DNA of 64,000 nucleotides, taken from an uncultured Clostridia bacterium (lineage in GTDB: Bacteria > Bacillota > Clostridia > Christensenellales > UBA1242). The translations under genes were made by a program, and so were the position numbers. The DNA lies in NCBI GenBank assembly GCA_944383245.1, contig CALWOU010000002.1, forward strand, positions 6,417 through 70,416, read 5' to 3'. Shown piece by piece: positions 1 through 64,000 of the stretch. Position 1 is the stretch's first letter. Every line of letters begins with the position of its first letter. The notes beneath the pieces are model-generated. The model searched no databases and was not told the DNA's origin. It was given only the letters and a program-made list of their open reading frames with translations.

Positions 1-1
1 T

Positions 2-472
2 GATAGTGTGCTTATTATCGACCTTGAAAATGTCACTTACATTAGATATCTAAAAGGCGATAGTAGTTTTGGTGGATTTTTATTTGGAACTTTTATTTCC
101 GTGCTGATATTCTTTTTTATTGTTGTGATATGTAGTTGTAAAAAATACCTTTTCCCTCTTGCCGTTGTGTTTTATTTGTATCTAGTTTATAGCCAATTTG
201 TAATTTTTACTTGCATACTTTTAATATACGGATTTTTTAACACTTTAATCTTTTTATTATTTTTGCTTGTATATTTTCTTGCATTGTATGTGTTGTTTAT
301 TTTATTACTTTTATCCTTAACCAACTTATGCGGGCAAACAAACTTTTTTAGGTCTTGCTTTAATAGAGATTCAAATATTTTAATTCTGTTAATTTTATTT
401 TTGTTGTTAGTTTTAGCATTTGCATTAATATTAATGTTTTTAAAAAGTTATATAATTTTACTAATATATTGA
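2..472 (+). CDS. Hydrophobic multi-pass membrane protein of unknown function; the 5' end may lie outside the window
   Basis: The ORF track gives 8..472 (GTG start), but the frame stays open back to nt 2. The product is almost entirely F/L/I/V/Y stretches compatible with several TM helices. No catalytic motif was recognised. Confidence 0.45.
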   Translation, partial: DSVLIIDLENVTYIRYLKGDSSFGGFLFGTFISVLIFFFIVVICSCKKYLFPLAVVFYLYLVYSQFVIFTCILLIYGFFNTLIFLLFLLVYFLALYVLFILLLLSLTNLCGQTNFFRSCFNRDSNILILLILFLLLVLAFALILMFLKSYIILLIY

Positions 473-673
473 TAATTAAAATTTAAATTTAAAGTATAAA
501 AAATTAAAAAAAAATTATAAAATTATTGAAAAAATGCTATATTTTAGTATTTTTTATGAATTTTCTAATAAAAATTTAAGATTTTTTTATTTATTCGATT
601 TAAAAAATTAAAATAAAAAATTAAAAAAATACATAAAAATAAAATATTTAAAAAAACTAATCTTGAGGTGTTT

Positions 674-1828
674 ATGAAAAAGATTTTAACATTTAGTTTA
701 GTTTTAATTTTAATATTTGGAGTTTTTTTAATTCCGAGCAATGTAACAAGCGCTTATGCAAGTTCAAGTTTTGAGAGTAGCGTGGCGCACAAATCAAGTG
801 TGTTAATTGAAAAAAATTCAGGAAAAATTTTGTATGATAATAATTCAAGTGAACAACTTCCAATTGCAAGCGTTACAAAACTTATGACAATCCTTCTAAC
901 ACTCGAAAAAACCGATGCAGGCGAAATCAGTTTAACAGATAAAGTGACAGTAAGTGAAAATGCAAGCGGAATGGGAGGAAGTCAAATTTTTATAGACACA
1001 GGTTTAAGTTATGAACTTGGCGAACTATTAAAGTCCGTTATTGTTGCAAGTGCAAACGACTCAAGTGTTGCTCTCGCTGAATACATTGCAGGCAGTGAAG
1101 CAAATTTTGTTAAAATGATGAATGAACGCGCAAAAGAATTAAATCTTAAAAACACAAATTATGTTAACTGCACAGGGCTTCCAACTCCTGACGGATATTC
1201 GTGCGCCATTGATCAAGCAATAATTTTAAGCAAGGTTTTAAATTACGACACTTATCACACATATTCTTCAATTTGGCTTGAAGATTTTGTTCATCCAGAC
1301 GGTCGCACCACTCAAATGACAAACACAAATCGTCTATCTCGTTTTTATGACGGATGCATGGGCGGGAAAACAGGTTCAACAAATCAAGCAAAATATTGCC
1401 TTGCAGTTGGTGCAAAGCGCGGAGATATGGAACTCATCTCTGTTGTCCTTGGAGCAGATAACAGTAAAGAAAGATTTAAACTAGCAAGCGACTTATTAGA
1501 CTATGGTTTTAATAACTTTGAATCAAAAACAATCTTTAATAATTCCTCATTAAATGGAATGACAATTAGAATTAAAGGTATGGATAGAGTAACACACCTA
1601 AAAGCAGAACGCAATTACACACTTGTAACAGATAAAAACGAACAAGTAAACGTTTCGCTAAATTACAATCTTCCAAATATGTTAACCGAAGTGAAAGAAA
1701 ATCAGGTTGTAGGTAACGTTGAAATCATCATAGACGGGGTGGTGGTAGATAAAATCAACATATTATCCACCGAAACACACAACCCAGCCACAATTTGGGA
1801 TTACTTCAAAGAACTCACCAAGGCCTAA
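674..1828 (+). CDS. D-alanyl-D-alanine carboxypeptidase (low-MW PBP, peptidase S11)
   Basis: Signal peptide MKKILTFSLVLILIFGVFLIP. It has the SxxK (SVTKLMT), SxN (SANDS) and KTG (GKTGST) motifs. The ATG at 674 lies 5 nt after GAGG, in frame with the track ORF 668..1828. Confidence 0.9.
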   Translation: MKKILTFSLVLILIFGVFLIPSNVTSAYASSSFESSVAHKSSVLIEKNSGKILYDNNSSEQLPIASVTKLMTILLTLEKTDAGEISLTDKVTVSENASGMGGSQIFIDTGLSYELGELLKSVIVASANDSSVALAEYIAGSEANFVKMMNERAKELNLKNTNYVNCTGLPTPDGYSCAIDQAIILSKVLNYDTYHTYSSIWLEDFVHPDGRTTQMTNTNRLSRFYDGCMGGKTGSTNQAKYCLAVGAKRGDMELISVVLGADNSKERFKLASDLLDYGFNNFESKTIFNNSSLNGMTIRIKGMDRVTHLKAERNYTLVTDKNEQVNVSLNYNLPNMLTEVKENQVVGNVEIIIDGVVVDKINILSTETHNPATIWDYFKELTKA

Positions 1829-1921
1829 AATATCACAATAATTTAATTTAATAAACTAAAAAAAATAAAAATCAAAGATATTATACTAATTATGGTTTAA
1901 ATCTCAAATTTAAAATAAAAA

Positions 1922-1946
1922 ATAGCACATATTATGTGCTATTTTT
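1922..1946 (+). terminator. Rho-independent terminator after the carboxypeptidase gene, immediately left of attL
   Basis: ATAGCACAT-att-ATGTGCTAT is a 9-bp stem followed by TTTTT and preceded by an A-run, so it could work in both directions. Confidence 0.7.
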
Positions 1947-1970
1947 GGTAGTCCCAAGGGGAATCGAACC
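1946..1970. repeat. attL: displaced copy of the last 25 nt of tRNA-Glu
   Basis: It matches 7004-7028 at 25/25 positions. The flanking sequence differs on both sides. Confidence 0.85.
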
Positions 1971-2042
1971 AGAAAATATATAAAAATTTTAATTCTATAT
2001 TGTAAACAATATAGATTTTTTAATGTCCCGGCTCTATATTGT

Positions 2043-2540
2043 TTACTTATTTTTGTCTTGGTTGTTTTGTTTTTTCCCAGTTAAATATGATGTTATTGTA
2101 TCAATAGAACCTTTGTTAACATCATTAACGAATGGATAATTAGGATTTGTTGCATTTTCGTTAACTAGAAAGGTTGTATTTGTTATCTCATTGCTTGTGT
2201 TTTTAAAATGTTCTACTTTGTGATTTATTCCTTCACTTCGTATGGCTGAATAAAAATCTGCCACTCTTTGAATTTTATCATCACTTTCTTCTGCAAGTTC
2301 TTTTAACAATTGTTTTTTTAAATCACTGTGATAAAAAATATTGATAACATTACATTTTCTTCCTAGTAAATCATCAATACTAATTTGAAAAAAATCTGCT
2401 ATTTTGATTAAAGTTTCAATATTGGGTTCAGTAGTTCCGTTTTCATACCTGCTATATGATTGTTGATTCATACCTAATTTAAAAGCTATTTCACTTTGAG
2501 TTAAACCTATTTTTAAGCGATATTCTTTTAATTTTAACAT
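2043..2540 (-). CDS. XRE-family HTH repressor (cI-like) of the islet
   Basis: The N-terminus MLKLKEYRLKIGLTQSEIAFKLGMNQQSYSRYENG is a typical XRE/Cro-C1 HTH. It is transcribed divergently from the rightward genes across an operator-rich spacer. Confidence 0.85.
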   Translation of the reverse strand: MLKLKEYRLKIGLTQSEIAFKLGMNQQSYSRYENGTTEPNIETLIKIADFFQISIDDLLGRKCNVINIFYHSDLKKQLLKELAEESDDKIQRVADFYSAIRSEGINHKVEHFKNTSNEITNTTFLVNENATNPNYPFVNDVNKGSIDTITSYLTGKKQNNQDKNK

Positions 2541-2616
2541 ATTTTATATTCCTTTGTTACTTATAATATACCCTAATATTGACTATTTTACTATTTTTTT
2601 GAATATTTTTAAAAAT

Positions 2617-2696
2617 TTTACACAGTAACGGTGTAAAATGCTTGACTTTACTCTGTATTTATGTAAAATTATTAATGATACACTTAAATTGTGTTA
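2617..2696. promoter_or_regulatory. Genetic-switch region with two inverted-repeat operators flanking a rightward promoter
   Basis: TTTACAC-N7-GTGTAAA is a perfect inverted repeat at 2617-2637. The promoter is TTGACT (2642-2647), a 16-nt spacer, and TAAAAT (2664-2669). A second, imperfect inverted repeat ATACAC-N7-GTGTTA is at 2678-2696. GGTGTAAA recurs near 2991. Confidence 0.55.
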
Positions 2697-2708
2697 AAAG
2701 GAGTTTCT

Positions 2709-2945
2709 ATGAAAAAAACTATTTCAATTTCAAATTTGGACAAACAAACAAACTTTTATTATGTTTTTTGTAAAGGCGGCGTTGTTAAAATTCAAGACAA
2801 GCAACAGGCAATTAAACATCTAAAACAAAAAGAGCAATATTTTATTGTCCGCCTTTATGAAACCGTTGATGTCGATGTAAACGGCTTTGATGTTTTAAAG
2901 TGTATTTACTTCACCGGGTGTGGTATTAAACATCAAGAAATTTAA
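2709..2945 (+). CDS. Hypothetical small protein, first rightward gene of the islet
   Basis: The ATG at 2709 lies 5 nt after AAGGAG, in frame with track ORF 2691..2945. No motif was recognised. Confidence 0.55.
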   Translation: MKKTISISNLDKQTNFYYVFCKGGVVKIQDKQQAIKHLKQKEQYFIVRLYETVDVDVNGFDVLKCIYFTGCGIKHQEI

Positions 2946-3101
2946 ACAAATACAAAGTGCCAAAAATTGATAAAATTTGCGATTTAAGACGGTGTAAATT
3001 TAAAACTCGAACAATTTATCAAGCGAAGTATTTAACCCACGTTAGAATAAAAAAAACCGCCCAAAATCGCCCCAAAATGGCACTTTTAAAGGGAGTTAAA
3101 A

Positions 3102-3272
3102 ATGCGAAATTTTAAAGGTAAACAATTTTTGACGGAAAATGCGCTATTTATCGTACCAGGATATAAGCGCAAGATTGGTTATAACAACATTTGCAAACAG
3201 TGTTGTTATGATTGCAAGCAAGGTTGTAAAGTTGAATTACTTGCTTGTAAAAAGTTTAGCAATAAATGCTAA
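3102..3272 (+). CDS. Cys-rich 56-aa protein (below the ORF-track size cutoff)
   Basis: GGGAG lies 7 nt upstream of the ATG. My own translation is MRNFKGKQFLTENALFIVPGYKRKIGYNNICKQCCYDCKQGCKVELLACKKFSNKC, with 7 Cys in the last 26 residues. A 9-bp hairpin at about 3288-3316 follows it. Confidence 0.4.
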   Translation: MRNFKGKQFLTENALFIVPGYKRKIGYNNICKQCCYDCKQGCKVELLACKKFSNKC

Positions 3273-3431
3273 CGGAAGATTAGCATAAAATTTAACCGAT
3301 GTCAAGGTTAAATTTTAAAAATAATTGTTGAGAGTAATTAAAAACTCCACAATCTTTTGATTGCAGAGTTTCCGTTTGCGCGATTTGATACATATTTCAT
3401 TATATACGCAAAAACTCTCAATGTCAATTAT

Positions 3432-3466
3432 TTTTGTTTTAAAATGAGTCGCCAACAACTCAAATT
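3432..3466 (+). repeat. 35-nt islet-internal repeat, copy A
   Basis: TTTTGTTTTAAAATGAGTCGCCAACAACTCAAATT matches 5161-5195 at 34/35 positions. Here it runs into a 9-bp hairpin, CCAACAACT...AGTTGTTGG. Confidence 0.7.
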
Positions 3467-3517
3467 GTTAATTTTATAAGTTGTTGGTTATATAAAAATT
3501 TAAAAGGAGAGTTTATT

Positions 3518-3811
3518 ATGAAATTAACAAAATATCACAAAAGTTTAATAAGAAAGGCAGAAAAAGAAGCAAAGAATTATCAAAGAGAGAGATGTGACGA
3601 AAAAACGGAAATGATTATTCGCGCGGTTGAAAAAAGTGATTTTATGCGAGTATGTTTAAAAAAAGTTATGAAAGAGTTTGATTATTATGAACGTGTTTAT
3701 AGATTTTCAATTGAAGAGTGTAAAGATATTGAAAAGTTAGTTGACGATTTAATATTTAATACTTGTCTTTCAGTTTCAAGAAATAAACAAATTCACGTTG
3801 TTATGGAGTAG
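3518..3811 (+). CDS. Hypothetical protein
   Basis: 97-aa ORF with an AAGGAGAG ribosome-binding site. No motif was recognised. Confidence 0.6.
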   Translation: MKLTKYHKSLIRKAEKEAKNYQRERCDEKTEMIIRAVEKSDFMRVCLKKVMKEFDYYERVYRFSIEECKDIEKLVDDLIFNTCLSVSRNKQIHVVME

Positions 3812-3813
3812 TT

Positions 3814-4635
3814 ATGAAAGAATTAAATAATTTTGTATTCTTTCCGTCATTTTTGGAATGTGTTAAAAACGCGCCGGAAAACGAGCGCGCAGATATAGTT
3901 TATTGTATTGTTCAATATGGTATATATGGTAAAGTGCCGAAAAAGACGAGTTAAAGTTTTAAAATGATATTTCCGGCAATTAAGCCAATAATTGATGCTT
4001 CTGTTAAAAGATATAATTCACAGGTTGAAAATGGCAAAAAAGGTGGAAGACCGAAAAAAGATAAAAACCTAAATGAAACCCAAATAAAACCCAAAGATAA
4101 CCCACTTATAAGCCAAAATGAACCAAATATAAACCTAATAGAAACCCAAAAGAAAGGTAGTAATAAATTATTAAAAACCGAACAAAAACCCAACCAAAAC
4201 CTTAATAAGGAAAAGGAAAAGGATAAGGATAAGGAAAAGAATAAGGATATAAAAGAAGAACAACATCAAAAAGAAATAAATAAAGAAAAAGATTTTGATG
4301 TTGATGATGTTGATTTAGAAAAGAAAACTTTTTATTTCGAATGTTTAAATGGAAAGTTAAATAAAGTTGCTGATATTTTGGACACTAAAATTCATACGAG
4401 ATTAGAACAAATTATTTCATACATATTCGAAAAATCTTCTTTTATTGTTTCAAATGAAAAAATATCTTCTAATTTAATTTTTTCCAAAATTGTTTATTTA
4501 TTTGCCGGTACTGATGAAGAAATAGTCAACAGATTTAATGAAATATTTTTATCTATTGATAATGCTGAAAATGTTAGTAATAAACTTAACTATTCTGTAT
4601 CTACGTTATATCGTTATGCTTGTAATAATGGTTAA
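3814..4635 (+). pseudogene. Phage/plasmid-type gene (FxFxxSF...NGKKGGRPKK family) split by one in-frame TAA
   Basis: ORFs 3814..3954 (46 aa, my translation) and 3964..4635 are in the same frame and separated only by the TAA at 3952-3954. The joined product reads ...GIYGKVPKKTS*SFKMIFPAIKPIIDASVKRYNSQVENGKKGGRPKK, which looks like one continuous conserved N-terminal domain. Confidence 0.55.
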
Positions 4636-4646
4636 ATGGAGTGTTT

Positions 4647-5156
4647 ATGAATTTGTATTTGAAAGGTTTAAATTATTGTTATGTTGCTTATAGAGATGAT
4701 AAGTATAAATTTATTGAGTATGTTGCAGATACAAAAAAAGAACTAGCCAATGAATTAAAAATATCAATTAGTGCCTTATCTCATCTAATAAATCGAAAGG
4801 TGCAGTTTTCGAGAGGTCTAAAAATTGAAAGAGTTCAAATTGCTGATTTTTGTTTTGCAATTTATAAAAATATTCCAACAAATATTGACAATATTGTATT
4901 TATAACTAGAAGTTTTGACGCAATAGTTAAAAAATTTAAGATTAGTAAGATTTGTTTGTCAAAACTTTTAAAATTCTTTTTCTGCCCAAATTCGTATAAA
5001 CTGCGGGTAGATTGCAAAAAGCAATATTTTAATATCAACGATAAATATTTTGTCGGTCTTTTAGATTTGTTTGATTTAGATAGTCAAGATTTTCAAAAAG
5101 TTAATTGTAAACTTTTAAATGTTAATTATGAAGATATCGATGAAAAGTTATATTGA
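4647..5156 (+). CDS. Hypothetical protein with a probable HTH (ELANELKISISALSHLINRK)
   Basis: The ATG at 4647 follows GGAG, in frame with the track ORF 4641..5156. It contains an HTH-like segment. Confidence 0.6.
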   Translation: MNLYLKGLNYCYVAYRDDKYKFIEYVADTKKELANELKISISALSHLINRKVQFSRGLKIERVQIADFCFAIYKNIPTNIDNIVFITRSFDAIVKKFKISKICLSKLLKFFFCPNSYKLRVDCKKQYFNINDKYFVGLLDLFDLDSQDFQKVNCKLLNVNYEDIDEKLY

Positions 5157-5160
5157 CAAC

Positions 5161-5195
5161 TTTTGTTTTAAAATGAGTCGCCAATAACTCAAATT
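5161..5195 (+). repeat. 35-nt islet-internal repeat, copy B
   Basis: It matches 3432-3466 at 34/35 positions and starts 5 nt after the stop of ORF 4647..5156. Confidence 0.7.
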
Positions 5196-5274
5196 AGAGG
5201 CGAGATAAAATAAATACTAATGAATTATTTTTAAAATGGTTAAGTTAATTGACAGCGGACAAATACTAAGGGTT

Positions 5275-5316
5275 GTAAGGGCCGCGGTCCTTACGGGGTA
5301 AAGGGGCTCCCCCTTT
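5275..5316. other. Two adjacent GC-rich hairpins in the islet's non-coding block
   Basis: The first is GTAAGG-gccgcggt-CCTTAC (5275-5294). The second is AAAGGGG-ctc-CCCCTTT (5300-5316), followed by TCAACAACAAC. TCAACAACAA recurs at 5408-5417. Confidence 0.5.
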
Positions 5317-5514
5317 GTCAACAACAACTAATAAAGCCTATTTTATGTGATGAGTCTATTCATCCGAAAATTATTCGTAACCGAGATAAAGTGTAACGTG
5401 TGCTTTATCAACAACAAAAAAAGTTCGCTTAAAACTACACTAAGACGAGCGTTAGCGCAAACTAACTTTGCTTGTAATATTTAGATAATCCTAATTTTTT
5501 GCGAACAGCGTGAG

Positions 5515-5556
5515 CAGTCGGCACAATTACCTTTCTTGATGTAATTGTGCCGACTG
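5515..5556. repeat. Perfect 16-bp inverted repeat (long hairpin 1) upstream of int
   Basis: CAGTCGGCACAATTAC, a 10-nt loop, then GTAATTGTGCCGACTG, followed by AATTTTATCAAAATTG. Confidence 0.8.
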
Positions 5557-5644
5557 AGGGAATTTTATCAAAATTGCCCCTAAAAAAATTAAAAAATGCT
5601 TTCGTGCGTGCGTGGAAGCAAGAAATAAAAAAACGAACAAAGTG

Positions 5645-5686
5645 AGTTCGGCACAGTTCTCTTTTTTGATGTAATTGTGCTGACTG
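5645..5686. repeat. Degenerate second copy of the long hairpin (hairpin 2)
   Basis: AGTTCGGCACAGTTC...GTAATTGTGCTGACT has the same loop core (TTGATG) and the same trailing AATTTTATAAAAATTT. It lies 130 bp downstream of hairpin 1. Confidence 0.65.
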
Positions 5687-5751
5687 ACACAATTTTATAA
5701 AAATTTGGCAGTAAAAATATATCTTGCAATAGATAAAGAAACTAAAAAAAT

Positions 5752-6900
5752 ATGAATTTAGATAAAGATAATATTTCAAAATTACTTTCTAATTCAAAGT
5801 TTTTAGAAAGTTTAAATACATTGATTGAGTCGTTGCATACAGATAATGCGACAATTCTTTCAAACTCAAACAATTTAAAATATAAGGGAATTAAAGTTCA
5901 TAAAAACATTATTTCAAATTCATATTATGCAAGATTTCGCAAGAACGGAAAACAACATTTTGTTTCTGCTAAAACTAAAAAACAGTGTTATGAAAGGTTA
6001 AAAGACAAGTATATTCAAGTTGAAAAAGAAGAAAAGTTTAATAATAATTCAATGACTTTTATTGATTGGTATTATAAATGGCTAGACTTATATAAACTAA
6101 ACAAAGTTAAACAGGCCACTATTGAAGACTATGAAAAGTCATTAAAATATATACCGGACCATTTTAAAGAAACTAAATTTGTTTTAATCTCTGTTGAAGA
6201 TATTTTAATTGTTTTAAATTCAATAGAAAGACCAAGAACACGACAAAAAGTTTTTGAGTTAATGTCAATGATGTTTGATAAAGCAGAAAAGCACGATATT
6301 ATAACTAAAAATGTTATGTTGAGAGTTGAGAAACCGAAACACGAAAAACAAAATAGCCAATCACTAACAAAAGAACAGCAAGAAGAATTTATTTTTGTTT
6401 GTAAAAATGTTTTGCATGGCGATTATTTTCTTCTATGTTTATATCAAGGACTTAGGAAGGGCGAAGCGCTTGCTATAACCCGTGAAGATGTCGATTTTAA
6501 AAATAAAACTTTAAGAATAAACAAAAGTATAAATAAAAATAATCGTTTCGACACAACAAAGAACAAACAAAGTAATCGAATAATGCCGTTGTTTGATAAA
6601 ACAATACAAGAGTTGTTAAAATATCAAAATATACCTAGCGAAAAGCGAATTTTTAATTTTTCACCTAAAATACAACGCAAAACATTAAGTAAAATTAATG
6701 AAAAATTAGTATTTCATGTTAAAACGAAAGATTTGCGAACTACTTTTATAACTCGATGTCAAGAGAATAATATACCTGAATTTGTTATACAAAGTTGGGT
6801 AGGTCACAAAATAGGTAGTAAAGTCACAAGCTCAGTTTACACCAAACATAATCCGGAAATTGATTTTAAATATATAAATATATTTAATTCAATAATATAA
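5752..6900 (+). CDS. int: Tyrosine-type site-specific integrase
   Basis: It has GLRKGEALAI (Arg box), a KDLRTTFIT-type box and a C-terminal GHKIGSKVTSSVYTKH (His...Tyr). It sits directly next to the tRNA attachment site. Confidence 0.88.
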   Translation: MNLDKDNISKLLSNSKFLESLNTLIESLHTDNATILSNSNNLKYKGIKVHKNIISNSYYARFRKNGKQHFVSAKTKKQCYERLKDKYIQVEKEEKFNNNSMTFIDWYYKWLDLYKLNKVKQATIEDYEKSLKYIPDHFKETKFVLISVEDILIVLNSIERPRTRQKVFELMSMMFDKAEKHDIITKNVMLRVEKPKHEKQNSQSLTKEQQEEFIFVCKNVLHGDYFLLCLYQGLRKGEALAITREDVDFKNKTLRINKSINKNNRFDTTKNKQSNRIMPLFDKTIQELLKYQNIPSEKRIFNFSPKIQRKTLSKINEKLVFHVKTKDLRTTFITRCQENNIPEFVIQSWVGHKIGSKVTSSVYTKHNPEIDFKYINIFNSII

Positions 6901-6912
6901 TACTCGTGTAAT

Positions 6913-6942
6913 ACTCAACATTATTTTTATGTTGAGTTTTTT
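6913..6942 (+). terminator. Terminator after int
   Basis: ACTCAACAT-tattttt-ATGTTGAGT is followed by a T-run. Confidence 0.65.
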
Positions 6943-6969
6943 ATTTTTATAAAATCAATATCTAGTGTA

Positions 6970-7000
6970 AAAATAAAAATCTACCACTGTATGTGGTAGA
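6970..7000 (-). terminator. Element-supplied terminator downstream of tRNA-Glu
   Basis: On the minus strand, TCTACCAC-ataca-GTGGTAGA is followed by TTTTTATTTT. It occupies the position that the 1922-1946 hairpin would have held before integration. Confidence 0.6.
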
Positions 7001-7003
7001 AAA

Positions 7004-7028
7004 TGGTAGTCCCAAGGGGAATCGAACC
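7004..7028. repeat. attR: att core inside the functional tRNA-Glu 3' end
   Basis: It is identical to 1946-1970. Confidence 0.85.
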
Positions 7029-7078
7029 CCTGATCCCACCGTGAAAGGGTGGTGTCTTAACCGCTTGACCATGGGACC
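7004..7078 (-). tRNA. tRNA-Glu (anticodon UUC)
   Basis: The reverse complement folds by hand as a cloverleaf. The acceptor is GGTCCCA/TGGGACT, the anticodon stem is CCACC/GGTGG, the loop is CTTTCAC and the T-loop is GGGGTTCGATTCCCC. CCA is encoded. Confidence 0.9.
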
Positions 7079-7226
7079 ATGTCGCAACTCTCGCCATTGC
7101 TAGGGTGCTTATTTTGCCGTTTTACATTACTATGAAATGCTCGAGAATCTTAATTGTGGTTTTTATTAGTATCATCTTAAATGTGTTAAGAAGATGCGCT
7201 GGTTCTCTCCACCACCTCGCACCTTT

Positions 7227-7302
7227 TGGTGGCGATGGGTGGAATCGAACCACCGATCTATCGGGTATGAACCGATCGCTCTAACCGCTGGGCCACATCG
7301 CC
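7227..7302 (-). tRNA. tRNA with CAU anticodon (elongator Met, or Ile2 if lysidine-modified)
   Basis: The acceptor is GGCGATG/CATCGCC, the anticodon stem is ATCGG/CCGAT, the loop is TTCATAC and the T arm is GGTGG-TTCGATT-CCACC. CCA is encoded. It lacks the three G-C pairs typical of initiator tRNA. Confidence 0.88.
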
Positions 7303-7314
7303 TTATGCGAACTT

Positions 7315-7343
7315 ATTATAACGGATAAAAGAGGCATTGTCAA
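7315..7343 (-). promoter_or_regulatory. Consensus sigma-70-type promoter of the tRNA-Met/tRNA-Glu operon
   Basis: On the minus strand the elements are TTGACA, a 17-nt spacer and TATAAT. The -10 ends 12 nt before tRNA-Met. Confidence 0.75.
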
Positions 7344-7454
7344 GTTATTTTTATAAATTATTTATATTTTTTAAAAATTTTATAAAAAAAAGAAAAACTA
7401 ATCTTTTATAACTTGAAATAAAAGGCAAATTATGTTGCATACATTAGAAGATAT

Positions 7455-7490
7455 AAAAAAGCCAACTATTTAAATTAAGTTGGCATTTTT
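7455..7490 (-). terminator. Bidirectional terminator downstream of ftsK
   Basis: GCCAACT...AGTTGGC is a hairpin flanked by A6 and T5 runs. Confidence 0.65.
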
Positions 7491-7527
7491 ATACGGTTTT
7501 TTATGAGAAATGTGATTAATGGAGGGA

Positions 7528-10500
7528 TTAATTTTCGTCAGGGCCGAAGATTTGAAGGTATTCCTCCATTGTGATTAAAACTTGGCGAGGTTTCGAACCT
7601 TCTTGCGGACCGATGAATCCTGCGCGTTCCATTTGGTCCATAATTCTGCCTGCGCGGTTAAAACCAACAGAGTATCTCCTTGAAATCATACTACCGCTTG
7701 CTTGTTTTGTTTGAATAAACATTCTAAGTGCGTCTTTTAGCACAGGGTCAAATTCCATATCGCGTTCAGAATTTGTTCCACCGCCAGAATGTCCGCCACC
7801 ATTTCCTTGATGAGGATTTTTGATTGCACGACCAGCATTTTCATCGTAAACAGGTTGATTGTGTTCTTTAATATATTCAACGACCTTAGCAATCTCAGGG
7901 TTAGATACGAATGCACCTTGCACACGTCTTGGTTCAGGTTTATCTTGAGGTTTGAATAGCATATCGCCTTTACCTAGCAATTTTTCAGCGCCACCGCCGT
8001 CAAGCACGGTTTTACTATCCATATAATTGGTTAGCGCAAACGCGATACGGCTTGGTAGATTTGCTTTAACAGTACCCGTGATAACGTCTACACTTGGGCG
8101 CTGAGTTGCAAGCACAAGATGAATGCCCGCTGCACGCGCTTTGGCGGCTAGTTTTGCAATTCTATCTTCAATTTCGCGTTTTGCCTCTAGCATCAAGTCC
8201 GCCAACTCGTCAACCACAATAACAATGTATGGAAGTTTATCTTCTTTTTTAGATTTTACAATTTCAGACTTGTTAAATTCATTAATGTTTACAACGTGAT
8301 TTTTAGCAAACAAAGCATATCTTCGTTCCATCTCTTTAATTGCCCAATCGAGCGCATTGATTGTCATATCCTTATTTGTGATAACTTCAGGAATGAGAAG
8401 ATGAGGCAACCCATTATATGTTGAAAATTCTACCATTTTAGGGTCAACCAATATCAGGCGCAAATCTTGAGGACCCGCTTTGTAACACATACTAAGTAGC
8501 ATAGTGTTTAAGCAAACTGATTTACCACTTCCCGTGCTTCCCGCAACAAGAAGATGAGGCATTTTGTCAAGATTGCAGAAAATTATATCGCCATTAATAT
8601 CTTTTCCAAGCACGAATGAAAGTGGATTTCCGCGCTGTTTAAATTCGTTGCTATCAATAAGTTCGCGAAGGCTAACAGATGAAATGTTTTTATTAGGCAC
8701 TTCAACACCAACCAAATTTTTCCCAGGAATTGGCGCTTCAACACGGATTGCGCCGTTACTTGCAAGTGTCATAGCAATATCGTCCGACATCTGCGCGATT
8801 TTGTTTACCGAAATTCCTCTTGGCATTGAGATTTCGTAACGTGTAACAGCAGGACCAACTTGCACGTTTTGAACTTTTGCTGGAACCTTAAAGTCTTCAA
8901 GCACTTGCTCAAGCCTATCAATATTTTCTTGCAACTCGTCATCCGTTATTTGGTTAGGACTATCAATATAATTCAATAAATCAGCAGGCGGAGCAACATA
9001 AGGAGGAATATTTAATTTTTGAGGTTCTTGGCTAACCGGTTTTTCTTCCACTAGGCTGTGTTTGTTTTGATTAGGAAGGTGGAATTTTGAAATATCAACA
9101 CTAGGGCGAACAACATCGGTTTCAACAGTTGAACCAAGTTTAACATTGTTTGAATAATCATCTAAATACTCGGTCTTATTTAAATTTGGAGTGATTTCAA
9201 CACTATTGTGCGAACTAGTAACAGGTGGATTATTTGATAAATCAGTTAAATCTTCATCTTCATCGCTTATTGTGGCATCAATTTCGCTTTCATCCGCATC
9301 CACAGCAGTTTCGTTTAAACGATTTTCTGATTCATCTTCGTCACTATCAGCATAATCGTCGTCATAATAATCATTGTTATAATCGTTATGAGTTGAATTA
9401 TCGCTTAAAGGTTTAGTATGTTCTTCGTTTTGATTGTTTGTAATAATTTCACTGTAATCTTCTGAATCATCAATAAATAAATCATCATCCGAATTTAAAT
9501 CGGTTAAGTCAATTTCGGTTTGATTTGTATTGTTTGTTTGACTATTATTTAAATCATTATGATTTTGACTTTCAAAGTAAGGCATAGGAGTGCTTTTGCT
9601 TTCTTCATTTGGAGTTTGAATAGTGTCACTCTCAATAGGTTTGATTTCTTCTGCATTTGGTTTAACGTCCTCATCAAAATTGGTTTTTTGCGCTCTTTTT
9701 GGTTTGGAGTAACCGGTTAAATCGTCCTCAAAAATGCTTTCCTTGCTTTCGGTTGTTGGAATAACAGGCTCAAGCGGGGTGAGGATATAGTCGCGCTTGC
9801 TGATTGGTCTGCTTTCGTTTACTCGATTATTTAAATTTAGATTAGGCATACTGCTTGAAATGATTGTTGTTTCGCCTTTAGTTAAGCCTAAGCGCTGTTT
9901 TGCAATTGTTTTTTGTTGCTCTTCTTTGCTAATAGGCTGTTTAGGTTCATCATTAATTTCAAAATCTTCAATGTTTTTAAAATCAAATTTTGTTTTGATT
10001 TCTTTGTTGTTTGATGCTTTGTTAACATACATATAGTCAATGATAAGACCCACAAAAATTGCAAGAGCAATCGCAGAGAAAATGTAGACACCAACAATAG
10101 TCAAAAGTTTAACAATAGGGTATGATATTAAACTAAATAACAATCCGCCCGCAGTGGTTTTTGCGTGATATGTGTCAGCTAAAAATTGCCCATATGATTC
10201 AAGTGGAATACGCGATGTTAGAATTAAGTGGAAAATGAACCACACAATAAATAAACTTATTGATAAATACACCACATATTTAGTTTTAATACTATATTTT
10301 TTTCCACGCAAAAACATAATTGAAAAGAAACATCCAATAAGAGTTAGAGGATAAACACTCAGCCCAATCACACCTAATATAACGTTTCTTATAAAGTTAG
10401 GGAAAAGGCATAAAACAAACAAAACTGCGCAAACTATAAGAAAAATCAGTGAAGGGCGAACTTTACTTTTTGTTTTAACCTTCTCTTTTGCCGGTTTTAT

Positions 10501-10572
10501 TTTTTCCTCTTTTTGCTTTTCCTTTTTCTCTGGTTTTTTATTACTATTAAATGATGATTTATATATAGACAT
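7528..10572 (-). CDS. ftsK: DNA translocase FtsK/SpoIIIE
   Basis: The N-terminus has TM helices, followed by a long acidic, low-complexity linker. It has Walker A LVAGSTGSGKSV and a C-terminal gamma (winged-helix) domain, ISRRYSVGFNRAGRIMDQME. Confidence 0.95.
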   Translation of the reverse strand: MSIYKSSFNSNKKPEKKEKQKEEKIKPAKEKVKTKSKVRPSLIFLIVCAVLFVLCLFPNFIRNVILGVIGLSVYPLTLIGCFFSIMFLRGKKYSIKTKYVVYLSISLFIVWFIFHLILTSRIPLESYGQFLADTYHAKTTAGGLLFSLISYPIVKLLTIVGVYIFSAIALAIFVGLIIDYMYVNKASNNKEIKTKFDFKNIEDFEINDEPKQPISKEEQQKTIAKQRLGLTKGETTIISSSMPNLNLNNRVNESRPISKRDYILTPLEPVIPTTESKESIFEDDLTGYSKPKRAQKTNFDEDVKPNAEEIKPIESDTIQTPNEESKSTPMPYFESQNHNDLNNSQTNNTNQTEIDLTDLNSDDDLFIDDSEDYSEIITNNQNEEHTKPLSDNSTHNDYNNDYYDDDYADSDEDESENRLNETAVDADESEIDATISDEDEDLTDLSNNPPVTSSHNSVEITPNLNKTEYLDDYSNNVKLGSTVETDVVRPSVDISKFHLPNQNKHSLVEEKPVSQEPQKLNIPPYVAPPADLLNYIDSPNQITDDELQENIDRLEQVLEDFKVPAKVQNVQVGPAVTRYEISMPRGISVNKIAQMSDDIAMTLASNGAIRVEAPIPGKNLVGVEVPNKNISSVSLRELIDSNEFKQRGNPLSFVLGKDINGDIIFCNLDKMPHLLVAGSTGSGKSVCLNTMLLSMCYKAGPQDLRLILVDPKMVEFSTYNGLPHLLIPEVITNKDMTINALDWAIKEMERRYALFAKNHVVNINEFNKSEIVKSKKEDKLPYIVIVVDELADLMLEAKREIEDRIAKLAAKARAAGIHLVLATQRPSVDVITGTVKANLPSRIAFALTNYMDSKTVLDGGGAEKLLGKGDMLFKPQDKPEPRRVQGAFVSNPEIAKVVEYIKEHNQPVYDENAGRAIKNPHQGNGGGHSGGGTNSERDMEFDPVLKDALRMFIQTKQASGSMISRRYSVGFNRAGRIMDQMERAGFIGPQEGSKPRQVLITMEEYLQIFGPDEN

Positions 10573-10825
10573 ATTAATTACCTTATATAAGTATACAAAA
10601 AAACAATAAAAAATTCAAATGATTTTATAAAAAAATAAATAAAGTTTAAATTTAAACAAAATATTTAAAAATTTATAAAAAATATGCAAATAATACTAGA
10701 AAATAGTAAATTTCATTAATTTTTCTTAAAATTTAATAAAAAAATATTATTTAAATCGGTTATTTTATTTGGAAATTAAATTTAAATGTGTTAAAATGAA
10801 GTTAGAAATATTATAGGGGTAAGAA

Positions 10826-11620
10826 ATGAACGAAAATAATATTGTTCATTTAATAGACGAAAATATAGGCAACAATCATTTTGCCTTGAGTTTTGTGCCA
10901 ATTTTAGAAAGAGCGGTTGGTGTTGATTATTATTCATATTTATTTATTGCGTTTTCATCGCTTGAGAGTTTGAAAAATAAAAATCTTGAACTTAGAGAAA
11001 AAATTAATCAAAATAATTCATACATAAATAATTTTGAAAAAAATGTGGATAGCCTAAAAGAAAAAATTGCAGGTATTAAAAACAAGCAATTAAAAGAAAT
11101 TGAAAGTTTGATTGACATTAAATATAACGAGAATTTAAATAATAAAGTGGAAGAGATAAAGGAAGAAATTAACACTGTTTTTAACGAACTAATCGAAGCA
11201 AATAATGCTCTTTTGCCAAGCGAAAACTTAGATGCCGAAATATCTTCAATAAAGGCGGAAATCAAAGAGATATTGTTAGATATTAAGTTTGCATATAGTA
11301 AACTGCGCACTCTAGGTAGTTTAAATATTTTTAATCCTAGAATTAAAGAAGAATGCAGAGTTGAGTTTTTGTCTAGCTTGGAAGAATCAAATGAAAATGC
11401 TAACGAAGTTTTTGAAAAACTTTGGAATTTAGCCCTAGATGAGGCAAATGGATTGAATAAAATTGCAAATATGGCAAAGCAAGTTAGTTTAAAATATCCA
11501 ACCGGTCTTGAGGAGTTCGACGATATTGATATAAAAAAGATTGAACACGCAATAAATGAGTATGATAACAACTTTAGCAGGCTAACAAAAATCACAGATG
11601 AAGAATTGTTAAATTCGTAG
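10826..11620 (+). CDS. Hypothetical coiled-coil protein
   Basis: 264-aa ORF with a GGGG ribosome-binding site. It is heptad-like and E/K/N/L-rich, with no catalytic motif. A CGAAAAA/TTTTTCG hairpin with a T-run follows it. Confidence 0.6.
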   Translation: MNENNIVHLIDENIGNNHFALSFVPILERAVGVDYYSYLFIAFSSLESLKNKNLELREKINQNNSYINNFEKNVDSLKEKIAGIKNKQLKEIESLIDIKYNENLNNKVEEIKEEINTVFNELIEANNALLPSENLDAEISSIKAEIKEILLDIKFAYSKLRTLGSLNIFNPRIKEECRVEFLSSLEESNENANEVFEKLWNLALDEANGLNKIANMAKQVSLKYPTGLEEFDDIDIKKIEHAINEYDNNFSRLTKITDEELLNS

Positions 11621-11810
11621 TTTTGTAATCATAAGGTAAAACTCGTGAACAATCAAAATTAAATAAATTTCCAATTTTACGAAAAACTCTCACTTTTTCG
11701 TTTCCTTTTTTTTTGATATGTGTTATAATTATTAGGTTATTAATAATAATTAGTTTAGTGCTACGTATTTTTAATACAATGAATAAGTGTAGATATTTTA
11801 AGGAGAAAAA

Positions 11811-13892
11811 ATGCAAGAGAAAATTTACAAAACAGAAATAGGCGGAAAAGAAGTTACGGTTAAATTAGGAAAGTATTGTATGCAGGCGAGCGGTCACTGC
11901 GTAGTAAGTTCGGGGGATACTGTTGTTATGGTCAACACAGTTATGTCAAAATCTCCGCGCCCAGGAATGGATTTCTTTCCGCTAAGTGTGGATTATGAAG
12001 AAAAAATGTATAGTGTTGGAAAAATTCCGGGTGGTTGGAAAAGAAGAGAAGGTCGCCCAGCAGATTCGGCAATTCTAAGGTCGAGATTAATCGATAGACC
12101 ACTTCGTCCATTGTTTCCAAAAGGTTTTTATAACGATGTAACTGTTGTTGCAACTCCACTATCTGTCGACCCAGACGTTAGCCCAGAACCACTTGCAATG
12201 CTTGGTTCGTCTATCGCTTTGTCAGTTAGCGATATTCCTTTTGAGGGTCCAACAGGCTCGGTTAAAATTGGTATGGTGGACGGAAAATTTATTATCAATC
12301 CAACCGAAGAAGAAAGTAAGCATAGTGTGATGGATGTAACCGTTTCAGGCACGAAAGACGCGGTTATGATGGTTGAGGCGGGCGCAAAAGAAGTTAGCGA
12401 AAAAGTAATGCTAGATGCGATAATGTTTGCTCACGAAGAAATTAAAAAACAAGTTGCCTTCCAAGAAAAAATAGTTAAAGAATTAGGCGTTAAAAAAGCA
12501 CAAATCGAATATGAAACAATTCCAGAAGAAATAGATAAGGCGGTTAGAGAGTATGCAAACGATAAAATGGATAAACTGCTTGAAATTTTTGATAGGCATA
12601 TTCGTAACGACTTAGAGGACGACTTAGATAGAGAAGTTAACGAACATTTCTCAGAAATTTACCCAGACAATTTAAAATTTGTGAGCCAAGTTTTATACAA
12701 TATGAAAAAAGAAAAAGTGCGCCATAAAATATTATTTGAAGGAATCCGCCCAGACGGAAGAAAAACAAATGAAATTCGCCCAATTTGGTGCGAAGTTGGG
12801 CTTCTTCCAAGAGTGCATGGTTCGGGTGTGTTCACTCGTGGCGAAACTCAAGTGTTATCAACTTGCACGCTTGGTATGCTTTCAGACGCGCAAGAATTGG
12901 AAGGATTAGACGGCGAAGAAGAAAAACGTTATATGCACCAATATAATATGCCGGGCTACACAACAGGCGAGGCAAAACCATTGCGCTCAGCTGGAAGAAG
13001 AGAGATTGGTCACGGTGCGCTTGCAGAACGCGCGCTAGAACCGGTTATTCCAAGCGAACAAGATTTCCCATATGCCATTCGCGTGGTAAGTGATGTGTTA
13101 AGTTCAAATGGTTCAACTTCTATGGCATCAACTTGCGGTAGCACATTAGCACTTATGGATGCGGGCGTTCCAATCAGTGCGCCTGTTGCAGGTGTTGCTA
13201 TGGGGCTAATGAAAGATAAAGAAACGGGCAAAGTTGCAGTGTTAACCGATATTCAAGGTTTGGAAGATTTCTTTGGAGATATGGATTTTAAAGTTACAGG
13301 CACAGAAAAAGGAATCACAGCAATTCAAATGGATATCAAAATTCACGGCATTGATAGAGAAATTTTAACTATGGCGCTAGAGCAAGCGCGCCTTGGTAGA
13401 CTTGAAATTTTAAAGAAAATGCTTGAAGTTATTCCTACTCCTAGAAAAGAACTTTCAAAATATGCGCCTAAGGTTGTAACATTTAAAATTGACCCAGATA
13501 AAATTAGAGAAGTTATTGGTAGCGGTGGCAAGGTTATCAACCAAATTATTGATGCAACAGGTGTTAAAATCGACATTGAAGATAGTGGAGATGTGTTTGT
13601 TTCGTCAACTGATAGCGATATGATTGAAAAAGCACGTAAAATGATTGAGGCAATTGTAACCGATTTCGAACTCAACTGCGAGTATGAAGGCACAGTTGTT
13701 CGCACCACACAATTTGGCGCGTTTGTTGAAGTTGCACCAGGCAAAGAAGGAATGATTCATATCAGTAAACTTAGCAAAGAACACGTTGATAAGGTTGAAG
13801 ATGTTGTGAACGTTGGGGACATTGTGCTTGTTAAAACAATTAAAATAGACGAGCGCGGTCGCGTTGATATGAAACTAATTAAAAAATTATAG
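11811..13892 (+). CDS. pnp: Polyribonucleotide nucleotidyltransferase (PNPase)
   Basis: It has two RNase-PH-like cores and C-terminal KH ([13 protein letters not shown]) and S1 ([15 protein letters not shown]) domains. Confidence 0.96.
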
Positions 13893-14153
13893 AAATTTAA
13901 AAGGTTAGCGATTAAAATTGCTTCGGTGTAGACAGCATAAATCGCTGATCTTTTTTAATAATGTATTGATAAATTTATAATTTATTTAAGCACAAGTCAT
14001 AACTTTTTAAATTTTTATTTTTTACTATTAAAATATCTATTTTATAGTATTTTTCGATAATTTCAATATTTTTTGCAAATTATTTTTTATATATTTATAT
14101 AAAAAAGTGGTAATTTAGTTGGAAATTTTTGATTTTTTGGTTAAAATATATGT

Positions 14154-15053
14154 ATGGAGAATTTTGATGTTGTGATCGTAGGGGCTGGGCCAGCAGGTTT
14201 AACTGCAGGAATTTTTTGTTCTCGCGCGGGGCTTAAAACTTTGTGCCTTGAAAAATTGGCGGTTGGCGGTCAAGCGTCTTTATCTTACAGCATTGAAAAC
14301 TTTCCTTCAATTTTATCAATTTCTGGCTTTGATTTAGCAATTAAAATTTTAGAGCAAGCAAAATCTTGCGGGATGATTTACAGAGAGGAAAATGTAGTTG
14401 GTGTGTCTAAGTCGCGAGGCGGATTTAAAGTGGAAACTAAATCTAACACATATATGGCAAAAAAAGTAATTTTAGCGTGTGGAAATAAAGCGCGAAAATT
14501 AGGTTTAGAAAAAGAAGAGCAGTTTATTGGTAGAGGCATCAGTTACTGCGCTAGTTGCGACGGCGGATTTTTTAAAAATAAGATTGTGGCAGTCGTGGGT
14601 GGCGGAGATACTGCAGTTAGCGATGTTGAATATCTAACCCGCGTGGCAAGCAAAATTTATTTAATCAACAGAAGTGAAAAATTCAAAGCGGGTATAAGAA
14701 AAATAAACGAAATCAAAAAATTTAAAAATGTTGAAGTGTTAACAAATGCAAAAGTTCTTTATCTTATTGGAAATGATAAGTTAGAGGGAATAAACGTTGA
14801 GGTTGACGGAAAAAAGAGGAAGTTCGCGATTGATGGATTGTTCGTTGCAATCGGTCACGTTCCAGATTTGTCATTTTTAAACATTGACGTCAAATTGGAT
14901 AATTTGGGTTACATTATAGTTGATGAAAATATGCAAACAAGCATAAAAAATTTATTTGCAGCAGGGGATATCGTTAGTAAAAATTTCAAGCAAGTCATAA
15001 CCGCGTGTAGTGACGGTGCCATTGCTGGCAATTCGTGCGTAGGAGGAAAATGA
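14154..15053 (+). CDS. trxB: Thioredoxin-disulfide reductase
   Basis: It has the FAD motif VIVGAGPAG, the redox CASC in SYCASCDG and the NADPH motif VVGGGDTA. Confidence 0.9.
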   Translation: MENFDVVIVGAGPAGLTAGIFCSRAGLKTLCLEKLAVGGQASLSYSIENFPSILSISGFDLAIKILEQAKSCGMIYREENVVGVSKSRGGFKVETKSNTYMAKKVILACGNKARKLGLEKEEQFIGRGISYCASCDGGFFKNKIVAVVGGGDTAVSDVEYLTRVASKIYLINRSEKFKAGIRKINEIKKFKNVEVLTNAKVLYLIGNDKLEGINVEVDGKKRKFAIDGLFVAIGHVPDLSFLNIDVKLDNLGYIIVDENMQTSIKNLFAAGDIVSKNFKQVITACSDGAIAGNSCVGGK

Positions 15054-18000
15054 AAAAGAAAGTAGGATTTATTTTCACATTTGCGTTGGTGATTTGTTCA
15101 CTATTCTTTGCTATGCCTCTATCAGGCACACACGCATATGAACCAACCGACGAAGTTGATAGCAAATATTTGATAACCACAGATTATGATAATAACGAAG
15201 TCTATTTATCTAACGAGGTGGCGGGCAAAACTAGTGGCTATGGCGATTTTATTATTGACGAGCGCGATATAACCTTGTCAACCACTGCACAACCGGGATT
15301 CAAAATTGCTGGTTGGCAAATTCTTTATGTTGACAGCGGAACAACTAGGTTTGTTGACGCAGATGAAGCCGGTTTAATTGATGGCATATACACACAAACT
15401 GTGGAAATCGATGCAGAATATTCAGTTGACATTGTTATCAATTATTTTGATGAAAATTCAAACGGAATAAAGAATCGCTCAACCTTCACAATATCTCGTG
15501 TGTTTGATGATTTGCGCGTTGAACCTGTGTTTGAATACATATATTATAAAGTGCAAGTGGACGATGCAAAAGCCATCGGAAATTTAGAAGATTTCAACAC
15601 TTTACCTCTATCTAGTTTAGAAACATTATATTATGAAACTCAAACCGATTTAGGAGATAGAATTCATTATTCTAATTCGTATATTGAAACAGCTGAAGGG
15701 TTGTTTTATTATGGAGATGTTTATAGCGAAGAAGTGGTTAATGCTGACTCAACAACCTCAACAAGATATTACACAATCCACTATAGAAATGCGCAAGCGG
15801 GTTCTAGCGAAAAAATTGATTATTCCTTAGGTGGATTTAGAATAAACGAAGCTGTTGATTATAATTTGAATATAAACACATCAAGTGATTTAAAAAATAG
15901 TGTTAATATTGAAATTGTTTCGGCTGAAATTAGTTCGTCGCAAGGAATAACCACTTTATCAGACAATGAGGAAAATTCAATTTATTCTGTTGAAACAGAT
16001 AGTTATTTGCGTTCAACTAGACTGCACGTAAATTTCTCCGTTGTGGATTCAATCGACCAAATCAATTATTTAAATATAAATTACAACAATCTATATTTAG
16101 TTGATGTTGTGATTATGTTGGACGGCGAAAACGCAACAGGCACAAGAGAAAACGACATTTTAAGTGTGGTTAATGTTGATAACTATTATTCGCAAGTTAA
16201 TGCAAAGCAATATTTTGCAAAATCAAGAGAAAGCAATGATTCATATTCGCTAAGAGTTTCAACTATAGATTTAATATCCAACACGGTGGATGAAGTAACA
16301 TATAACTATTATGAATTTTCTTCAATCGACGGAGTTAATCAATTATATCAAACATATGAGGAAATAACCGATAATTTTGAAGTTGTAATTGCCTATAATT
16401 CAGTTCAGTATTTAATTGATTTTGAGTTTGTTGTGTATTATAACGACGCGTTCAACACAATTGAAGGCGATTTTAATGTGGAAGATAGCATAAGTTTCAC
16501 TCGTGGCGAAGAGATTATTATCAACAAAACAGCAACTTCTGATAACGTTGGATTTAACTTTTTAGGTTTTGCTCTAAGTGAAGAAAGTTTTTCAAATAAT
16601 TCATCCTTGATGATTCAAACCGACGAAGAAAGACCTGTCAATATAACCGTTTATATGGTTTATGAGTTTATTGATTATACGATAACTATTCGTAATTTTG
16701 ACCAAATAACACTTACTAATAACGACGAAACATACTATGCGATTAATCAAATAAATTTAACACATTTAAGAAATTTAAATAGTGATGTGTATTCGTTATT
16801 TGCAAACGATTTAAGAGCGGACCAAGATAAAGCAATAACATTTTCAGTTAGTGTTAATTTGTATGACTCAATCACACTAAACGCAATTACCAACAATGGA
16901 TTCTATATTGCGGGGTATAAGCCAAATAATTTAGGTTCGTTGTTTGAAGGAAATATATTCTCACTTGAAATAACTCAAGACACAATCAGCCAATTTGCAG
17001 TAGACAATAATTTCGACATTTACATATTTGAAGAATTCACGCGTTACACTGTAACTTATTATATCGACCCAAGCCTAGACACAAACACAAATCAAATGGT
17101 TGTTATGGCAGATATTGATGTTACCGCGCCAGAATACGCTAATATATCGCGTTCGTTTATAGTTGAGGGTGCAGAAATTGATTATTCCACTAGGCACGAA
17201 ATTGTTGTTGGAAATTTGAAATTATACGACGCAGTAGATTTAACCTCTCACGGAAGAACGGTTACAGGCGAGGATGGAGATTATAGTTATGTGTTCGTTC
17301 GTTTTGCCGAAAATGACTTAGGAAATTTAAACTATTCAGTGGATGAAGATAGTCTACTTTACACCCATTCTTTGCAGATTTTAAGAGATATAAGCATAAA
17401 AGTTGTTTATTCAATGCAAAGTTCAAAATTGTTTGTTTCGCTAGATAATTTGAATGCGTATGAATTATCTTACATTTCATTTTATAGGAATGGAACTGAA
17501 GAGTTAACAATGGACGAAACTGACAATTCAGTTATGGTGGAAGAGGGCGAGTTGACCATCGTTTTAAATCCAATGTTTGAAAATAGGACATTTAATTTTG
17601 GATATAGACTAGTTGGTTACACTCAAACTATCGGCGGAGTTACAACGAGTTACGAAACGTCAGACACAACTTTCACAATCCGCACAATCGGTAGCAGTTT
17701 CCAATTCTTAGAATTAAATTTTGTTGAAATGGAGTTTAGGTTAACTGTTAGCCAATATGGTGGCGGATATAGTGGAGAATATGTTGAGTTTAGTGAAAAT
17801 CAAACCTACACATCTCTTGATATTAACAACTTAACTTTGGAATTCAATAAACCTGAAGGTTATTATGTTAGTAGCACATATTTTGTAAACATTGTTGAAA
17901 ACCCTTACCCAAGTATATTTGAATTAAACGAAGAAGTTTCATCAATTTTTAGTTACACATTTAATCCAACTCAATGGGAAGAAATTGTTGAAACATATGG

Positions 18001-21000
18001 TGTGGAACAAACCGACTATATTCAAGTTGATATGCGCGTGTTTTATTCTATCTACACGTTTGAGATAACAGTAGACTACGAACTAACTAATCCAAAATAT
18101 AACACCACCGACTTGCTAGTTCCTTATCCAAATATTGCACTAACATATTCGTTAGATAATGTTAGCAACACAGTGCAAGCAACAAGAGAGGAAAACACTT
18201 TAACATTTATAGGTGTTCCTTATGGCTCAAGTGTTGTGCTAAGAGTTGAAAGTTTACCTTCTGGATTCTCTTCTCAAGTCAATTGGACAATGCAAAACAA
18301 TTTAAAGCCAAACAATCCACCATATGTTTATGACACTTTAACTCTTTCAATTTCAAGAATAACACAAAATGAGGCATTTAAATACAAATTGGATTATTTG
18401 GCATACGATGTTGTGTTATCCTATAAAAATCAGGGTAGCCCGTATGTGTTAGTTAACGATGAACAAACAAATTCCGTAGAGTTATATGACAATCTTAAAA
18501 TCTTCACTAACGCAAATAAATCAAGTGGTTTCCAATTTAAGAATTTGTATTATTTTAGGCAAGAATATGTGCCATATGTGTATGATGAGGCAACTTGGAA
18601 TGAAAGTGCGCTAAGTTTGTACATTTATGAAAATGATGAGTATAGAAAAAATGATAGTTACACATATGATGAAAACTTATCCTACTTTTCACTTGAAGAT
18701 ATTAGAGTGGACTATTCTTTAAGCACAATGTATGAGGACACAGCATTCGATCCATTAAACTACAAAGTTGAAAATAATAGCATATATTTTTACATAGAGT
18801 ATGACTATATTCAAATAACAATTATTAATAATAATCTTCTTGCTAAAAATTCAGCAAGTTTAGAGATAGGCGATTTATCAACTCCTGTTAGTGATTTCAC
18901 AACTTATTCATTATTCCTAGAATCGGACGGCGAACTAATCCAAGTGGAAAATGATCGTATATTTGATTATCGCGATAAAAGAATAATAATTAGGATTGAT
19001 TTTAATGATATTATGGTGGATGGTCAACCATTCAACTTATCTCGCGGTATTGTATTAGAAAATATAACTTTCTTAAATTATCAAACTTACGCATTCACTC
19101 CTGTTGAAGGTGAGGATTATGATTATGAATTGACATTAACATTTAGTGACTTTATTGTGGACATCCCAGATTCGGGCGAATTAACAATAAATTATGTCTA
19201 TAGAGTAGAAACAGTTACAACCACAATAACAACTAATATTGAATCTTCATCGTTTTATTATAATGACAGTGGAAGAATTTTCTATTTCCAAGCAGATTCA
19301 CTAGGTTCATCTGATCCATCATTTGGTGGTAGTTCTGTAACTTCTGGTAGGGACGACACTAATTTATCTCTATCATATTCATTCCAATTTTTAGGTTTAG
19401 TTGATTTCACCTTCTGGTTTGACCAATCAACAGGTTATTCACAGTTCTTTAAAATAACAAGCATAAGAGTGTATAATTCTCAAGGTGGATTGATTGAAGA
19501 TTTTTCAAAATATGGAATTTTCACTCAACGCTCTGGCGAAGATAATAAAATAATAGAATTGATTAAAGCAAGATATATTGAAGACTTAACTATTGAGCTT
19601 ATGGTTCAACCTATCATTTATTATAATGACGCGGAAGTTATTAATGGCGATTATATTTTCACACGCGAGTTTGATTGTGATAACTATGGACTTGGAATAT
19701 CGCAAATATTATCAATTGGAACAAGTTCGGGTGATCAAATTCAAACAAGCGAGTTAATTTTGGAATCTTTAAGAGATGATTTGGGTAATTATAATGTTTA
19801 CTACACTGTTGCAGGCTCGCAAACAACTCAACCTGTTCAACCAACAAATGTAGGGCAGTATGAATTGCATTTTGATTTTAACTCAACGGGCGAATTTGAG
19901 TGGATGGATGAAATTCAACTAGATTATCACGTATATTTAATTATCACTCCGCTGGATGTTGAAATAACTTACAGCATTGATAGAACGTTTGAAAAGACAT
20001 ACGACGGCAGTTCATCTCCCGACACTAATCAAATGAATCAAGTTATACAGAGTTTAGTTATAACCGACAATTCAAGTATGAACTTAAATTATTCATCGCA
20101 ATATAATTTTGCATTATCGCCAAATATCGTTGGTAGAATCACGTATTTAGATAGAGGTCAACAGGTTGAAACTGCTAGGGCAAACGAGGATGTTTTCTAT
20201 AACATTTATTTAACAGGTTTGCAATTTGTGAATTCTTCATTAAGTTCAGATTATTTCAATATAAATAATTTCAATCTAGTAAACTCATCGCTTGCAATAA
20301 GTGCGGTGATTAAAATTAATAGAAAAGCGCTCAATATTGTAGGTCTTGCTGTGGATGATAAAGTTTATGATGGTTCGGTTGGAGTTACAATTAGTGATGA
20401 CGCAAACGTTAGGTTAAGTGGTGTTGTTGGAGATGACGATGCAAATCTAGTAATAGAAAATATTCGCCTTAGTTTTGAAAATCCAGAAATTGGAGAAAAT
20501 AAAAATATTATCGTGGAAATAAATAACACCTTAACAGGTGAGGATTCAACCAACTATAGATTAAATCCAATTTCAGGAATAACTGCAACAATTTATCCAT
20601 ATAGTGTAAGCACATATATTGAAGGTTTTGGCGAAATTGAAGTGATAAATCAACGTGGACTAACCGACCAATCTAAAGTTTCACTAATTCCAATTGGCGC
20701 AACACTAAAAGTTGGAACGTTTGATAACGATAGTTCTGAATATTTGGATATTTATAATATAATTGCGAACTATTTATCTAACGGAAGGGTGTTTGAAATT
20801 GGTTTGGTGCTAAGTTTTGAACAAAATGGCATAGAAATGAATTTGCCTAAGGATTTATATATTTCTCTTCCAAAAGTTGATAGACTTACAAACGTGGTTT
20901 ATCTAACCGGTCAAAATACAGGTGATTTAACCTATGTTGACCAAGGAGAAACAATTTTAATTGACCTAAATCAAATAAATGATGATATTGACACATTATT

Positions 21001-21148
21001 TGTTACAAAACAAAGATTGTTGCTACAATTATGGCAAATTATTTTGATTATTTTCTTATTATTGCTACTCATTATAATAATCATTATTATAGTTATTGTT
21101 TCAAGGAAAAAGAGAAAAGAAAGATATCAAACAAATGATGTTATTTAG
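15050..21148 (+). CDS. Very large secreted surface protein with a C-terminal membrane anchor (putative adhesin)
   Basis: The ATG at 15050 overlaps the trxB stop (ATGA) and follows AGGAGG. It has a signal peptide, about 1950 aa of beta-rich T/S/N/Y/D sequence, YDG-type motifs (KTYDGSS, DKVYDGSVG), and a C-terminal TM (LWQIILIIFLLLLLIIIIIIIVIV) followed by SRKKRKER. Confidence 0.85.
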   Translation: MKKKVGFIFTFALVICSLFFAMPLSGTHAYEPTDEVDSKYLITTDYDNNEVYLSNEVAGKTSGYGDFIIDERDITLSTTAQPGFKIAGWQILYVDSGTTRFVDADEAGLIDGIYTQTVEIDAEYSVDIVINYFDENSNGIKNRSTFTISRVFDDLRVEPVFEYIYYKVQVDDAKAIGNLEDFNTLPLSSLETLYYETQTDLGDRIHYSNSYIETAEGLFYYGDVYSEEVVNADSTTSTRYYTIHYRNAQAGSSEKIDYSLGGFRINEAVDYNLNINTSSDLKNSVNIEIVSAEISSSQGITTLSDNEENSIYSVETDSYLRSTRLHVNFSVVDSIDQINYLNINYNNLYLVDVVIMLDGENATGTRENDILSVVNVDNYYSQVNAKQYFAKSRESNDSYSLRVSTIDLISNTVDEVTYNYYEFSSIDGVNQLYQTYEEITDNFEVVIAYNSVQYLIDFEFVVYYNDAFNTIEGDFNVEDSISFTRGEEIIINKTATSDNVGFNFLGFALSEESFSNNSSLMIQTDEERPVNITVYMVYEFIDYTITIRNFDQITLTNNDETYYAINQINLTHLRNLNSDVYSLFANDLRADQDKAITFSVSVNLYDSITLNAITNNGFYIAGYKPNNLGSLFEGNIFSLEITQDTISQFAVDNNFDIYIFEEFTRYTVTYYIDPSLDTNTNQMVVMADIDVTAPEYANISRSFIVEGAEIDYSTRHEIVVGNLKLYDAVDLTSHGRTVTGEDGDYSYVFVRFAENDLGNLNYSVDEDSLLYTHSLQILRDISIKVVYSMQSSKLFVSLDNLNAYELSYISFYRNGTEELTMDETDNSVMVEEGELTIVLNPMFENRTFNFGYRLVGYTQTIGGVTTSYETSDTTFTIRTIGSSFQFLELNFVEMEFRLTVSQYGGGYSGEYVEFSENQTYTSLDINNLTLEFNKPEGYYVSSTYFVNIVENPYPSIFELNEEVSSIFSYTFNPTQWEEIVETYGVEQTDYIQVDMRVFYSIYTFEITVDYELTNPKYNTTDLLVPYPNIALTYSLDNVSNTVQATREENTLTFIGVPYGSSVVLRVESLPSGFSSQVNWTMQNNLKPNNPPYVYDTLTLSISRITQNEAFKYKLDYLAYDVVLSYKNQGSPYVLVNDEQTNSVELYDNLKIFTNANKSSGFQFKNLYYFRQEYVPYVYDEATWNESALSLYIYENDEYRKNDSYTYDENLSYFSLEDIRVDYSLSTMYEDTAFDPLNYKVENNSIYFYIEYDYIQITIINNNLLAKNSASLEIGDLSTPVSDFTTYSLFLESDGELIQVENDRIFDYRDKRIIIRIDFNDIMVDGQPFNLSRGIVLENITFLNYQTYAFTPVEGEDYDYELTLTFSDFIVDIPDSGELTINYVYRVETVTTTITTNIESSSFYYNDSGRIFYFQADSLGSSDPSFGGSSVTSGRDDTNLSLSYSFQFLGLVDFTFWFDQSTGYSQFFKITSIRVYNSQGGLIEDFSKYGIFTQRSGEDNKIIELIKARYIEDLTIELMVQPIIYYNDAEVINGDYIFTREFDCDNYGLGISQILSIGTSSGDQIQTSELILESLRDDLGNYNVYYTVAGSQTTQPVQPTNVGQYELHFDFNSTGEFEWMDEIQLDYHVYLIITPLDVEITYSIDRTFEKTYDGSSSPDTNQMNQVIQSLVITDNSSMNLNYSSQYNFALSPNIVGRITYLDRGQQVETARANEDVFYNIYLTGLQFVNSSLSSDYFNINNFNLVNSSLAISAVIKINRKALNIVGLAVDDKVYDGSVGVTISDDANVRLSGVVGDDDANLVIENIRLSFENPEIGENKNIIVEINNTLTGEDSTNYRLNPISGITATIYPYSVSTYIEGFGEIEVINQRGLTDQSKVSLIPIGATLKVGTFDNDSSEYLDIYNIIANYLSNGRVFEIGLVLSFEQNGIEMNLPKDLYISLPKVDRLTNVVYLTGQNTGDLTYVDQGETILIDLNQINDDIDTLFVTKQRLLLQLWQIILIIFLLLLLIIIIIIIVIVSRKKRKERYQTNDVI

Positions 21149-21156
21149 GAGAGGCT

Positions 21157-21690
21157 ATGTTTGAATGTAAATATAAAATTGAAGAAAAAGATTGTGTTAT
21201 AAGTGCAAAATATGTGTATAAGTCACAAAAACGCAAACAAGATAAGATTATAGCAGTGCTTATTCCTATCTTGTTTGTGGCTGTGATTGCTATGCTAATT
21301 TATAACGCGTGCACAGGGCAATCAATAGTGTGGGAACTCATTATGGCAATAGCACTTGTTGTGCTTGAAGTGTTTTATCTTCTTATTCCTCTAATGCTTG
21401 TTAGGTCACAGAAAAAATCGTTTAAGCAACAAAAGTTAGGCGAAGTTGATTATCTTCATATCAAAATTGAGGGTCCAACTTGTGTGGAAACTTTAGTTAA
21501 AGATGAAAAAGAAATAGCAAAAAATGTGCATAACCTAAAAAGTTTAACAAGTTATTTAGAGGACGGCGAAAGGCTAGTGCTTGTGTTTAACAAAGTTGAA
21601 TTTGTTTGCATTAGAAAAAGCGAACTAACAGGTGGACTTGAAAAACTAAAATCTCACCTAGAAAAAATAATGAGCAAAAACGCAAAATAA
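21157..21690 (+). CDS. Hypothetical membrane protein (two central TM helices)
   Basis: AGGAGAGG ribosome-binding site. The TM segments are IIAVLIPILFVAVIAMLIY and LIMAIALVVLEVFYLLIPLML. Confidence 0.65.
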   Translation: MFECKYKIEEKDCVISAKYVYKSQKRKQDKIIAVLIPILFVAVIAMLIYNACTGQSIVWELIMAIALVVLEVFYLLIPLMLVRSQKKSFKQQKLGEVDYLHIKIEGPTCVETLVKDEKEIAKNVHNLKSLTSYLEDGERLVLVFNKVEFVCIRKSELTGGLEKLKSHLEKIMSKNAK

Positions 21691-21707
21691 CAAACACAAA
21701 TTTTAAA

Positions 21708-21737
21708 CAAAAAAACTACTTTCAAAGTAGTTTTTTA
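21708..21737. terminator. Bidirectional terminator between convergent genes
   Basis: AACTACT-ttcaa-AGTAGTT is flanked by an A-run and a T-run. Confidence 0.7.
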
Positions 21738-21834
21738 TATATTTTATTTTTTAAAATACAATTACTTTAGTTTTATATCTTAAAACTTATTTAAGATGCT
21801 ATAAAATGAAATAATTTTTAAATAATTTTAAAAA

Positions 21835-22938
21835 TTATTTTGCGTGGGATTTTTTTAGGTATTCATTGATAAATGGGGTGAGGTCGCCGTCCATAACTGC
21901 TTGAACGTTGCTCGTTTCATAATCTGTTCTGTGGTCTTTAACCATAGTGTAAGGTTGGAACACGTAACTTCTAATTTGGCTTCCCCATTCAATGCGTTTT
22001 AATTCGCCTTTAATGTCTTGCATATTTTTGCGCGCCTTTTCTTCTTCAAGGGCAACTAGTTTACTCGTTAAAATTTTCATTGCGAGTTCGCGATTTTGAA
22101 GTTGACTACGCTCATTTTGACAAGTTACCACAATACCTGTTGGAATGTGTGTAATTCTAACGGCAGTTTCCACTTTGTTCACGTTTTGACCGCCCGCGCC
22201 ACCGCTTCGATAAGTGTCAATTTTTAAATCTTCGTTGTTGATTTTAACAGTTGTTTCCTTGCTAATTGCTGGCACAACCTCAACAGATGCAAAACTTGTG
22301 TGACGTCGCTTATTGCTATCAAACGGACTAATTCTAACCAATCTATGAACCCCCATTTCGCCTTTTAGTTTTCCGTAGGCATAATCGCCTTTAATCCACA
22401 AAACTGCCGTTTTTAATCCGACATCATTACCTTCAACTTTATCAACTATTGAAAAATCGAATCCGTTTTTGCTAGCATACATTTTGTACATTCTAACAAG
22501 CATAACCACCCAATCTTGCGCCTCTGTTCCGCCCGCGCCAGAATGAATTGTTAAAATTGCGTCGTTGTTATCATATTTTTCGTCAAGCAAGGTGCGAACG
22601 TTTAAATCTTCCACCTTGTCTTTCAATTCCAACATTTCAGTGAACGCAAGATTTAGCATTTCAATATCTGTGTTTTTTTCTAACTCTTTTACGGTTACAA
22701 TTAAAGTTGACAATTGATTTTGCAAGTTAGACACATCATTAAACAAGTCTTGCAATGCTTTAATTTCTTTGTTTGTTTGCATTGCATAGTCTAAATTATT
22801 CCAAAAAGTGAGAGATTCTCTCTCTTTTAATAATTTTTGAAGTTTTTCTTGTTGCTCGTCTAAATGTAAGCAACTTTTAGTCAACTCAAATTTATTAACT
22901 AATAAAGACAATTCTTCGCTAATATTTTCAATATTCAT
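21835..22938 (-). CDS. prfB: Peptide chain release factor 2, encoded without a programmed frameshift
   Basis: It has the SPF tripeptide (RISPFDS) and GGQ ([11 protein letters not shown]). The 367-aa ORF is uninterrupted. Confidence 0.93.
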
Positions 22939-23106
22939 ACCTAAATTATATCAAATGGCAAATAAAATATCAAATATTTTTAATAGTTTAAAATTTTTAA
23001 AAACTAAAAGCAAAGTCTTGTTAATTGATAGGAAAAACTGAATTAATAAATTTTTTATTAGTTGCGTTTGAATGTTAGTATATGGTATAATTATATTGAG
23101 GTAATT

Positions 23107-23763
23107 ATGGAAGAGATTGTTGAAACGAAAGAAGAAAAAGTTGAAATAAATGATGAAGCAAATGAAAAGGAAATTAAAAAGAAAAAGCGCAAGGAAAAAA
23201 TAAAGAAAAAGGGCAGTAGTTTTTTTGCTGATTTTAAAAAATTTATTTCAAAAGGAAATATTTTAGACCTTGCTGTTGCAGTTGTTATCGGCACTGCGTT
23301 TAATAAAATTGTAACCTCACTTGTGAACAATATCATTATGCCACTCATCTCGCTTTGCACAGGAGGGGTGAGTGTTGAAGATTGGAAATGGGTTATAACT
23401 CCAGCCACTGAAACCACTGCCGAAGTTGCCCTTGCGTACGGCACATTCATTCAAGCGATTATTGACTTTTTGATAATAGCCCTAACCATATTTATTATTT
23501 TAAGAATTATTGTAAACTCACAACGTGGAATACAAAAATTATCTAAAAAAATGAAAAGAGAACTCAAAAAGCAGGGCATTGAAGAAGAGGCAATTGTTGC
23601 ACCTCAACCTACAGTTAAAATTGAAAGCCAAGAAGATATTTTAAAAGATATTCGCTCACTTTTAACAAATATGTCCGCCCCACAAAATAATAATGTGAAA
23701 ACAGAAGGAATCTTAAATAAAAAAGTTGAAGCCGAAACAATAGAAAATAAAAAAGCAGGATAA
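23107..23763 (+). CDS. mscL: Large-conductance mechanosensitive channel with K/E-rich N- and C-terminal extensions
   Basis: The core [39 protein letters not shown] is canonical MscL. The ATG at 23107 follows GAGG, in frame with the track ORF 23062. Confidence 0.85.
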
Positions 23764-23955
23764 CAAATTAAAAAATAAAACGCATTGCACGTTTTATTTT
23801 TTTAATTAAAAATTTATATATTTTCTAATTTTTTATTATTTTATAGTATTTTTAACGATTTTTTTAAATTTTTTTTGTTTTTTCTTCTTTTAATTTTATT
23901 TTTTTAATTTTTATTTTTTATATTTAATTTTTTAACATTATAATTTAAATTGTTT

Positions 23956-24663
23956 TTATTTTTTATATTTTAAAAGCATTTGTTTGTCATCGTTGCTTAC
24001 TCTAAAACTTTCTCTTATTTTTTGAATTGCTTTATTTGTGGTGAAAGTATTTAGTGCGGTAGTTTCGAACAATTTTAAAGTTTCTTCTCTTCGTTTTACA
24101 AAACTTTCAGCAACAAACCAACCTAGCGCCATATTAACGTAATATTCTTTTTCATTTTTAAGTTTATTAATAAGATTTAAAATATGATTAAAACAATCGT
24201 CAAATTTTAATAAACTAAACCAAAGTATTACCCCAATTCGCCTTGTGTAAGTGTGTTTGTCAGATATAAAACGTTCGGACAATTTTAAAAAATCAAACTT
24301 GTTTTCATCGTTAAGATTAAATTTCATTATATCGCAACACGCCCAACTATCCACAATTTTTCCATAATTGTATAGTCGCTTTTCAAATTCCTTGAAATCC
24401 TTAATTTTAGCAATTAAAAATCCATTAATTATTAAATTTTCATACGTGTCGGTTATATTTAAATCAAGGAAAGATAAAAAATTTCCTTTTGCAATTTCTT
24501 TTGCAATCTGTTTTAATTTTGGAGTTGGAATTGCGAGAACTTCGTAATTTGTGTTTGCAATTTTGCGCGTGAATTCTTGCTTACTTTCGTTTTTTAAACT
24601 ATATAGATAATTTTGAAAATCTAATTTGTCTAATTCACTCCAAACTTCTTTAAAAAGACACAT
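23956..24663 (-). CDS. DNA alkylation repair (AlkD-like HEAT-repeat) protein
   Basis: A helical-repeat protein with the family-typical SWACCD and TRR segments. The assignment rests on remembered motifs only. Confidence 0.6.
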   Translation of the reverse strand: MCLFKEVWSELDKLDFQNYLYSLKNESKQEFTRKIANTNYEVLAIPTPKLKQIAKEIAKGNFLSFLDLNITDTYENLIINGFLIAKIKDFKEFEKRLYNYGKIVDSWACCDIMKFNLNDENKFDFLKLSERFISDKHTYTRRIGVILWFSLLKFDDCFNHILNLINKLKNEKEYYVNMALGWFVAESFVKRREETLKLFETTALNTFTTNKAIQKIRESFRVSNDDKQMLLKYKK

Positions 24664-25357
24664 TTTCCCTTCCGTTATAAAAAATTATATTTATCATTTG
24701 CTTGATTAAACACATTAGTTTATTGCTTTCATCTCGCCTAACCACCATTTCAACTCTTCCGTGAAGATGCTCACTACTAACCGGTCCGTGAATCATAGAA
24801 TCCTCGCTCTCCACCCAATTATCTCCAAGCAAAAAGTATTCGTCATCTTGCATTATTATCACCTCGTCGCCCGAAACGTCCACTCCAACCGATGGTGTAC
24901 CTCTTCGCTCTGCAATATAGGCGCGATATTGATTGTAATAACTAGATAGCGCGCTATCATATTCGCTTGTGCCGTTTTTCTCTTTTGTGTACAACTCAAG
25001 GTTATTCACAAATAGGGTATATGAGTCACCATTATTTATTATTTTTAATTGGTCGCCAGGCATTGCAACAAGGCGCTTTATAATTGTTCCTAAATCCCAC
25101 CAATCCACACTCGCAACAACCAAATCATTTAGTCCATAATCTGAAAAACGGTTGATATACACAGTGTCGCCTGGTGTGTTGATATCACTAATTCCCACAT
25201 TTAAAACAGGTTGCATTGATGTACCTCGAACGTCACTCTTTGCGTAAACAATATTGAACACTATGTTTATAAGTGTGAAAAAACTAGCAATCATTATCAA
25301 AATCACTAAAATTGACGCAAGCATATTAGACCAAATTCGTTTTGCCTTTGCATTCAT
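24650..25357 (-). CDS. lepB: Signal peptidase I
   Basis: N-terminal TM anchor, catalytic-Ser box GTSMQPV and the GDNWVESEDS box. Confidence 0.9.
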   Translation of the reverse strand: MNAKAKRIWSNMLASILVILIMIASFFTLINIVFNIVYAKSDVRGTSMQPVLNVGISDINTPGDTVYINRFSDYGLNDLVVASVDWWDLGTIIKRLVAMPGDQLKIINNGDSYTLFVNNLELYTKEKNGTSEYDSALSSYYNQYRAYIAERRGTPSVGVDVSGDEVIIMQDDEYFLLGDNWVESEDSMIHGPVSSEHLHGRVEMVVRRDESNKLMCLIKQMINIIFYNGRENVSF

Positions 25358-25536
25358 AACTTTTATTATACCACAAAGAATAATTTTTTAAAAATAAAAT
25401 GCAAAGAAAAAATCGCAATGCGCGATTTTTTGATATTTTTTTAATTTTTATTGTCATTTTTAATTTATCTAATAAAATAATTTTTATACTAGAATAAATA
25501 ATAATTTTTAAAACTAATTAATTTTTATTATTCCAA

Positions 25537-26970
25537 TTAATACGACAAACCTCCATCTATTAGATTTCGCATTTTATACTTTTGGTCTCTTATTCCTTCT
25601 AACTGTGTATCTAAATTATCTATCTTTTCCTTAAGGCGTCTTCTTTCTCTAAGCAAGGTTTCTAGTTTTGTTGTTGTTTCATCACCTAATTCTTTTGCTA
25701 TTTTCTCTTTAATACCATCACTGACATACACTTGACGTGGATTTTTAGATTCTTCCTTTATTGAATCTTCTAAATCAGCAATTTTGCTCTTTATAAAATA
25801 ATCTTCAATATCCTTACTAATTGTTGTGATTTGTTCGGTTATTTTTTCTCTATCTTTCTTTACTTTATCTTGTTGCTTTTCTAGTTGCCTCTCTTGTTTT
25901 TCTAATTCTGCCAAACTTTTATTGCGCTTTTTCCTCTTTTGCTCTTCTTGCTTTTGCTCTTCTTTCCTTTTTTGTTCAGCTTGTTTTGCTTCGGCTTTTC
26001 TTCGTTGCTCAGCTTGTTTTTCTTCGGCTTTTCTTTGTTGTTCTTTTTGCTTTTGCTCTTCTTTTCTTTGTTTTGCTTGTTCTTGTCTTTGTTGTTCTTC
26101 GGCTCGATATTTTTTCCTTTCGCTTCTATTATTTTCTGCTGCTATATATGATTCTAGTATTTCTTTTCCTTTTCCTTTAACTTTGTCAAATGCCTCTACG
26201 ATCGCTTCTGCTGCTTGACGAGTAAATCTAGCCAATGGTCTTCCTCTTTTTAATTCGATTCCTTTGTTAACATCCTCATATGCTAGACATCTAATATAAT
26301 CAAGCCCAGCAAGGTAGGCTGCCTCTTTTAGATTAGTATTAGTTCCATCAAGTTTTTGTGATATTAATTTTTTATATTCTTCGATCTTTTCAGGCAAACT
26401 TTTTTTACTTATTTTTTTAGATTTTATTTCTTGTTCAATATCTGCTCTAATAGCTTTATAACCCGTTGATGTTCTGATTCTATCGTCGCTAAGAACTCTA
26501 AAAGTATTGTCAATTATTTTTATTTCATAGAAAATATTAAAAGGCTCTGCCCTTTCTGTGCCTTCACGTTTTTTTAGTTCGGCAATTATATGATCTCTTC
26601 TAATATCTTTAGATACTATATAGCTCTTATAAACATCTCTAATTTGCTTTTCAAGGTCTGATAATTGAGTTTGCAACGCTATAGACTGATCGCCTGTTCT
26701 TATGCTACTTAAAAATGAATCATTGATTGTACCCTGTAACTCATTATATTTTTTTAGAAGGTCAGTTACTAAATCTGATTTACCTCTCTTTTCAAATTCT
26801 ATATCACTTTGAAAATAATGATGAAATTTTATAAGGTCATCAATAACCTCCATTTTTATATTTTGATATTCTTGAGAATTTTTAAATCTCTCTAACGCGT
26901 CATCATTCATAAAAACGCCATATTCGTTTATTATAATGTCTTTATCTGTAAATACCTGTTCGTTTTCCAT
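25537..26970 (-). CDS. Hypothetical protein with a long K/E/Q/R-rich repeat region
   Basis: 477-aa ORF. The central AEEQQRQEQAKQRKEEQKQKEQQRKAEEKQAEQRRKAEAKQAEQKRKEEQKQ is encoded by about 33-nt DNA repeats. No motif was recognised in the N-terminal 280 aa. Confidence 0.65.
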   Translation of the reverse strand: MENEQVFTDKDIIINEYGVFMNDDALERFKNSQEYQNIKMEVIDDLIKFHHYFQSDIEFEKRGKSDLVTDLLKKYNELQGTINDSFLSSIRTGDQSIALQTQLSDLEKQIRDVYKSYIVSKDIRRDHIIAELKKREGTERAEPFNIFYEIKIIDNTFRVLSDDRIRTSTGYKAIRADIEQEIKSKKISKKSLPEKIEEYKKLISQKLDGTNTNLKEAAYLAGLDYIRCLAYEDVNKGIELKRGRPLARFTRQAAEAIVEAFDKVKGKGKEILESYIAAENNRSERKKYRAEEQQRQEQAKQRKEEQKQKEQQRKAEEKQAEQRRKAEAKQAEQKRKEEQKQEEQKRKKRNKSLAELEKQERQLEKQQDKVKKDREKITEQITTISKDIEDYFIKSKIADLEDSIKEESKNPRQVYVSDGIKEKIAKELGDETTTKLETLLRERRRLKEKIDNLDTQLEGIRDQKYKMRNLIDGGLSY

Positions 26971-27113
26971 AGTTTCACTCCTCTTTGAATAATTCTTAAA
27001 AAAAATAATTTTTTTAATATGTTAAAATTATTTTAACACAAATTTTATTTTATAGTCAAGAAAAAACAAACATCTTTTTTTAGTAAACAATTAAATGTTT
27101 GTTTTAGTGATTT

Positions 27114-28745
27114 TTATTTGCTGTCTTTTAAGCCGACGGTTTCAAGATAGACGCGGTCGTTTTGCTTACTCAAAACGCAATCCTCAATATAATATCCATT
27201 TCTAATAAATTGCATATTGCCTTTTTGCTTTAATGCGAATGGTTCGATATATGAAACGTGTTCTTCCATTGAATTTGGGTTGATGATTTTATCTAGCATT
27301 CCGTGTTCGTAAACTTCGCCCTCTTTTAGTAGATCGTGGAATTTGCGCGTTCTAACTTTTTCAGAGTGTTTAACGCTTAGCCAATGAATTGTGCCTTTTG
27401 GTTTTATTCCTTGCTCTTTTGTGTCATACGCAATTGAACATTTTAAATAATCAATTTCACCTGCGCTATTTTTAACAACTTCATCGCACTTAATAACGTA
27501 TGCGCCCATTAAGCGCACATAGCCATTAGGTGTTAGGCGGAAAAATTTAGGAGTTGGATTTTCCATAAAATCTTCGCGTTCGATATATAGTTCGTTTGAA
27601 AATTTAACGGTGTGTTTTTTGCTTTTTTCAATTGTTGGATTGTTTGAAATCTCAACATTCTCAGTTTTGTTGCTATCGTAATTTGTTAATATAACTTTAA
27701 TAGGGTCAAGAACAGCCATAACTCGCATTGCAGTTTTATTTAGTTCTTCACGAATGCAAGCCTCTAAAATGTGTGGTTGAACAATGCTATTTGATTTTGC
27801 AACACCAATACGCGTGCAAAACTCTTTGATTGCGCTTGCAGTGTAACCTTTTCTTCTAAATCCGGCAAGGGTAGGAAGGCGAGGGTCATCCCAACCATCC
27901 ACATATCCGCCGTCCACAAGTTCGATAAAATAACGTTTTGAAATAACAGTTCCCGCGATATTCAGTCTTGCAAACTCAATCTGGCGCGGTTTAACTCCCG
28001 TTATTAACCTACAATTATCTACGAACCAATTATATAGCGGGCGGTGGTCCTCAAACTCAAGGCTACAAAGAGAGTGAGTGATTCCTTCGTGCGCGTCGCT
28101 AAGTGGGTGCGCAAAATCATACATTGGATAAATGCACCACTTGTTTCCCTGCCTGAAGTGAGGAACGTGCATAATGCGATAAATTACAGGGTCGCGCATA
28201 TTGATATTAGGGCTTGCCATATCTATTTTTGCGCGCAAAGTTTTTTCTCCGTCGGCGAATCTCCCTGCTTTCATCTCTTCAAACAAACGCAAATTTTCTT
28301 CAATTGACCTGTTTCTATATGGACTTTCTTTGCCTGGTTCGGTTAGAGTTCCGCGAGTTTGAGAGATTTCATCGGCAGAAAGTTCGCAAACATATGCTTT
28401 GCCTTGCTTGATTAAATCTATCGCACAGTCGTATAAAAAATCATAATAATCACTTGCGTAATACAAATTTTTCCACTTAAAACCAAGCCATTTAATATCG
28501 TCCATCAATGCTTTAACATAATCTTCACTTTCTTTGCTTGGATTGGTGTCGTCCATTCTAAGATTAGTGTAACCTTTAAACTTTTCAGCCGTTAAAAAGT
28601 CAATACATATTGCCTTGCAGTGACCGATATGCGTGTATCCATTAGGTTCAGGCGGAAAACGAGTGACTATCTTTTTCAATCCTTTTTCCTTAATATCTTC
28701 AACTATTGCCTGTTCAATAAAATTTGATGGTGTTATATTTTCCAT
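27114..28745 (-). CDS. glnS: Glutamine--tRNA ligase
   Basis: Class I HIGH (GYTHIGH) and KMSKS-like (VISKR) motifs. Overall GlnRS-type sequence (FPPEPNGY..., RLPTLAGFRRKG). Confidence 0.92.
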   Translation of the reverse strand: MENITPSNFIEQAIVEDIKEKGLKKIVTRFPPEPNGYTHIGHCKAICIDFLTAEKFKGYTNLRMDDTNPSKESEDYVKALMDDIKWLGFKWKNLYYASDYYDFLYDCAIDLIKQGKAYVCELSADEISQTRGTLTEPGKESPYRNRSIEENLRLFEEMKAGRFADGEKTLRAKIDMASPNINMRDPVIYRIMHVPHFRQGNKWCIYPMYDFAHPLSDAHEGITHSLCSLEFEDHRPLYNWFVDNCRLITGVKPRQIEFARLNIAGTVISKRYFIELVDGGYVDGWDDPRLPTLAGFRRKGYTASAIKEFCTRIGVAKSNSIVQPHILEACIREELNKTAMRVMAVLDPIKVILTNYDSNKTENVEISNNPTIEKSKKHTVKFSNELYIEREDFMENPTPKFFRLTPNGYVRLMGAYVIKCDEVVKNSAGEIDYLKCSIAYDTKEQGIKPKGTIHWLSVKHSEKVRTRKFHDLLKEGEVYEHGMLDKIINPNSMEEHVSYIEPFALKQKGNMQFIRNGYYIEDCVLSKQNDRVYLETVGLKDSK

Positions 28746-28833
28746 TTTCTCTCCTAGAAGTTATTACAAATCAATTATAATATAATCTTACGTATTTGTA
28801 AATTAAATTAAAATAAAAATTTTAACTTACTTA

Positions 28834-30168
28834 TTAGTTTTGAAAAAACATTATAAAATAAATAGGAATATAAATTATATTATCTTCTTCAAAAATTTTT
28901 CGTTCGTTTGAGAGAACAAAACCTCTTTTAACATTGTAATCTTTATTTTTTATAAATTTATTTATTGCACTATGAATAGTGTAATCTTTGCCAGACTTAA
29001 TCTCTAGTGGCAAAACTGAAAGATTATTGTAGTCATCTATTAGAAAATCAACCTCGCCGTTTGCTTTATTGTCGTAATAAAATAAATTATAGCCGTGCGC
29101 TTTTAATTCGCTTGCCACAAAAGATTCATAAACCGCTCCAAGATTTATGCTTTTCTCGTCATTTAAAATGGCGCGGATATTATGTTTATATAAAATATTA
29201 GTAAGAAGCCCAACGTCATTTAAATAAAGTTTTAATAAATTCTTATTGCTAGATTGAATGAGAGGGAATACCGGTGTTGAAAGCGCTTTCACTTCAAGCG
29301 CAATTCCCGAACTTATTAAATAATCAAATTCATTTTGATAACTTGAAAATCTTTTTCCTTTAATTCCTTCAATATCTTGAACCACAATGCGCTTTTTTTT
29401 GTTTTCAAGAGTTGACGGAATCAAATCGTAAATTCGTTTTATTTTTAGTTTGTGTTCGCGGTCATACTTACTAGCATCGTCGCCATACAAATCGGAAATG
29501 GTCGATTGAATTCTTCTAACTTCCATAATGTTTTGATTTTTTAAAAAACTATTTACCGCATCAGGCATTCCACCTGTGAATAAATATTTTTTCATTAAAT
29601 CTAACATTTTGTTATGTGTTGTTTCGTCTAAACTTGTTAAATTTTCAAAATTTTGCTTTAAAATATTTATTGCACTTGAATTAAATCCATTTGCAAGCAA
29701 AAATTCTTCAAAATCTAACGGATACATATGGTTGATATCAATACTTCCTATAGGAATAGAGGGAGTTTTCAATAATGTAACACCTAAAAGTGAACCACTG
29801 CATATATAAGTAAATCTGTCATCCTGTTTTAAAAATTTTAAAAGAGTTAAAAACTGTGGATATTCTTGAATCTCATCAATAAAAATAACAGTATTATCTT
29901 TATTTCCCATTTTGTTGCCTGCAAACATACTAAGTTGCAAATAAAAATCTTCTTTGCTGTTTATGTTTGCAAAAATTCTATCACTTATCGAATCTTCCAC
30001 GAAATTAATTTCTATATAATTTTTAAATTTATTTTTTAAAACCTCAGTACAAACATATCTAATTATATAAGATTTTCCAATTTGCCTAGCGCCGTCAATC
30101 AACATAATTTTATTTGATGGATTTTTTAGATAGTTTTCAATCTTCTTTTCAATCTTTCTATATAGCAT
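28834..30168 (-). CDS. AAA-family ATPase of the COG1373 type (P-loop N-domain, DUF4143-like C-domain)
   Basis: Walker A GARQIGKS, Walker B VIFIDEIQ, and a C-terminal restriction-endonuclease-like segment (EVDFLI...LPLEIKSG). Confidence 0.8.
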   Translation of the reverse strand: MLYRKIEKKIENYLKNPSNKIMLIDGARQIGKSYIIRYVCTEVLKNKFKNYIEINFVEDSISDRIFANINSKEDFYLQLSMFAGNKMGNKDNTVIFIDEIQEYPQFLTLLKFLKQDDRFTYICSGSLLGVTLLKTPSIPIGSIDINHMYPLDFEEFLLANGFNSSAINILKQNFENLTSLDETTHNKMLDLMKKYLFTGGMPDAVNSFLKNQNIMEVRRIQSTISDLYGDDASKYDREHKLKIKRIYDLIPSTLENKKKRIVVQDIEGIKGKRFSSYQNEFDYLISSGIALEVKALSTPVFPLIQSSNKNLLKLYLNDVGLLTNILYKHNIRAILNDEKSINLGAVYESFVASELKAHGYNLFYYDNKANGEVDFLIDDYNNLSVLPLEIKSGKDYTIHSAINKFIKNKDYNVKRGFVLSNERKIFEEDNIIYIPIYFIMFFQN

Positions 30169-30249
30169 AATTTCTCCTTAAATTAAACATATTTCAAACA
30201 ATATATATGCAGTATATTACACTAAAATAAAAAATTTTGCAAGTGTTTT

Positions 30250-30365
30250 TACACTTTTCCTACAAATTTAAGGGTCAGAAATTACACTTTTCCTATAATT
30301 TTGAGGTTAGAAAAATACACTTTTCCTATAAATTTAGGGGTCAAAATTTACACTTTTCCAATTTC
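30250..30365. repeat. 33-bp tandem direct repeat, 3.5 units
   Basis: Units start at 30250, 30283, 30316 and 30349. The consensus is TACACTTTTCCTAYAAWTTTRRGGKTMARAAWW. A weaker TACACT copy is at about 30218. Confidence 0.85.
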
Positions 30366-30456
30366 TTAATGTTTTTATTGAGATTTTTGCGTATAGTTTT
30401 AATTAAAAAAACTAGAATTTGATTTTACTAATTTACATTAAATTTATAATTTACTC

Positions 30457-30485
30457 TTGCTTTTTTTGTTTTTGTATGCTATAAT
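30457..30485 (+). promoter_or_regulatory. Promoter of the rpsF-ssb-rpsR operon
   Basis: TTGCTT, a 17-nt spacer and TATAAT, with a TG extended -10 (TGCTATAAT). Confidence 0.6.
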
Positions 30486-30491
30486 TCAAAT

Positions 30492-30603
30492 GTTAAAAGT
30501 TAATTTTAACGCAAGTGGTTATTTTAAGTCGATTTAAAATGCCACTTGACGCGTAAAGCGTTCCTTACCTAGAAATAGGTCAAAAGTCCAAAAGGAGGTT
30601 AAT
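30492..30603 (+). promoter_or_regulatory. Structured 5' leader of rpsF (possible S6:S18-binding leader)
   Basis: Hairpins GCAAGTGG...CCACTTG(a)C (30511-30550) and ACCTA-GAAA-TAGGT (30566-30579) lie just before the SD. The functional assignment is inferred from position only. Confidence 0.3.
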
Positions 30604-30885
30604 ATGAAAAATTATGAGTTGATGTATATCATTCCAAGTCAGTCAACTGACGAAGAAAAAGAAGCATTGATTGCTCTTGTTAACGGAATGATTGAAAAAG
30701 ACGGCGGAAAAATCGAATCTGTTGAACGCATCGGAAATAAGAAACTCGCTTATCCTATCGATAAAAAGCGCGAAGGATACTACGTTTTAACTAATTTCTC
30801 AACTGATGCTAACGTTCCAAACAGGCTCGGCGCTCTTTTATCAATAACAAACAACATAATGCGTTATATAATTGTTGCAAAATAG
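30604..30885 (+). CDS. rpsF: 30S ribosomal protein S6
   Basis: MKNYELMYII...KLAYPI is typical S6. It has an AAGGAGG ribosome-binding site. Confidence 0.95.
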   Translation: MKNYELMYIIPSQSTDEEKEALIALVNGMIEKDGGKIESVERIGNKKLAYPIDKKREGYYVLTNFSTDANVPNRLGALLSITNNIMRYIIVAK

Positions 30886-31070
30886 TTAAAATATTTAGCA
30901 CGTTTAAACAAATTATACAAATTTTGATTTTTAAAATGTGATACCACAATTTAATGTGGTCGAAAATTAAATACAAAATTTAATTTTTTATCGCACACTT
31001 ATTTTAATTATTATTTTACTAATTGAAAGTGGAATAATTTATAAAAAGTAAGTAAAATTTAGGAGAAATT

Positions 31071-31478
31071 ATGAACAAAGTTTATTTAATTGGCAACTTA
31101 ACTCGTGACCCAGAACTTAGCAACACAACAAGCGGAGTGGCTGTTTGTAGATTGTCTATTGCTGTAGGTCGTCGTTTTGCTAATGCAGACGGTAGCCGTG
31201 ACACTGATTTCTTTAACGTAACTGCTTGGCGCGCCACTGCTGAAAATTGCGCAAGATATCTAAAAAAAGGTAGCAAAATTGCAGTTGTTGGCTCAATCCA
31301 AACAAGAAATTACGAAAGAAGTGACGGAACCAAAGGTTTTGCAATAGATATTGTGGCAGATGAAGTTGAATTTTTGTCAACTAAAAATGATGGTTCGTCT
31401 GAATCCGGCGTGACTGCAAATTCTAGCGCACCTGTTAGCGACTTGCAACCTGTGGATGACGATAGTTTGCCGTTCTAA
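31071..31478 (+). CDS. ssb: Single-stranded DNA-binding protein
   Basis: OB-fold N-terminus MNKVYLIGNLTRDPEL and an acidic C-terminal tip DDDSLPF. Confidence 0.95.
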   Translation: MNKVYLIGNLTRDPELSNTTSGVAVCRLSIAVGRRFANADGSRDTDFFNVTAWRATAENCARYLKKGSKIAVVGSIQTRNYERSDGTKGFAIDIVADEVEFLSTKNDGSSESGVTANSSAPVSDLQPVDDDSLPF

Positions 31479-31539
31479 TTTAATCATAAAACTTAATAAA
31501 ACAAACATTAATTGAATTAATAATTAAAAGGAGATAAAT

Positions 31540-31836
31540 ATGGAAGAAGTTGTAAATCAACCTGCTAATCAACCAGCAGTTGAAGAGAGCGCTAAACCTG
31601 TTGAAAAGAAAAAATTCTTTAAACACAACAAGTCAAAGAAAAAAGTTTGCGCTTTTTGTGAAGATAAAAAACCTATAGACTATAAAGACGTTAACAGACT
31701 TAAAAAGTTCGTTACAGAAAAAGGAAAAATTATTCCTTCTCGTCAAACAGGCACTTGCGCTCGTCACCAAAGAGAATTGACTGTTGCAATTAAACGCGCA
31801 AGAAATATGGCTTTGCTACCATTCAGTGGCGACTAA
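31540..31836 (+). CDS. rpsR: 30S ribosomal protein S18 (with an N-terminal extension)
   Basis: [44 protein letters not shown] is canonical S18. Confidence 0.93.
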
Positions 31837-31848
31837 TCATTAAAGTAA

Positions 31849-31889
31849 ACACTTCAAATGATGTTCATTTCATATTGAGGTGTTTTTTT
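31849..31889 (+). terminator. Terminator after rpsR
   Basis: The 9-bp stem ACACTTCAA/TTGAGGTGT is followed by T7. Confidence 0.65.
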
Positions 31890-31908
31890 GTATTTTTTAA
31901 AAAAAGTG

Positions 31909-31936
31909 TTGACATACTAAATTTTTATTATATAAT
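31909..31936 (+). promoter_or_regulatory. Promoter upstream of rdgB
   Basis: TTGACA, a 16-nt spacer and TATAAT. Confidence 0.6.
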
Positions 31937-32032
31937 GCTAGTGCGGTCACTTAATTTAGAACACAAATTGCTTCACATTTTTAGATGAGTAGTTCACACT
32001 TTTTAAACTGCAACAAGTGTAAGGAGGGGAGT

Positions 32033-32620
32033 ATGAAAGAAATTGTTATAGCATCAGGAAACGAAGGTAAAATAAAGGAAGTTCAAGAAATTTTAAAGGA
32101 CTATAAAATTGTATCAATAAAAGATTTAGGAGTGGATGTAGACGTTGAAGAAGACCAGCCAACTTTTAAATTAAATGCAATTAAAAAAGCAGAAACAATT
32201 GCTAATTTAGTTAAAGGTAAATGGTGCATAGCGGACGATTCAGGAATAGAAATAGAATCGTTAAATGGTTTTCCTGGAGTGTACACAAAAAGGTGGCTTA
32301 ATGGTACAGATAGAGAAAGGAATTTGCAAATCATAGAAAAGGTAAAAGGATTTCCTAAAAATAAAAGAAAAATAAAGTACACAACTGCAATTGCTCTTTC
32401 AAACGGAAAACACACCATTTGCGAACTTGGCACAATTAATGGATTTGTTTCAAACGAACCAAGAGGCGAAAACGGATTCGGTTTTGATGAAATTTTTGAA
32501 TTAGATAATGGCAAAACATTATCCGAACTAACCAATGAAGAAAAAAATCAAATTAGTGCAAGAAAAAAGGCGCTAGAAAAGATAAAGCAAAGTTTAATTA
32601 GCAACAAATACGAATTATAG
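32033..32620 (+). CDS. rdgB: Non-canonical purine NTP pyrophosphatase (RdgB/HAM1)
   Basis: MKEIVIASGNEGKIKE is the N-terminus, with ...DDSGIEIESLNGFPGVYTKRW further in. The ATG at 32033 follows AAGGAGGGG, in frame with the track ORF 31985. Confidence 0.88.
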   Translation: MKEIVIASGNEGKIKEVQEILKDYKIVSIKDLGVDVDVEEDQPTFKLNAIKKAETIANLVKGKWCIADDSGIEIESLNGFPGVYTKRWLNGTDRERNLQIIEKVKGFPKNKRKIKYTTAIALSNGKHTICELGTINGFVSNEPRGENGFGFDEIFELDNGKTLSELTNEEKNQISARKKALEKIKQSLISNKYEL

Positions 32621-32677
32621 AAAAGACGTAAGGACTTTCTAGCAACTAGCAAAATATGTGTCAATACAATACAAAAA

Positions 32678-32709
32678 ATCGCCATTTAGAGATTTTATGG
32701 CGATTTTTT
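32678..32709 (+). terminator. Terminator after rdgB
   Basis: ATCGCCAT...ATGGCGAT is followed by TTTTTT. Confidence 0.7.
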
Positions 32710-33215
32710 CATTATAACATAATTACAACAAATATGATTGTGAATAATAGGCAAATTAGTATTGAAACTAAACTTATTATTAAACTTGCAAGACCAATTT
32801 TGTTTTTATTTAAATGCCTTTGATAGTTTGCAAACGAAGTGCTTAAATTAGTTTTAAAAAAAATTAAATATTTTATAATGGCAAAAAAATAAAAGTTTAA
32901 AATGTTAAGTTAATAGAGTAGGCTAATTAGAAGTGTAAAAATAAGGGAGGATAAATTAATTTAAAATAAAACAAAAATTTGTACAATTAAATTAGTTCGA
33001 AGTAAAAAAAGATAGTGGTAGAAGTGAATTTAAAAAACTTCACTTTAATAATCACTATCTTTTGCTTTTATCTAATTTTTGCGACCAAAAACAATGCAAA
33101 CAATGTTGTTTAGCCGAATTTATTAAAGATTTATATTGATTTATTTAAACCTAATTAACTATTACAATTGCAATATAACCTCCAAAATGAAATTGCAGTG
33201 TGGTTAACTAGAATT

Positions 33216-33503
33216 TTACTTTTTCTTTAATAAATTTTTGAAAGTTGCGCTAAGTTTTACAGTTGGAACTTTGCAAGCAGCAACTTTAATTTTTTCGCCT
33301 GTGAATGGATTTAATTTAACGCCAGCCTTATTTGATTTAATGCCGAAGTTCATATAACCCATAAAGTGCATTTCATTCCCTTTGATAAGATTTTGCTTTA
33401 ATTGTTCGCCAGCGGCAGTTAAAATTGCCTTAACATTGGTTTGTGTGAAACCTGTTGCTTCTGCGACTTGTTTTACGAATTCGCCTGTGCTAATTGTGTT
33501 CAT
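33216..33503 (-). CDS. hup: HU-family DNA-binding protein
   Basis: 95 aa. It shows the HU/IHF pattern (FVKQVAEATGFTQTNVKAIL...NPFTGEKIKV). Confidence 0.88.
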   Translation of the reverse strand: MNTISTGEFVKQVAEATGFTQTNVKAILTAAGEQLKQNLIKGNEMHFMGYMNFGIKSNKAGVKLNPFTGEKIKVAACKVPTVKLSATFKNLLKKK

Positions 33504-33962
33504 AAAAATCTCCTTTTTTATTAGTTTTGGTTAAAATGCGTTGCTACAACTAACCATTAACTATAAAAATGCTAGCAAATAAAACCCAAAAAAGCAACTA
33601 ATTTTAAGGTGTTTTGAAAATTTTTTAAAATTAAAAATTCGTATAAATATTAAAAACTTTTCTAATTTTAGTTTGTCGTACTAAAAAATAGATTTCACAA
33701 AACAAAAATCAAATTAAAATAACATAATAAATAAAATTAAAAATTCACGTTAAGTTATAATAAAATAAAAAATTATGTAGGAATTAAAAATTATATTGTT
33801 TTTTATTAAGCAATAAATATATATTTATTATATAAATTGAGGTTAAATTATTGCAAAAATAAAGTGGTTGTGTTAAAATAATATGTATTTTTAAGAAATT
33901 TTAAGTTTTGGCAACACATAATTTGAAAAACTTAGAAAATTCATTACTAAAAGGACGATTTT

Positions 33963-35777
33963 ATGGATATTAGAAACATTGCAATAATTGCGCACGTCGA
34001 TCACGGTAAAACAAGTTTAGTAAACGCCTTGCTAAAACAAGGCGGAGTTTTTAGAGATAACCAAGAAGTGCAGGATAGAGTTATGGACTCAAATGCATTG
34101 GAGCGCGAACGTGGAATCACGATTTTAAGTAAAAACTGCTCAGCATATTACAAAAACACAAAAATCAATATTGTAGACACCCCAGGACACGCAGACTTCG
34201 GTGGCGAAGTGGAACGTGTGTTAAAAATGGTTGACGGAGTGTTGCTTGTGGTAGACGCGTTCGAAGGTCCAATGCCACAAACTCGTTTTGTGCTTGAACA
34301 CGCACTTGCACTAAACTTAAAAGTGGTTATTGTTATCAATAAGATTGATAGACCAGATGCAAGGTTAGACGTGGTTGGCGATGAAGTGCTTGAACTTATG
34401 CTTGACCTAAATGCAACAGACGAGCAATTAAATAGCCCAATCATATACACAAGCGCACGCGCTGGCACAGCAACAACTGATTACAAAGTGCCTGGCACAG
34501 ATATGTCTGTGCTATTTGAAGCAATAATAAATCACATCGACCCGCCAAAAATGAACGTGGACGCACCTTTTTCAATGCTTATTTCTTCAACCGAACACAA
34601 TGATTATTTGGGTAAACTTGCGGTTGGAAAAGTCGAAAGCGGAACAGTTAAATTAAATCAAACATTGTATATCAAAAATTATTTTGACGAAAACAAGCAT
34701 TACACAGGTAAAGCGGTAAATATTTTCAACTTCAACGGTTTAAAACGTGACCCTATTGAAGTTGGCACTGCTGGTGATATTATTTGTATTGCCGGTATTC
34801 CTGATATTACTATTGGTGACACTGTTAACGAAACAGCAGATATGCCTGCTATTCCTTTTGTTAAAATTAGCGAGCCAAGTGTGGAAATGACATTTATGGT
34901 TAACGATAGTCCGTTCGCAGGAAAAGAAGGTAAATTTGTAACAAGCCGTCACCTAAAAGAGAGATTATATAAAGAAGCGGTTAAAGATTTATCTTTGCAA
35001 GTTAGCGATGGCGACACGGCCGACCAATTCAAAGTGCGCGGACGTGGCGAAATGCACCTTAGTATTCTTATTGAAAACATGCGTAGAGATGGTTACGAAT
35101 TCCAAGTTAGCCGTCCAAGAGTTTTGTATAAATACATTGACGGCGTTAAGTGCGAACCAATAGATAAAGTGGTTATTGACGTTCCAGAAGATGCGGTAGG
35201 AACAGTTATGCAATCAATGGGTATTAAAAAAGGTGAATTGATTAGTATGACTCCTATGGGTAGCCGAATGAGATTGCAGTTTAAAGTGCCAAGCCGTGGA
35301 CTATTTGGCTATAAATCTCAGTTACTAACCGACACAAAAGGTGAAGGTGTTATGTCTAGCGTGTTTGATGCTTATGAACCATATAAAGGCGAGATTGAAG
35401 GAAGAAATTTTGGTTCCCTAATTAGTTATGAAACCGGCGAAGCTATAACTTACGGTCTATTCAACGCACAAGGTAGGGGAAGATTGCTTGTTCGCCCAGG
35501 CGATAAGGTTTATATGGGTCAAGTGGTTGGAGTGAACCCAAAAGGCGACGATATTGTAGTGAACGTTTGCAAGAAAAAGCAACTTACGAACACACGTTCA
35601 AGTTCTAGTGACGAAGCATTAAGGTTAACACCTATTCAAGATATGACGCTTGAAGAAGCCCTTGAATTTATTGCAGACGACGAACTTGTGGAAGTAACAC
35701 CAAAGTCAATTCGTATTAGAAAAGCAATTTTGGACCACCAATTGCGCGCAAAAGCAAGAAAACCAGTTGTTGAATAA
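33963..35777 (+). CDS. typA: Translational GTPase TypA/BipA
   Basis: G1 AHVDHGKTS, G3 DTPGHADF and G4 NKID motifs, with a BipA-type C-terminal domain. Confidence 0.95.
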   Translation: MDIRNIAIIAHVDHGKTSLVNALLKQGGVFRDNQEVQDRVMDSNALERERGITILSKNCSAYYKNTKINIVDTPGHADFGGEVERVLKMVDGVLLVVDAFEGPMPQTRFVLEHALALNLKVVIVINKIDRPDARLDVVGDEVLELMLDLNATDEQLNSPIIYTSARAGTATTDYKVPGTDMSVLFEAIINHIDPPKMNVDAPFSMLISSTEHNDYLGKLAVGKVESGTVKLNQTLYIKNYFDENKHYTGKAVNIFNFNGLKRDPIEVGTAGDIICIAGIPDITIGDTVNETADMPAIPFVKISEPSVEMTFMVNDSPFAGKEGKFVTSRHLKERLYKEAVKDLSLQVSDGDTADQFKVRGRGEMHLSILIENMRRDGYEFQVSRPRVLYKYIDGVKCEPIDKVVIDVPEDAVGTVMQSMGIKKGELISMTPMGSRMRLQFKVPSRGLFGYKSQLLTDTKGEGVMSSVFDAYEPYKGEIEGRNFGSLISYETGEAITYGLFNAQGRGRLLVRPGDKVYMGQVVGVNPKGDDIVVNVCKKKQLTNTRSSSSDEALRLTPIQDMTLEEALEFIADDELVEVTPKSIRIRKAILDHQLRAKARKPVVE

Positions 35778-35972
35778 AAACAATCTTTTAAATTTTACCT
35801 TTTTCCTGCTTTTACGAAGGTTTAAAAACAAATATTTAGTGTTAAATCAATTTTCAAATAACCACAAAATGTGGTATAATGCTAGTAGATTAAAATTATA
35901 TGTAGGCTTTAATAACAACAAATAAAATTATATCTGTACGTTTAACAATTAAAAAAAACAATAAGGAGAGAT

Positions 35973-36233
35973 ATGCGTCCAACAAACGACACTTTTAAAA
36001 ACATTATGAAAGTAGGTAAGCGAATTGGAATTACTATTCTAATTTGCATTCCTATTATGGTTGCGTTTGGATATCTAACTAGAAATGTGATAACTGCAGA
36101 TTGGGCGCAAATTCTTTGTTTTATGGCTATAATGGCGGTGGCGGTAACCATTGAAGAACTTATATCTCGTTATAGAGAAAAGAAGAAAAAAGTTGAAATT
36201 GAAACCGAACCAAAACGCGATGTATATAAATAG
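35973..36233 (+). CDS. Small membrane protein (two TM helices, basic C-terminus)
   Basis: 86-aa ORF with an AAGGAGAG ribosome-binding site. A TGGTATAAT extended -10 lies at about 35868-35880. Confidence 0.6.
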   Translation: MRPTNDTFKNIMKVGKRIGITILICIPIMVAFGYLTRNVITADWAQILCFMAIMAVAVTIEELISRYREKKKKVEIETEPKRDVYK

Positions 36234-36238
36234 TCTCA

Positions 36239-36317
36239 GTTTATGTGGCTTTCCTCAGGTGCCAAAGCAATATCGTCAAGCCACACAAACTTCGCCTCGA
36301 CCCGCGGGGGCATAAGG
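36239..36317 (+). repeat. Structured GC-rich repeat, copy 1 (13-bp stem plus conserved tail), 79 nt
   Basis: The stem is GTTTATGTGGCTT/AAGCCACACAAAC, with one mismatch at position 5 and a 26-nt loop. The tail is TTCGCCTCGACCCGCGGGGGCATAAGG. Confidence 0.8.
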
Positions 36318-36360
36318 TTTAATTAAAATTTATGCAGTTGAAATCTGAACGTAAACATTC

Positions 36361-36388
36361 TTCGCATTGACCCGCGGGGGCTATAAGG
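36361..36388 (+). repeat. Structured GC-rich repeat, copy 2 (tail only)
   Basis: TTCGCATTGACCCGCGGGGGCTATAAGG. The following roughly 25 nt also resemble the sequence after copy 1. Confidence 0.75.
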
Positions 36389-36475
36389 ATTTATTGAAAT
36401 TAATGTAGTTAATCAAAAAAATTTTTATCAATTAGTGTAAAAGAAGAAATTATAAACTTTTAACAAGGAGATTAT

Positions 36476-37063
36476 ATGAAGCTTTTAAAAGATATTGATT
36501 GGAAACCAAATAGCGAAGGAGATATTTGTGTTAGAAGTGAATTTAAAAAAATAATTCCAGCACCACTTTTAAAAGCTGTTTTAATTTTATATGATTTAAA
36601 CATTCGAACTGTTTCGTGTGGAATGGGAGACGATTTTGGAATATCTATTGACTATGATTGTTTAAGTGAAGAAAATAAAAAGATTGCAGATGAATACATG
36701 AAAAGAAAAAAGATGGAACTTTCTAAGCCGTGCGCGCATGCACCAGAGAGAAGATTTCGTCTTGGTGTTAAAATTGATGAAAATAAAGTTGGTGAAAAAC
36801 AAGCGGAAAAATTGATACTAAAAGAATTAGAAGATTTAGGATTGAAAAAGCAGGACGTTATGTATGGATTTAGTTCAATGCAAGATAAAATCCGCCAATG
36901 GAAAGATGTTGATTTAGACGTGACGGATGATATACTTATAGATAGTTATAAAGAAGTGTATTTCGTTGATGAAAATAATGTTGTATGGGAAAATGAAGAG
37001 TTGTATAATAAACATATAGCATATGAGAATGAATTAAATATTCAAAATAATCAAACAATTTAA
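36476..37063 (+). CDS. Hypothetical protein (195 aa) lying between the repeat copies
   Basis: AAGGAG ribosome-binding site. No motif was recognised. Confidence 0.65.
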   Translation: MKLLKDIDWKPNSEGDICVRSEFKKIIPAPLLKAVLILYDLNIRTVSCGMGDDFGISIDYDCLSEENKKIADEYMKRKKMELSKPCAHAPERRFRLGVKIDENKVGEKQAEKLILKELEDLGLKKQDVMYGFSSMQDKIRQWKDVDLDVTDDILIDSYKEVYFVDENNVVWENEELYNKHIAYENELNIQNNQTI

Positions 37064-37087
37064 ATTTAGGAAATAAAGGAGTGTGTT

Positions 37088-37132
37088 ATGGCTGATAAGA
37101 AAGCAAAAATTCAACCAAATGATTTAGAATGA
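37088..37132 (+). other. Mini-ORF that duplicates the first 14 codons of dnaB (MADKKAKIQPNDLE-stop)
   Basis: AAAGGAG ribosome-binding site. 38/42 nt are identical to 37242-37283, and all 4 differences are synonymous third-position changes. The TGA stop lies 4 nt before the copy 3 stem. Confidence 0.6.
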
Positions 37133-37136
37133 TCTC

Positions 37137-37215
37137 GAGAAATCCACGTTCCGTTTAGAACTCCGTTAGGCTCTACACGTGGATATCTCTCGCCTTAATC
37201 CGCGGGAGCATAAGG
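37137..37215 (+). repeat. Structured GC-rich repeat, copy 3 (13-bp stem plus conserved tail), 79 nt
   Basis: The stem is GAGAAATCCACGT/ACGTGGATATCTC, with one mismatch at position 5 and a 27-nt loop. The tail is TCGCCTTAATCCGCGGGAGCATAAGG. Confidence 0.8.
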
Positions 37216-37241
37216 ATATAGAAATTTAGTAAGGAGGATAT

Positions 37242-38675
37242 ATGGCAGATAAAAAGGCAAAAATTCAACCCAATGATTTAGAAGCAGAGCAAAGTTTGCT
37301 TGGCGCGCTGTTTTTAAGTAAAGATGCGTGCGCGGACGTGTTTCCAAACTTAAACGCAAATGATTTTTATTCAGGGGCGCATAAAAAGATATATCAAGCG
37401 ATGCTAGATAATTATTTTAAAGACGTTGCGATTGACTACATCACGGTTAGCAAAGTGTTAAGTGATAAGGGCGAGTTGGAAGAAGTTGGCGGGCTTGAAT
37501 ATATCACCGATTTAACGCAATATGTTCCAAGTGCGGCAAACTATAAGTATTATGTTGACATCATTAAAAATGATAGTATTTTGCGCCAAATCATTGAAGC
37601 GTGCCAAAACACTATTAATGAAGCATTTGAAAATAATAGTGCGAGTGAAGTGTTAGAACGCGCCGAAAAATATATTTTTGATATTTCTCAAACGCGTAGG
37701 ACAAACGACCTTGAACACATTAAAAAAGGTGTTGCCGAAGCGATTGATTTAATGGAAAAAATATCAATCGACCCTAACGCAAACACAGGTATTAAAGTTG
37801 GTTTCCCAACCCTTGATAAAATCACAAACGGCTTTAAACCTGGCGAACTTATCATTATTGCGGCGCGCCCTGGTATTGGTAAAACCACGTTAGCCGTAAA
37901 CTTTGCAATAAATTCTGCAATTAAGCACAAGAAAACTATTGCAATGTTCGACCTTGAGATGAGCGCACTTCAAGTGGCGCAACGTTTTATATGTTCCACC
38001 GGTCGCGTTCCTATGGACGCAGTTAAAGGCGGAAGCAAAGATAATAACGTTTGGTCAACCTTATTTGAAACAAAGAAAATTTTGGAAGACGCAAATATTT
38101 ATGTTGACGACACTACAACAATAACCCCTGCTGAAATTTTGTCTAAATGTAGAAAATTAAAAGCACAATCTGGGCTAGATATGGTTATTATTGACTATTT
38201 GCAACTTATGAAAAGCGAGCGCGCAAATAAGGACGGAAATCGTCAACAAGAAGTTGCCGAATTAACACGTTCAATCAAACTTGCAGCGCGTGAACTAGGT
38301 GTTCCAATTTTGTTACTATCTCAATTAAATCGTGAAAGCGAAAAACGTGCAGATAAAACTCCGCAACTAAGTGATTTAAGAGAATCTGGTTCAATCGAAC
38401 AGGACGCAGATATTGTTATGTTTATTGCAGACATCGCAAGCGAAAACGCAAAAGAAGATTCAACTGATGATGCACTAGATTATTCGCTTGTTATTGCAAA
38501 ACATAGAAATGGTATGCGTGGCACAATTCCAATTAAGTGGAAGAGTGAGTTCACTCAATTCTACGAACCTGGAAAGGACACATTATACACCAAAAACACA
38601 AGCAAAATTCAAAAAGGCGACGTGTTAACTCCAGTTGAAAATTCAGAAATAGACGACATTTTCAGCGAAGAATAA
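37242..38675 (+). CDS. dnaB: Replicative DNA helicase DnaB
   Basis: N-terminal PNDLEAEQSLLGALF, Walker A ARPGIGKTTLA, Walker B VIIDYLQLM and the SQLNRESE arginine-finger region. Confidence 0.96.
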   Translation: MADKKAKIQPNDLEAEQSLLGALFLSKDACADVFPNLNANDFYSGAHKKIYQAMLDNYFKDVAIDYITVSKVLSDKGELEEVGGLEYITDLTQYVPSAANYKYYVDIIKNDSILRQIIEACQNTINEAFENNSASEVLERAEKYIFDISQTRRTNDLEHIKKGVAEAIDLMEKISIDPNANTGIKVGFPTLDKITNGFKPGELIIIAARPGIGKTTLAVNFAINSAIKHKKTIAMFDLEMSALQVAQRFICSTGRVPMDAVKGGSKDNNVWSTLFETKKILEDANIYVDDTTTITPAEILSKCRKLKAQSGLDMVIIDYLQLMKSERANKDGNRQQEVAELTRSIKLAARELGVPILLLSQLNRESEKRADKTPQLSDLRESGSIEQDADIVMFIADIASENAKEDSTDDALDYSLVIAKHRNGMRGTIPIKWKSEFTQFYEPGKDTLYTKNTSKIQKGDVLTPVENSEIDDIFSEE

Positions 38676-38721
38676 CCATTTTTAATTTTAACTAAAAATA
38701 TTTAAAAAATAGGAGTTATGT

Positions 38722-39153
38722 ATGTTATTTGTTGATAATTTGGGAAATAGTTTAGACTTTGACGTTGTCGGTTATGAATTTGAAGAAAATAAAAATGCGA
38801 AAGATTTTGATTGGGACGCAAATTGGTTAACAATAAAAATAGTTTACGATAAAGATGATTATAAACAAGAGTATTATTCTTCATGCATTCTAACAATGGA
38901 GTTAAAAGATTTCGTTTCAGATTTAGAAAAACTAAAAAATGGTGTGGTTGATAGTTGTGAACTTAACGCGTTTGAACCATATCTTAAAATGAGTGTTAAA
39001 AAAGATAAAGATAATTATATTTTCAATATAGAATTTATTTATAATAGGTCAACAGGCGAAAAACTAACTTTCACTTCAAATTTAAGCAACACCGAATTTG
39101 ATTATATCTTTAAAGAAATGAAAGAATTATCAAAAAAATATAAGGTAAGATAA
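38722..39153 (+). CDS. Hypothetical protein, possibly an orphan WapI-like immunity protein
   Basis: 143 aa with the pattern LDFDVVGYEFEENKNAKDFDWDANWLTIKI ... FEPYL. I recall this from small toxin-immunity proteins, so the assignment is from memory only. Confidence 0.35.
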   Translation: MLFVDNLGNSLDFDVVGYEFEENKNAKDFDWDANWLTIKIVYDKDDYKQEYYSSCILTMELKDFVSDLEKLKNGVVDSCELNAFEPYLKMSVKKDKDNYIFNIEFIYNRSTGEKLTFTSNLSNTEFDYIFKEMKELSKKYKVR

Positions 39154-39163
39154 AGGAGAGAGT

Positions 39164-39589
39164 ATGATTATAGACGAAATTAAAAAGGCGAATATGCAGG
39201 CTATGAAAGATAGAAATGTGCAAGCGCGCGCAATATATGGTGTGGTTATGAATAAGGCTATGCTAAATAAGATTGAGAAAAAAGAAAAAGGATTGGAGCA
39301 AACCGATGCCGACCTTGTGGCAATACTTCAAAAAACCATTAAAGAATTAGACGAAGAAAAAGAAAATTACATTAAAGCAGGCAATAGCGAACAAGCGCAA
39401 AATATTGAAATGCAAAAAAATCTAATTTCAATCTACCTTCCAAAAATGATGAGCGAAGATGAAATCTGTTCGGTTATTGGTGCGCTAGAAGATAAGTCTA
39501 TTCCAAGTATTATGAAACATTTTAAAGCAAACTTTAATGGTAAGGTTGATATGGGAACTGTAAACAAAATCGCCCGCGAATTTAATTAA
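39164..39589 (+). CDS. yqeY: GatB/YqeY-domain protein
   Basis: Typical N-terminus IIDEIKKANMQAMKDRN, with the length and helical pattern of YqeY. Confidence 0.8.
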   Translation: MIIDEIKKANMQAMKDRNVQARAIYGVVMNKAMLNKIEKKEKGLEQTDADLVAILQKTIKELDEEKENYIKAGNSEQAQNIEMQKNLISIYLPKMMSEDEICSVIGALEDKSIPSIMKHFKANFNGKVDMGTVNKIAREFN

Positions 39590-39687
39590 AAGTAAAAACC
39601 TTATTAAAATAAAAAATTAGTTTAGTGTATTTTAGTAATAGAACTAATTTATTTATCTAATAAACAAAAACTAACAAAAGGAAAGAT

Positions 39688-40125
39688 ATGCGAGTTGTAA
39701 TTCAGCGAGTGCAAAGGGCGAGTTTAACGGCGGACGGAGTGCCGTATTCTAACATTGGCAAAGGCATAATGTGTATGGTTGGCATTGAAAAAACGGACAC
39801 GTTGGAAATTCTCAAACGTTGCGCTCATAAAATTGTAACGCTACGAATTTTTAAGCGAAATGAAAAATTAAATGATAGTGTGCTTGATATTGGTGGCGAA
39901 ATTATGCTAATTAGCAATTTCACATTATGCACATCAAACACCACAGGTGCGCGCCCAGATTTTTCACCTGCAATGGAAAAAGATAAGGCGAACGAAATGT
40001 TTAATGAGTTTGTTAAAATGGTTCGCGAGTATGGAGTGAAAGTGGAAACGGGAGTGTTTGGCGCACATATGTTAATCGACTGCGTTATAGACGGCCCACT
40101 GAACATTTACAAAGAGTTTAAGTAA
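39688..40125 (+). CDS. dtd: D-aminoacyl-tRNA deacylase
   Basis: MRVVIQRV N-terminus, SNFTL and GPLNIY-type C-terminus. 145 aa. Confidence 0.92.
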   Translation: MRVVIQRVQRASLTADGVPYSNIGKGIMCMVGIEKTDTLEILKRCAHKIVTLRIFKRNEKLNDSVLDIGGEIMLISNFTLCTSNTTGARPDFSPAMEKDKANEMFNEFVKMVREYGVKVETGVFGAHMLIDCVIDGPLNIYKEFK

Positions 40126-40193
40126 AAACAATAAAAATATAAAATTTTAAGTTTGGAATGTAAGGGTAAAAGGTGTAAAAATAAGGGGGAAAT

Positions 40194-40787
40194 GTGGAAA
40201 AGATTGTGAACACATCTAAGTCGGTGCACGATAAAATCTTTTATAAAATGACAAAACGGCTAAAAACACGCGATTTTAAGAAAGTAATTGACGCGGGTAG
40301 TGGAAAAACGAGCGCGAGCATACTTTTAAAGTATTGCCCTAATGCGCAGGTTGATGCTGTGATTTTTCCGGGGGATAACAGAAAGAAAAATCCGCTTGAA
40401 AATGCTATTGGTTCAGATAGGCTTGAGGTTATGGAGGCGGATATTTGCAAAACTGTTTTTAGAAAAAAATATGATTTTTGCTTTGTAAATTTATCGCTTG
40501 GAGAGGCGACGCGTTGGGGAAATTCGTTTGAAGATATGTTCCACCACATAATGGACATTCGTGCGGACTATTTCCTTATTGAAGATGTTTTCGAAGACCC
40601 TTGCGTGCATTTTAGATATGTTGAGCAATATTTAAAAGAAAAAGGTTTTACTATCTTAAAAAAGAAAAAATTTAAAAATCCAAATCCTGAACAATACCCA
40701 AAAAACAAGTATGAAAAATACAAACTAGAATACACCAGCAAACATTTCCTAGCCTACCTAGTAAAACGCAACCAAGATAAAGATTAA
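40194..40787 (+). CDS. Class-I SAM-dependent methyltransferase-like protein
   Basis: GTG start after AAGGGGGA. It has the motif-I-like VIDAGSGKTSASILL and an acidic loop, AVIFPGD. The call is weak. Confidence 0.45.
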   Translation: MEKIVNTSKSVHDKIFYKMTKRLKTRDFKKVIDAGSGKTSASILLKYCPNAQVDAVIFPGDNRKKNPLENAIGSDRLEVMEADICKTVFRKKYDFCFVNLSLGEATRWGNSFEDMFHHIMDIRADYFLIEDVFEDPCVHFRYVEQYLKEKGFTILKKKKFKNPNPEQYPKNKYEKYKLEYTSKHFLAYLVKRNQDKD

Positions 40788-40823
40788 TTTGTTTTTAAGA
40801 TATTAGAGAAAGGAAAAATTAAA

Positions 40824-41948
40824 ATGAAAAGAGCGAAACTAGTAAATGAAATATTTGATAAAATGGAAAAAGGACATATAAATTTATATCATAGTATTTC
40901 AAAAAAAGAGTTTGAAAAAAAGAAAAATGAATTTATTAAAATCGTTGATAAATTAGATTATCTTCATTTTATTGCTGGTTTGTTGCGTTTGGTTGCGTTA
41001 TTTAAAGAAGCTCATACAACTATAAATACAACATTTAAAAATGACCAATTAAATGTTGATATAGAGTTCTTGCAAGGTGGGTTTTATGTTTTAAATAAAG
41101 ATAAAAAATATTGCGAAGAAATTACACATATAAATGGACATCCTATAAATGATGTGATAGACAAATTAAAGCAACTTGTTTGCTATGAAGTGGAAGAATG
41201 GTTAAATCATGAGTTGTGTTATTTGCTAAGAAATGTATCATATTTAAAAATGATTGATATGCAAAACAAAAATGAAAATCAAATTGAATTTACTCTAAAA
41301 AATAAGAAAAAAGTTGTTGTGACAGATTTAATTAACTTTAATAAAGAAGATAATTATTCTTTTAAAATTCTTCCAAATAACATTTTGTATGTTGATTATA
41401 ATCTATGTGAAAATCAAGAAGGTTATCCTTTCAGTAAGTTTGTGGAAGATATTCAGAAAACTTGTAAAAATTTACCAAAGGAATGTATTGTTGACGTGAG
41501 AGATAACGAAGGTGGAAGCGATGCACTAATATATCCATTGCTAGAATGGTTAGAAGATAACAAAATCAAATGTTTTGTGTTAATTAATGAAGGAACTTTT
41601 TCTAGTGGTGTGGACAATGTTACTTTTATGAAATATTATTTAAATGCAACCACATTTGGTAGACCTGCAGGTCAGTCTGGTTATTCATATGGAGAAGTTA
41701 GTTACGAGTTAATAGATGATATATTAATTGGATATAGCACAAAATTGTTTAACTACACAAAACTTAAAATAAAAACTAAAGCAAAAGAATTTCCTGTTAA
41801 AATACATATATATGAGGATTTAAACGCGGTACAACCTGATATTTTAGTTGATAGAAATTCTGAAGATTTAATAAATGGTGTTGACACACAATTAGAGACT
41901 GTAAAAAAATATATAAAGAAAGATTTGAGTTTAAATTTAAATAGTTAA
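40824..41948 (+). CDS. Peptidase S41-like protein (no signal peptide)
   Basis: DVRDNEGGS resembles the DLRxNxGG box, and INEGTFSSGVD resembles the Ser box of S41 peptidases. Confidence 0.55.
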   Translation: MKRAKLVNEIFDKMEKGHINLYHSISKKEFEKKKNEFIKIVDKLDYLHFIAGLLRLVALFKEAHTTINTTFKNDQLNVDIEFLQGGFYVLNKDKKYCEEITHINGHPINDVIDKLKQLVCYEVEEWLNHELCYLLRNVSYLKMIDMQNKNENQIEFTLKNKKKVVVTDLINFNKEDNYSFKILPNNILYVDYNLCENQEGYPFSKFVEDIQKTCKNLPKECIVDVRDNEGGSDALIYPLLEWLEDNKIKCFVLINEGTFSSGVDNVTFMKYYLNATTFGRPAGQSGYSYGEVSYELIDDILIGYSTKLFNYTKLKIKTKAKEFPVKIHIYEDLNAVQPDILVDRNSEDLINGVDTQLETVKKYIKKDLSLNLNS

Positions 41949-42018
41949 GTGTTTATTTAATTTAAATGTAGAAATTTTAAATCAAAAAACTAGTTTTATA
42001 AATCAATAAAGGAAAATT

Positions 42019-42564
42019 ATGAATTATTATCACGGGTCGAGAGAAAAAGGCTTGAAAAGGTTGGAAGTGAATAAGTCAAAAGATGGTTACTATGTTTGGC
42101 TTACAGACCAATATGAGTATGCAGTGTTTTATGCTGGTAACAATCTTAGATTTAGAGATTATAATTCTAAAACTAACAAACTTGTAATTAAAGAAGTGGC
42201 GGAAAATTGCTTTGAAAAATTATATAAAGGTGTTGATTGTTATATATATGTTGCAAAAGATATTGGCGAGTTTGAAGTGGAAGAACATTTTGGTAGACGT
42301 GCAATTCGTTGCCACCACGATGTTGATTTAGAGTTTTATGAATACGTTCCAGACGTTTATGATAAAATTATGCAGTTATATCATAAAGGGGTTATTGAAC
42401 TAAAATTTTGGAGTAATTACACAGAAGAAGAAAAGAAACAAGAAATTACTTCACTTAAACAAAAATTCAATAAAAAACTAATGTTAAAAATTAATAAAAA
42501 CCAAAGAGAAGATTATAACAAACTAATTGAACTCATTCCAGAATTAAAAATTAAAAACATTTAA
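42019..42564 (+). CDS. Hypothetical protein with an N-terminal YHGS motif (possible H-Y-E ADP-ribosyltransferase-like fold)
   Basis: MNYYHGSREKGLKRLE...DGYYVWLTDQYEYAVFYA resembles the HGS...aromatic pattern of PARP/DUF3990-type folds. This is inference only. Confidence 0.3.
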   Translation: MNYYHGSREKGLKRLEVNKSKDGYYVWLTDQYEYAVFYAGNNLRFRDYNSKTNKLVIKEVAENCFEKLYKGVDCYIYVAKDIGEFEVEEHFGRRAIRCHHDVDLEFYEYVPDVYDKIMQLYHKGVIELKFWSNYTEEEKKQEITSLKQKFNKKLMLKINKNQREDYNKLIELIPELKIKNI

Positions 42565-42640
42565 AAATAACAAAAATATGAAATGTTAATATTTATCAAA
42601 ACGTTATGAGAAATAAAAAAATTTGAGTTATAAAAGAAAA

Positions 42641-42670
42641 GTTTGACGAAAATATAAAAATTGTGTAAAC
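42641..42670 (+). promoter_or_regulatory. 30-bp promoter-like element, copy 1 (identical to 43696-43725)
   Basis: The sequence is GTTTGACGAAAATATAAAAATTGTGTAAAC. It reads as TTGACG, a 17-nt spacer and TAAAC(A). Confidence 0.6.
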
Positions 42671-42766
42671 AATTAAGTAAATATTAAACAGGACAGTAAA
42701 AAGTCAAAATATCATAGTTAATAAAAACAAAAAAAATTTAACAAATAAAAAAATAAAAGAGGTTTT

Positions 42767-43225
42767 ATGGGAAAGGTTATATTTAGTATATTTTTATCTC
42801 CAATTGCGGTCATAGCTTTAGCGATAACACTCAAACGTAAATTAAAAAATGATCCAGAAAAAGCAAAAAATTATAAAACATTTGGTGTTTTAAGTTTAAT
42901 ATCTAGTGTGTTGCTGGTAGGATTGGCTTTTCCTGTAATATGGTTAACCGTGCAACTGTTTGAATTAACGTTTTCATATTTGGGAATTTTTACACAATTG
43001 CTTTTAATAGGAAATATTTTTCTTGGTATGTTGGCAATTGAAATACCTATAATTTATTTTGCCGTATTAATAGCAACAATTGTTTTTCCTATATCACAAC
43101 TTACAATTAATAGGCGTCCGATCGGCTGGATAGCGCTTATTGTGGCCATAATTGCCATAATTGGTGTAATAATTTTATGTAGTTATTTTATCACAAATGG
43201 TGTTTTTAACAATTTGTTTGGATAA
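42767..43225 (+). CDS. Hypothetical membrane protein (4 TM helices)
   Basis: 152-aa hydrophobic ORF with an AGAGG ribosome-binding site. Confidence 0.65.
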   Translation: MGKVIFSIFLSPIAVIALAITLKRKLKNDPEKAKNYKTFGVLSLISSVLLVGLAFPVIWLTVQLFELTFSYLGIFTQLLLIGNIFLGMLAIEIPIIYFAVLIATIVFPISQLTINRRPIGWIALIVAIIAIIGVIILCSYFITNGVFNNLFG

Positions 43226-43268
43226 AATAAAAATTTAATCGGAAATCATAACAATTAAGGGATATGAA

Positions 43269-43645
43269 ATGATTAAAGAGATAGAGTTAAATAAAGGTGT
43301 AAAATTTATCTTTGGAGAAAATATAGTTAATAGATGTTCGTATGTAACACTTGTTTTTGTGGGCGGGTCAAGCAAACAAAAGTATTTGGAGCAAGCACAT
43401 TTAGTTGAACATATAATTTCCATTTTCAAATATAAAATAAATGGCGAATTGACGAAGAAATGCAACAAAATCTATTGGATAGTGAAAATGAAACTGTAAA
43501 AAAATATAATAAACAAAAAACAGATGAAATGATAAATTTTTTATCAACAATAAGTTTGGAAGAATTTAATGAATTTATAAAATCACATTTATTGGGTTCT
43601 AATTGCGATATAAAAATAGAAAATAGTCAAGTGAAAAAAGTTTAA
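43269..43645 (+). pseudogene. Remnant of an M16 (insulinase-type) zinc peptidase gene
   Basis: The first ORF keeps the N-terminal beta-strand and the HxxEH zinc box (AHLVEH). The frame then breaks, and the second ORF (43460..43645) looks like a C-terminal end. About 125 codons remain, against roughly 400 expected. Confidence 0.55.
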
Positions 43646-43695
43646 TGTTAAAACAATATCTATGTTGATTAGTTTAATAATAACTATGTTTATTG

Positions 43696-43726
43696 GTTTG
43701 ACGAAAATATAAAAATTGTGTAAACT
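43696..43726 (+). promoter_or_regulatory. metG promoter (copy 2 of the 30-bp element)
   Basis: TTGACG (43698-43703), a 17-nt spacer and TAAACT (43721-43726). The metG ATG is 26 nt downstream. Confidence 0.65.
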
Positions 43727-43751
43727 ATGTAAATAAAATTAAGGAGAGAGT

Positions 43752-45749
43752 ATGAAAGGAAAATATTATATCACAACGGCGATAGCCTACACGTCTGGCA
43801 AACCTCATATTGGAAACACGTATGAGGCGATTTTTGCTGACAGCATTGCACGGGCAAAGCGAATGGAAGGATATGATGTTTTCTTTATGACGGGAACGGA
43901 CGAGCACGGTCAAAAAGTGGAAGGCAAGGCAAAGGCAGAAGGCATTGCACCAAAGCAGTTTGTGGATAATGTGTCTAACATTATTCGTAGCATTTGGGAT
44001 AAGATGAACGTTAATTACGATAAATTTATCCGCACAACGGACTTAGACCACGAGCAAGTTGTTCAAAAGATATTTAAAAAGTTTTACGAGCAAGGCGATA
44101 TTTATAAAGGTCATTACGAGGGCCTTTATTGCGAACCTTGTGAAAGTTTTTGGACAGAAAGTCAGTTAGTAGACGGAAAATGCCCAGATTGCGGTAGGGA
44201 AGTTAAACCAGCAAAAGAAGAAGCATACTTTTTCAAAATGAACAAGTATGCCAACCGCCTTGTTGAGTACATTTTAACTCATCCAGATTTTATTCAACCT
44301 GTGGCAAGAAAAAATGAAATGATGAATAACTTTTTGCTTGCAGATGATTACATTGGAAAATCTGACGAAGAAATACTTAATGCAATAAAAGAAAACAAAT
44401 TAAAAACCAAACTTCAAGACCTATGCGTAACGCGCACCACTTTTACGTGGGGTATCCCTGTTGATTTTGACCCCAAACACGTTATATATGTGTGGCTAGA
44501 CGCATTGAATAATTATATAACAGGTATTGGTTACGATACTGAACACCCAAGCGAACAATTTAAGTCGCTTTGGCCGGCTGATGTGCATATTATTGGTAAA
44601 GATATTGTTCGCTTCCACGTCATATATTGGCCAATTTTCTTAATGGCACTTAATTTGCCACTTCCAAAAACTGTGTTTGGTCATCCTTGGCTTATTCAAG
44701 CGGGCGAAAAAATGAGTAAATCTAAAGGAAACGTGTTGTATCCAGACGATTTGGCGTCAATTTTTGGCGTGGACGCAGTTAGGTATTACGTTTTAAAAGA
44801 AATGCCTTATAATGCCGACGGGTCAATCACTTGGGAATTAATGATAGATAGAAACAATTCGGATCTTGCCAACACCCTTGGAAACCTTGTTAAACGCACA
44901 ATTTCAATGAGCAATCAATATTTGGGCGGAGTTGTTAAAAATGAAGGAGTAAAAGACGCGGTTGATAAAGAGTTGATAGATGTTGCAACGTCAACTCGTG
45001 ATAGAGTTTACGCAAAACTTGAAGAGTTTAAAGTAGCAGAGGCGCTTGAAGAACTTTGGGTGTTGTTTAGGCGCGCAAATAAATATATCGACGAAACAAG
45101 TCCTTGGAATTTAAATAAGGATGAAACAAAGCGCGCTAGACTTTCAACCGTTTTGTATAATTTATTAGAGAGCATAAATATTGGCGCGAATTTGCTTTCT
45201 CCGTTTATGCCAGATAGTGTAAACAAAATTTTAAGCGAATTAGGTGTTAGTGCACGCGAATTTGATAAACTTAATAAGTTTGGTGTAACGAGCGAATTTA
45301 GAGTTACAAGCAATCCACAAATTTTGTTTGAACGCATTCGCTTAGAAGATATAAAACCAAAAATTGAAGAAATTCAAGAAAACCAAAAAATAGAAAACGC
45401 ACCAATTATTGAGTTTTCTAAAAAGGACGACATAACAATAGACGATTTTGATAAAATTCAATTGAAAGTTGGGCTTGTGCTGACTAGCGAGACTGTGCCA
45501 AAATCTAAACTTCTTCACTCACACGTGAGAGTTGGTAGTAAAGTGCTTTCAATTTTAAGTGGAATTGGTAAACATTACACTCCTGAAAAGTTGATTGGAA
45601 AGCGCGTTGTGGTTGTCACTAACCTTCCACCAAGAGAAATGAAAGGGCTAATTAGCGAAGGTATGATTTTGTGCGCGGAAGATTCACTTGGAAATCTATC
45701 AATTTTAACCCCAGAAAAACCATTAACCGACGGAAGCAATATAAGTTAA
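43752..45749 (+). CDS. metG: Methionine--tRNA ligase with a C-terminal tRNA-binding (EMAP-like) domain
   Basis: HIGH-type KPHIGN, KMSKS, a zinc knuckle CEPCESF...CPDCG and a C-terminal KVGLVL...VTNLPPREMKG. Confidence 0.96.
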   Translation: MKGKYYITTAIAYTSGKPHIGNTYEAIFADSIARAKRMEGYDVFFMTGTDEHGQKVEGKAKAEGIAPKQFVDNVSNIIRSIWDKMNVNYDKFIRTTDLDHEQVVQKIFKKFYEQGDIYKGHYEGLYCEPCESFWTESQLVDGKCPDCGREVKPAKEEAYFFKMNKYANRLVEYILTHPDFIQPVARKNEMMNNFLLADDYIGKSDEEILNAIKENKLKTKLQDLCVTRTTFTWGIPVDFDPKHVIYVWLDALNNYITGIGYDTEHPSEQFKSLWPADVHIIGKDIVRFHVIYWPIFLMALNLPLPKTVFGHPWLIQAGEKMSKSKGNVLYPDDLASIFGVDAVRYYVLKEMPYNADGSITWELMIDRNNSDLANTLGNLVKRTISMSNQYLGGVVKNEGVKDAVDKELIDVATSTRDRVYAKLEEFKVAEALEELWVLFRRANKYIDETSPWNLNKDETKRARLSTVLYNLLESINIGANLLSPFMPDSVNKILSELGVSAREFDKLNKFGVTSEFRVTSNPQILFERIRLEDIKPKIEEIQENQKIENAPIIEFSKKDDITIDDFDKIQLKVGLVLTSETVPKSKLLHSHVRVGSKVLSILSGIGKHYTPEKLIGKRVVVVTNLPPREMKGLISEGMILCAEDSLGNLSILTPEKPLTDGSNIS

Positions 45750-45775
45750 AAGTAAACATTATGTTTACTTTTTTC
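45748..45775 (+). terminator. Terminator after metG
   Basis: AGTAAAC-attat-GTTTACT is followed by TTTTT. Confidence 0.7.
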
Positions 45776-45804
45776 TTGACAAAGATCATAATTTAATTTA
45801 TCAT
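45776..45804 (+). promoter_or_regulatory. Promoter giving a probably leaderless mRNA for ORF 45811
   Basis: TTGACA, a 17-nt spacer and TATCAT. The -10 ends 6 nt before the ATG, and there is no SD. Confidence 0.55.
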
Positions 45805-45810
45805 CTTAAT

Positions 45811-46536
45811 ATGAATGATTTAAAAGAAGTGGATTTATCAGAGATTGATTTAAAAAATGCATTTTTTCATTTTACAGATACTGTGAATTTAGATAGCATT
45901 GCAGAGCGCGGACTACTTCCTAGCATAGGAGAAAATAGTAGAGGAGTGGAAAAAAGGAGCAAGTCATTTTTTGCTATGGGAAATGTTGGTGCGCTTGAAA
46001 TTTGCAATGTTTGGATTAAATGGCTAATATATATGAAACAAAGAATTACCTATCTTAAAAAAGCGCAGTCGCCTCAAGAAACGGATGAATTAAAAAATCA
46101 ATTTGACAGTGATTTTTTATCAGGCAAAATTTACACAGAAGAAAGTAAAATAGATGCCTTTAATAGATTTTATAAAATAATGAGCACTAAATCTTATTTG
46201 ATACTTGAACTTGAAGAAAATGTTGATTATTCTTTATCTGATTTTGATGATGTGAAAAAATATTGTGCAAAGCAAGAAATCACTCACGCATTGTATGGTC
46301 AAACAGAAAATATTAACAATGACAAAATGGAAAGGTGGAATATGCACACTATTGAGGGAGTTGTTATTCCGCCGGAAAAAATAAAACTATTGCACGATCA
46401 AAATTCTTATTCGGCGTATGACATAATAAAGTCACTCTACCAACGCACAAAAACGGATGATGTGAAATTGGATTTTTTAGTTGAATTTTTTAAATATGCG
46501 AAAGAATTAGAGGTTTGTGCAACTGAAGAATTATAA
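45811..46536 (+). CDS. Hypothetical protein; the N-terminus is reminiscent of DarT/DUF4433-type ADP-ribosyltransferases
   Basis: FFHFTDTVNLDSIAERGLLPS resembles the (Y/F)H(I/F)T..NL.SI...G.L motif I recall. This is inference only. Confidence 0.25.
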   Translation: MNDLKEVDLSEIDLKNAFFHFTDTVNLDSIAERGLLPSIGENSRGVEKRSKSFFAMGNVGALEICNVWIKWLIYMKQRITYLKKAQSPQETDELKNQFDSDFLSGKIYTEESKIDAFNRFYKIMSTKSYLILELEENVDYSLSDFDDVKKYCAKQEITHALYGQTENINNDKMERWNMHTIEGVVIPPEKIKLLHDQNSYSAYDIIKSLYQRTKTDDVKLDFLVEFFKYAKELEVCATEEL

Positions 46537-46585
46537 TGTTTTAAGATATGATTATTTAAATTTTAATTTTAAAACATTTTTGATA

Positions 46586-46614
46586 TTGACAAACTAGCAT
46601 TTTCATTCTATAAT
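46586..46614 (+). promoter_or_regulatory. Perfect consensus promoter for ORF 46663
   Basis: TTGACA, a 17-nt spacer and TATAAT. Confidence 0.7.
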
Positions 46615-46662
46615 ACCGTTAAACATAACAAGTAAAAATTTAGATTAGTTTAGGAGAGTGCT

Positions 46663-47091
46663 TTGGCAAATTTAGTGAAGTTAATAGGTATTTATAGATT
46701 GGGAGATAAAAATGTGCATATTTTTCCTTTAAGTGAGATAAAGGACTATCAAATTAATGCGGAAAATGTGTATAAAATCACAACGTATTTTGGCGAGAAA
46801 AACACGTTTAAACATCAGCATAAAAGTGATAAAAAACACAATTTTAGATTTAATATAACCGAAAAAATTGCCACCTATTATTTGGGCGAAATCATACCAA
46901 AAAATAAAGCCAAACGAGTTCACTATCACGAGTGCAAAGAGGGCGACGAAACGATAATAATTCGCCTTAAAAATGGCGAAGAAATGGAAATAAATGATAG
47001 TTTTGAAGTGATTGATAGCCTTGCCATATCAACGGGTGCTAAAATCATCAATTTATATGACCCTACTTTCTCAGTGCAACTAGGTAGATAA
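46663..47091 (+). CDS. Hypothetical protein (TTG start)
   Basis: 142-aa ORF. AGGAGAG lies 4 nt before the TTG. No motif was recognised. Confidence 0.55.
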   Translation: MANLVKLIGIYRLGDKNVHIFPLSEIKDYQINAENVYKITTYFGEKNTFKHQHKSDKKHNFRFNITEKIATYYLGEIIPKNKAKRVHYHECKEGDETIIIRLKNGEEMEINDSFEVIDSLAISTGAKIINLYDPTFSVQLGR

Positions 47092-47113
47092 AAATAATTT
47101 GCACAAACACAAA

Positions 47114-47210
47114 TTTGCCGTTATCGGCAATTTTTATTTAGAATTTTGCTTTATTTTTGCCGTTATCGGCAATAATATAAGTATATAATGTTGACTTTTT
47201 GCCGATAACT
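47114..47210. repeat. Three copies of TTTGCCG(TTAT/ATAA)C spaced exactly 42 bp apart
   Basis: TTTGCCGTTATCGGCAA occurs at 47114 and 47156; each is a 6-bp stem hairpin or palindrome. An inverted half-site TTTGCCGATAAC is at 47198. The first copy also serves as a terminator-like hairpin after ORF 46663. Confidence 0.7.
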
Positions 47211-47211
47211 T

Positions 47212-47238
47212 CTTGCAATTTTTATAAAAAATTGCAAG
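47212..47238. promoter_or_regulatory. Perfect 12-bp inverted repeat overlapping a candidate -10
   Basis: CTTGCAATTTTT-ata-AAAAATTGCAAG. The candidate promoter is TTGACT (47191-47196), a 17-nt spacer and TGCAAT (47214-47219). Confidence 0.5.
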
Positions 47239-47517
47239 GCATATTAAACTGACATTTAAATAATTGAAAATACATAATATTCAAATTTAACAATATTTTA
47301 TATATTTTTTTGTAAATTTATCATTTTGTATTAAATAGTTTTTTAAAGACGATTTTAATTTAAAATTTAGCAAAATTTTGCTTGTTTTTATTTTCGATTT
47401 TTGGTAAGATATATTATATATTTATATATAATATATTTTTTTATTTTTGCTTTAACATTTGCTTTAATTAGATTAAAAAATAAAAGCAGGTTAAAAGCGA
47501 TTATTAGGAGTTTATAA

Positions 47518-49479
47518 ATGGTGGACGATTTAAAAGTATCAGGCAATTATGGTGCGGATGAAATTCAAGTTTTGGAAGGGTTAGAACCGGTTAGAAAGCG
47601 CCCGGGAATGTATATCGGTTCAACAGATGAACGCGGGCTTCATCATTTGGTCACTGAGATTGTGGATAATTCTATCGATGAGGCGCTTGCTGGTTATTGC
47701 AACGAAATAAGCGTTACAATTTTATCTGATGGTTCGTGCAGTGTGTTAGATAATGGGCGCGGTATACCAACGGGAATTCACGAAAAAGAGGGAATAAGTG
47801 CGGCAGAACTAGTGCTCACTAAACTTCACGCGGGTGGTAAATTTGGAGGCGGAGGATATAAAATTTCGGGCGGACTTCACGGCGTTGGTTTGTCCGTAGT
47901 AAACGCACTAAGCGAAAACCTCGTCTTAGATATTTTCCAAAACGGAAATCATTATCATCAGGTGTATCATAGAGGCGTCCCAGAGGGCAGGCTTGAAGTC
48001 ATTGGCAAAGCAAAAGATAATGTAACCGGCACGCGCGTCACTTTTAAGCCAGACTATGAAATTTTCCCTATCACTGAATTTAATTATGACGTGTTAAAAT
48101 CTCGCCTTAGAGAAATCGCATTTTTAAACAAAGGTCTAAGAATAAATTTAAAAGACGAACGCGAGGGTAAAGAGCAAGAAAACGTTTATCAATTTATGGG
48201 CGGTATTCAAGAATTTGTGGCAGATTTAACAGAAAACAAGCAGTGCATTTTCCCTGACCCAATTTATGCTGATAAAGTGTATAAATACAAGCGAAAAGAT
48301 GAAAATGGAGTGGCGCAAGATGCAACGTGTGAAATTGAATTTAGTTTTCAGTATACAGACACTTACACTGAAAATATTCACAGTTATTGCAACAACATAA
48401 ACACAGAAGAGGGCGGAAAACACGTTGACGGTTTCAAGTCTAGCCTAATGAAAATTATAAACGATTATGCGCTTGAAAATAAACTTGTGAAAGATAAAGT
48501 TAAACTCTCGGGAGAGGACACTCGCGAGGGTATTGTTGCAATTATCTCGGTAAAGGTTGAAGAACCTCAGTTTGAAGGTCAAACTAAAACCAAACTTGGC
48601 ACTGAAGAAATTAAAACCTACACTTCAAAAGCAATGGAAGATTGCTTTAAAGATTATCTTGAAGAACATCCAAAAGAGAGCAAAGAGTTAATAAATAAAT
48701 GCTTAATATCACAACGCGCAAGAGAGGCAGCGCGCAACGCACGTGAAGAAACAAGAAGAAAAAGTGTGCTAGAGTCCTCCACTCTTCCTGGGAAACTTGC
48801 AGATTGTTCTAGTAAGGACGCAAGCATTTGCGAAATATTTATAGTCGAGGGTGATTCAGCGGGCGGAACTGCGAAAAACGGAAGAGATAGGCGCTTCCAG
48901 GCAATTTTGCCACTTAGAGGTAAAATACTAAACGTTGAAAAAACTCGTTTGGCGCGCGCACTTGAAAATGCAGAAATCAACGCAATGATAACCGCGTTTG
49001 GTTGTGGAATTCACGAAAATTGCGACCCTAAAAAGTTAAGGTACGATAAAATTATTATTATGACAGATGCGGATGTGGACGGCGCACACATTGCAATTTT
49101 AATGCTAACATTCTTCTTTAGATTTATGCGTCCACTAATTGAAGAAGGTCACGTATACATCGCTCAACCGCCTCTATATATGTTAACGCGCGGAAAGCAA
49201 AAAACTTACTTTTACACTGAAGAAGAAAAGCAAAAAGGTTGTGAGGGCTTAGAGCGCGGATTTAGCATTCAACGATATAAAGGTCTAGGCGAAATGGATA
49301 AAGAGCAGTTGTGGGAAACAACTATGAACCCAGAGAGCAGAACACTTAAAAAAGTCACTATGAAAGATGAAGTTACTTGCAACGAAATATTCGACACTCT
49401 TATGGGAGATCGCCCTGAAAGTAGGCGCGAATTTATAGAAAAATATGCGTCCATAGCCTCAGATAACTTGGATGTTTAG
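47518..49479 (+). CDS. gyrB: DNA gyrase subunit B
   Basis: GHKL ATPase motifs (LHHLVTEIVDNSIDEA, GGLHGVG), Toprim EGDSAGG and PLRGKILNVE. Confidence 0.97.
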   Translation: MVDDLKVSGNYGADEIQVLEGLEPVRKRPGMYIGSTDERGLHHLVTEIVDNSIDEALAGYCNEISVTILSDGSCSVLDNGRGIPTGIHEKEGISAAELVLTKLHAGGKFGGGGYKISGGLHGVGLSVVNALSENLVLDIFQNGNHYHQVYHRGVPEGRLEVIGKAKDNVTGTRVTFKPDYEIFPITEFNYDVLKSRLREIAFLNKGLRINLKDEREGKEQENVYQFMGGIQEFVADLTENKQCIFPDPIYADKVYKYKRKDENGVAQDATCEIEFSFQYTDTYTENIHSYCNNINTEEGGKHVDGFKSSLMKIINDYALENKLVKDKVKLSGEDTREGIVAIISVKVEEPQFEGQTKTKLGTEEIKTYTSKAMEDCFKDYLEEHPKESKELINKCLISQRAREAARNAREETRRKSVLESSTLPGKLADCSSKDASICEIFIVEGDSAGGTAKNGRDRRFQAILPLRGKILNVEKTRLARALENAEINAMITAFGCGIHENCDPKKLRYDKIIIMTDADVDGAHIAILMLTFFFRFMRPLIEEGHVYIAQPPLYMLTRGKQKTYFYTEEEKQKGCEGLERGFSIQRYKGLGEMDKEQLWETTMNPESRTLKKVTMKDEVTCNEIFDTLMGDRPESRREFIEKYASIASDNLDV

Positions 49480-49487
49480 GAGATAAT

Positions 49488-52046
49488 ATGAAAGACACTG
49501 TTTTTGAAAAAATAGACAACACCCGTTATATCGACGTGGACGTTGAACAAACTATGAAAACCTCGTTTATTGATTATGCAATGGCTGTTAATATTTCGCG
49601 TGCTATTCCAGATGTTAGAGACGGACTAAAGCCGGTTCATAGGCGCATTCTTTATGCTATGAACGAAATGGGGCTTACCAGCGACAAACCTTATAGAAAA
49701 TGTGCAACTGTGGTGGGTCAGGTTATGGGTAGATATCATCCACACGGAGATAGTTCTATTTACGACGCACTTGTCCGCCTTGCGCAAGATTTCACAATTA
49801 ATGAGCCATTAATTGACGGTCACGGTAACTTTGGCAACGAAGATGGCGACGGCGCTGCTGCTATGCGTTACACAGAGTGTAGATTAAGTAAGGTTGCAGA
49901 CGAACTACTTAGAGATATTGATAAAAACACGGTTGACTTTGTTCCAAACTTTGATGAGCAATATATGCAACCAACCGTGCTTCCAAGTAGATTTCCAAAT
50001 TTGCTTGTAAATGGTAGTGATGGAATTGCTGTCGGTATGGCAACAAACATTCCTCCGCACAATCTAAACGAAGTGATTGATGCGGTTGTTGCAATGATTG
50101 ACAATCCTAATATATCGATTGAAGAGTTGATGCAGATTGTACCAGCGCCAGATTTTCCGTCTAGGTGCGAAATTTTGGCAAACAATGCCATTCGCGAGGC
50201 ATATAGAACAGGTCACGGCGGTGTGGTTATGCGCGCCAAAACCGAGTTTGAAACGTTTGATGACGGAAAAAGGTATAGGATTGTTGCAACCTCTATTCCT
50301 TATCAAGTGAATAAAGCAAACTTGGTAAAACAAATTGCAAATCTTGTTAAAGATAAAAAGATTGAAGGTATTTCAGATTTGCGTGACGAATCTGGTCGTG
50401 ACGGACTAAGAATTGTGGTTGAATTAAAGAGAGACGCAAATCCAAACGTTGTGCTAAATCAACTATTTAAAATGAGCCAACTTCAACTCAATTTTAGCAT
50501 AAATTTCTTAGCACTTGTTGGAAAAGAACCGCGAGTTTTAAACCTTCAAGAGATGATTTTCTATTATCTAAATTTCCAGCGCGAAGTGATAGTAAGGCGC
50601 ACAAAGTACGACCTTAACCGCGCAGAAGAACGCGCGCATATTTTAGAAGGTTTGGTTATTGCAGTTTCAAATATCGATGAGGTTATTCAAATAATTAAAA
50701 CAAGCCCAGATAGACAAACGGCACAAACTAGTTTGCAAAATAGATTTGAAATAACCGAAAGGCAATCAAACGCAATTTTAGAGATGAAATTATCTCGCCT
50801 AACCGGGCTAGAAGTCGAAAAATTAAACAGCGAATTGAAAGAATTGGAACTACTTATTGATAAATTAAAATCAATCCTTGCAGATAGTTCAAAAATAGAT
50901 GATATTATTCGCACAGAACTATTAGAAATAAAAGAAAAATATCCAACTCCAAGAAAGAGCGAAATTCGCTACGACGCAGAAGATATTGATATAGGTGATT
51001 TAATCGAACGTCACGATGTTGTTATTTCTCTAACAAGAGAAGGTTATATCAAACGTTTGCCTGTTAGTGAATATAAGTCGCAACATAGAGGCGGAAGAGG
51101 AGTAAATGCGCACAAAACAAAGGAAGAAGATAACATTATTTCAATGTTTGTTGCAAATAGCCACGATGATTTAATGTTCTTTTCTAATCTTGGTAAAGTT
51201 TATGTTTTGCGAGCGTATTACATTCCAGAGGCGGGAAGGCAAAATAAAGGTAGAGCGCTTGTAAACTTATTGCAACTATCTAGCGAAGAGAAAATTTGCA
51301 CTGTTATAAAACTAGATAGAAGTGAAGATGTTTCGCTTGTGATTGCAACTAAAAATGCTCTCATTAAGAAAACTAAAATTAGCGAGTTTAATGAGGTTAG
51401 AAAGAATGGTAAAATCGCAATTAAATTAAACGAGGGTGATAGTCTGGTTGGTGCAGTCTTAGTTCGTCCAAACGATGAATTGTTGATAGCGTCAAGCAGT
51501 GGAAAATGTTTGCGATTTAACGAAAATAATATTCGCCCAATGGGAAGAACGGGTCACGGTGTTCGCTCTATGCGAATTGGTAAGGATGAAAGCATAATAG
51601 ATATAATAAGGCTTGACCCTAATATGGATATTTTAACTGTTACAGAAAAAGGATATGCAAAACGCACTCGCATTGAAGATTATAGAGTTCAAAAACGTCA
51701 CGGAAAAGGAATAAAGGCAGGAACATTTAACGAAAAAACAGGTAAAGTTGTTGCGCTTAAATCAATTAGTTCGGATAAGGACATTTTGGCAATTTCTTCA
51801 GACGGTGTTATGATTAGAACGCACGCAGATAGTGTAAACCTTGTTGGTAGAAATAGTTTAGGAGTTCGTCTTATGAAAGTGAGCGCAAGCGATTTTGTGG
51901 TTAGTGTTGCAGTTGTGGATAGAGATGAGGATGAAGAAATAGCAACCGAAACAAGCGAAAGCCCACAAGTTGATAATTCGGAAAACATAGAGTCTAACGA
52001 AAACTCAAACGAAATCAGAAATGAAGAAAATGAGTCAAACGAATAA
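49488..52046 (+). CDS. gyrA: DNA gyrase subunit A (with an acidic C-terminal tail)
   Basis: It has RAIPDVRDGLKPVHRR, the active-site AAMRYTE and the beta-pinwheel C-terminal domain. The tail is rich in E/N/S. Confidence 0.97.
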   Translation: MKDTVFEKIDNTRYIDVDVEQTMKTSFIDYAMAVNISRAIPDVRDGLKPVHRRILYAMNEMGLTSDKPYRKCATVVGQVMGRYHPHGDSSIYDALVRLAQDFTINEPLIDGHGNFGNEDGDGAAAMRYTECRLSKVADELLRDIDKNTVDFVPNFDEQYMQPTVLPSRFPNLLVNGSDGIAVGMATNIPPHNLNEVIDAVVAMIDNPNISIEELMQIVPAPDFPSRCEILANNAIREAYRTGHGGVVMRAKTEFETFDDGKRYRIVATSIPYQVNKANLVKQIANLVKDKKIEGISDLRDESGRDGLRIVVELKRDANPNVVLNQLFKMSQLQLNFSINFLALVGKEPRVLNLQEMIFYYLNFQREVIVRRTKYDLNRAEERAHILEGLVIAVSNIDEVIQIIKTSPDRQTAQTSLQNRFEITERQSNAILEMKLSRLTGLEVEKLNSELKELELLIDKLKSILADSSKIDDIIRTELLEIKEKYPTPRKSEIRYDAEDIDIGDLIERHDVVISLTREGYIKRLPVSEYKSQHRGGRGVNAHKTKEEDNIISMFVANSHDDLMFFSNLGKVYVLRAYYIPEAGRQNKGRALVNLLQLSSEEKICTVIKLDRSEDVSLVIATKNALIKKTKISEFNEVRKNGKIAIKLNEGDSLVGAVLVRPNDELLIASSSGKCLRFNENNIRPMGRTGHGVRSMRIGKDESIIDIIRLDPNMDILTVTEKGYAKRTRIEDYRVQKRHGKGIKAGTFNEKTGKVVALKSISSDKDILAISSDGVMIRTHADSVNLVGRNSLGVRLMKVSASDFVVSVAVVDRDEDEEIATETSESPQVDNSENIESNENSNEIRNEENESNE

Positions 52047-52821
52047 AATAAACATTCACGCAGGTCATCGCCAAAGGCTGAAAAACAAAGCGAGTGATTT
52101 TGGTCTTTCAGCCTTTAATGACCACGAAGTGTTAGAGCTTATGCTGACCTATGTTATTCCGCAAAAGGACACAAATCCACTTGCGCACAAACTCTTAAAC
52201 GAATTTGGCAGTTTTTATAAAGTTTTTGAAGCGAGCGAACACGAATTGTTAAAAATCGATGGAGTTGGCAAAGAAACTGCTAGATTTATTCCGTTTTTAG
52301 GTGCTTTAACTGAAAGGATTGAAAAAAGCAAAAGAAGTGCATATAAAAATCGAAAAATTTTGCGTTCAACCAAACAATGCGCGGATTATTTTTTATCAAA
52401 TTACACTGTTGGCAACACTGAGCATTGCTATTTTATTTGTTTGGATGAGCAACACGCATTGATTAAAACAATTGAATATACAGGTGCAGATAGCGCGCTT
52501 GTTAGAGTGAATTTAAACGATTTATTAGAACAAATTAGAAAACTGAACGCAAAAGAGGTTGTTATGATTCACACGCATCCGCACGGAAGCGTTATGCCAA
52601 GCGAGGAAGATATTAAAAGCACTTGCCAGATATTTAAAAAGTTGTTTTACCTTGATATTATGCTGAAAGCGCACCTAATTTTCAATGAATCCACGCATTA
52701 TAGTATGGATAAGGAAATTCAAGATTATCGTAACTATTTAATTGAGTTAGAGGCAGAACTTTCTAGAAAGAACAACACTAATATCAATCAAATTATAACA
52801 AATAGAAAAATGTCTAATTAA
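52021..52821 (+). CDS. radC: RadC-family (JAMM-like) protein
   Basis: It has helix-hairpin-helix LLKIDGVGKETA and the JAMM box HTHPHGSVMPSEED. It overlaps the gyrA end by 26 nt; the ATG at 52030 is an alternative start. Confidence 0.85.
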   Translation: MKKMSQTNKINIHAGHRQRLKNKASDFGLSAFNDHEVLELMLTYVIPQKDTNPLAHKLLNEFGSFYKVFEASEHELLKIDGVGKETARFIPFLGALTERIEKSKRSAYKNRKILRSTKQCADYFLSNYTVGNTEHCYFICLDEQHALIKTIEYTGADSALVRVNLNDLLEQIRKLNAKEVVMIHTHPHGSVMPSEEDIKSTCQIFKKLFYLDIMLKAHLIFNESTHYSMDKEIQDYRNYLIELEAELSRKNNTNINQIITNRKMSN

Positions 52822-52925
52822 AAACTTAGGATTTAACAATAAAAATATTGAAGATGATATAATTTATTGTTGGGATTAACCTTAATAATTTGTATTATTT
52901 AAATAAGTATAGAATAAAATATATT

Positions 52926-53780
52926 ATGCGAAATTTAAGAAAAATCTTAATGATATGCTTGTTAGTGGTTGTCACTATAAGTTTTTGTGCGTGCTCATCC
53001 GTTAGAACTATGACGGTCACAAATGCTGACGGAACTATTGATGAACTTGTCTACATTTCGCTTGACACTCAAGCATTAATCGACGCAGGTTACGACAATT
53101 TAGATATAGAAAGTATGCAAACAGACATAACCACCACTGCAATGCGTGAGGCTAGCAATATTGTTGATAATTTTAAGCAAAGTATCGACGACCTTCTCGC
53201 TTTTAATTTCACAATGGATTTTAAAACACGGACAGATTTATTGAACATTAGAGATGGGCTAGAAGTTGTCACTAGCAGTTGGCAAGATAACACTTATGTG
53301 ATAGGTTTAAGATTTAGCGATATTAATGTTTATAGATATTATTATAATATAACTGAGGAGGCAGAGGTTCAACCAACAAATGAAGAACATTTCTTATACA
53401 CAAAGGTTATCTATTCAGGGCTAAATATGTATGTTAACTATAGCGATTTATATCTTAGATTAAACCAAGAATTTAGCGCAAAACACCCAGAGTTTATTGA
53501 AAATGAAAATGAATTGTTGTATACTTATGTCACCGAGTCAAGAAGAGAGCATAGCGACGCAGATTTTGTAACAAGGTTAGATGGAAACTATTATCACACT
53601 TGGATTGTGAATGGCGATAATTTAGGTGAGGAAATAACACTTTACTATAATATCGCAAACCGCGGAAATTGTATATTGTTATGCATTGGAATTAGCATTT
53701 TAGTTTGTGGAGTGCTCTTAATCATAGGCTTAATTGTGGATAAACACAAAAAGAAAAAACAAATTATAATTGAAGAATAA
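52926..53780 (+). CDS. Lipoprotein with an additional C-terminal TM anchor
   Basis: The ATG at 52926 gives MRNLRKILMICLLVVVTISFCAC-SS, a lipobox-like sequence. The C-terminal TM is CILLCIGISILVCGVLLIIGLIV followed by DKHKKKK. The track ORF starts at a TTG at 52890. Confidence 0.7.
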   Translation: MRNLRKILMICLLVVVTISFCACSSVRTMTVTNADGTIDELVYISLDTQALIDAGYDNLDIESMQTDITTTAMREASNIVDNFKQSIDDLLAFNFTMDFKTRTDLLNIRDGLEVVTSSWQDNTYVIGLRFSDINVYRYYYNITEEAEVQPTNEEHFLYTKVIYSGLNMYVNYSDLYLRLNQEFSAKHPEFIENENELLYTYVTESRREHSDADFVTRLDGNYYHTWIVNGDNLGEEITLYYNIANRGNCILLCIGISILVCGVLLIIGLIVDKHKKKKQIIIEE

Positions 53781-53902
53781 ATTAAAAATAAAAAATTTAA
53801 ATATAAAAAATTATAAAAATAAAAAATAAACAAAAAATTATAAAAAATATTAAAAAATAATGATTTTATTAAAAAAATTTAATATTTTAAATAAAAAATT
53901 AA

Positions 53903-53935
53903 AAAAAAAAGACCTAATTTATAAGGTCTTTTTTA
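53903..53935. terminator. Bidirectional terminator
   Basis: AGACCT...AGGTCT is a hairpin flanked by A10 and T6 runs. Confidence 0.65.
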
Positions 53936-53936
53936 A

Positions 53937-54569
53937 TTATTTAATGTTGAAAATATGTGGATATTTTTTTAAAATTTCTCGTGAAGCATATAATCTAGAT
54001 TCATATTCATAGCGAGTTAACACTGTTTCACGTTTATCTAAACATCCAATGTGGTGCAATAAATATTTATTTTGAGTTGACAAAAGTGCGCGTGAATGAA
54101 TAGGGTTTTTAAGTGCAGATAAATATAAGTCATCCAAAAAATTTTGATATTCTTCACTTTCTCGTGGAATAGATTTAGACTTAAAATATAGAGTTTGATT
54201 TGTTCTCCAATCTTCAAGCAAATTGGCACAGCGAGTATGATAGGCATCCACTCCAAAATATTTAAACACACTATTTTGTATTTTTCTATTCTTATGCTTT
54301 ATCCCTTGTAAAACACCTTCAATCGAGTTTACTAATTTACCTTTAAATCTAAATTTAATCGGATAAAGATTGGATAGCACCCTGCAAATACTTTCTTTTG
54401 AGCCGTAAAAAATATTATAAAAATTTTCCCCAACTGCAATCTTTATTTTATTTTCTGGATCCTCAACTAGTTCGCCTTTAAAATATATTTTATCATTAAC
54501 TTTTTCTAAATCTACATAATTAAAACTTTCTCTTAATTTTTTAAACTCTTCTTTTATTTCCTTATTCAT
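53937..54569 (-). CDS. NADAR (YbiA/DUF1768)-like protein
   Basis: FYGSKESICRVLSNLYPIKFRFKGKLVNSIEGVLQGIKH fits the NADAR pattern F..(n)LSNF...F.G..F.S.E..FQA.K. The later ALLSTQNKYLLHH fits LL.T....L.EH. The ATG at 54569 follows AGGGG, in frame with the track ORF ending at 54584. Confidence 0.5.
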   Translation of the reverse strand: MNKEIKEEFKKLRESFNYVDLEKVNDKIYFKGELVEDPENKIKIAVGENFYNIFYGSKESICRVLSNLYPIKFRFKGKLVNSIEGVLQGIKHKNRKIQNSVFKYFGVDAYHTRCANLLEDWRTNQTLYFKSKSIPRESEEYQNFLDDLYLSALKNPIHSRALLSTQNKYLLHHIGCLDKRETVLTRYEYESRLYASREILKKYPHIFNIK

Positions 54570-54577
54570 AATAACCC

Positions 54578-54775
54578 CTACCAATCGTTTTTTCTGTTTG
54601 GAACTTTAATATCGTCATAAAATTTAAGATATTTATCCAACTCATTATTTTTTTGAAGATTAATTTTTAAATTGTTTTTATTTGGATTATTTAAAATTTC
54701 AAGTTTTAATTTTTCAATGTCTTTATTATTTAATTTGCTTTTTGGTGGCTCTTTTAATATAACAGGTTTTTTCAT
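54578..54775 (-). CDS. Hypothetical 65-aa basic protein immediately upstream of the NADAR-like gene
   Basis: Its stop lies 9 nt before the next start. It is K/N-rich, with no motif recognised. Confidence 0.45.
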   Translation of the reverse strand: MKKPVILKEPPKSKLNNKDIEKLKLEILNNPNKNNLKINLQKNNELDKYLKFYDDIKVPNRKNDW

Positions 54776-55156
54776 AAAAATATTATATCATAATATTTAA
54801 TTAATTGCAATAATTAAATGGTTATAATAAATTTTAGAAAATATAATTTAATTAAAAAAAATATAATTTAATTTAAAAGTATAATAATTAAAAAAAAATA
54901 AAAAAATAAAAAAATTAAATTATTAAAATAAAAAATTAAAATAAACTTGAAATTAAAATTGTAAAAATAAAAAAATATTTAAATACTTTAAAAAATTAAT
55001 AAAAAATATTAAAAAATTAATAAAAAATATCAAAAAATATAAAAAATAAAGCATTTTTTAGTGATTTTTTAAAAATTTATCTAATTTTTGCTTTATTTTT
55101 TTATTAAAATAATTTTTTTATAAATTTTATTTTTGAAATGATTTTCTATTTTCCTT

Positions 55157-55702
55157 TTAAATACCCTTTTGGCGCTTTTCGTTTAGCGGACTTAAAATAA
55201 CTTTTCCCTCTTTTAAACTTTTTTGAACGTCTATTATTCGTTGATTGCTTGAACCTTTAAATCTAAGTGTGATGTCTTTTTTATCAAGTTCAAACTTTCC
55301 GTCAACAATAATATCTATGTAAGATAAAAGTTCGCGTGTAATTTTTGTGTGCGCTCTGCTAGGAGATAATAGTTCGCTATCAAATAAGTAACCTGTGTAG
55401 CACCAAATGTTTTTATTTGGAAGTTCTGCTTTAACGCGCTTTATAAAGGGTAGAAGTGCTTGTTGATTTGCTGGTTCCATTGGTTCGCCACCAAGAAGAG
55501 TGAGCCCTGCAATATAACTAGGTTTTAAACTTTCAATGATTTTATCTTCAACTTCGCGCGTAAAATCTTCACCATAATTAAAGTCCCACGCAATCTCGTT
55601 AAAACAGCCTTTGCAGTGATGCGTGCAACCACTCACAAACAGGGAAGTTCTAACGCCTTCCCCGTTTGCAATATCGTTGTACTTAATGTTTGCATATTTC
55701 AT
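55157..55702 (-). CDS. nrdG: Anaerobic ribonucleotide reductase activating protein (radical SAM)
   Basis: It has the CxxxCxxC cluster in GCTHHCKGCFN, a typical N-terminus (YNDIANGEGVRTSLFVSGC) and the size expected for NrdG. Confidence 0.92.
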   Translation of the reverse strand: MKYANIKYNDIANGEGVRTSLFVSGCTHHCKGCFNEIAWDFNYGEDFTREVEDKIIESLKPSYIAGLTLLGGEPMEPANQQALLPFIKRVKAELPNKNIWCYTGYLFDSELLSPSRAHTKITRELLSYIDIIVDGKFELDKKDITLRFKGSSNQRIIDVQKSLKEGKVILSPLNEKRQKGI

Positions 55703-55858
55703 AAATTTTTCTTTTAATAACTAATAATTTTTTAAAATATTATAAAAATTTTTATTTTTTATTAAATTTTTATCTATTTTTTAGTATTTTTAATATATTT
55801 TCAAATAATTTTTAATGTTATGTAAATTTTTTTAATTTTTTAATGTAAACATTATTTT

Positions 55859-58039
55859 TTATAAGTGTAACACTCTATCGCGAATTTCTTGGGTTCTTCC
55901 TTGGTTCCAGAATTGGCTACCAATGTAACCGCAAGTTCTGCGCGCCACATTCATTTTAGTTTGGTCTTTATTTCCACAATTTGGGCAGACCCAAATTAGT
56001 TTTCCGTCTTTATCTTCTTCGATTTGAATTTCGCCGTCATAACCACAAACGTGGCAATAGTCTGATTTAGTGTTAAGTTCGGCATACATAATGTTATCAT
56101 AAATGTATTTCATAACTTGCAACACTGCTTCGATGTTATCTTGCATATTAGGAACTTCAACATAACTTATAGCACCACCTGGGCTAAGTGCTTGGAATTC
56201 ACTTTCAAGTTTAAGTTTTGAGAATGCATCGATATTTTCTGTAACGTGCACGTGATAACTATTTGTAATGTAGTTTTTATCTGTAACACCAGGGATGATT
56301 CCAAATCTACGTTGCAAGCACTTTGCAAATTTATATGTTGTGCTCTCAAGTGGTGTGCCATATAATGAATAGTCAATATTTTCGGCTTCTTTCCACTTCT
56401 TAGTGTACTCATTCAACTTTTTCATTATAGCAAGACCGAGAGTTTTGCCTTCATCCTCGGTTAATTTTTTGCCATTTAAGTAGTAAACTGCTTCCCAAAG
56501 CCCAGCAAAGCCAAGTGAGATAGTAGAGTAGCCGCCATAAAGGAGTTTATCAATCTTTTCGCCTGGCTTAAGCCTTGCGATTGCGCCATATTGCCACAAA
56601 ATTGGAGCAACGTCTGAAATTGTGCCTTTAAGCCTGTTGTGACGGCATTGAAGCGCTTTGTGGCAAAGTTCCAACCTTTCATCCAACAACTTCCAAAACT
56701 CTTTCATATCTTTATGGCTAGAAAGTGCAACATCAACAAGGTTGATTGTAACCACACCTTGATTAAATCTTCCATAATATTTTGGTTTTCCGTTTTCACC
56801 CACATAAGGAGTTAGGAAACTACGGCAACCCATACAAGTGTAGCAATGACCCTCGCCATTTTTATCAATTTTTAGTTCAAGCATTTTCTTTTCGCTTATG
56901 TAGTCTGGCACAAGCCTTTTTGCTGTGCATTTGGCAGCAAGGCGAGTGAGATAATAGTATTTGCTATCTTCGTGAATGTTATTTTCTTCCAAAACATAGA
57001 TAAGTTTAGGGAAAGCAGGAGTTATCCAAACACCTTTTTCATTTTTAACACCCCCGTAACGTTGCTTTAACACCTCTTCAATAATCATTGCAAGGTCCTC
57101 ACGTTCGCGCTCGTTTCTTGCTTCGCCTAGATACATAAACACTGTAACAAAAGGTGCTTGCCCATTAGTTGTCATAAGAGTGATGATTTGATATTGAATA
57201 GTTTGCACACCGCGTTCAATCTCTTTTTTAACGCGTTCTTCTGTGATTTTATGTAAAATTGCCTCATCCACTTTTCCCGTTGCTTCAAGCAATTCTTCAC
57301 GTACTTGTTCGCGTATTTTTTGCCTTGAAACATCAACAAATGGAGCAAGGTGGGTTAAACTTATGCTTTGCCCGCCATATTGGCTAGATGCAACTTGCGC
57401 AACAATTTGAGTTGCAATATTACAAGCGGTAGAGAATGAGTGTGGGCGCTCAATCATTGTTCCAGAAATAACCGTGCCATTTTCAAGCATATCTTCAAGG
57501 TTAACAAGGTCGCAGTTATGCATACGTTGAGCAAAATAGTCTGCATCGTGGAAATGGATTATACCTTCTTCGTGCGCTTTCCATATATGTTCAGGGAGCA
57601 AAAACCTTTTTGTTAAGTCCTTGCTAACTTCGCCTGCCATATAGTCGCGTTGCACACTGTTGACTGTTGGATTTTTATTGCTATTTTCTTGCTTAACCTC
57701 TTCGTTTTGGCAGTCAATTAGCGAAAAAATCTTTTCGTCCGTTGTGTTATGCTGTCTAGCAAGTTGACGGTCGTAACGATATTTAATATAGTTTTTAGCA
57801 ACGTCAAAAGCGCCCTCGCGCATTATCTCAACTTCAACCATATCTTGAATTTCTTCAACACCTACCGCTCTTCCCATACCATCACACTCGCGCGTGACAT
57901 TGTTTGTAATTCTTTCAATTTGTTCGCTAGATAAACGCTTGCTAGCATCGTCCACCGACATATTTGCCTTGCCAACAGCAATGGCAATTTTTTGTGAGTC
58001 AAACACAACTTCGGATCCATTTCTTTTAATGACTTTCAC
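55859..58039 (-). CDS. nrdD: Anaerobic ribonucleoside-triphosphate reductase
   Basis: N-terminal ATP-cone, a C-terminal zinc ribbon (CHVCGY...CPNCG) and the glycyl-radical motif RRTCGYIG. GTG start after AAGGAGGG. Confidence 0.95.
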   Translation of the reverse strand: MKVIKRNGSEVVFDSQKIAIAVGKANMSVDDASKRLSSEQIERITNNVTRECDGMGRAVGVEEIQDMVEVEIMREGAFDVAKNYIKYRYDRQLARQHNTTDEKIFSLIDCQNEEVKQENSNKNPTVNSVQRDYMAGEVSKDLTKRFLLPEHIWKAHEEGIIHFHDADYFAQRMHNCDLVNLEDMLENGTVISGTMIERPHSFSTACNIATQIVAQVASSQYGGQSISLTHLAPFVDVSRQKIREQVREELLEATGKVDEAILHKITEERVKKEIERGVQTIQYQIITLMTTNGQAPFVTVFMYLGEARNEREREDLAMIIEEVLKQRYGGVKNEKGVWITPAFPKLIYVLEENNIHEDSKYYYLTRLAAKCTAKRLVPDYISEKKMLELKIDKNGEGHCYTCMGCRSFLTPYVGENGKPKYYGRFNQGVVTINLVDVALSSHKDMKEFWKLLDERLELCHKALQCRHNRLKGTISDVAPILWQYGAIARLKPGEKIDKLLYGGYSTISLGFAGLWEAVYYLNGKKLTEDEGKTLGLAIMKKLNEYTKKWKEAENIDYSLYGTPLESTTYKFAKCLQRRFGIIPGVTDKNYITNSYHVHVTENIDAFSKLKLESEFQALSPGGAISYVEVPNMQDNIEAVLQVMKYIYDNIMYAELNTKSDYCHVCGYDGEIQIEEDKDGKLIWVCPNCGNKDQTKMNVARRTCGYIGSQFWNQGRTQEIRDRVLHL

Positions 58040-58166
58040 TTTTCCCTCCTTATTGTTTCGTCATAAAGTTAAATTTTAATCAATTTGAACGAACTTTTTT
58101 TTAAAAAGTAAACATAAATATTTAAAATTTATTTTCCTTTTATTTTTATAAAGTTTCATATTCAAT

Positions 58167-58195
58167 TTGACTTTACGTTTCCATTTTACTATAAT
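58167..58195 (+). promoter_or_regulatory. Perfect consensus promoter for the Crp/Fnr-family gene
   Basis: TTGACT, a 17-nt spacer and TATAAT. The small palindrome TGTTGT-tttt-ACAACA (58210-58225) lies in the leader. Confidence 0.7.
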
Positions 58196-58237
58196 AAAAA
58201 TGAAAATAGTGTTGTTTTTACAACAAAATGAGGGTTT

Positions 58238-58903
58238 ATGGAATATTTTAGTTTGTTAAAATCTACCAAAATTTTTTCTGACGCGAACGAATTTGAGTGC
58301 CAAGCGATGATGTTTTGTTTCAAAACTAGGTTCAAATCATTTGACAAAAATGAAAAAATCATTACAGAGGGCGACTCGGTTAGTGACGTGTGTTTAATAT
58401 TAAAAGGAAGCGCAAACATCTTAAATGAAGATGATTTGGGCAATATTTCTATTATTAGTAGAGTTGGTTTTGGAGAGGTGTTTGGTCTTGAAGAATTGAA
58501 CAATAAAATGGAGTGCTTCAAAAATAATTTGGTGGCAAAAGAGAAATGTTTGGTTATGTTTATGAATGCACACAGGCTAATGAATATGTGCGAAAATAAA
58601 TGTAAGCGCCACGAACTAATTATAAAAAATCTGATGAGTATGCTACTAGATAACAATAAAATTTTGTTGGAGAAGTTAAATATATTATCTAAAAAGAGCA
58701 CACGAGAAAAACTTCTTGCCTATTTTAAGTTGTGCGCTGAAAAAAATGATAATACATATTTTGAAATCCCTTTTAATAAAACCGAACTAGCAAATTATCT
58801 ATCAGTTGATAGAAGTGCGATGTCTACCGAACTAAACAAACTAAAGTCAGAAGGAATTATTGATTTCGATAAAAAACAATACCACCTAAAAAAATCGCAA
58901 TAA
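58238..58903 (+). CDS. Crp/Fnr-family transcriptional regulator
   Basis: N-terminal cNMP-binding-like beta-roll (GEVFGLEEL) and a C-terminal HTH (ELANYLSVDRSAMSTELNKLKSEGII). Confidence 0.85.
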   Translation: MEYFSLLKSTKIFSDANEFECQAMMFCFKTRFKSFDKNEKIITEGDSVSDVCLILKGSANILNEDDLGNISIISRVGFGEVFGLEELNNKMECFKNNLVAKEKCLVMFMNAHRLMNMCENKCKRHELIIKNLMSMLLDNNKILLEKLNILSKKSTREKLLAYFKLCAEKNDNTYFEIPFNKTELANYLSVDRSAMSTELNKLKSEGIIDFDKKQYHLKKSQ

Positions 58904-59019
58904 GTATTAATACCATTTCTTACGCGACTATAATTTTATAGATGATTAAATAATTTGTATTACTAATATAAAAATAATCTGTTTGTTTATATTAAAAATG
59001 TTAAGTTTTTATACGATTT

Positions 59020-60165
59020 CTAATTAATTAAACCATCATCTTTTAGTTTTTTAATGCTATTTTTATGTAGTTCATGATCTGATAATAAATCTATAAATTT
59101 ATTGTTCCATTTAGTGACCGTCTTATCAAACAGATTAGAAGAAAAAATTTTAGCAACGCCATTTTTAATCGCATATTGCCAATCATTTTTATTTGTGTAA
59201 GGTTCTTCTAATTGCATTATTTTTTTATAAATGTCTTGCGCTTGAATATTCCAAACTTCATAGGTAACAAGCCGGAATTCTTTTCTTTTAAAAGTACGTG
59301 CAATGTTAATAATTTTAAATAATGCATTAGTACCTATGCCTCTTCTACGATATTTTGGCAAAATGGCAAACCAATTAAGCCAAATAACATTTGGATACTG
59401 CTTAAGTTCGTATAAACCTATTATTCCAACAATCTTTTTGTGATATTTAATCACAAAAGATAATTGCAAGTTATTAGTAATACCTTTTTCTCTTTGTTCA
59501 ACTTCTTTTAAATAATCACAATAACCACACCAATTCTTTTTAAAAATTTGATATTGAATAATACTCGCAGTTTTTAAATTTTTTTTATTAAGTAGTTCCA
59601 ATTTTATATTAGGCACTTTTCTGCCTTTTGAATAAATATTTGGCGTGTAATAAATTTTTCCGTTTAAAGAACCTGTTAAATATTTTGCATCTAATCTTTC
59701 AATGCAAAATTTAACGCCATCCACACTAACGCAGTCAATAACAGTATCGCTAATAACAACCCCCTGTTTTTTTAATTTTTTCAGTTTTTTATCAAAACCT
59801 TTTTTTAAATAAATAATTGCGTTAGTGTCACGATGCTCTTTTGCTATTGCAATTGACATAAACAAACATTTATTGCCTTCATTTTTTTTAAATGGTAAAA
59901 TATCTTTATCATTTAGTTTGTAATCTTTCATCTTACCTTGGATAAATTTACTAAAACAATCATCAGTAATGCGTATGAAATTTATGTATCCTATCAATTT
60001 ATTATTATATAATAAAAATGTGTAGATTTGATTATTAATCTTAAGCCAACTTTTACACAAATCAAAATCACCAATATCCAATTTGCTAAAAACTTGTTTA
60101 TCCAACTCTAAAGCCTGTTTTAACAATTCGTCTGTAACATCATAAACAATTTTGTATCTTTTCAT
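59020..60165 (-). CDS. Protein with two GNAT acetyltransferase-like halves
   Basis: The C-terminal half has the acetyl-CoA loop-like PKYRRRGIGTNALF. The N-terminal half has a GNAT-like beta/alpha pattern. The preferred ATG is at 60165; the track ORF starts at a TTG at 60183. Confidence 0.7.
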   Translation of the reverse strand: MKRYKIVYDVTDELLKQALELDKQVFSKLDIGDFDLCKSWLKINNQIYTFLLYNNKLIGYINFIRITDDCFSKFIQGKMKDYKLNDKDILPFKKNEGNKCLFMSIAIAKEHRDTNAIIYLKKGFDKKLKKLKKQGVVISDTVIDCVSVDGVKFCIERLDAKYLTGSLNGKIYYTPNIYSKGRKVPNIKLELLNKKNLKTASIIQYQIFKKNWCGYCDYLKEVEQREKGITNNLQLSFVIKYHKKIVGIIGLYELKQYPNVIWLNWFAILPKYRRRGIGTNALFKIINIARTFKRKEFRLVTYEVWNIQAQDIYKKIMQLEEPYTNKNDWQYAIKNGVAKIFSSNLFDKTVTKWNNKFIDLLSDHELHKNSIKKLKDDGLIN

Positions 60166-60171
60166 AACGAA

Positions 60172-60199
60172 AGTATAACACAAAATTTTGTTATTTCAA
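60172..60199 (-). promoter_or_regulatory. Promoter giving a probably leaderless mRNA for the GNAT gene
   Basis: On the minus strand the elements are TTGAAA, a 16-nt spacer and TGTTATACT (extended -10). The -10 ends 6 nt before the ATG, and there is no SD. Confidence 0.45.
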
Positions 60200-60342
60200 A
60201 TTAAATATTATAAAAATTAACATTTTATTTCATTGTTTAACATTATATATTAAAATAAAACAATTATTTAAAATAAGTATGATTATTAAAAGAAAAGAAA
60301 GTAAAATAATTATCGACAAAGAAATTCAGTGGTTAACATTTT

Positions 60343-61188
60343 TTATTTTTCTTTACCGAAGAAGAATAGGGCGATTAAGCCGGGACCTGTGTGGCAACCG
60401 ATAACTTGAGTTAGGTCGGTAATGATTGGTTCAACTCCAATTTCTTGCTTTAACATTTCTGCCACGCGCCTAGCGTCTTCACTTGCCACGGCGTGTGCGA
60501 TGTAAACATATTTAGTGTCGGCAATTTTTTCTTTGCAAATTTTAACAATTTCGCTTAGCGCCTTTCTTCTTGAAATAACCTTTTTATATGCAACCAGATG
60601 ACCTGTTTCATCCACTCTTAACACAGGTTTAATGTTAAGCAAAGTTCCAAGCATTCCACTAACTTTGCTAAGCCTTCCACCGCGAACAAGGTATTTTAAT
60701 TGGTCAACAGTGAAATAACTGCAAGCATAAGGAATTAAATCTTCAATTTCTTTTGCCACCTCGTCGATATTTTTGCCCTCTTTCATAAGGTCGTGTGCTT
60801 TTAAAACGAGCAAACCTTCGCCAACCGACGCGTTTAGTGAGTCAATCACCACAATTTTATTTTTGTGCGTCGCGTTTAACTCTTCTGCCACGCGTTTCAT
60901 TGTTGCAGTACTTCCAGATAATGCACTTGAAAAACCGATGTGCAACACATCTTCGCCCGTTTCAATAAGGCGCGATAAATATTCGCGTGCGCTAAACTCA
61001 TTTATTTGCGCGGTTGTTGGAACGGCTCCTTCACGCATTTTTTGGTAATAGTCCTCAATAGGCAGACGCTTATCTAAATCGTCATAAACCTCGTTGTTTA
61101 AATTAATTTGCATTGGTATCATATTTATATTAAGTTCTTCGTAATACTCTTTTGGTAAATTTGCTGTTGAATCTGTGCTTAAAATCAT
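60343..61188 (-). CDS. DegV-family fatty-acid-binding protein
   Basis: The typical pattern is ILSTDSTANLP...INMIPMQI...GSTATM. Confidence 0.88.
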   Translation of the reverse strand: MILSTDSTANLPKEYYEELNINMIPMQINLNNEVYDDLDKRLPIEDYYQKMREGAVPTTAQINEFSAREYLSRLIETGEDVLHIGFSSALSGSTATMKRVAEELNATHKNKIVVIDSLNASVGEGLLVLKAHDLMKEGKNIDEVAKEIEDLIPYACSYFTVDQLKYLVRGGRLSKVSGMLGTLLNIKPVLRVDETGHLVAYKKVISRRKALSEIVKICKEKIADTKYVYIAHAVASEDARRVAEMLKQEIGVEPIITDLTQVIGCHTGPGLIALFFFGKEK

Positions 61189-62468
61189 AATCTCTCCTTA
61201 TTTTTTAAAATTACAACTGTTTCCACAGCTTTTGTGTTTGGAAACATATCAAATGGTATAATTTTTTCAATACTAAAATAATCTTTTAAATAATTTAAAT
61301 CTTTTGCAAGTGCTATTGGATTGCAAGAAATGTAAATTATCTTTTTTGCGTGAGTTATTTTTTCTAAAATAGACTTTCCTAATCCTTTTTTAGACGGGTC
61401 TAACACAAGTGTGTCATACTTAGTAATCTTTTCAATTTCTTTGTTGAAATCACCTAATATGTTAGTTAAATTTTCTATTTTATTGTCCTTTTTTAACTTT
61501 TGTGCGCTAAGATGTGAACTTTTGTCAATCTCAATACCATAAACGTGTTTTGCTTTTGATGAAATTATTCCACTAAGTAGCCCCGCGCCAGAAAATCCGT
61601 TAACAACAATTTCATTCGGACTAATGTATTCTAGCACGCACTGATAAATTTTGTTTTGAATATCTATGTTTGTTTGATGAAAACCAATTAAATCTACAAA
61701 ATAAGTCAAACCAAAATTATATATTTCAATATCTTTAATTCCTGCAACAAAGTAAACTTTGCCTTTTAACACAACGCTATCGCGCCTAGTGTTAACGATT
61801 TGATATAAGCCAAACTTTTTTGTTTGTAATATGCCTAAATTAGAATTGTCCAACAATATATTATATAATGAATTTATATTAATATGCTTGTTTGTTACCA
61901 CCCCTATTAAAATTTGACTATTAAGTTCGCGCACCACCAAATGCTTTATAAAACTTTCAAGATTGTTTTGTTTTATATACTGATTAAAAATAGCAAAAAC
62001 TTCGTTTATTGCTTGCGTGCAAATTTTGCATTCGTCAATATCAACAATTTCGTGCGAATTGGTTTTATAAAATCCTGCGTGCATACCTCGATAGTTAAAA
62101 CTTGCTTTGTTTCGATAATTGTATTGATTATTGCAAGCAACCGTGTTTTCCACAAAGCAATCAATTCCAGCTATTTTTTTAATTGTTTTTCTAATTAGTT
62201 CAGTTTTAAATTCAAGTTGAAGAGGGTAGCACATATGTTGAAGATTGCACCCTCCACAAATATAAAAGTATTTGCAAGGTGGATTAACTCTTTTATTAGA
62301 CGCAGATAAAATTTCACTTGCGCGCGCTAGCATATAATTTTTGTGATCTTTAACAATTTCAACCTCTGCGCTTTCACTTGGAAGAGTAAAATCCACAAGT
62401 GTTACTTTCCCGTCAATTTTTCCAACACCTTCGCCATTCATTCCAAGGTCAATAATATCAATACGCAC
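61185..62468 (-). CDS. RumA/TrmA-type RNA (uracil-5-)-methyltransferase
   Basis: N-terminal TRAM-like domain (DLGMNGEGVGKIDGK), Fe-S Cys cluster (CKYFYICGGCNLQH) and SAM motif FSGAGLLSG, with a C-terminal catalytic-Cys region (YISCNP). Confidence 0.85.
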   Translation of the reverse strand: MRIDIIDLGMNGEGVGKIDGKVTLVDFTLPSESAEVEIVKDHKNYMLARASEILSASNKRVNPPCKYFYICGGCNLQHMCYPLQLEFKTELIRKTIKKIAGIDCFVENTVACNNQYNYRNKASFNYRGMHAGFYKTNSHEIVDIDECKICTQAINEVFAIFNQYIKQNNLESFIKHLVVRELNSQILIGVVTNKHININSLYNILLDNSNLGILQTKKFGLYQIVNTRRDSVVLKGKVYFVAGIKDIEIYNFGLTYFVDLIGFHQTNIDIQNKIYQCVLEYISPNEIVVNGFSGAGLLSGIISSKAKHVYGIEIDKSSHLSAQKLKKDNKIENLTNILGDFNKEIEKITKYDTLVLDPSKKGLGKSILEKITHAKKIIYISCNPIALAKDLNYLKDYFSIEKIIPFDMFPNTKAVETVVILKNKERL

Positions 62469-63039
62469 GTGTAATGTAACCTCTCACTCCATTTTTTATT
62501 AAAATTGCAAGGAAAGAACTCATCTCATCTAGCGAGCATTTAATATTTCCTTTAAACCAATCAATGTAAGCATCCAAAACTCCGCCAACAATGTACTGCA
62601 CCACAATTTTAAATTTTTCATAATTGGAAACATATTTTATTATTTGAAAATTATTTGATATCGACTCTAAAATACTAACCTTGATTCTATCCATAAGGTT
62701 AGAGTTTTCGCTTGCGTTTATAACGAGCTTAAAATATTCTAAATCTTTAGATAAAATTTCGTTTAGTTTGTTTAGTATGATTTCAGGTGTCATACTCAAA
62801 TCAGTTTGCCTAAAATCAATTTCCATAGGGTGAAAACGAGTGGCAAGTTCATCGTCGATATACTTTTCAACCTCTTTTAAATTTTTAAAATGAAGATAAA
62901 AAGTGCCTCTGTTAATCTTTGCCTTTTCCACCACGTCGGTTACCGAAAATTTACCCTTTTTCTCAATGCAAAGGGCAAGATATGTGCTTGAAATTTTCAT
63001 TTTAGTTTGAATTGCGTTTTTGTATTCAGCCTTAATCAT
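62458..63039 (-). CDS. TetR-family transcriptional regulator
   Basis: N-terminal HTH with a GTFYLHFKNLKEV-type signature. Confidence 0.8.
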   Translation of the reverse strand: MIKAEYKNAIQTKMKISSTYLALCIEKKGKFSVTDVVEKAKINRGTFYLHFKNLKEVEKYIDDELATRFHPMEIDFRQTDLSMTPEIILNKLNEILSKDLEYFKLVINASENSNLMDRIKVSILESISNNFQIIKYVSNYEKFKIVVQYIVGGVLDAYIDWFKGNIKCSLDEMSSFLAILIKNGVRGYITRAY

Positions 63040-63198
63040 AGTGCAAGTATATTAAAAATAAACACATTTGTCAAATAATGTTGAGCATTTTTTGAAATTT
63101 TTTAAAAAAGTTTTGTAAATTATTTTGTTTTAGTTGTGAAAAATTTAATTATACATTATAATAATCATAAACAAATGTTTATTATTGTTTTTAATTAG

Positions 63199-63459
63199 AT
63201 GATGAATTACAATGAGAAAATAAAAAAGTATAATAGGTTAATAAACATAATGTGTTGGTGCGCCACGACATTCTGTTTGCTTGAAGCGATCATTATGTTT
63301 GTTGATATTGGTACTAATTTTAGGCAAACTTTACCTGTGTTGTATTTTACTTTACTTTTAATAGTTGTGTTTGCAATTTTGGTTTTTGTAACAATTGAAA
63401 TTGTGTTTGTTGTTCGATTAAAAAAACTAAAAAACAAAATAAATAAAGAAGAAAAATAA
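63199..63459 (+). CDS. Small membrane protein (two TM helices)
   Basis: 86-aa ORF with two hydrophobic segments and a basic C-terminus. Confidence 0.55.
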   Translation: MMNYNEKIKKYNRLINIMCWCATTFCLLEAIIMFVDIGTNFRQTLPVLYFTLLLIVVFAILVFVTIEIVFVVRLKKLKNKINKEEK

Positions 63460-63468
63460 GGAGAAAAT

Positions 63469-64000
63469 ATGAAAAAAATTGGTTTAGTTGTTGATAATTC
63501 TGGAAGCCTAACACCTGAAGAAATTGAAAAAATTAGGATTGATAAAATTATTCCTATTTCTTTTATTGTAAACGGCGAAGAATATTACGAAAATGTTAAT
63601 ATGTCTTATGAAGAATTTTATAAGTATTTAACAGATAAGAAAACAGAAGTTGGCACTGCTCAGCCAAGCATTGAAATTGTAAAAGATGGCTGGAGAGAAG
63701 TGTTAAAAACTTATGACGAATTGGTCTACATATTGCTATCAAGCGGGCTTAGTGAATCGTGCAACACTGCAATCAACGCAAGCCACGAAGAGGAGTTTGA
63801 GGGTAGAGTTTTTGTCGTAAACAATCAGCGCGTTGCATATATGAATAAAATGGCTATAATGGAAGCGCGTTACATGATTGACCACGGCAAAAGCGGAAAG
63901 GAAATAAAAGATTATCTTGAAAAAACGCGCTCAGAGTGCGGAGTTTATATCGCGGTGGACACTCTTAAATATTTAAAGAAAGGTGGGCGCGTTACTCCTG
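63469..64000 (+). CDS. DegV-family protein, 3' end outside the window
   Basis: The ATG at 63469 follows AAGGAG. My translation is MKKIGLVVDNSGSLTPEEIEKIRIDKIIPISFIVNGEEY...GTAQPS, a DegV pattern. The frame is open to the window end. Confidence 0.85.
   Translation, partial: MKKIGLVVDNSGSLTPEEIEKIRIDKIIPISFIVNGEEYYENVNMSYEEFYKYLTDKKTEVGTAQPSIEIVKDGWREVLKTYDELVYILLSSGLSESCNTAINASHEEEFEGRVFVVNNQRVAYMNKMAIMEARYMIDHGKSGKEIKDYLEKTRSECGVYIAVDTLKYLKKGGRVTP

Follow-up and report, generated by a model that had tools for sequence, protein, structure and literature searches.

What kind of mobile element is the compact, integrase-bearing block that occupies a tRNA-Glu gene in an uncultured gut bacterium, and by what route could it spread? 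We analyzed a window of 64,000 nucleotides (the whole stretch of DNA, from whose first letter positions are counted) from a Candidatus Onthoplasma (Christensenellales) MAG, which carries the low-GC element of 5,083 bp. A preliminary description had proposed a miniature phage satellite resembling the smallest phage-inducible islands. The features of the element and its junctions are as follows.

1918–1946, − strand: native terminator hairpin of the tRNA-Met/tRNA-Glu operon (13-bp stem and T run)
1946–1970, no strand: left att core, a 25-bp copy of the tRNA-Glu 3' end (100% identical to 7004–7028)
2043–2540, − strand: XRE-family repressor, 165 aa (HTH_3, 2.5e-20; phrog_8 and phrog_3, transcriptional regulator/repressor)
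2617–2697, + strand: switch region, inverted repeats around a rightward promoter (promoter from scan)
2709–2945, + strand: orf78, conserved small protein (no Pfam or PHROG match)
3102–3272, + strand: orf56, Cys-rich small protein, CxxCCxDCxxGC (no family match)
3432–3466, + strand: 35-nt direct repeat, copy 1 (pair 97% identical)
3518–3811, + strand: orf97, conserved small protein in a variable slot (70% identity in G073)
3814–4635, + strand: DUF6291 gene, broken by an in-frame TAA at 3952–3954 (Pfam halves)
4647–5156, + strand: orf169, family-specific marker protein (AlphaFold2 pLDDT 75)
5161–5195, + strand: 35-nt direct repeat, copy 2 (pair 97% identical)
5275–5316, + strand: two adjacent GC-rich hairpins, 5275–5294 and 5300–5316 (homologous double hairpin in G019)
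5515–5579, + strand: putative origin copy 1, hairpin I and hairpin II (fold; identity to the G008 microvirus)
5648–5705, + strand: putative origin copy 2, degenerate hairpin I and hairpin II (84% direct repeat of copy 1)
5752–6900, + strand: tyrosine integrase, 382 aa (Pfam Phage_integrase, 3.3e-11; PHROG_1 integrase, 4.4e-55)
6980–7000, − strand: element-borne terminator hairpin, now ending the tRNA operon (terminator-like site on the tRNA strand)
7004–7078, − strand: tRNA-Glu(UUC) (ARAGORN, Rfam), whose 3' 25 nt (7004–7028) are the right att core

An integrative element in tRNA-Glu

The block is bracketed by the direct repeat TGGTAGTCCCAAGGGGAATCGAACC at 1946–1970 and 7004–7028, identical at both ends as first described, and on the right it forms the 3' terminus of tRNA-Glu(UUC) (Rfam tRNA, 64 bits). 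The sole other sequence resembling this repeat is 68% identical and lies inside tRNA-Met. GC content is 0.23–0.30 in the block versus 0.35–0.44 in the flanking host genes. The terminator hairpins expected at both junctions are present on the tRNA strand (1946–1918 outside, 7000–6980 inside), and the insertion has displaced the native one 5 kb from its tRNA. In the closest relative, G051, the tRNA-Glu site is empty, and a homologous terminator hairpin directly abuts the uninterrupted gene, in keeping with the earlier idea that the operon's terminator is replaced by the element's own upon integration. The integrase beside a tRNA gene, the tRNA 3' end repeated at both borders and the vacant site among relatives are together the features of a tRNA-targeting tyrosine-integrase island.

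Other species and samples yielded collinear copies of about 5.0–5.2 kb flanked by this tRNA-Glu repeat, confirming a genuine integrative element; a reading as a prophage remnant was rejected on these copies. The conserved, size-constrained family comprises at least nine collinear elements, all at tRNA-Glu, with complete members of 5,008, 5,036, 5,076, 5,083 and 5,156 bp, and perfect att repeat pairs also bound those in G073, G050, L109 and L239. Each of the nine copies is either integrated or part of a tandem array, with no circular, single-stranded or encapsidated form among them, and searches of IMG/VR and JGI metagenomes returned no relatives.

Every ORF of the element is under purifying selection (dN/dS 0.07–0.49). 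The integrase, whose original identification is upheld by both profile matches, is 77–88% identical among family members (dN/dS 0.07–0.10) and has its own terminator at 6913–6937. The repressor (dN/dS 0.11–0.46 against relatives) consists of an N-terminal HTH followed by a C-terminal domain of about 100 aa without a family match. It is indeed divergent from a rightward operon, with a promoter found by scanning (TTGACT-16-TAAAAT, 2642–2669). Direct reading of the sequence places the inverted repeat TTTACAC-N7-GTGTAAA (2617–2637) on one side of this promoter and a second, imperfect one (ATACAC-N7-GTGTTA, 2678–2696) on the other, both of them putative operators.

Five small ORFs had been counted, with no recognizable capsid, lysis, primase or helicase function. 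The small ORFs do lack matches to those families in Pfam and PHROGs; the count does not hold, as there are six rightward frames, two of which (3814–3951 and 3964–4635) form one DUF6291 gene split by the in-frame TAA. The halves align to profile positions 1–39 and 45–79. This gene is intact in G019 and G073 (called ORFs of 254–266 aa), G019 having CAA at the TAA codon. The nonsense codon in the window is real; it is also found in the independent assembly L242, which is 99.9% identical. Homologues of DUF6291 are often fused to PF07261 or PF09524, and its frequent fusion to DnaD-like replication domains in relatives qualifies the claim of no recognizable function with respect to replication. AlphaFold2 predicts two helical domains joined by a disordered linker, and the product is a candidate replication-organiser or DNA-binding protein.

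Among the other frames, orf78 has 58–62% amino-acid identity in G019, G073 and G050 (dN/dS 0.17–0.35), and orf56, a candidate zinc-binding protein, is 68% identical in relatives (dN/dS 0.20–0.34). The gene in the variable slot, orf97 (dN/dS 0.23–0.26), has no match in G019 or G050. The marker protein orf169 occurs in only 11 clusters among 5.8 billion proteins (dN/dS 0.10–0.49); it is modelled as tandem beta-beta-alpha-alpha modules that possibly bind DNA, and its sole fold hint, a weak one, is to the DNA-binding domains of I-HmuI and I-TevI. A sequence related to the 35-nt repeat also follows orf169 in G019, and the repeat has no match in microviruses.

A microvirus-type intergenic region upstream of the integrase

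The preliminary description had left about 0.6 kb of structured non-coding DNA unexplained, and this proved to be the informative part of the element. Homology identifies it as a copy of gokushovirus-like Microviridae intergenic DNA. The interval 5493–5598 is 83% identical (114 bp, E 1e-25) to the DNA that directly precedes VP4 in the G008 microvirus prophage. Here hairpin I of copy 1 has a 16-bp stem (5515–5530/5541–5556) with the loop CTTTCTTGAT and is followed by hairpin II of the G008-microvirus type (5558–5579), copy 1 having a folding energy of −18.1 kcal/mol (z −9.3). Copy 2, at a distance of 130 bp, has a weaker fold (−6.1 kcal/mol, hairpin I at about 5651–5682) and a hairpin II of the G053-microvirus type (TGACACAATTTT...), its flank having been read against a table of origins. 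The CTTGAT-loop origin hairpin that marks Microviridae, on the coding strand and upstream of Rep, is thus represented by two copies.

The loop CTTGAT matches the phiX174 origin, CAACTTG/ATATT (annotated nucleotide 4306). We infer from this likeness that the element hairpin would serve as a VP4 nick site, with predicted nicks between 5538 and 5539 in copy 1 (CTTG/AT) and between 5668 and 5669 in copy 2; no experiments on gokushovirus origins were found in the literature searched, and the assignment is by analogy with phiX174. In the elements, the stem is paired at 93% of its positions, with compensatory changes in 10 of 16 pairs (reached by 0 of 500 shuffles), and the loop is invariant despite synonymous divergence of 0.5–2.5, a pattern which argues that the origin hairpin is under selection there. 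The GC-rich double hairpin is a candidate complementary-strand origin or other microvirus cis element. In the window its fold alone is not better than shuffles (z −1.2), while its G019 homologue has a compensatory stem change and is 83% identical to the G069 microvirus intergenic region, and that of G073 is the G053-microvirus version (90%).

The microvirus-like block lies directly upstream of int in 9/9 members. Its matches to the microviruses of G008, G069 and G053 are at 83–95% identity. The window's origin block matches the G008 virus. In G019 the counterpart is the G069 virus, at 95% identity across 63 bp together with the GC double hairpin, and in G073 it is the G053 virus, with stretches of 137 bp (85%) and 49 bp (90%). 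In G050 the match to the G053 virus (84% over 165 bp) includes the ribosome-binding site and VP4 codons 1–24. Blocks from three virus lineages in different members point to repeated acquisition rather than a single ancient accident.

To map the distribution of the hairpin, we used the search pattern GCACARTT-N3-10-TTGATRTAAYTGTGC. More than 120 IMG/VR contigs match, and among 80 that were fetched, 80 encode the capsid and 79 VP4; the hairpin is on the VP4 strand in 77 of those encoding VP4, mostly 20–450 nt upstream, with VP4 just 28–51% identical to the G008 protein. No match was found in 400 other Clostridia genomes or in other integrase elements at the same tRNA. Across 64 genomes of the genus, exact copies are confined to the microvirus-prophage genomes G008, G069 and G053 and to four tRNA-Glu elements, and the window's own genome (G000) has the hairpin only in this element. 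On this distribution the hairpin is a microvirus hallmark.

The G008 prophage has 5,339 bp, matches to Phage_F (1.8e-107) and a Rep family (1.2e-17), and flanking 76-nt repeats; microvirus prophages measured 5,173 and 5,339 bp. They occur in six other genomes of the genus and in no genome that carries the element. No match to the Phage_F capsid (VP1/F) was found in the element ORFs, G000 or the other carriers, nor any to the HUH initiator VP4/A in G000 or the other carriers, the 24-codon stub of G050 excepted. The ORFs of family members have nothing in common with microvirus ORFs except a generic HTH.

A candidate microvirus satellite and rival readings

The element is mobile, lacks virion genes and, in its origin block, has sequence linking it to particular phages, as satellites in general do, and a satellite lifestyle, as first proposed, is the best reading, with a different type of helper. 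Having no capsid or replicase genes, yet microvirus origin hairpins and a microvirus genome size, it is probably a hitch-hiker on microviruses: we think it reasonably probable that it is an integrative, phagemid-like satellite replicated and packaged by temperate, gokushovirus-like helpers. Rather than a tailed phage, the likely helper is a microvirus with a single-stranded-DNA genome. The element would reside in tRNA-Glu, silenced by its XRE repressor, until a helper became active in the cell and the integrase excised it; alternatively, it could be copied directly out of a tandem array. Helper VP4 would then nick the borrowed origin hairpin and roll off single-stranded circles of unit length. 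At 94–100% of helper genome length, such circles would fit the helper's small capsid and could be encapsidated instead of helper DNA. After entry into a new cell, the single strand would be made double-stranded, possibly from the GC-rich hairpins, and the integrase, once expressed, would insert the element into tRNA-Glu. If this is true, the element is in effect a natural phagemid. The literature searched contains no description of a microvirus satellite.

Several observations weigh against the satellite reading, among them that only integrated or tandem copies were seen and that IMG/VR and JGI metagenomes gave no relatives. In the window's own copy, the fixed nonsense codon in DUF6291 and the weakened second hairpin suggest that it may be partly defective. 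Since no carrier has a microvirus prophage, co-residence is deduced from recombination traces only. Where an element has two origins, their flanks are often of two types, and the second copy may make another helper lineage accessible. If both tandem origins had one specificity, rolling-circle replication should remove the 130-nt spacer between them, which also counts against the satellite reading; the idea of two helpers meets this objection in an ad hoc way.

The microvirus region might instead be used without packaging, the element spreading by another route. It could be a regulatory cassette, a helper VP4 promoter and leader placed before int so that excision follows helper activity, or a decoy origin titrating VP4, in which case the element would act as a defence islet that shields its host against microviruses. 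The invariable position directly upstream of int, the VP4 ribosome-binding site and start codon kept in G050, and the link of DUF6291 to DnaD-like domains, a hint of independent replication, suit such readings, and the division between carriers and the six prophage-bearing genomes is compatible with exclusion, in small numbers. A promoter, however, needs no compensated 16-bp stem with an invariant CTTGAT loop, and the upstream GC hairpins, co-inherited from the same virus, would be superfluous; the narrow range of sizes just below helper genome length is left unexplained, and no conjugation or mobilisation functions were found in Pfam or PHROGs. We regard these two versions jointly as unlikely.

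There is a small chance that the region is a fossil, inert origin DNA left after a microvirus recombined with an ordinary integrase islet, which in that case would be no more than a small integrative element. The VP4 stubs of G050 resemble recombination debris, and the second hairpin and DUF6291 gene of the window's element are degenerate and broken, respectively; against this stand retention of the block at one position in 9/9 members across synonymous divergence of 0.5–2.5, covarying stems and acquisition from three virus lineages. Slighter still is the chance that the original proposal of a miniature PICI/PICMI-like satellite, packaged as concatemers in the large head of a tailed phage, is correct. 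It accounts for the integrase, divergent repressor, small size and tRNA site, but the element has no terminase small subunit, capsid-size redirection, primase-replicase, AlpA or cos/pac signature, none of its parts matches tailed-phage DNA in searches of the genus, and its sole phage-derived sequence is microviral. Collectively, the evidence favors the microvirus satellite.

Comparison with known systems

PICI, PICMI and P4-like satellites are parasites of double-stranded-DNA tailed phages that act via terminase or cos/pac and carry capsid-remodelling or replication genes. The element resembles them in its integrase, divergent master repressor (a combination typical of PICIs), tRNA-type integration and presumed helper dependence, and PICMIs are similarly small. 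It differs in having no terminase or cos/pac signals and no capsid-remodelling or replication genes: there are no primase or helicase matches in Pfam or PHROGs for a PICI-like primase-replicase with its own origin, and no matches to terS, cpm or ppi, in an element of 5.08 kb rather than about 10–15 kb. The likeness to phage-inducible islands of tailed phages seen in the preliminary description therefore fails. PICMIs, the minimalist islands of Vibrionaceae, are defined by an AlpA-type regulator and a virulent tailed helper, and Pfam gave no match to such a regulator in the element.

RS1 and other satellites of the Vibrio filamentous phage CTXphi depend, as the element presumably does, on a rolling-circle single-stranded-DNA phage, and share with it repressor control of lysogeny and tandem arrays at a single chromosomal site; CTXphi arrays can yield single-stranded DNA without excision. 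RS1 has its own initiator, RstA, uses host XerCD at dif, and exploits an inovirus with no fixed capsid size, whereas the element, without Rep but with an integrase, inserts at a tRNA and would face an icosahedral capsid of fixed volume. Mobilizable genomic islands imitating the oriT of SXT/R391 conjugative elements are likewise small and integrase-bearing, and their key adaptation is a copied origin that acts in cis and that a helper's HUH-type nickase recognises in trans. They have a conjugative helper and move by mating; in the present element the copied origin is one of phage replication and the proposed transfer is by capsid.

Phagemids and phiX174-origin plasmids have no capsid or Rep genes and carry a viral-strand origin of helper type, as the element does; the helper's initiator rolls their single strands into helper capsids, in which only near-unit lengths fit. 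These are laboratory constructs, whereas the element is natural and evolutionarily conserved, with origin modules from several virus lineages, its own repressor switch, and chromosomal integration by its own tyrosine integrase. Gokushovirus prophages (such as the enterogokushoviruses and those of G008, G069 and G053) share with it the intergenic origin region, the size of about 5 kb and the host genus, but encode capsid, scaffold, VP5 and Rep and no integrase, a gene set of which that of the element is the reverse.

Gene content and integration site of the element

The 5,083-bp block is bracketed by a perfect 25-bp repeat, TGGTAGTCCCAAGGGGAATCGAACC (1946-1970 and 7004-7028, zero mismatches), the right copy of which is the 3' end of tRNA-Glu(UUC) (7004-7078, minus strand). 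This gene is co-transcribed with tRNA-Met (7227-7302; consensus promoter 7343-7315), and an Rfam scan of 1800-7400 returned these two tRNAs only, the remainder being sub-threshold noise. On the tRNA strand, a terminator-like hairpin adjoins each repeat, on the outer side of the left repeat (1946-1918) and on the inner side of the right one (7000-6980), so that both the repeat and the hairpins of the preliminary description hold. The window belongs to contig 2 of a MAG (1.17 Mb, 95.6% complete); GC content is 0.23-0.30 in the block, repeats included, and 0.35-0.44 in the flanking D-Ala-D-Ala carboxypeptidase and FtsK genes.

Features of the element in the window
2043-2540, minus strand: XRE repressor, 165 aa (HTH_3, 2.5e-20)
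2617-2697, plus strand: switch region, with promoter TTGACT-16-TAAAAT (2642-2669) between two TACAC-N7-GTGTA-type inverted repeats
2709-2945, plus strand: orf78, without family match
3102-3272, plus strand: orf56, Cys-rich, without family match
3518-3811, plus strand: orf97, without family match
3814-4635, plus strand: DUF6291 gene (domain match), interrupted by TAA
4647-5156, plus strand: orf169, without family match
5157-5751, plus strand: non-coding DNA, 595 bp, holding the microvirus-like block
5752-6900, plus strand: tyrosine integrase (PHROG_1, 4.4e-55)

The four small ORFs (orf78, orf56, orf97 and orf169) had no match in Pfam or PHROGs. The DUF6291 gene is split by a TAA at 3952-3954 and is uninterrupted in relatives; since a second, independently assembled copy from a different sample (99.9% identity across 3.25 kb) has the same TAA, the stop is a genuine, fixed nonsense mutation, not a product of misassembly. 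Recoding of this codon was ruled out because other genes end in TAA, the relatives' gene is intact, and the element of G019, a genome of the same genus, has CAA there. Of 315 DUF6291 homologues, many are fused to DnaB_2/DnaD-like (PF07261) or Phg_2220_C (PF09524) domains, the sole pointer to a function in replication. Neither DUF6291 nor orf169 gave an informative PDB profile search, and their AlphaFold2 models, of moderate confidence (pLDDT 75-76), had no Foldseek match in PDB at E <= 0.001. A 35-nt direct repeat (97% identical; 3432-3466 and 5161-5195) brackets the orf97-DUF6291-orf169 module; in the related element of G050 the analogous positions hold two stub copies of the N-terminus of VP4, the microvirus Rep, and the repeats may mark module exchange by recombination.

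The unoccupied site anticipated in the preliminary description exists in G051, the closest relative (flank 81% identical), where a homologous terminator hairpin adjoins an uninterrupted tRNA-Glu; other material lies between dacA and that hairpin. Adjoining the same tRNA-Glu (L045 4454-4570) are a partial copy of att, 16 nt long (TGGTAGTCCCAAGGGG), and a tRNA 3'-end fragment in inverted orientation, which an earlier integration probably left behind; both lie beside a gene for a 313-aa multi-pass membrane protein, by eye a candidate acyltransferase-like protein. The spacer separating tRNA-Glu from tRNA-Met measures 148 nt in the window (7079-7226); in G051 about 570 nt lie between the matched segments, and some other genomes have only a few nt. 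tRNA-Glu is a general integration hot spot in the genus, hosting unrelated integrase elements in G046 (14.7 kb), G016 and G067. The same 25-bp core is used by the unrelated elements of G046 (L057 2367-17104) and G019 (L013 4877-16000), the latter standing in tandem with that genome's 5-kb element.

A mobile family at tRNA-Glu

Three further species representatives of the genus, G073, G019 and G050, have collinear elements bounded by the same tRNA-Glu repeat, as do public assemblies (L109, L110, L112, L239 and L235-L237); the complete ones measure 5,008, 5,036, 5,076, 5,083 and 5,156 bp. The G050 repeat shows the tRNA variant of its own genome at both ends of the element, as integration would be expected to produce. 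All ORFs, including those of 56, 78 and 97 codons, have dN/dS between 0.07 and 0.49, with synonymous divergence at 0.5-2.5; these elements are a mobile family, not debris. Tandem arrays at tRNA-Glu occur in G019 and L235-L237. The 5,088-bp scaffold L235, with gene order int-core-repressor, at first resembled the excised form, but its ends overlap at only ~90% identity and its left and right parts are 99% and ~80% identical to the element in the window, so that two distinct members in tandem are the more likely reading; no free or encapsidated form was seen among the assembled copies examined. Searches with orf169 recovered only the three already-known relatives from GTDB genomes and none from IMG/VR or JGI metagenomes, possibly because virus catalogues require hallmark genes.

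A probable microvirus origin in the non-coding block

In a genus-wide DNA search, positions 5493-5598 matched contig 3 of G008 (83% identity, E 1e-25); the matched stretch directly precedes a Rep gene (Pfam REP_ORF2-G2P, 1.2e-17), whose translation has visible HUH and YxxxY motifs. This gene adjoins a Phage_F capsid gene (1.8e-107) within a 5,339-bp unit (L063 8203-13617) flanked by 76-nt direct repeats, 93% identical; with Rep and Phage_F genes inside a repeat-flanked unit, it is a complete microvirus prophage. G069 has a related prophage that also encodes Chlamy_scaf and Phage_ORF5, making both viruses gokushovirus-like. The G008 prophage has no integrase and carries, opposite the virion-gene strand, a small lysogeny-like module with ORFs of 109 aa and 89 aa, of which the 89-aa one is an XRE HTH protein. 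Judged from this similarity, the non-coding block of the element is a microvirus intergenic region.

The element and the microvirus have as their common core a hairpin of 16 bp whose loop is CTTTCTTGAT (-18.1 kcal/mol, z -9.3). Within the genus, the only exact matches are in three genomes with microvirus prophages (G008, G069 and G053, the last with two copies) and in four tRNA-Glu elements; the genome of the window has it in the element only, and the other integrase elements at tRNA-Glu, including that of G046 and the unrelated one of G019, lack it. The search pattern GCACARTT-N3-10-TTGATRTAAYTGTGC had zero matches in 400 other Clostridia genomes and occurs in at least 120 IMG/VR contigs. Among the IMG/VR matches listed, the 80 contigs fetched are almost all 4-5.5 kb and encode a capsid (80/80) and VP4 (79/80), with the hairpin on the VP4 strand in 77, usually 20-450 nt upstream, even though their VP4 proteins are only 28-51% identical to that of G008. 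The loop agrees with the viral-strand origin of phiX174, CAACTTG/ATATTAATAAC, annotated as starting at nucleotide 4306. By these sequence criteria the hairpin behaves as a microvirus origin, with putative nicking at CTTGAT; we found no literature report of this hairpin.

Different elements match different microviruses.

Pairwise alignments of elements with microviruses of the genus
Element in the window: G008 microvirus, 83% over 114 bp
G019 element: G069 microvirus, 95% over 63 bp, plus its GC-rich double hairpin, 83%
G073 element: G053 microvirus, 85% over 137 bp, plus its double hairpin, 90%
G050 element: G053 microvirus, 84% over 165 bp, through the ribosome-binding site and VP4 codons 1-24

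Two stretches of the G050 element code for about the first 24 residues of VP4 (L101 6710-6778 and 8906-8977); one comes right after the origin hairpin and retains an intact ribosome-binding site. The nick hairpin is closely followed on its 3' side by another hairpin, of which there are three types, one for each of the G008, G069 and G053 viruses, and where an element has two origin copies these often differ in type: G008 with a weaker G053-type copy 130 bp downstream in the window, G069 with G053 in L109, and G069 with G008 in L110.

Candidate helpers and the nature of the element

Microvirus capsid genes occur in 6/64 genomes of the genus, in one case as two copies in tandem, 5,173 bp apart. 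This dimer, on G053 contig 10 (L103), has its capsid genes at 26131-27735 and 31304-32908, and each copy carries its own origin hairpin; in CTXphi such a tandem layout permits rolling-circle release without excision. No capsid gene was found in the four carrier genomes and no VP4 in the genome of the window. An exact look-up of the G069-virus Rep had no match in the samples holding the elements, a result that is neutral as to co-occurrence. Against the ORFs of ~85 microvirus genomes, the element proteins have only the repressor HTH in common, which resembles the 89-aa XRE protein encoded within the prophages. The microvirus block could instead be a regulatory cassette or a defensive decoy, which we rate as less likely.

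A fossil of recombination fits the data poorly. Across 13 element copies and three prophages, 93% of stem cells pair, both sides have changed in 10/16 stem pairs and the loop is invariant; 0/500 shuffles reach the observed covariation, and slid controls pair at 20-43%. Satellites of tailed phages, the reading first proposed for this islet, fit poorly as well, the phage-derived block matching microvirus intergenic DNA. The element has a microvirus-derived cis-acting origin and its own integrase and repressor, has neither Rep nor capsid, and is held at 94-100% of the length of a helper genome. Helper-dependent rolling-circle replication and packaging would be the simplest mechanism. The homology of the block, and the distribution, size and selection of the elements, are directly observed; from these we infer nicking, induction and packaging. 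Tandem arrays may release single strands without excision, as in CTXphi.

We lean, with modest confidence, towards regarding these integrase-bearing "phagemids", sized for a fixed T=1 capsid, as the first natural Microviridae satellites, hijacking by a copied rolling-circle origin alone and swapping or doubling origin modules for different helper lineages. Satellites are documented for tailed and filamentous phages, and in the literature we found none described for microviruses, which would thus be a new helper class. Few phages in the guts of animals are as abundant as microviruses. If the proposal is true, an origin copy and the right length suffice, the simplest hijacking strategy known; microviruses could mediate horizontal gene transfer, offering room for ~5 kb of cargo that brings its own integrase and moves between uncultured gut Clostridia. 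Virome pipelines that require a capsid would systematically drop such elements, leaving a detection gap, and the element is an independent, evolution-based pointer to the predicted gokushovirus origin. Plasmids carrying the phiX origin undergo helper-dependent rolling-circle replication and packaging, and it is in this proposed dependence on a helper for both that the element would resemble phagemids.

Follow-up and report, generated by a model that had tools for sequence, protein, structure and literature searches.

Anatomy, covariation and strain mosaicism of a GC-rich hairpin repeat unit in the ORF86-dnaB spacer of an Onthoplasma-like lineage

The window, that is, the whole 64-kb stretch of DNA analysed, contains the replicative helicase gene dnaB. 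It is preceded by ORF86, a gene found between typA and dnaB across the clade; L009, L010, L092 and L106 have homologues there. The spacer between ORF86 and dnaB is occupied by GC-rich repeat units, and the region is organized as follows:

35851..35880, + strand: promoter-like site upstream of ORF86 (TTTTCA or TTCAAA, then a TG-extended TATAAT)
35973..36233, + strand: ORF86 (ORF list), a small predicted membrane protein
36234..36317, + strand: unit A (copy 1), with a TCTC flank (36234-36237), a hairpin (36238-36291) and a box (36292-36317)
36318..36348, + strand: AT-rich trailer of unit A, TTTAATTAAAATTTATGCAGTTGAAATCTGA, resembling the trailers of all units
36349..36388, + strand: 5'-truncated C-type unit (copy 2), with a 3'-arm remnant (36349-36361) and a box (36362-36388)
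36389..36475, + strand: 'long leader', native AT-rich sequence upstream of the ancestral dnaB start
36476..37063, + strand: ORF195, a strain-variable accessory gene inserted in the long leader and not bounded by repeats
37076..37132, + strand: ancestral dnaB ribosome-binding site (RBS, 37076-37081) and start (ATG at 37088), 14 codons, MADKKAKIQPNDLE
37130..37215, + strand: unit B (copy 3), with a TGA and TCTC flank, a hairpin (37137-37189) and a box (37190-37215)
37216..37241, + strand: 'short leader', with a second RBS, AAGGAGG, at 37231-37237
37242..38675, + strand: dnaB, replicative helicase (Pfam DnaB and DnaB_C)

The box pattern TCGCMTNNAYCCGCGGGRGC has exactly three matches in the window, at 36292, 36362 and 37190, all on the + strand. 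The chance expectation is 0.01 matches per shuffle, and three or more matches were reached in none of 100 shuffles. The same three-copy direct repeat was also returned by a repeat search. The three GC-rich copies described in a first-pass annotation of this DNA are thus confirmed, as are their placement on the coding strand and the length of 79 nt given for copies 1 and 3.

Two of the three box copies carry a hairpin of 13-14 bp. Hairpin A is an inverted repeat (36238-36251/36278-36291) of 14 nt, 93% complementary, with 26 nt between its arms, and its 14 bp, including one A-C mismatch, enclose a 26-nt loop. Hairpin B (37137-37149/37177-37189) measures 13 nt, is 92% complementary with 27 nt between the arms, and forms 13 bp, including one A-A mismatch, around a 27-nt loop. 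Folded alone, hairpin A reaches -17.7 kcal/mol (z -3.7) and hairpin B -18.4 kcal/mol (z -2.6), both being more stable than shuffles. The two arm sequences are unrelated, as the annotation had stated.

A comparison across 29 contigs of one species (Candidatus Onthoplasma faecipullorum-like) and a sister lineage yields two further hairpin types, C and D, and defines a repeat unit of ~110 nt. Its parts are, in order, a stop codon with TCTC, the hairpin (13-14 bp, loop of 26-29 nt), a GC-rich box of 27 nt (TCGCC..CCGCGGG..GC..TAAGG) and an AT-rich trailer, the trailers of all units being alike. In each of units A to D, the hairpin starts 4-5 nt 3' of a stop codon (TAG, TGA or TAA), and the start of unit A coincides with the ORF86 stop codon.

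Copy 2 had been described as the conserved tail alone, but it retains the 3' arm ACGTAAACATTCT of the third hairpin type. Its arm remnant and box match those of the C units that are intact in L002, L100 and L108, and a covariance model (R1) built from types B, C and D only, with type A left out, scores copy 2 at 38.6 bits. The mismatch said to be shared at the fifth stem position depends on the register; with the flanks TCTC and TCGCC as anchors it falls at position 6 in A, 5 in B and 5-6 in C, and D has none.

Homology links types B, C and D, with compensatory changes between unit B and the other two. Their arms are 46-69% identical to each other, and 7 of the 13 pairs have changed on both sides with the pairing kept. 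In this alignment 91% of the cells pair, compared with 27-64% when the 3' partners are slid, and the covariation score was reached by none of 500 shuffles. Intact hairpins fold with z values of -2.6 to -4.1; the hybrid hairpin of L109 (z -0.6) and a decayed unit, E (z +0.4), are not stable beyond shuffles. These alignments indicate that the stem is retained while its sequence drifts, with hairpin pairing under constraint. Compensatory stem changes in further copies, which had been proposed as the test of a selected structure, are therefore present. The claim of a selected structure stands as far as the kept stem is concerned, but a wider family of RNA or single-stranded DNA structures was not seen.

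The same alignments bear on a neutral origin, in which an acquired palindromic fragment is tolerated by the spacer and the apparent compensation reflects shared ancestry, intrastrand palindrome repair or chance. Of nine differences between the arms of B and C, eight sit in four exactly complementary pairs, a pattern whose probability under neutral change is roughly estimated to be on the order of 2e-4; B and D show more such changes. The four hairpin types share a length of 13-14 bp between the same flanks, and one hairpin-B pair forms a C-G, U-G, U-A series among strains in which the U-G intermediate is seen and C-A is not. These points make neutrality quite unlikely in our judgement, even with the dispensability of the hairpin in 7 of 29 contigs, the decayed or hybrid hairpins (unit E, L109, L116), the narrow distribution and the high turnover on its side.

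Type A differs from the others in one respect. Its arms show only random identity to those of the other types (~3/13), whereas its box is 16-18/20 (80-90%) identical to the boxes of the other types. Model R1 detects unit A at an E value of 8e-12 (43 bits). As the combination of unrelated arms and similar boxes is hard to reach via gradual divergence, it hints that the arms of A may have been replaced by another mechanism. The wobble signals conflict with one another: a U-G pair is found on the + strand, and the A-C mismatches in A and C correspond to G-U on the - strand. The sequences thus give contradictory indications as to which strand would act and whether as RNA or DNA.

The box is the best conserved part of the unit, with 15-18/20 positions shared between unit types, and a second fold inside it was proposed by RNAalifold (84% of cells paired, compared with 37-61% when slid). 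Just one of its pairs has changed on both sides. This is the change from CCC-GCG-GGG to TCC-GCG-GGA that the annotation had read as compensatory; it is one event common to related copies, and the observed count is reached in 308 of 500 shuffles. A second structure in the box is plausible, but its covariation does not exceed that of shuffles.

A dedicated cis-regulatory RNA in the dnaB leader, with the box read by a protein or by the ribosome, might be imagined on this basis. The box may then fold as CCUUA/UAAGG plus a 3-bp hairpin with a GCG loop, hiding the Shine-Dalgarno-like UAAGG, and the measured hairpin would help to tune dnaB expression. Such a role would fit the conservation of the box, its proposed fold, the position of every unit on the coding strand and the retention of a box upstream of leader and dnaB in all 29 contigs and in L091. 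However, recombination between repeats always spares one copy, so that box retention needs no function, and the single double-sided change of the fold lies within the shuffle range. Relatives with 75-88% DnaB identity express dnaB from a spacer of 14-100 nt without any box, what follows copies 1 and 2 is ORF195 or a stub and not dnaB, and no Rfam match appears even at E values up to 10. We regard this role as rather unlikely.

Searches for known families gave a consistent picture. At gathering scores, Rfam found two tRNAs in the window and nothing else, and at E values up to 10 (positions 35700-37500, and 450-950 of L091) it returned chance matches far below gathering scores. The failure of the first-pass annotation to match the repeat to a riboswitch, ribozyme, T-box, attC or terminator is thereby borne out, the Rfam, motif and terminator scans all being negative. 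An intrinsic terminator was rejected, since the loops measure 26-29 nt, the stem is followed by TCGCC, there is no terminator-like site at the units, and dnaB stands directly behind the hairpin in L114 and L109. An origin from tRNA or tmRNA was also rejected, as neither ARAGORN nor the Rfam tRNA model recognises the units. DnaA boxes, a dif/Xer site and a sigma-70 promoter within the box were considered by eye, and none held. A CRISPR array was dismissed because the segments between boxes are homologous to each other and no cas genes occur in the scanned ORFs. For type III toxin-antitoxin repeats, ORF195 matches no family and the units persist without it. A MITE is contradicted by the unit ends (TCTC... 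and ...GCATAAGG), which are not inverted repeats, and by the occupation of one locus; the sole flanking duplication consists of 43-57 nt of dnaB sequence with allelic differences.

The distribution of the unit is narrow. With filters off, model R1 gives no other significant match in the 64-kb window, which represents ~7% of the genome, so that the single-locus statement covers the inspected sequence; a genome size of 0.8-0.9 Mb has been given (PMC12306168). Two marginal R1 matches (29234-29315 and 52045-52124; E 0.05-0.1) were rejected, as they lie inside genes and are without a box. Across ~850 kb of fetched loci, R1 found no unit outside the species and its sister L091. The box pattern had 0 matches in viral contigs and 0 in the genomes of 185,579 species, and two matches in metagenome contigs were dismissed as chance, being in GC-rich DNA and without a hairpin. 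BLAST against phages and plasmids gave AT-rich chance matches only. The covariance-model search suggested earlier thus found further copies in the species and its sister, but none in the other loci. The comparison of dnaB upstream regions, also suggested, was similarly divided: L091, with 94% DnaB identity, carries two units, D and E, but relatives at 75-88% identity (L009, L010, L092-094, L106-107) have a typA-ORF86-dnaB spacer of 14-100 nt without repeats. The gain of the unit would therefore be recent and confined to one narrow lineage, and the repeats do not appear to be a dispersed RNA family within the searched sequence.

Within the species, 19 spacer architectures were found among the 29 contigs. 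At least one box stands directly upstream of the leader and dnaB in 29/29 contigs and in L091, and seven contigs are without any hairpin, which shows that the hairpin is dispensable. Box-to-box hybrid junctions are present in L099, L114 and L117, and boxes recur at a spacing of 64-70 nt. L109 and L116 contain hybrid hairpins whose outer pairs are broken; since B and C share an identical stretch of 23 nt, these could be metagenome assembly chimeras.

Part of the mosaic involves the start of dnaB itself. The first 14 codons of dnaB duplicate positions 37088-37129, where an older start is ended by TGA (37130-37132), the first bases of unit B. This upstream sequence is the real dnaB start in L098, L101, L103-105, L108, L111 and L115. 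The long leader, which in the window is split by ORF195 and continues at ~37064-37087, joins the real dnaB start directly in L098 and L108. The first bases of the short leader align with the start of the other trailers, and we infer that it was derived from the long leader via an internal deletion. Unit B opens with TGA and TCTC, and so resembles the unit C that follows ORF86 immediately in L002 and L108. The 'family of three' is partly a local segmental duplication with 5' truncation and not a set of independent members. That copy 3 is flanked by two copies of the dnaB start (37087-37129 and 37241-37283, 91% identical) had been overlooked in the first reading.

The duplicated start could also be taken for a recoding or splicing arrangement, in which the ribosome hops, or the RNA is spliced, from the GAA before the TGA at 37130 to the GAA at 37281-37283. 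The take-off and landing codons match, a stop follows the take-off codon, the hairpin lies 4 nt further, and the upstream 14 codons vary between strains by synonymous changes only. Yet the second copy possesses its own strong RBS (AAGGAGG) and ATG, and the gap of 153 nt is three times that of the T4 gene 60 bypass. Moreover, the stub codon after the 14 codons is TGG instead of TGA in 11 of the 19 stub-bearing contigs (among them L002, L003, L006, L096, L100, L102, L110, L113 and L116), a polymorphism that effectively refutes the idea and leaves it barely credible. The synonymous pattern is explained by the stub alleles serving as real dnaB starts in strains without unit B, and selection on the 14-codon stub as a peptide was rejected on the same ground.

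The breakpoints in the spacer raise the question of a DNA-level site. Three 5'-truncated units are all broken near the junction of the loop and the 3' arm, and random deletion fails to predict this common breakpoint. In a single-stranded state, the hairpin and box might be read by an enzyme that recognises structure and is encoded elsewhere. Candidates would be tyrosine or HUH recombinases, relaxases and transposases of the REP or IS200 type, and cutting at the hairpin would drive insertions, truncations and duplications. Integron attC sites, IS200/IS605 ends and origins of transfer typically have a stem of fixed length and free sequence adjoining a conserved flank, as present here. Accessory-gene gain and loss has a hot spot at this locus, and the + strand would serve as template for the lagging strand provided that the rising GC skew indicates the direction of replication. 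Against such a site, all observed junctions fit homologous recombination or microhomology, and the boundaries of ORF195 and of the metallo-beta-lactamase-fold, WapI and NUDIX genes are without a unit. Of the 61 window ORFs that were scanned, a single one gave a recombinase-type match, a tyrosine integrase located 30 kb away next to tRNA genes; the scan showed no transposase, relaxase or reverse transcriptase. The hairpins lack attC-type R''/R' boxes, and no copy was found at any other site. On balance we consider a DNA-level site unlikely. More specifically, an undescribed structure-specific enzyme might recognise the hairpin together with the 27-nt box and cut at the junction of loop and 3' arm, be it a single-stranded DNA recombinase or an RNA-processing or reverse-transcribing activity. 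Such an enzyme could generate the 5'-truncated units, the replacement of arm pairs (A versus B, C and D) and the gene-end duplications, but we hold this to be improbable.

Several known systems resemble the unit in part. Like integron attC sites, it has a hairpin geometry conserved without sequence, internal mismatches and a single strand, in a region of gene presence and absence. Unlike them, it is without R'' (RYYYAAC) and R' (GTTRRRY) boxes where the stem begins and ends, its conserved part is the 27-nt box 3' of the stem, and the accessory genes are not bounded by units. A regular-expression search of both strands found one R''/R' pair in 36101-37400, coinciding with neither hairpin; the arms of A read GTTT...AAAC, the inverse of the attC order, and B is without either box. 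No integron integrase is present near the locus. The subterminal hairpin with a conserved single-stranded flank recalls the substrates of HUH enzymes (IS200/IS605 ends, PATEs, origin-of-transfer and rolling-circle nick regions), whose hairpins, however, are conserved in sequence within a family and occur as left/right pairs or alongside a relaxase or Rep gene. No such pair or gene was found here, and no copies were seen at other sites. GC-rich palindromic islands in an AT-rich, reduced genome are also formed by yeast mitochondrial GC clusters and Rickettsia palindromic elements, which are thought to be selfish and recombination-promoting. Those elements are many and dispersed, some inside genes, whereas one locus is occupied in the available sequence here. 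The unit further resembles intercistronic differential-stability stem-loops, being situated between two cistrons, a few nt after a stop codon and without a U tract; these are normally single and operon-conserved, whereas the unit is lineage-specific, multiplied and often lost.

The closest likeness is to the REP/BIME elements of Enterobacteria and Pseudomonas. Both kinds are GC-rich imperfect palindromes located just after stop codons in spacers that are transcribed or, here, presumably so, and both form mosaics of palindromic units with conserved extra-palindromic motifs, strain-variable and prone to recombination. REPs stabilise upstream mRNA and affect translation when near a stop codon. 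Units A-D are all imperfect GC-rich palindromes in the spacer after a stop codon. REPs, however, are scattered as tens to hundreds of nearly identical copies that lie in either orientation, with RAYT transposases, whereas here a single spacer is occupied in one orientation, the arms differ wholly between types and the loop measures 26-29 nt. Many dispersed copies in both orientations were not found in the 64-kb window (~7% of the genome), and no RAYT (Y1 transposase) was found among the window ORFs scanned against Pfam.

With moderate confidence, we favour a recently acquired, REP/BIME-like palindromic repeat unit that multiplies and is reshuffled by unit-to-unit recombination and is co-transcribed with its neighbours. 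A unit would have entered the ORF86-dnaB spacer in the recent common ancestor of the Onthoplasma-like species and its sister lineage. Units would then have multiplied and been reshuffled in place by unequal homologous recombination and segmental tandem duplication, and not by transposition. Copy 3 (unit B) may have arisen from a tandem duplication spanning the ORF86 stop codon to dnaB codon 14. The earlier dnaB start would thereby have been reduced to a stub of 14 codons, with the second RBS and start ending up behind unit B. Copy 2 is a unit truncated at its 5' end.

The units are most likely transcribed within the ORF86-dnaB mRNA, as suggested by their position on the coding strand, by the spacer scan, which gave no terminator-like site, and by the apparent lack of room for a separate dnaB promoter in some strains. 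In L114 and L109, nothing but a hairpin, a box and a leader of 22 nt stands between ORF86 and the essential dnaB. The transcript that carries the repeats likely starts at the promoter-like site 35851..35880, which, as a consensus match alone, has 10/12 matches and a TG before the second hexamer.

The hairpin is neither a terminator nor a ligand-sensing or catalytic RNA, and it is dispensable. If it acts at all, it would most likely do so as an intercistronic RNA stem-loop that affects mRNA processing or stability, or translation coupling, similar to what is described for REP/BIME elements. What the sequences show directly is how the unit is built, that its stem covaries, that it occupies one locus in one lineage within the searched sequence, that strains are mosaic and that the dnaB start is duplicated; transcription, an action on RNA and the sequence of rearrangement events are inferred from them. 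Given the 7/29 contigs without a hairpin and the hybrids with broken stems, any benefit of the hairpin must be small, or the constraint may serve the propagation of the element itself rather than the host.

The 19 architectures within one species form a well-resolved series of birth, duplication, hybridisation and loss of a structured repeat in a genome of less than 1 Mb, including a segmental duplication that replaces the start of an essential gene. As it stands, the main lesson is that hairpin covariation alone is no proof of a widespread RNA family. Should the hairpin or box prove to affect the dnaB mRNA, the unit would exemplify a regulatory RNA of very recent origin; should it be recognised by an enzyme, the unit would be a new structure-specific site. 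Were the enzyme-cut reading true, the spacer would represent a new site-specific diversification hot spot beside dnaB in reduced-genome gut Clostridia.

The locus is also a hot spot for the gain and loss of accessory genes. ORF195 is present in some strains and absent from others, and units persist in strains without it. It has no family match in Pfam, NCBIfam or PHROGs, and only 11 homologues were found. ORF195 was rejected as a partner enzyme, as it matches no family and a 56%-identical homologue occupies the same spacer of another species without the repeat. The metallo-beta-lactamase-fold, WapI and NUDIX genes likewise have boundaries without a unit.

In public gene calls, ORFs of 36, 95 and 122 aa appear under an alternative code with TGA as sense. 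This was rejected on the basis of the codon count in the window, where 17,618 codons include 94 TGG and no in-frame TGA, and TGA stops 5 of 51 ORFs. Two minor features are located in the spacer: a weak promoter-like site at 36394-36422, inside the long leader, and a palindrome at 36310-36335, formed by the end of the unit A box together with its trailer.

Between ORF86 and dnaB lies a young, lineage-restricted repeat unit whose hairpin is maintained by compensatory change. Each unit consists of a stop codon with TCTC, a hairpin of 13-14 bp, a GC-rich box (~27 nt) and an AT-rich trailer. The first-pass annotation, which described three GC-rich repeats at 36239-37215, matches the sequence: the three boxes and the hairpins of copy 1 (unit A) and copy 3 (unit B) were recovered. 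Copy 2 had been taken for a tail only, but it consists of the 3' arm and the box of a unit of a third type, C. The interval is organized as follows, with hairpins and direct repeat taken from the repeat search.

33963-35777: typA
35973-36233: ORF86, followed by unit A and then by the truncated unit
36238-36251 / 36278-36291, + strand: hairpin of copy 1 (type A), 14-nt arms, 93% complementary
36476-37063: ORF195, after the truncated unit and before the stub of a dnaB start
Between ORF195 and unit B: 14-codon copy of the dnaB start, ending in TGA
37087-37129 and 37241-37283: 43-nt direct repeat, the dnaB start in duplicate, 91% identical
37137-37149 / 37177-37189, + strand: hairpin of copy 3 (type B), 13-nt arms, 92% complementary
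37242-38675: dnaB, directly after unit B in gene order

The box is a three-copy direct repeat. Its pattern, TCGCMTNNAYCCGCGGGRGC, matches three times in 64 kb, always on the + strand (36292, 36362 and 37190), versus 0.01 matches in shuffled sequence. Folded in isolation, hairpins A and B are stabler than shuffles (z -3.7 and -2.6, respectively); folded with their flanks, A alone is exceptional. The end of box 1 also forms a palindrome with its trailer (36310-36335; 16-nt arms, GCATAAGGTTTAATTA/TAATTAAAATTTATGC), a pairing possible in some other units and absent from unit B.

The central point of the annotation, a stem kept while its sequence diverges, stands because of three lines of evidence. 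Types B, C and D, the last from the sister lineage L091, are homologous, with 6-9 of 13 arm positions identical. In their alignment, 7 of the 13 pairs have changed on both sides, 91% of the cells pair (27-64% in controls with slid 3' partners) and the covariation score is reached by none of 500 shuffles. Of the nine arm differences between B and C, eight belong to four pairs that match exactly. Among strains of the species, C-G, U-G and U-A all occur at one pair of hairpin B, and C-A never does. Finally, type A and copy 2 score 43 bits (E 8e-12) and 38.6 bits, respectively, with a covariance model for which B, C and D were the only input. The arms of type A have only random identity to the other types (~3/13), with a box identical at 16-18 of 20 positions. 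Wobble pairs do not tell the strands apart, and the covariation claimed within the box is a single event, which is not significant.

The comparison of relatives dates the unit. L091 (GCA_964515505.1; DnaB 94% identical) carries two tandem units, D and E, after its ORF86 homologue. In unit D the 13-bp stem, GGGATAGCCCCGC/GCGGGGCTATCCC, has no mismatch and is flanked by TCTC and TCGCC as in other units; the loop starts with TCCGTTT, as elsewhere, and the box is TCGCCTTAACCCGCGGGGGCAGTAAGG. The stem of unit E has decayed, and no duplicated dnaB start is present in L091. The pair (536-800 of that contig) measures ~140 nt per unit and shares a repeated trailer, ...CTGCAA(G/A)C(G/A)AACTAT(C/T)GCGTGGTT, missing from the window's units. 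No units occur in the spacers of lineages with DnaB 88% and 86% identical (36 nt and 14 nt), nor in those of the nearest species genomes, at 79% and 75% (~100 nt and 27 nt from ORF86 homologue to dnaB). Since units are found only in the species and its 94% sister, and the spacers are empty at 75-88%, the unit appears to be a recent gain common to two sister lineages.

A wider family did not emerge beyond this locus. The repeats have no match in Rfam, and ARAGORN predicted neither tRNA nor tmRNA in the four unit-bearing loci from strains and the sister lineage. In the 64-kb window, searched with filters off, the covariance model gave no further significant match; in fetched loci totalling ~850 kb it matched nothing beyond the species and L091. 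The box pattern was absent from viral contigs and from 185,579 species genomes; phages and plasmids yielded no copy, and two metagenome matches were judged to be due to chance.

Within the species, 29 contigs from many samples, found by exact-protein matching, show 19 different spacer architectures. Representative forms are listed in order towards dnaB where applicable.

L098 type (five samples): box only, long leader, dnaB
L108 and L111: one intact unit C, long leader, dnaB
L115: unit A, truncated C unit, long leader, dnaB
L099/L112: box only, short leader, dnaB
L114: unit A with hybrid A/B box, short leader, dnaB
L117: unit A, truncated C unit with hybrid box, short leader, dnaB
L109: hybrid hairpin, C 5' arm and B 3' arm, outer pairs broken
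L116: hybrid hairpin, B 5' arm with C loop and 3' arm, outer pairs broken
Window-like forms: both dnaB starts present, with or without ORF195

The units are confined to this one spacer, where they have been duplicated, truncated, hybridised and lost via recombination; in one of these duplications the start of dnaB was replaced. From these architectures it follows that the units recombine mutually, box with box and hairpin with hairpin, giving deletions, duplications and hybrids. The hairpin hybrids of L109 and L116 could be assembly chimeras, because B and C have a 23-nt identical stretch; the box hybrids cannot, as only 7-10 nt are in common. At least one box is retained in all 29 contigs, which is no evidence of function, since repeat-repeat recombination cannot delete the last copy. 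The hairpin is missing in 7 of the 29 and is therefore dispensable. The feature is real and was seen in a single lineage, at a single locus. Set between this dispensability and the maintained stem, a reading of the units as neutral junk is improbable.

The history of the repeats can largely be reconstructed. In the window, the ribosome-binding site of dnaB is duplicated together with the first 14 codons, which the annotation had not noted; TGA closes the upstream copy here, and other strains have TGG at that place. This polymorphism effectively excludes translational bypass across copy 3. Strains without unit B truly begin dnaB at the window's "pseudo" start with its long AT-rich leader; this accounts for the purely synonymous differences (3-7 changes) among the alleles and between them and the second start. 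The alleles are present or recent functional starts exchanged among strains. Unit B opens with TGA and TCTC, as does unit C directly after ORF86 in L002 and L108 (TGATGCTC), and the first bases of its trailer align to the beginnings of other trailers. The simplest history of copy 3 would be that the stretch reaching from the ORF86 stop codon to dnaB codon 14 was duplicated in tandem and that the downstream copy later lost an internal part of its leader.

Truncated A-type units similar to copy 2 occur in other strains, and all 5'-truncated units break near the junction of loop and 3' arm. This constant breakpoint and the arm replacement in type A leave a small chance that a novel structure-specific mechanism is at work. 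Among the window ORFs scanned, no transposase, relaxase, reverse transcriptase or cas gene was found, and the sole recombinase is a phage-type tyrosine integrase (5752-6900), 30 kb off; that the unit serves as a DNA site for a structure-specific enzyme is weighed as unlikely. The integrase adjoins tRNA-Glu and tRNA-Met (7004-7302), with a Cro/C1-type HTH gene at 2043-2540 and several ORFs without family match nearby; the region 2043-7302 is probably a small integrated element.

ORF86 is preceded by a good promoter-like site, and nothing resembling a terminator was found in the ORF86-dnaB spacer; the units presumably belong to the ORF86-dnaB mRNA. In L114-like forms, nothing but hairpin, box and a leader of 22 nt stands between ORF86 and the essential dnaB, so that the hairpin cannot terminate transcription efficiently. 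That the unit is a dedicated leader element of dnaB is doubtful. The hairpin would most likely act as an intercistronic stem-loop, in the manner of REP/BIME elements, and the unit is best classed as an intergenic palindromic repeat unit, an already known kind.

The surroundings of dnaB are a strain-variable zone, with genes differing among strains of identical or near-identical DnaB (window 36476-37063 and 38722-39153; L002/L003 ~4455-5093 and 3009-3647; L099 1829-2347; L108-L117). These include ORF195, a NUDIX gene, a WapI immunity gene, a DUF2441 gene and two genes of metallo-beta-lactamase fold (212 and 226 aa), whose matches to the Apyc1 anti-Pycsar family range from faint to clear. No repeat units lie at the junctions of ORF195 or the other variable genes. 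In another species (L118, 493-1740), an ORF195 homologue (56% identical) and a 79-aa ORF stand right after the ORF86 homologue, in a spacer without the hairpin repeat, so that different lineages use one and the same insertion spot.

The window is ordinary bacterial chromosome (~31% G+C), with genes including rpsF-ssb-rpsR, HU, typA, dnaB, yqeY, dtd, metG, gyrBA and nrdDG. Its DnaB is identical to, or 1-4 residues different from, those of cluster members including Candidatus Onthoplasma faecipullorum HJD05498.1, of a genus placed in Christensenellales by NCBI. Onthoplasma genomes (family UBA1242) are reported at ~0.8-0.9 Mb (PMC12306168), so the window represents roughly 7% of the genome. The genetic code is standard: among 17,618 codons, TGG occurs 94 times and TGA never in frame, and TGA is the stop codon of 5 of the 51 ORFs. 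These counts rule out TGA as a sense codon, used in public gene calls that run artefactual ORFs of 36, 46, 95 and 122 aa through the repeats (L002 2275-2562 and 2847-2957; L111 2068-2436; L116 2348-2488). A 2037-aa ORF (15035-21148), very large for a genome below 1 Mb, has a YDG domain near its C-terminus as sole Pfam match. The G+C minimum, 24.7%, falls in 54001-56000 (region 53937-56000); the region also holds a homologue of the phage protein Gp30.3 (53937-54584), with RadC (52021-52821) and nrdD/nrdG next to it.

Follow-up and report, generated by a model that had tools for sequence, protein, structure and literature searches.

A second dnaB start in an uncultured Clostridia bacterium is probably the remnant of a strain-variable tandem duplication

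The replicative helicase gene dnaB is preceded, in the 64,000-nucleotide stretch of Clostridia DNA analyzed here (the window), by a second copy of its own ribosome-binding site and first 14 codons. This upstream copy (U) is probably a dnaB 5′ end left behind where the two units of a strain-variable tandem duplication meet, and the exclusively silent differences between U and the true start of dnaB (copy D) are best attributed to swapping among working dnaB alleles, not to a new regulatory or mobile system. The locus is, in our judgment, an ordinary structural polymorphism, though a clear example of one, and nothing in it requires a regulatory role for the mini-ORF that U forms. The window represents ~7% of a genome of roughly 0.9 Mb (about 0.8-0.9 Mb; PMC12306168), and its features around dnaB are listed in Table 1.

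The mini-ORF opens with ATG at 37088-37090, runs for 14 sense codons to 37129 and closes with TGA at 37130-37132; its product, MADKKAKIQPNDLE, is the same peptide that is encoded by dnaB codons 1-14 (37242-37283). The two copies are offset by 154 nt, leaving 111 nt between them, and a repeat search aligned 37087-37129 with 37241-37283 at 91% identity. Each has a separate Shine-Dalgarno sequence (SD; AAAGGAG at 37075-37081 for U, TAAGGAGG at 37230-37237 for D). They differ at four nucleotides (GCT/GCA, AAG/AAA, AAA/AAG and CCA/CCC), every one synonymous, and since synonymous changes make up only 21 of the 126 single-base changes possible in the 14-codon stretch, four out of four is a non-neutral outcome (P ~8 × 10−4 under unconstrained drift). 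A preliminary description of this DNA had reported both the second start and its silent-only divergence, and both are borne out, as is its placement of the upstream TGA 4 nt (TCTC) before a 13-bp stem, the first arm of which (37137-37149) pairs with 37177-37189. A further stretch that had been counted as shared upstream of the first SD, AAATTTAG, is present in the window but belongs to the 3′ end of the inserted 195-aa gene and is missing from the upstream copy in strains without that gene.

Table 1. Features of the dnaB locus, in window coordinates.
Feature	Coordinates	Strand	Basis
Promoter-like site, extended −10 (TTTTCA/TTCAAA ... TGgTATAAT)	35851..35880	+	10/12 consensus matches with TG
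Small membrane protein gene, 86 aa	35973..36233	+	Stop TAG 36231-36233 is the start of unit 1
Duplication unit 1 (stop codon, c1, c2, long leader, SD, ATG + 14 codons of U)	36231..37129	+	Collinearity with unit 2
Element c1, full length	36231..36324	+	Covariance model, 83 bits, E = 9.5e-21
Element c2, 5′-truncated	36325..36395	+	Covariance model, 40 bits; comparison with full copy in L002
195-aa gene, strain-variable insert nested in unit 1 leader	36476..37063	+	Presence/absence among alleles
Copy U, SD + 14-codon mini-ORF	37075..37132	+	Duplicated dnaB 5′ end upstream of duplication junction
Duplication unit 2 (junction TGA, c3, short leader, SD, dnaB codons 1-14)	37130..37283	+	Collinearity with L216
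Element c3, full length	37130..37222	+	Covariance model, 107 bits
dnaB, 477-aa replicative helicase, ATG 37242	37230..38675 (including SD)	+	Domain matches

The dnaB product has clear domain matches (DnaB N-terminal, E = 1e-31; DnaB_C, E = 2e-90), and the small membrane gene directly upstream of it is conserved in relatives in the order bipA - membrane gene - dnaB. Judged by its sequence, the promoter-like site is the likely start of a membrane-gene-to-dnaB transcript, and no terminator-like site was found between these two genes. The 195-aa gene is present in 5 of 39 alleles of the locus; its product has no Pfam or PHROGs family match, and only 11 homologues were found. Several small accessory genes vary around dnaB, and the other variable gene inserts showed no shared junction motif at their edges.

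The spacer between the membrane gene and dnaB holds three copies of a structured element composed of two hairpins, P1 and P2. In c1, the P1 arms lie at 36238-36251 and 36278-36291 and P2 at 36289-36310 (7 bp, 8-nt loop), followed by CATAAGG (fold z-score −2.4). Copy c2 has lost P1 through its 5′ truncation and retains P2 at 36359-36380, while c3 has both P1 (37137-37149/37177-37189) and P2 (37187-37208), again followed by CATAAGG. Copy c3 shows compensatory changes between strains (ATCCACGT/ACGTGGAT versus ATTCACGT/ACGTGAAT), P1 covaries (both sides changed in 8 of 8 pairs), and P2 has an invariant U·G pair; fold energies of the c3 region are no better than those of shuffled sequences (z = +0.4 and +1.4). 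The motif CCGCGGGRGC occurs three times in the 64-kb window against 0.02 expected, every time at the dnaB locus, which confirms that the three repeat copies noted earlier are genuine. Covariance model searches matched three sites in the window, none of them outside this spacer, two in the locus of a sister lineage (L089) and none in 85 loci from relatives. An additional match at 27688-27772 (E = 0.02) was dismissed as chance, being on the minus strand, inside an ORF (27114-28745) and devoid of the element motifs. Against Rfam 15, the window yielded only two tRNAs at gathering thresholds, leaving the element unmatched, and a permissive search of 35700-37400 (E up to 10) gave nothing credible. 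Viral contigs contained no hits to the element; in a metagenome scan with the pattern TCGCNTYRAYCCGCRGGRGC, which proved too degenerate, all 120 matches listed were attributable to chance (G+C content of ≥50%, none followed by TAAGG). Sequestration of the SD was considered and rejected: the invariant CTC at the left end of the element pairs with GAGG in one minimum free energy fold, but over just 4 bp and in a fold that does not outperform shuffles.

Thirty-nine alleles of the dnaB locus (the window included) were compared, all from independent metagenome assemblies of one species, a chicken-gut Clostridia close to Candidatus Onthoplasma faecipullorum. Three forms were found, at frequencies that are rough because alleles were sampled by DnaB protein variant and not at random: a single dnaB start behind a long leader (type A, 15/39), a single start directly behind the element (type B, 7/39) and the duplicated form seen in the window (type C, 17/39). 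All 17 type C alleles have the junction GAA TGR TCTCGAG in common, and in all of them U has an SD, an ATG and the identical 14-residue peptide, with no frameshift or missense change despite up to seven silent differences between U alleles. The codon that follows U is TGA in 6 and TGG in 11 of them, the latter shifting the stop from 37130 to the TAA at 37196-37198 in the P2 loop of c3, and the mini-ORF accordingly has either 14 or 36 codons. Some public gene calls read through TGA, so that L004 has a 36-aa leader ORF and L002 a 95-aa membrane gene, which raised the idea that UGA encodes Trp and that TGA and TGG are synonymous here. This was rejected: the window contains ORFs of 2,032, 1,014 and 852 codons without TGA and uses TGG for Trp, and, of its 40 long ORFs, 4 terminate at TGA and have short extensions. 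Outside the species, relatives with 75 to 88% DnaB identity have a compact bipA - membrane gene - dnaB arrangement without element or duplicate (membrane gene-dnaB gap of 14 to 115 nt), and the sister L089 (94%) has two elements, one dnaB start and no U.

That the upstream copy arose by tandem duplication is argued for by the architecture of the type C alleles, which consist of two collinear units, each with a stop codon, element, leader, SD and ATG plus 14 codons, so that the duplicated interval extends from the membrane-gene stop to dnaB codon 14. In L220, unit 1 (219 nt) and unit 2 (154 nt) are 85% identical over ungapped columns and align collinearly over their full length (score of 129, versus 50.6 ± 7.5 for shuffles) in the order stop codon, element, ATAAGG, leader pieces, SD and 14 codons. 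Unit 2 of the window is likewise 92% identical to, and collinear with, the whole interval from membrane-gene stop to codon 14 in the single-copy allele L216. At the junction, GAA (dnaB codon 14) is joined to TGR TCTCGAG, which aligns with the stop-proximal flanks TAG TCTCAG and TGA TGCTCAG found after the membrane gene, making the TGA at 37130 the positional homologue of the membrane-gene stop; the sequence TGATCTCGAG on the left of c3 aligns with TAGTCTCAG, which borders c1 on the side of the stop. Among type B alleles, the element of L216 begins with 34 nt that match the first L002 element and continues as c3, while that of L221 is c1 fused to the tail of c3. By their sequence, these alleles are chimeras of two element copies, as would be expected from deletions between repeats.

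A history consistent with these forms would begin with expansion of the membrane gene-dnaB spacer in this species, so that it came to hold direct repeats of the two-hairpin element. The exact founding event, which we infer, would have been an unequal crossover or a replication slip that placed dnaB codon 14 directly before the membrane-gene stop position. The product would be two head-to-tail units, the second continuing as full-length dnaB translated from its own strong SD and the first ending as a mini-ORF of 14 codons (TGA, as in the window) or 36 codons (TGG). The arrangement is a common polymorphism, and recombination between direct repeats may keep deleting parts of it: element-by-element crossover would leave a single start behind one chimeric element, and U-by-D crossover would leave a single start behind a long leader. 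Exchange with single-copy alleles and gene conversion between U and D would keep refreshing U. With its good SD and its position on the presumed membrane-gene-to-dnaB transcript, U is probably translated, and its effect on dnaB is probably small or nil. As counterpoints, the exact coincidence of the junction with a stop-codon position is convenient if the breakpoint was random, an additional internal deletion is required for the short leader of unit 2, and all 17 copies of U are intact.

The preliminary description had offered purifying selection on a translated leader as one cause of the silent-only divergence, and the allele set points elsewhere, to variant codon sets that serve other strains as actual dnaB starts. 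One of these, U2 (GCT AAG ATA), is identical, SD flank included, to the working dnaB start of L238, and U2 codons also start dnaB in L216, L219 and L221. Conversely, D codons are found behind the long leader in L215 and L218, where a U2-type SD is combined with D-type codons, and in five alleles (L217, L227, L237, L242 and L243) U equals D save for codon 13 or 14. D is itself variable (Da, Db and Dd). The window and L002 differ at 44 dnaB positions, all synonymous, while strain divergence elsewhere is ~2.8% of nucleotides, which indicates that U is not neutrally drifting in isolation and that exchange is possible. Differences between U and D would then be synonymous because both are, or recently were, working dnaB starts, and selection on the mini-ORF peptide becomes unnecessary. 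The earlier alternative, that one copy was imported from a different dnaB allele, therefore survives in part: U and D do come from a reshuffled pool of diverged functional 5′ alleles, but import by an element that inserts into dnaB with a replacement start is not supported, given that the structured element was found at this locus only, the lack of a recombinase and the two collinear units. The U of the window itself (U1: GCT GAT AAG AAA ... CCA) was absent as a working dnaB start among the 39 alleles, its closest real starts differing by three to four synonymous sites, and a minimum of one silent change (AAG, codon 4) occurs in U alone, a hint of constraint.

U may instead be a functional leader ORF. 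Its translation, which would stop 4 nt short of P1 in one form and continue across P1 as far as the P2 loop in the other, would remodel the hairpins and tune dnaB translation or mRNA stability, with the peptide or its codons under purifying selection. The intact SD, ATG and peptide of all 17 U copies in the face of their silent variation, the improbability under drift of four silent differences out of four, the genuine covarying structure of P1 together with the invariant U·G of P2, and the commonness of the duplicated form (17/39) are all in keeping with it, as is the variation of the extreme DnaB N-terminus between species, which implies that constraint inherited from dnaB is not very strong there. 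We nonetheless consider it unlikely. U is missing in 22 of 39 alleles whose DnaB is the same or almost so, in the 94% sister and in every relative at 75 to 88% DnaB identity; the TGA/TGG polymorphism, which switches its length between 14 and 36 codons, shifts the stop with respect to P1 and P2; U2 serves another strain as its actual dnaB start; and neither a terminator nor a convincing SD-sequestering alternative fold was found in the c3 region. A 14-residue peptide, moreover, never exits the ribosome tunnel, so that being identical to the DnaB N-terminus would serve no obvious purpose. The data can be explained without purifying selection on a translated leader, and the population sample argues against it. 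Also unlikely is the compound proposal that the two-hairpin element is an undescribed cis-acting RNA for dnaB mRNA processing, stability or translation in Onthoplasma and that the duplicated form is kept frequent because translation of the mini-ORF as far as the element, or into it, sets the helicase level.

Insertion of a small mobile or integrative element, consisting of c3, an SD and 14 dnaB codons, that targets the dnaB 5′ end and leaves attL/attR-like copies is very improbable, although a stop codon adjoins the left end of the element in both settings, behind the membrane gene and behind U, relatives lack the block, small accessory genes come and go around dnaB, and D appeared near-constant while U varied among the first contigs examined. 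With more alleles D proved to vary too. Covariance matches are confined to this spacer in the window and in L089, with none in the 85 relative loci, and a scan of viral contigs gave no hit; no recombinase, transposase or terminal inverted repeats were found, and just 111 nt separate the copies. The product of the neighboring 195-aa gene is without a Pfam or PHROGs match, and the gene is situated outside the U-D interval; type B alleles have c3 and its leader immediately behind the membrane gene with no duplicate; and collinearity of the units over their whole length is not predicted by insertion. The suggestion that the 36.24-37.22 kb block is a single captured cassette holds only in part, the 195-aa gene being a separate strain-variable insert and the remainder of the block duplicated local spacer. 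Ribosomal bypassing of the phage T4 gene 60 type would make U a second route to DnaB, constrained as coding sequence, with take-off at GAA 37127-37129 and landing at GAA 37281-37283. The matching codons, the stop directly after the take-off codon in the window, the hairpin just downstream and the SD-like sequence before the landing site all fit, but matching codons are a trivial result of duplication, 11 of 17 duplicated alleles have TGG in place of the stop, the gap is 151 nt versus 50 nt in gene 60, most alleles lack U, and bypassing adds nothing to a gene with its own strong SD and ATG; we give it almost no credence. An assembly chimera of two coexisting strains can be discounted to a similar degree. 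The DNA comes from a metagenome, and one sample can contain diverged alleles (ERZ24773442 yields both L004, type C, and L232, type A), but the identical junction recurs in 17 contigs (16 besides the window) from several projects, samples and assemblers (ENA ONAT22-1, ENA BRZ and five separate Logan runs), the repeat is just 43 nt with mismatches, below typical assembly k-mers, and copies 154 nt apart lie inside one read pair. The concern over a strain-mixture artefact raised in the preliminary description can therefore be put to rest.

Tandem segmental duplications arise by unequal or short-homology recombination and are subsequently lost via recombination between direct repeats. The dnaB locus resembles them in its head-to-tail collinear units with an end-to-start junction, its polymorphism in the population, its chimeric single-copy alleles and its signs of gene conversion between copies. 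Unlike the usual case, the unit is very small (about 150 to 900 nt) and ends 14 codons into an essential gene, leaving a complete ribosome-binding site and mini-ORF upstream, and the form is not transient, being found in diverged strains in several U/D combinations. As in leader-peptide or upstream-ORF control (trp-type attenuation, erm/cat leaders, translational coupling), the main gene is preceded, on the same presumed transcript, by a short ORF that has a separate SD and ends beside or inside a conserved hairpin; however, there is no terminator/anti-terminator pair or conserved stop position, U is missing from more than half of the alleles and all relatives, and its peptide copies the N-terminus of the gene itself instead of a sensor sequence. 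REP/BIME palindromes, which act as mRNA stabilizers, are likewise hairpin repeats between cotranscribed genes, in gene orientation, that vary in copy number between strains and serve as recombination substrates, but every copy of the present element found in the window (~7% of the genome) and in the sister sits in a single spacer, the element comprises two hairpins, of which P1 has a long loop, and an associated RAYT-type transposase was not seen. Integrative elements that bring a replacement for a gene end, as at phage or island att sites, also leave a duplicated gene end flanking extra DNA with the gene intact; at dnaB, in contrast, there is no integrase or element body, the ATG is precisely where the duplicated segment starts, and what separates the copies is duplicated local spacer. 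In T4 gene 60, where the bypassed gap is 50 nt, matched codons similarly flank a gap that opens with a stop and a hairpin, whereas here the stop varies between alleles, the gap has three times that length and the downstream ORF starts independently.

A duplicated start with silent-only differences may look as if it strongly favored a selected leader peptide or a targeted mobile element, and some caution is warranted in reading such patterns: population data indicate that they can come from an ordinary tandem duplication that exchanges with functional alleles. The two-hairpin element is absent from Rfam, lineage specific and well supported by covariation, and would constitute a modest new RNA motif if a role in dnaB regulation were true. 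For this lineage, the duplication documents unusually high plasticity immediately in front of a gene essential for replication, in a reduced and otherwise compact genome (about 0.8-0.9 Mb).

The dnaB gene of the window encodes a genuine replicative helicase, in which a domain search found DnaB and DnaB_C domains. The first 14 residues of this protein are identical to those of a mini-ORF that starts 154 nt upstream. In a repeat search of the window the two segments (U, the upstream copy; D, the start of dnaB itself) were 91% identical, and all four differences between them were synonymous (4/4), as expected from the preliminary description of a duplicated ribosome-binding site and first 14 codons. 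Only 21 of the 126 single-base changes possible in this stretch are synonymous, giving P ~8 × 10−4 under unconstrained drift, so that silent-only divergence does demand an explanation. An assembly artefact (a chimera) is excluded, as the same junction recurs in 17 contigs from different studies.

Between the small membrane gene and dnaB lie three copies (c1, c2 and c3) of an element composed of a long hairpin, P1, and a shorter one, P2. DnaB variants in the 90%-identity protein cluster of the window were looked up across several independent projects, which gave 39 in-species alleles of this spacer (L-numbers denote contigs or alleles from other assemblies). Type A (15 alleles) has element remnants, a ~95-nt leader and the SD GAAAGGAG ahead of full-length dnaB. 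Type B (7 alleles; gap 56 to 179 nt) runs from the membrane-gene stop through one element or P2 alone and a short leader with SD TAAGGAGG into dnaB. Type C (17 alleles, including the window) comprises the left part of type A through codon 14, TGA or TGG, TCTCGAG..., c3, a short leader and dnaB. Because an identical junction is common to all type C alleles (17/17), a single origin would be most economical.

Feature coordinates (window positions unless another contig is named)
Feature	Position	Strand	Remarks
Promoter-like site, good	35851-35880	+	precedes membrane gene
Membrane gene	35973-36233		~85 aa
c1	36231-36324	+	covariance-model match
c2, 5'-truncated	36325-36395	+	covariance-model match
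c3	37130-37222	+	covariance-model match
P2 hairpins	36289-36310, 36359-36380, 37187-37208	+	in c1, c2, c3
195-aa gene	36476-37063	+	inserted between AAACTTTTA and U SD
Mini-ORF SD	37075-37081	+	AAAGGAG; sequence inspection
Mini-ORF (U)	ATG at 37088, 14 sense codons to 37129, TGA 37130-37132	+	encodes MADKKAKIQPNDLE
dnaB start (D)	SD 37230-37237, ATG 37242	+	SD TAAGGAGG
AAAYTTTAG motif	36396-36462, 37062-37069; 37222-37229
Accessory genes near dnaB	38722-39153; L002 5455-6093; L215 3422-4102; L219 512-1030		strain comparison

In the single-copy allele L216, the stretch from the membrane-gene stop through dnaB codon 14 is, over its whole length, collinear with window positions 37130 to 37283, at 92% identity. 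In L220 the two units of a single allele could be aligned along their full length: unit 1, bounded by the membrane-gene stop and U codon 14, against unit 2, bounded by the junction codon and D codon 14 (score 129 versus 50.6 ± 7.5 for shuffles). Each starts at the stop-codon position and proceeds through the element, ATAAGG, pieces of leader and the SD to the 14 codons. The sequence on the left of c3 (TGA TCTCGAG) has its homologue after the membrane-gene stop (TAG TCTCAG or TGA TGCTCAG). By unit collinearity and flank homology, U is the start of dnaB as it stood in the first unit, severed past codon 14 by the junction. Type B alleles arose by recombination between two copies of the element: L216 follows the first element of an L002-like allele over 34 nt before switching to c3, and in L221 c1 is fused to the c3 tail at GCATAAGG. 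Direct-repeat deletions in a type C allele would yield exactly such forms. The AAAYTTTAG motif recurs just 5' of each SD and where the 195-aa gene insert ends on its 3' side. It is also similar to GATTTAGAA (dnaB codons 12 to 14) and may have supplied the short homology for several rearrangements.

Three codon sets occur at U (U1 in 9 alleles, U2 in 7, Ud in 1) and three at D (Da, Db, Dd), in five combinations. The working dnaB start of L238 is the same as U2, including the 24-nt SD flank, and the U2 codons also begin dnaB in L216, L219 and L221; U equals D except at codon 14 in L217, L237, L242 and L243, and except at codon 13 in L227. Since U2 is a real start elsewhere and near-identical U/D pairs exist within alleles, both positions share one pool of functional dnaB 5' alleles, exchanged by recombination or conversion. 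L215 and L218 join a U2-type SD to D-type codons, as a U-by-D crossover would. Strain divergence is sizeable (44 differing sites between window and L002 dnaB, 44/44 synonymous). A U drifting in isolation would have gained missense changes, and exchange with functional alleles explains their absence. U1, the set of the window, was not found as a working dnaB start among the 39 alleles; its nearest real starts (L225 type and the 94% sister L089) are 3 to 4 silent sites away, and one change or more, including AAG at codon 4, occurs in U alone. The weak signal that remains may point to an allele outside the sample or to a degree of constraint. The initial suggestion of import from another dnaB allele holds for the import and exchange of alleles, but not for the mechanism, which, the units being collinear, is tandem duplication.

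The mini-ORF is probably translated, judging from its good SD and its position on the operon transcript, and nothing requires it to be functionally important. A regulatory role, including the translated leader under purifying selection first envisaged, is unlikely: more than half of the alleles lack the mini-ORF though their DnaB is the same or nearly so, and its stop is TGA in just 6 alleles, all close to the window, and TGG in 11, where the ORF reads on across P1 as far as a TAA in the loop of P2 (37196 to 37198), 36 codons in all. Fold and terminator searches found neither a terminator nor an SD-sequestering fold better than shuffles. Still less probable are gene 60-like bypass, given an unconserved stop and an independent dnaB start, and the other proposal of the preliminary description, a mobile element inserting into the dnaB 5' end with a replacement start, which conflicts with the lack of mobility or a recombinase and with collinearity over whole units. 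Public gene calls on some contigs of the window species read through the in-frame TGA (36-aa leader ORF, L004 3847-3957; 95-aa membrane-gene products, L002 3275-3562 and L223 843-1130), probably through a Mycoplasma-type code applied by the pipeline. The long ORFs of the window show TGA as a stop and TGG for Trp; TGA is a normal though rare stop codon in this genome.

The 90%-identity cluster that contains the window DnaB includes a protein named Candidatus Onthoplasma faecipullorum, of a genus placed in Christensenellales. Onthoplasma genomes are reduced, at ~0.8 to 0.9 Mb (PMC12306168). Related species (75 to 88% DnaB identity) keep the order bipA, small membrane gene, dnaB, with a membrane gene-to-dnaB gap of just 14 to 115 nt in which neither repeat nor duplicate start was found; L089 has two repeat copies directly after the membrane-gene stop, yet one dnaB start. 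These compact relatives and the single start of L089 mark the expanded spacer as young and lineage-specific. The membrane protein, of unassigned family, lies immediately 5' of dnaB across Christensenellales-like relatives (L009-L014, L090-L094), its gene often abutting or overlapping bipA and 14 to 36 nt from dnaB, a conserved pairing. In L218 (1068-1436) the gene call gives 122 aa, apparently because a rearrangement of the spacer lengthened the ORF into it. L093 (86% DnaB identity) has a second gene with a DnaB_C domain (4114-6219; 788 aa) two genes downstream of dnaB.

The 36.24 to 37.22 kb block, initially viewed as a possible captured cassette, is composite: c1 and c2 are local repeats, and the 195-aa gene is a strain-variable insert, present in only 5 alleles (window, L003, L007, L008, L227). 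Its product has 11 homologues and no Pfam or PHROGs match or recognized family. Small accessory genes vary around dnaB between strains of the species, including a WapI-like immunity gene carried by the window, MBL-fold proteins (212 or 226 aa) matching the Pfam Anti-Pycsar_Apyc1 family, and a NUDIX gene that separates bipA from the membrane gene; their borders showed no common junction motif.

The repeat core CCGCGGGRGC was found three times, solely at this locus (0.02 expected in 64 kb), with c3 between U and D. In an alignment of eleven distinct full-length copies, drawn from the window species and L089, P1 has changes on both sides at 8/8 core pairs, with paired cells at 95% overall versus 80% in shuffles and 32 to 57% with partners slid. 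P2, a 7-bp hairpin 3' of P1 (YYYUCGC, 8 nt, GCGGGRR, then CAUAAGG), has one compensatory pair (C-G to U-A); its invariant U.G pair and 8-nt loop (CUYRAYCC) occur in 11/11 compared copies. In c3 the 5' arm of P2 shares bases with the outer 4 bp of P1, which makes the helices partly mutually exclusive, and between strains the c3 stem changes from ATCCACGT/ACGTGGAT to ATTCACGT/ACGTGAAT via a G.U intermediate. Given the G.U pairs and an orientation matching the genes, we favor a structure acting at the RNA level; with a promoter-like site before the membrane gene and no terminator found between it and dnaB, the elements are probably intercistronic RNA structures. Rfam gave no match. A covariance model built from the eleven copies detected only c1 to c3 in the window, two copies in L089, and none in 85 loci from other relatives; a scan of viral contigs found none. 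Within the 64 kb of the window and these loci, the element appears tied to a single locus rather than dispersed as a mobile element would be. One marginal match (27688-27772, minus strand; 17 bits, E 0.02), within a long ORF (27114-28745) and with none of the element's motifs, was treated as chance. The duplicated start represents an ordinary polymorphism, a tandem duplication well illustrated here, in a spacer prone to recombination; the one item that may be new is the lineage-specific two-hairpin element.
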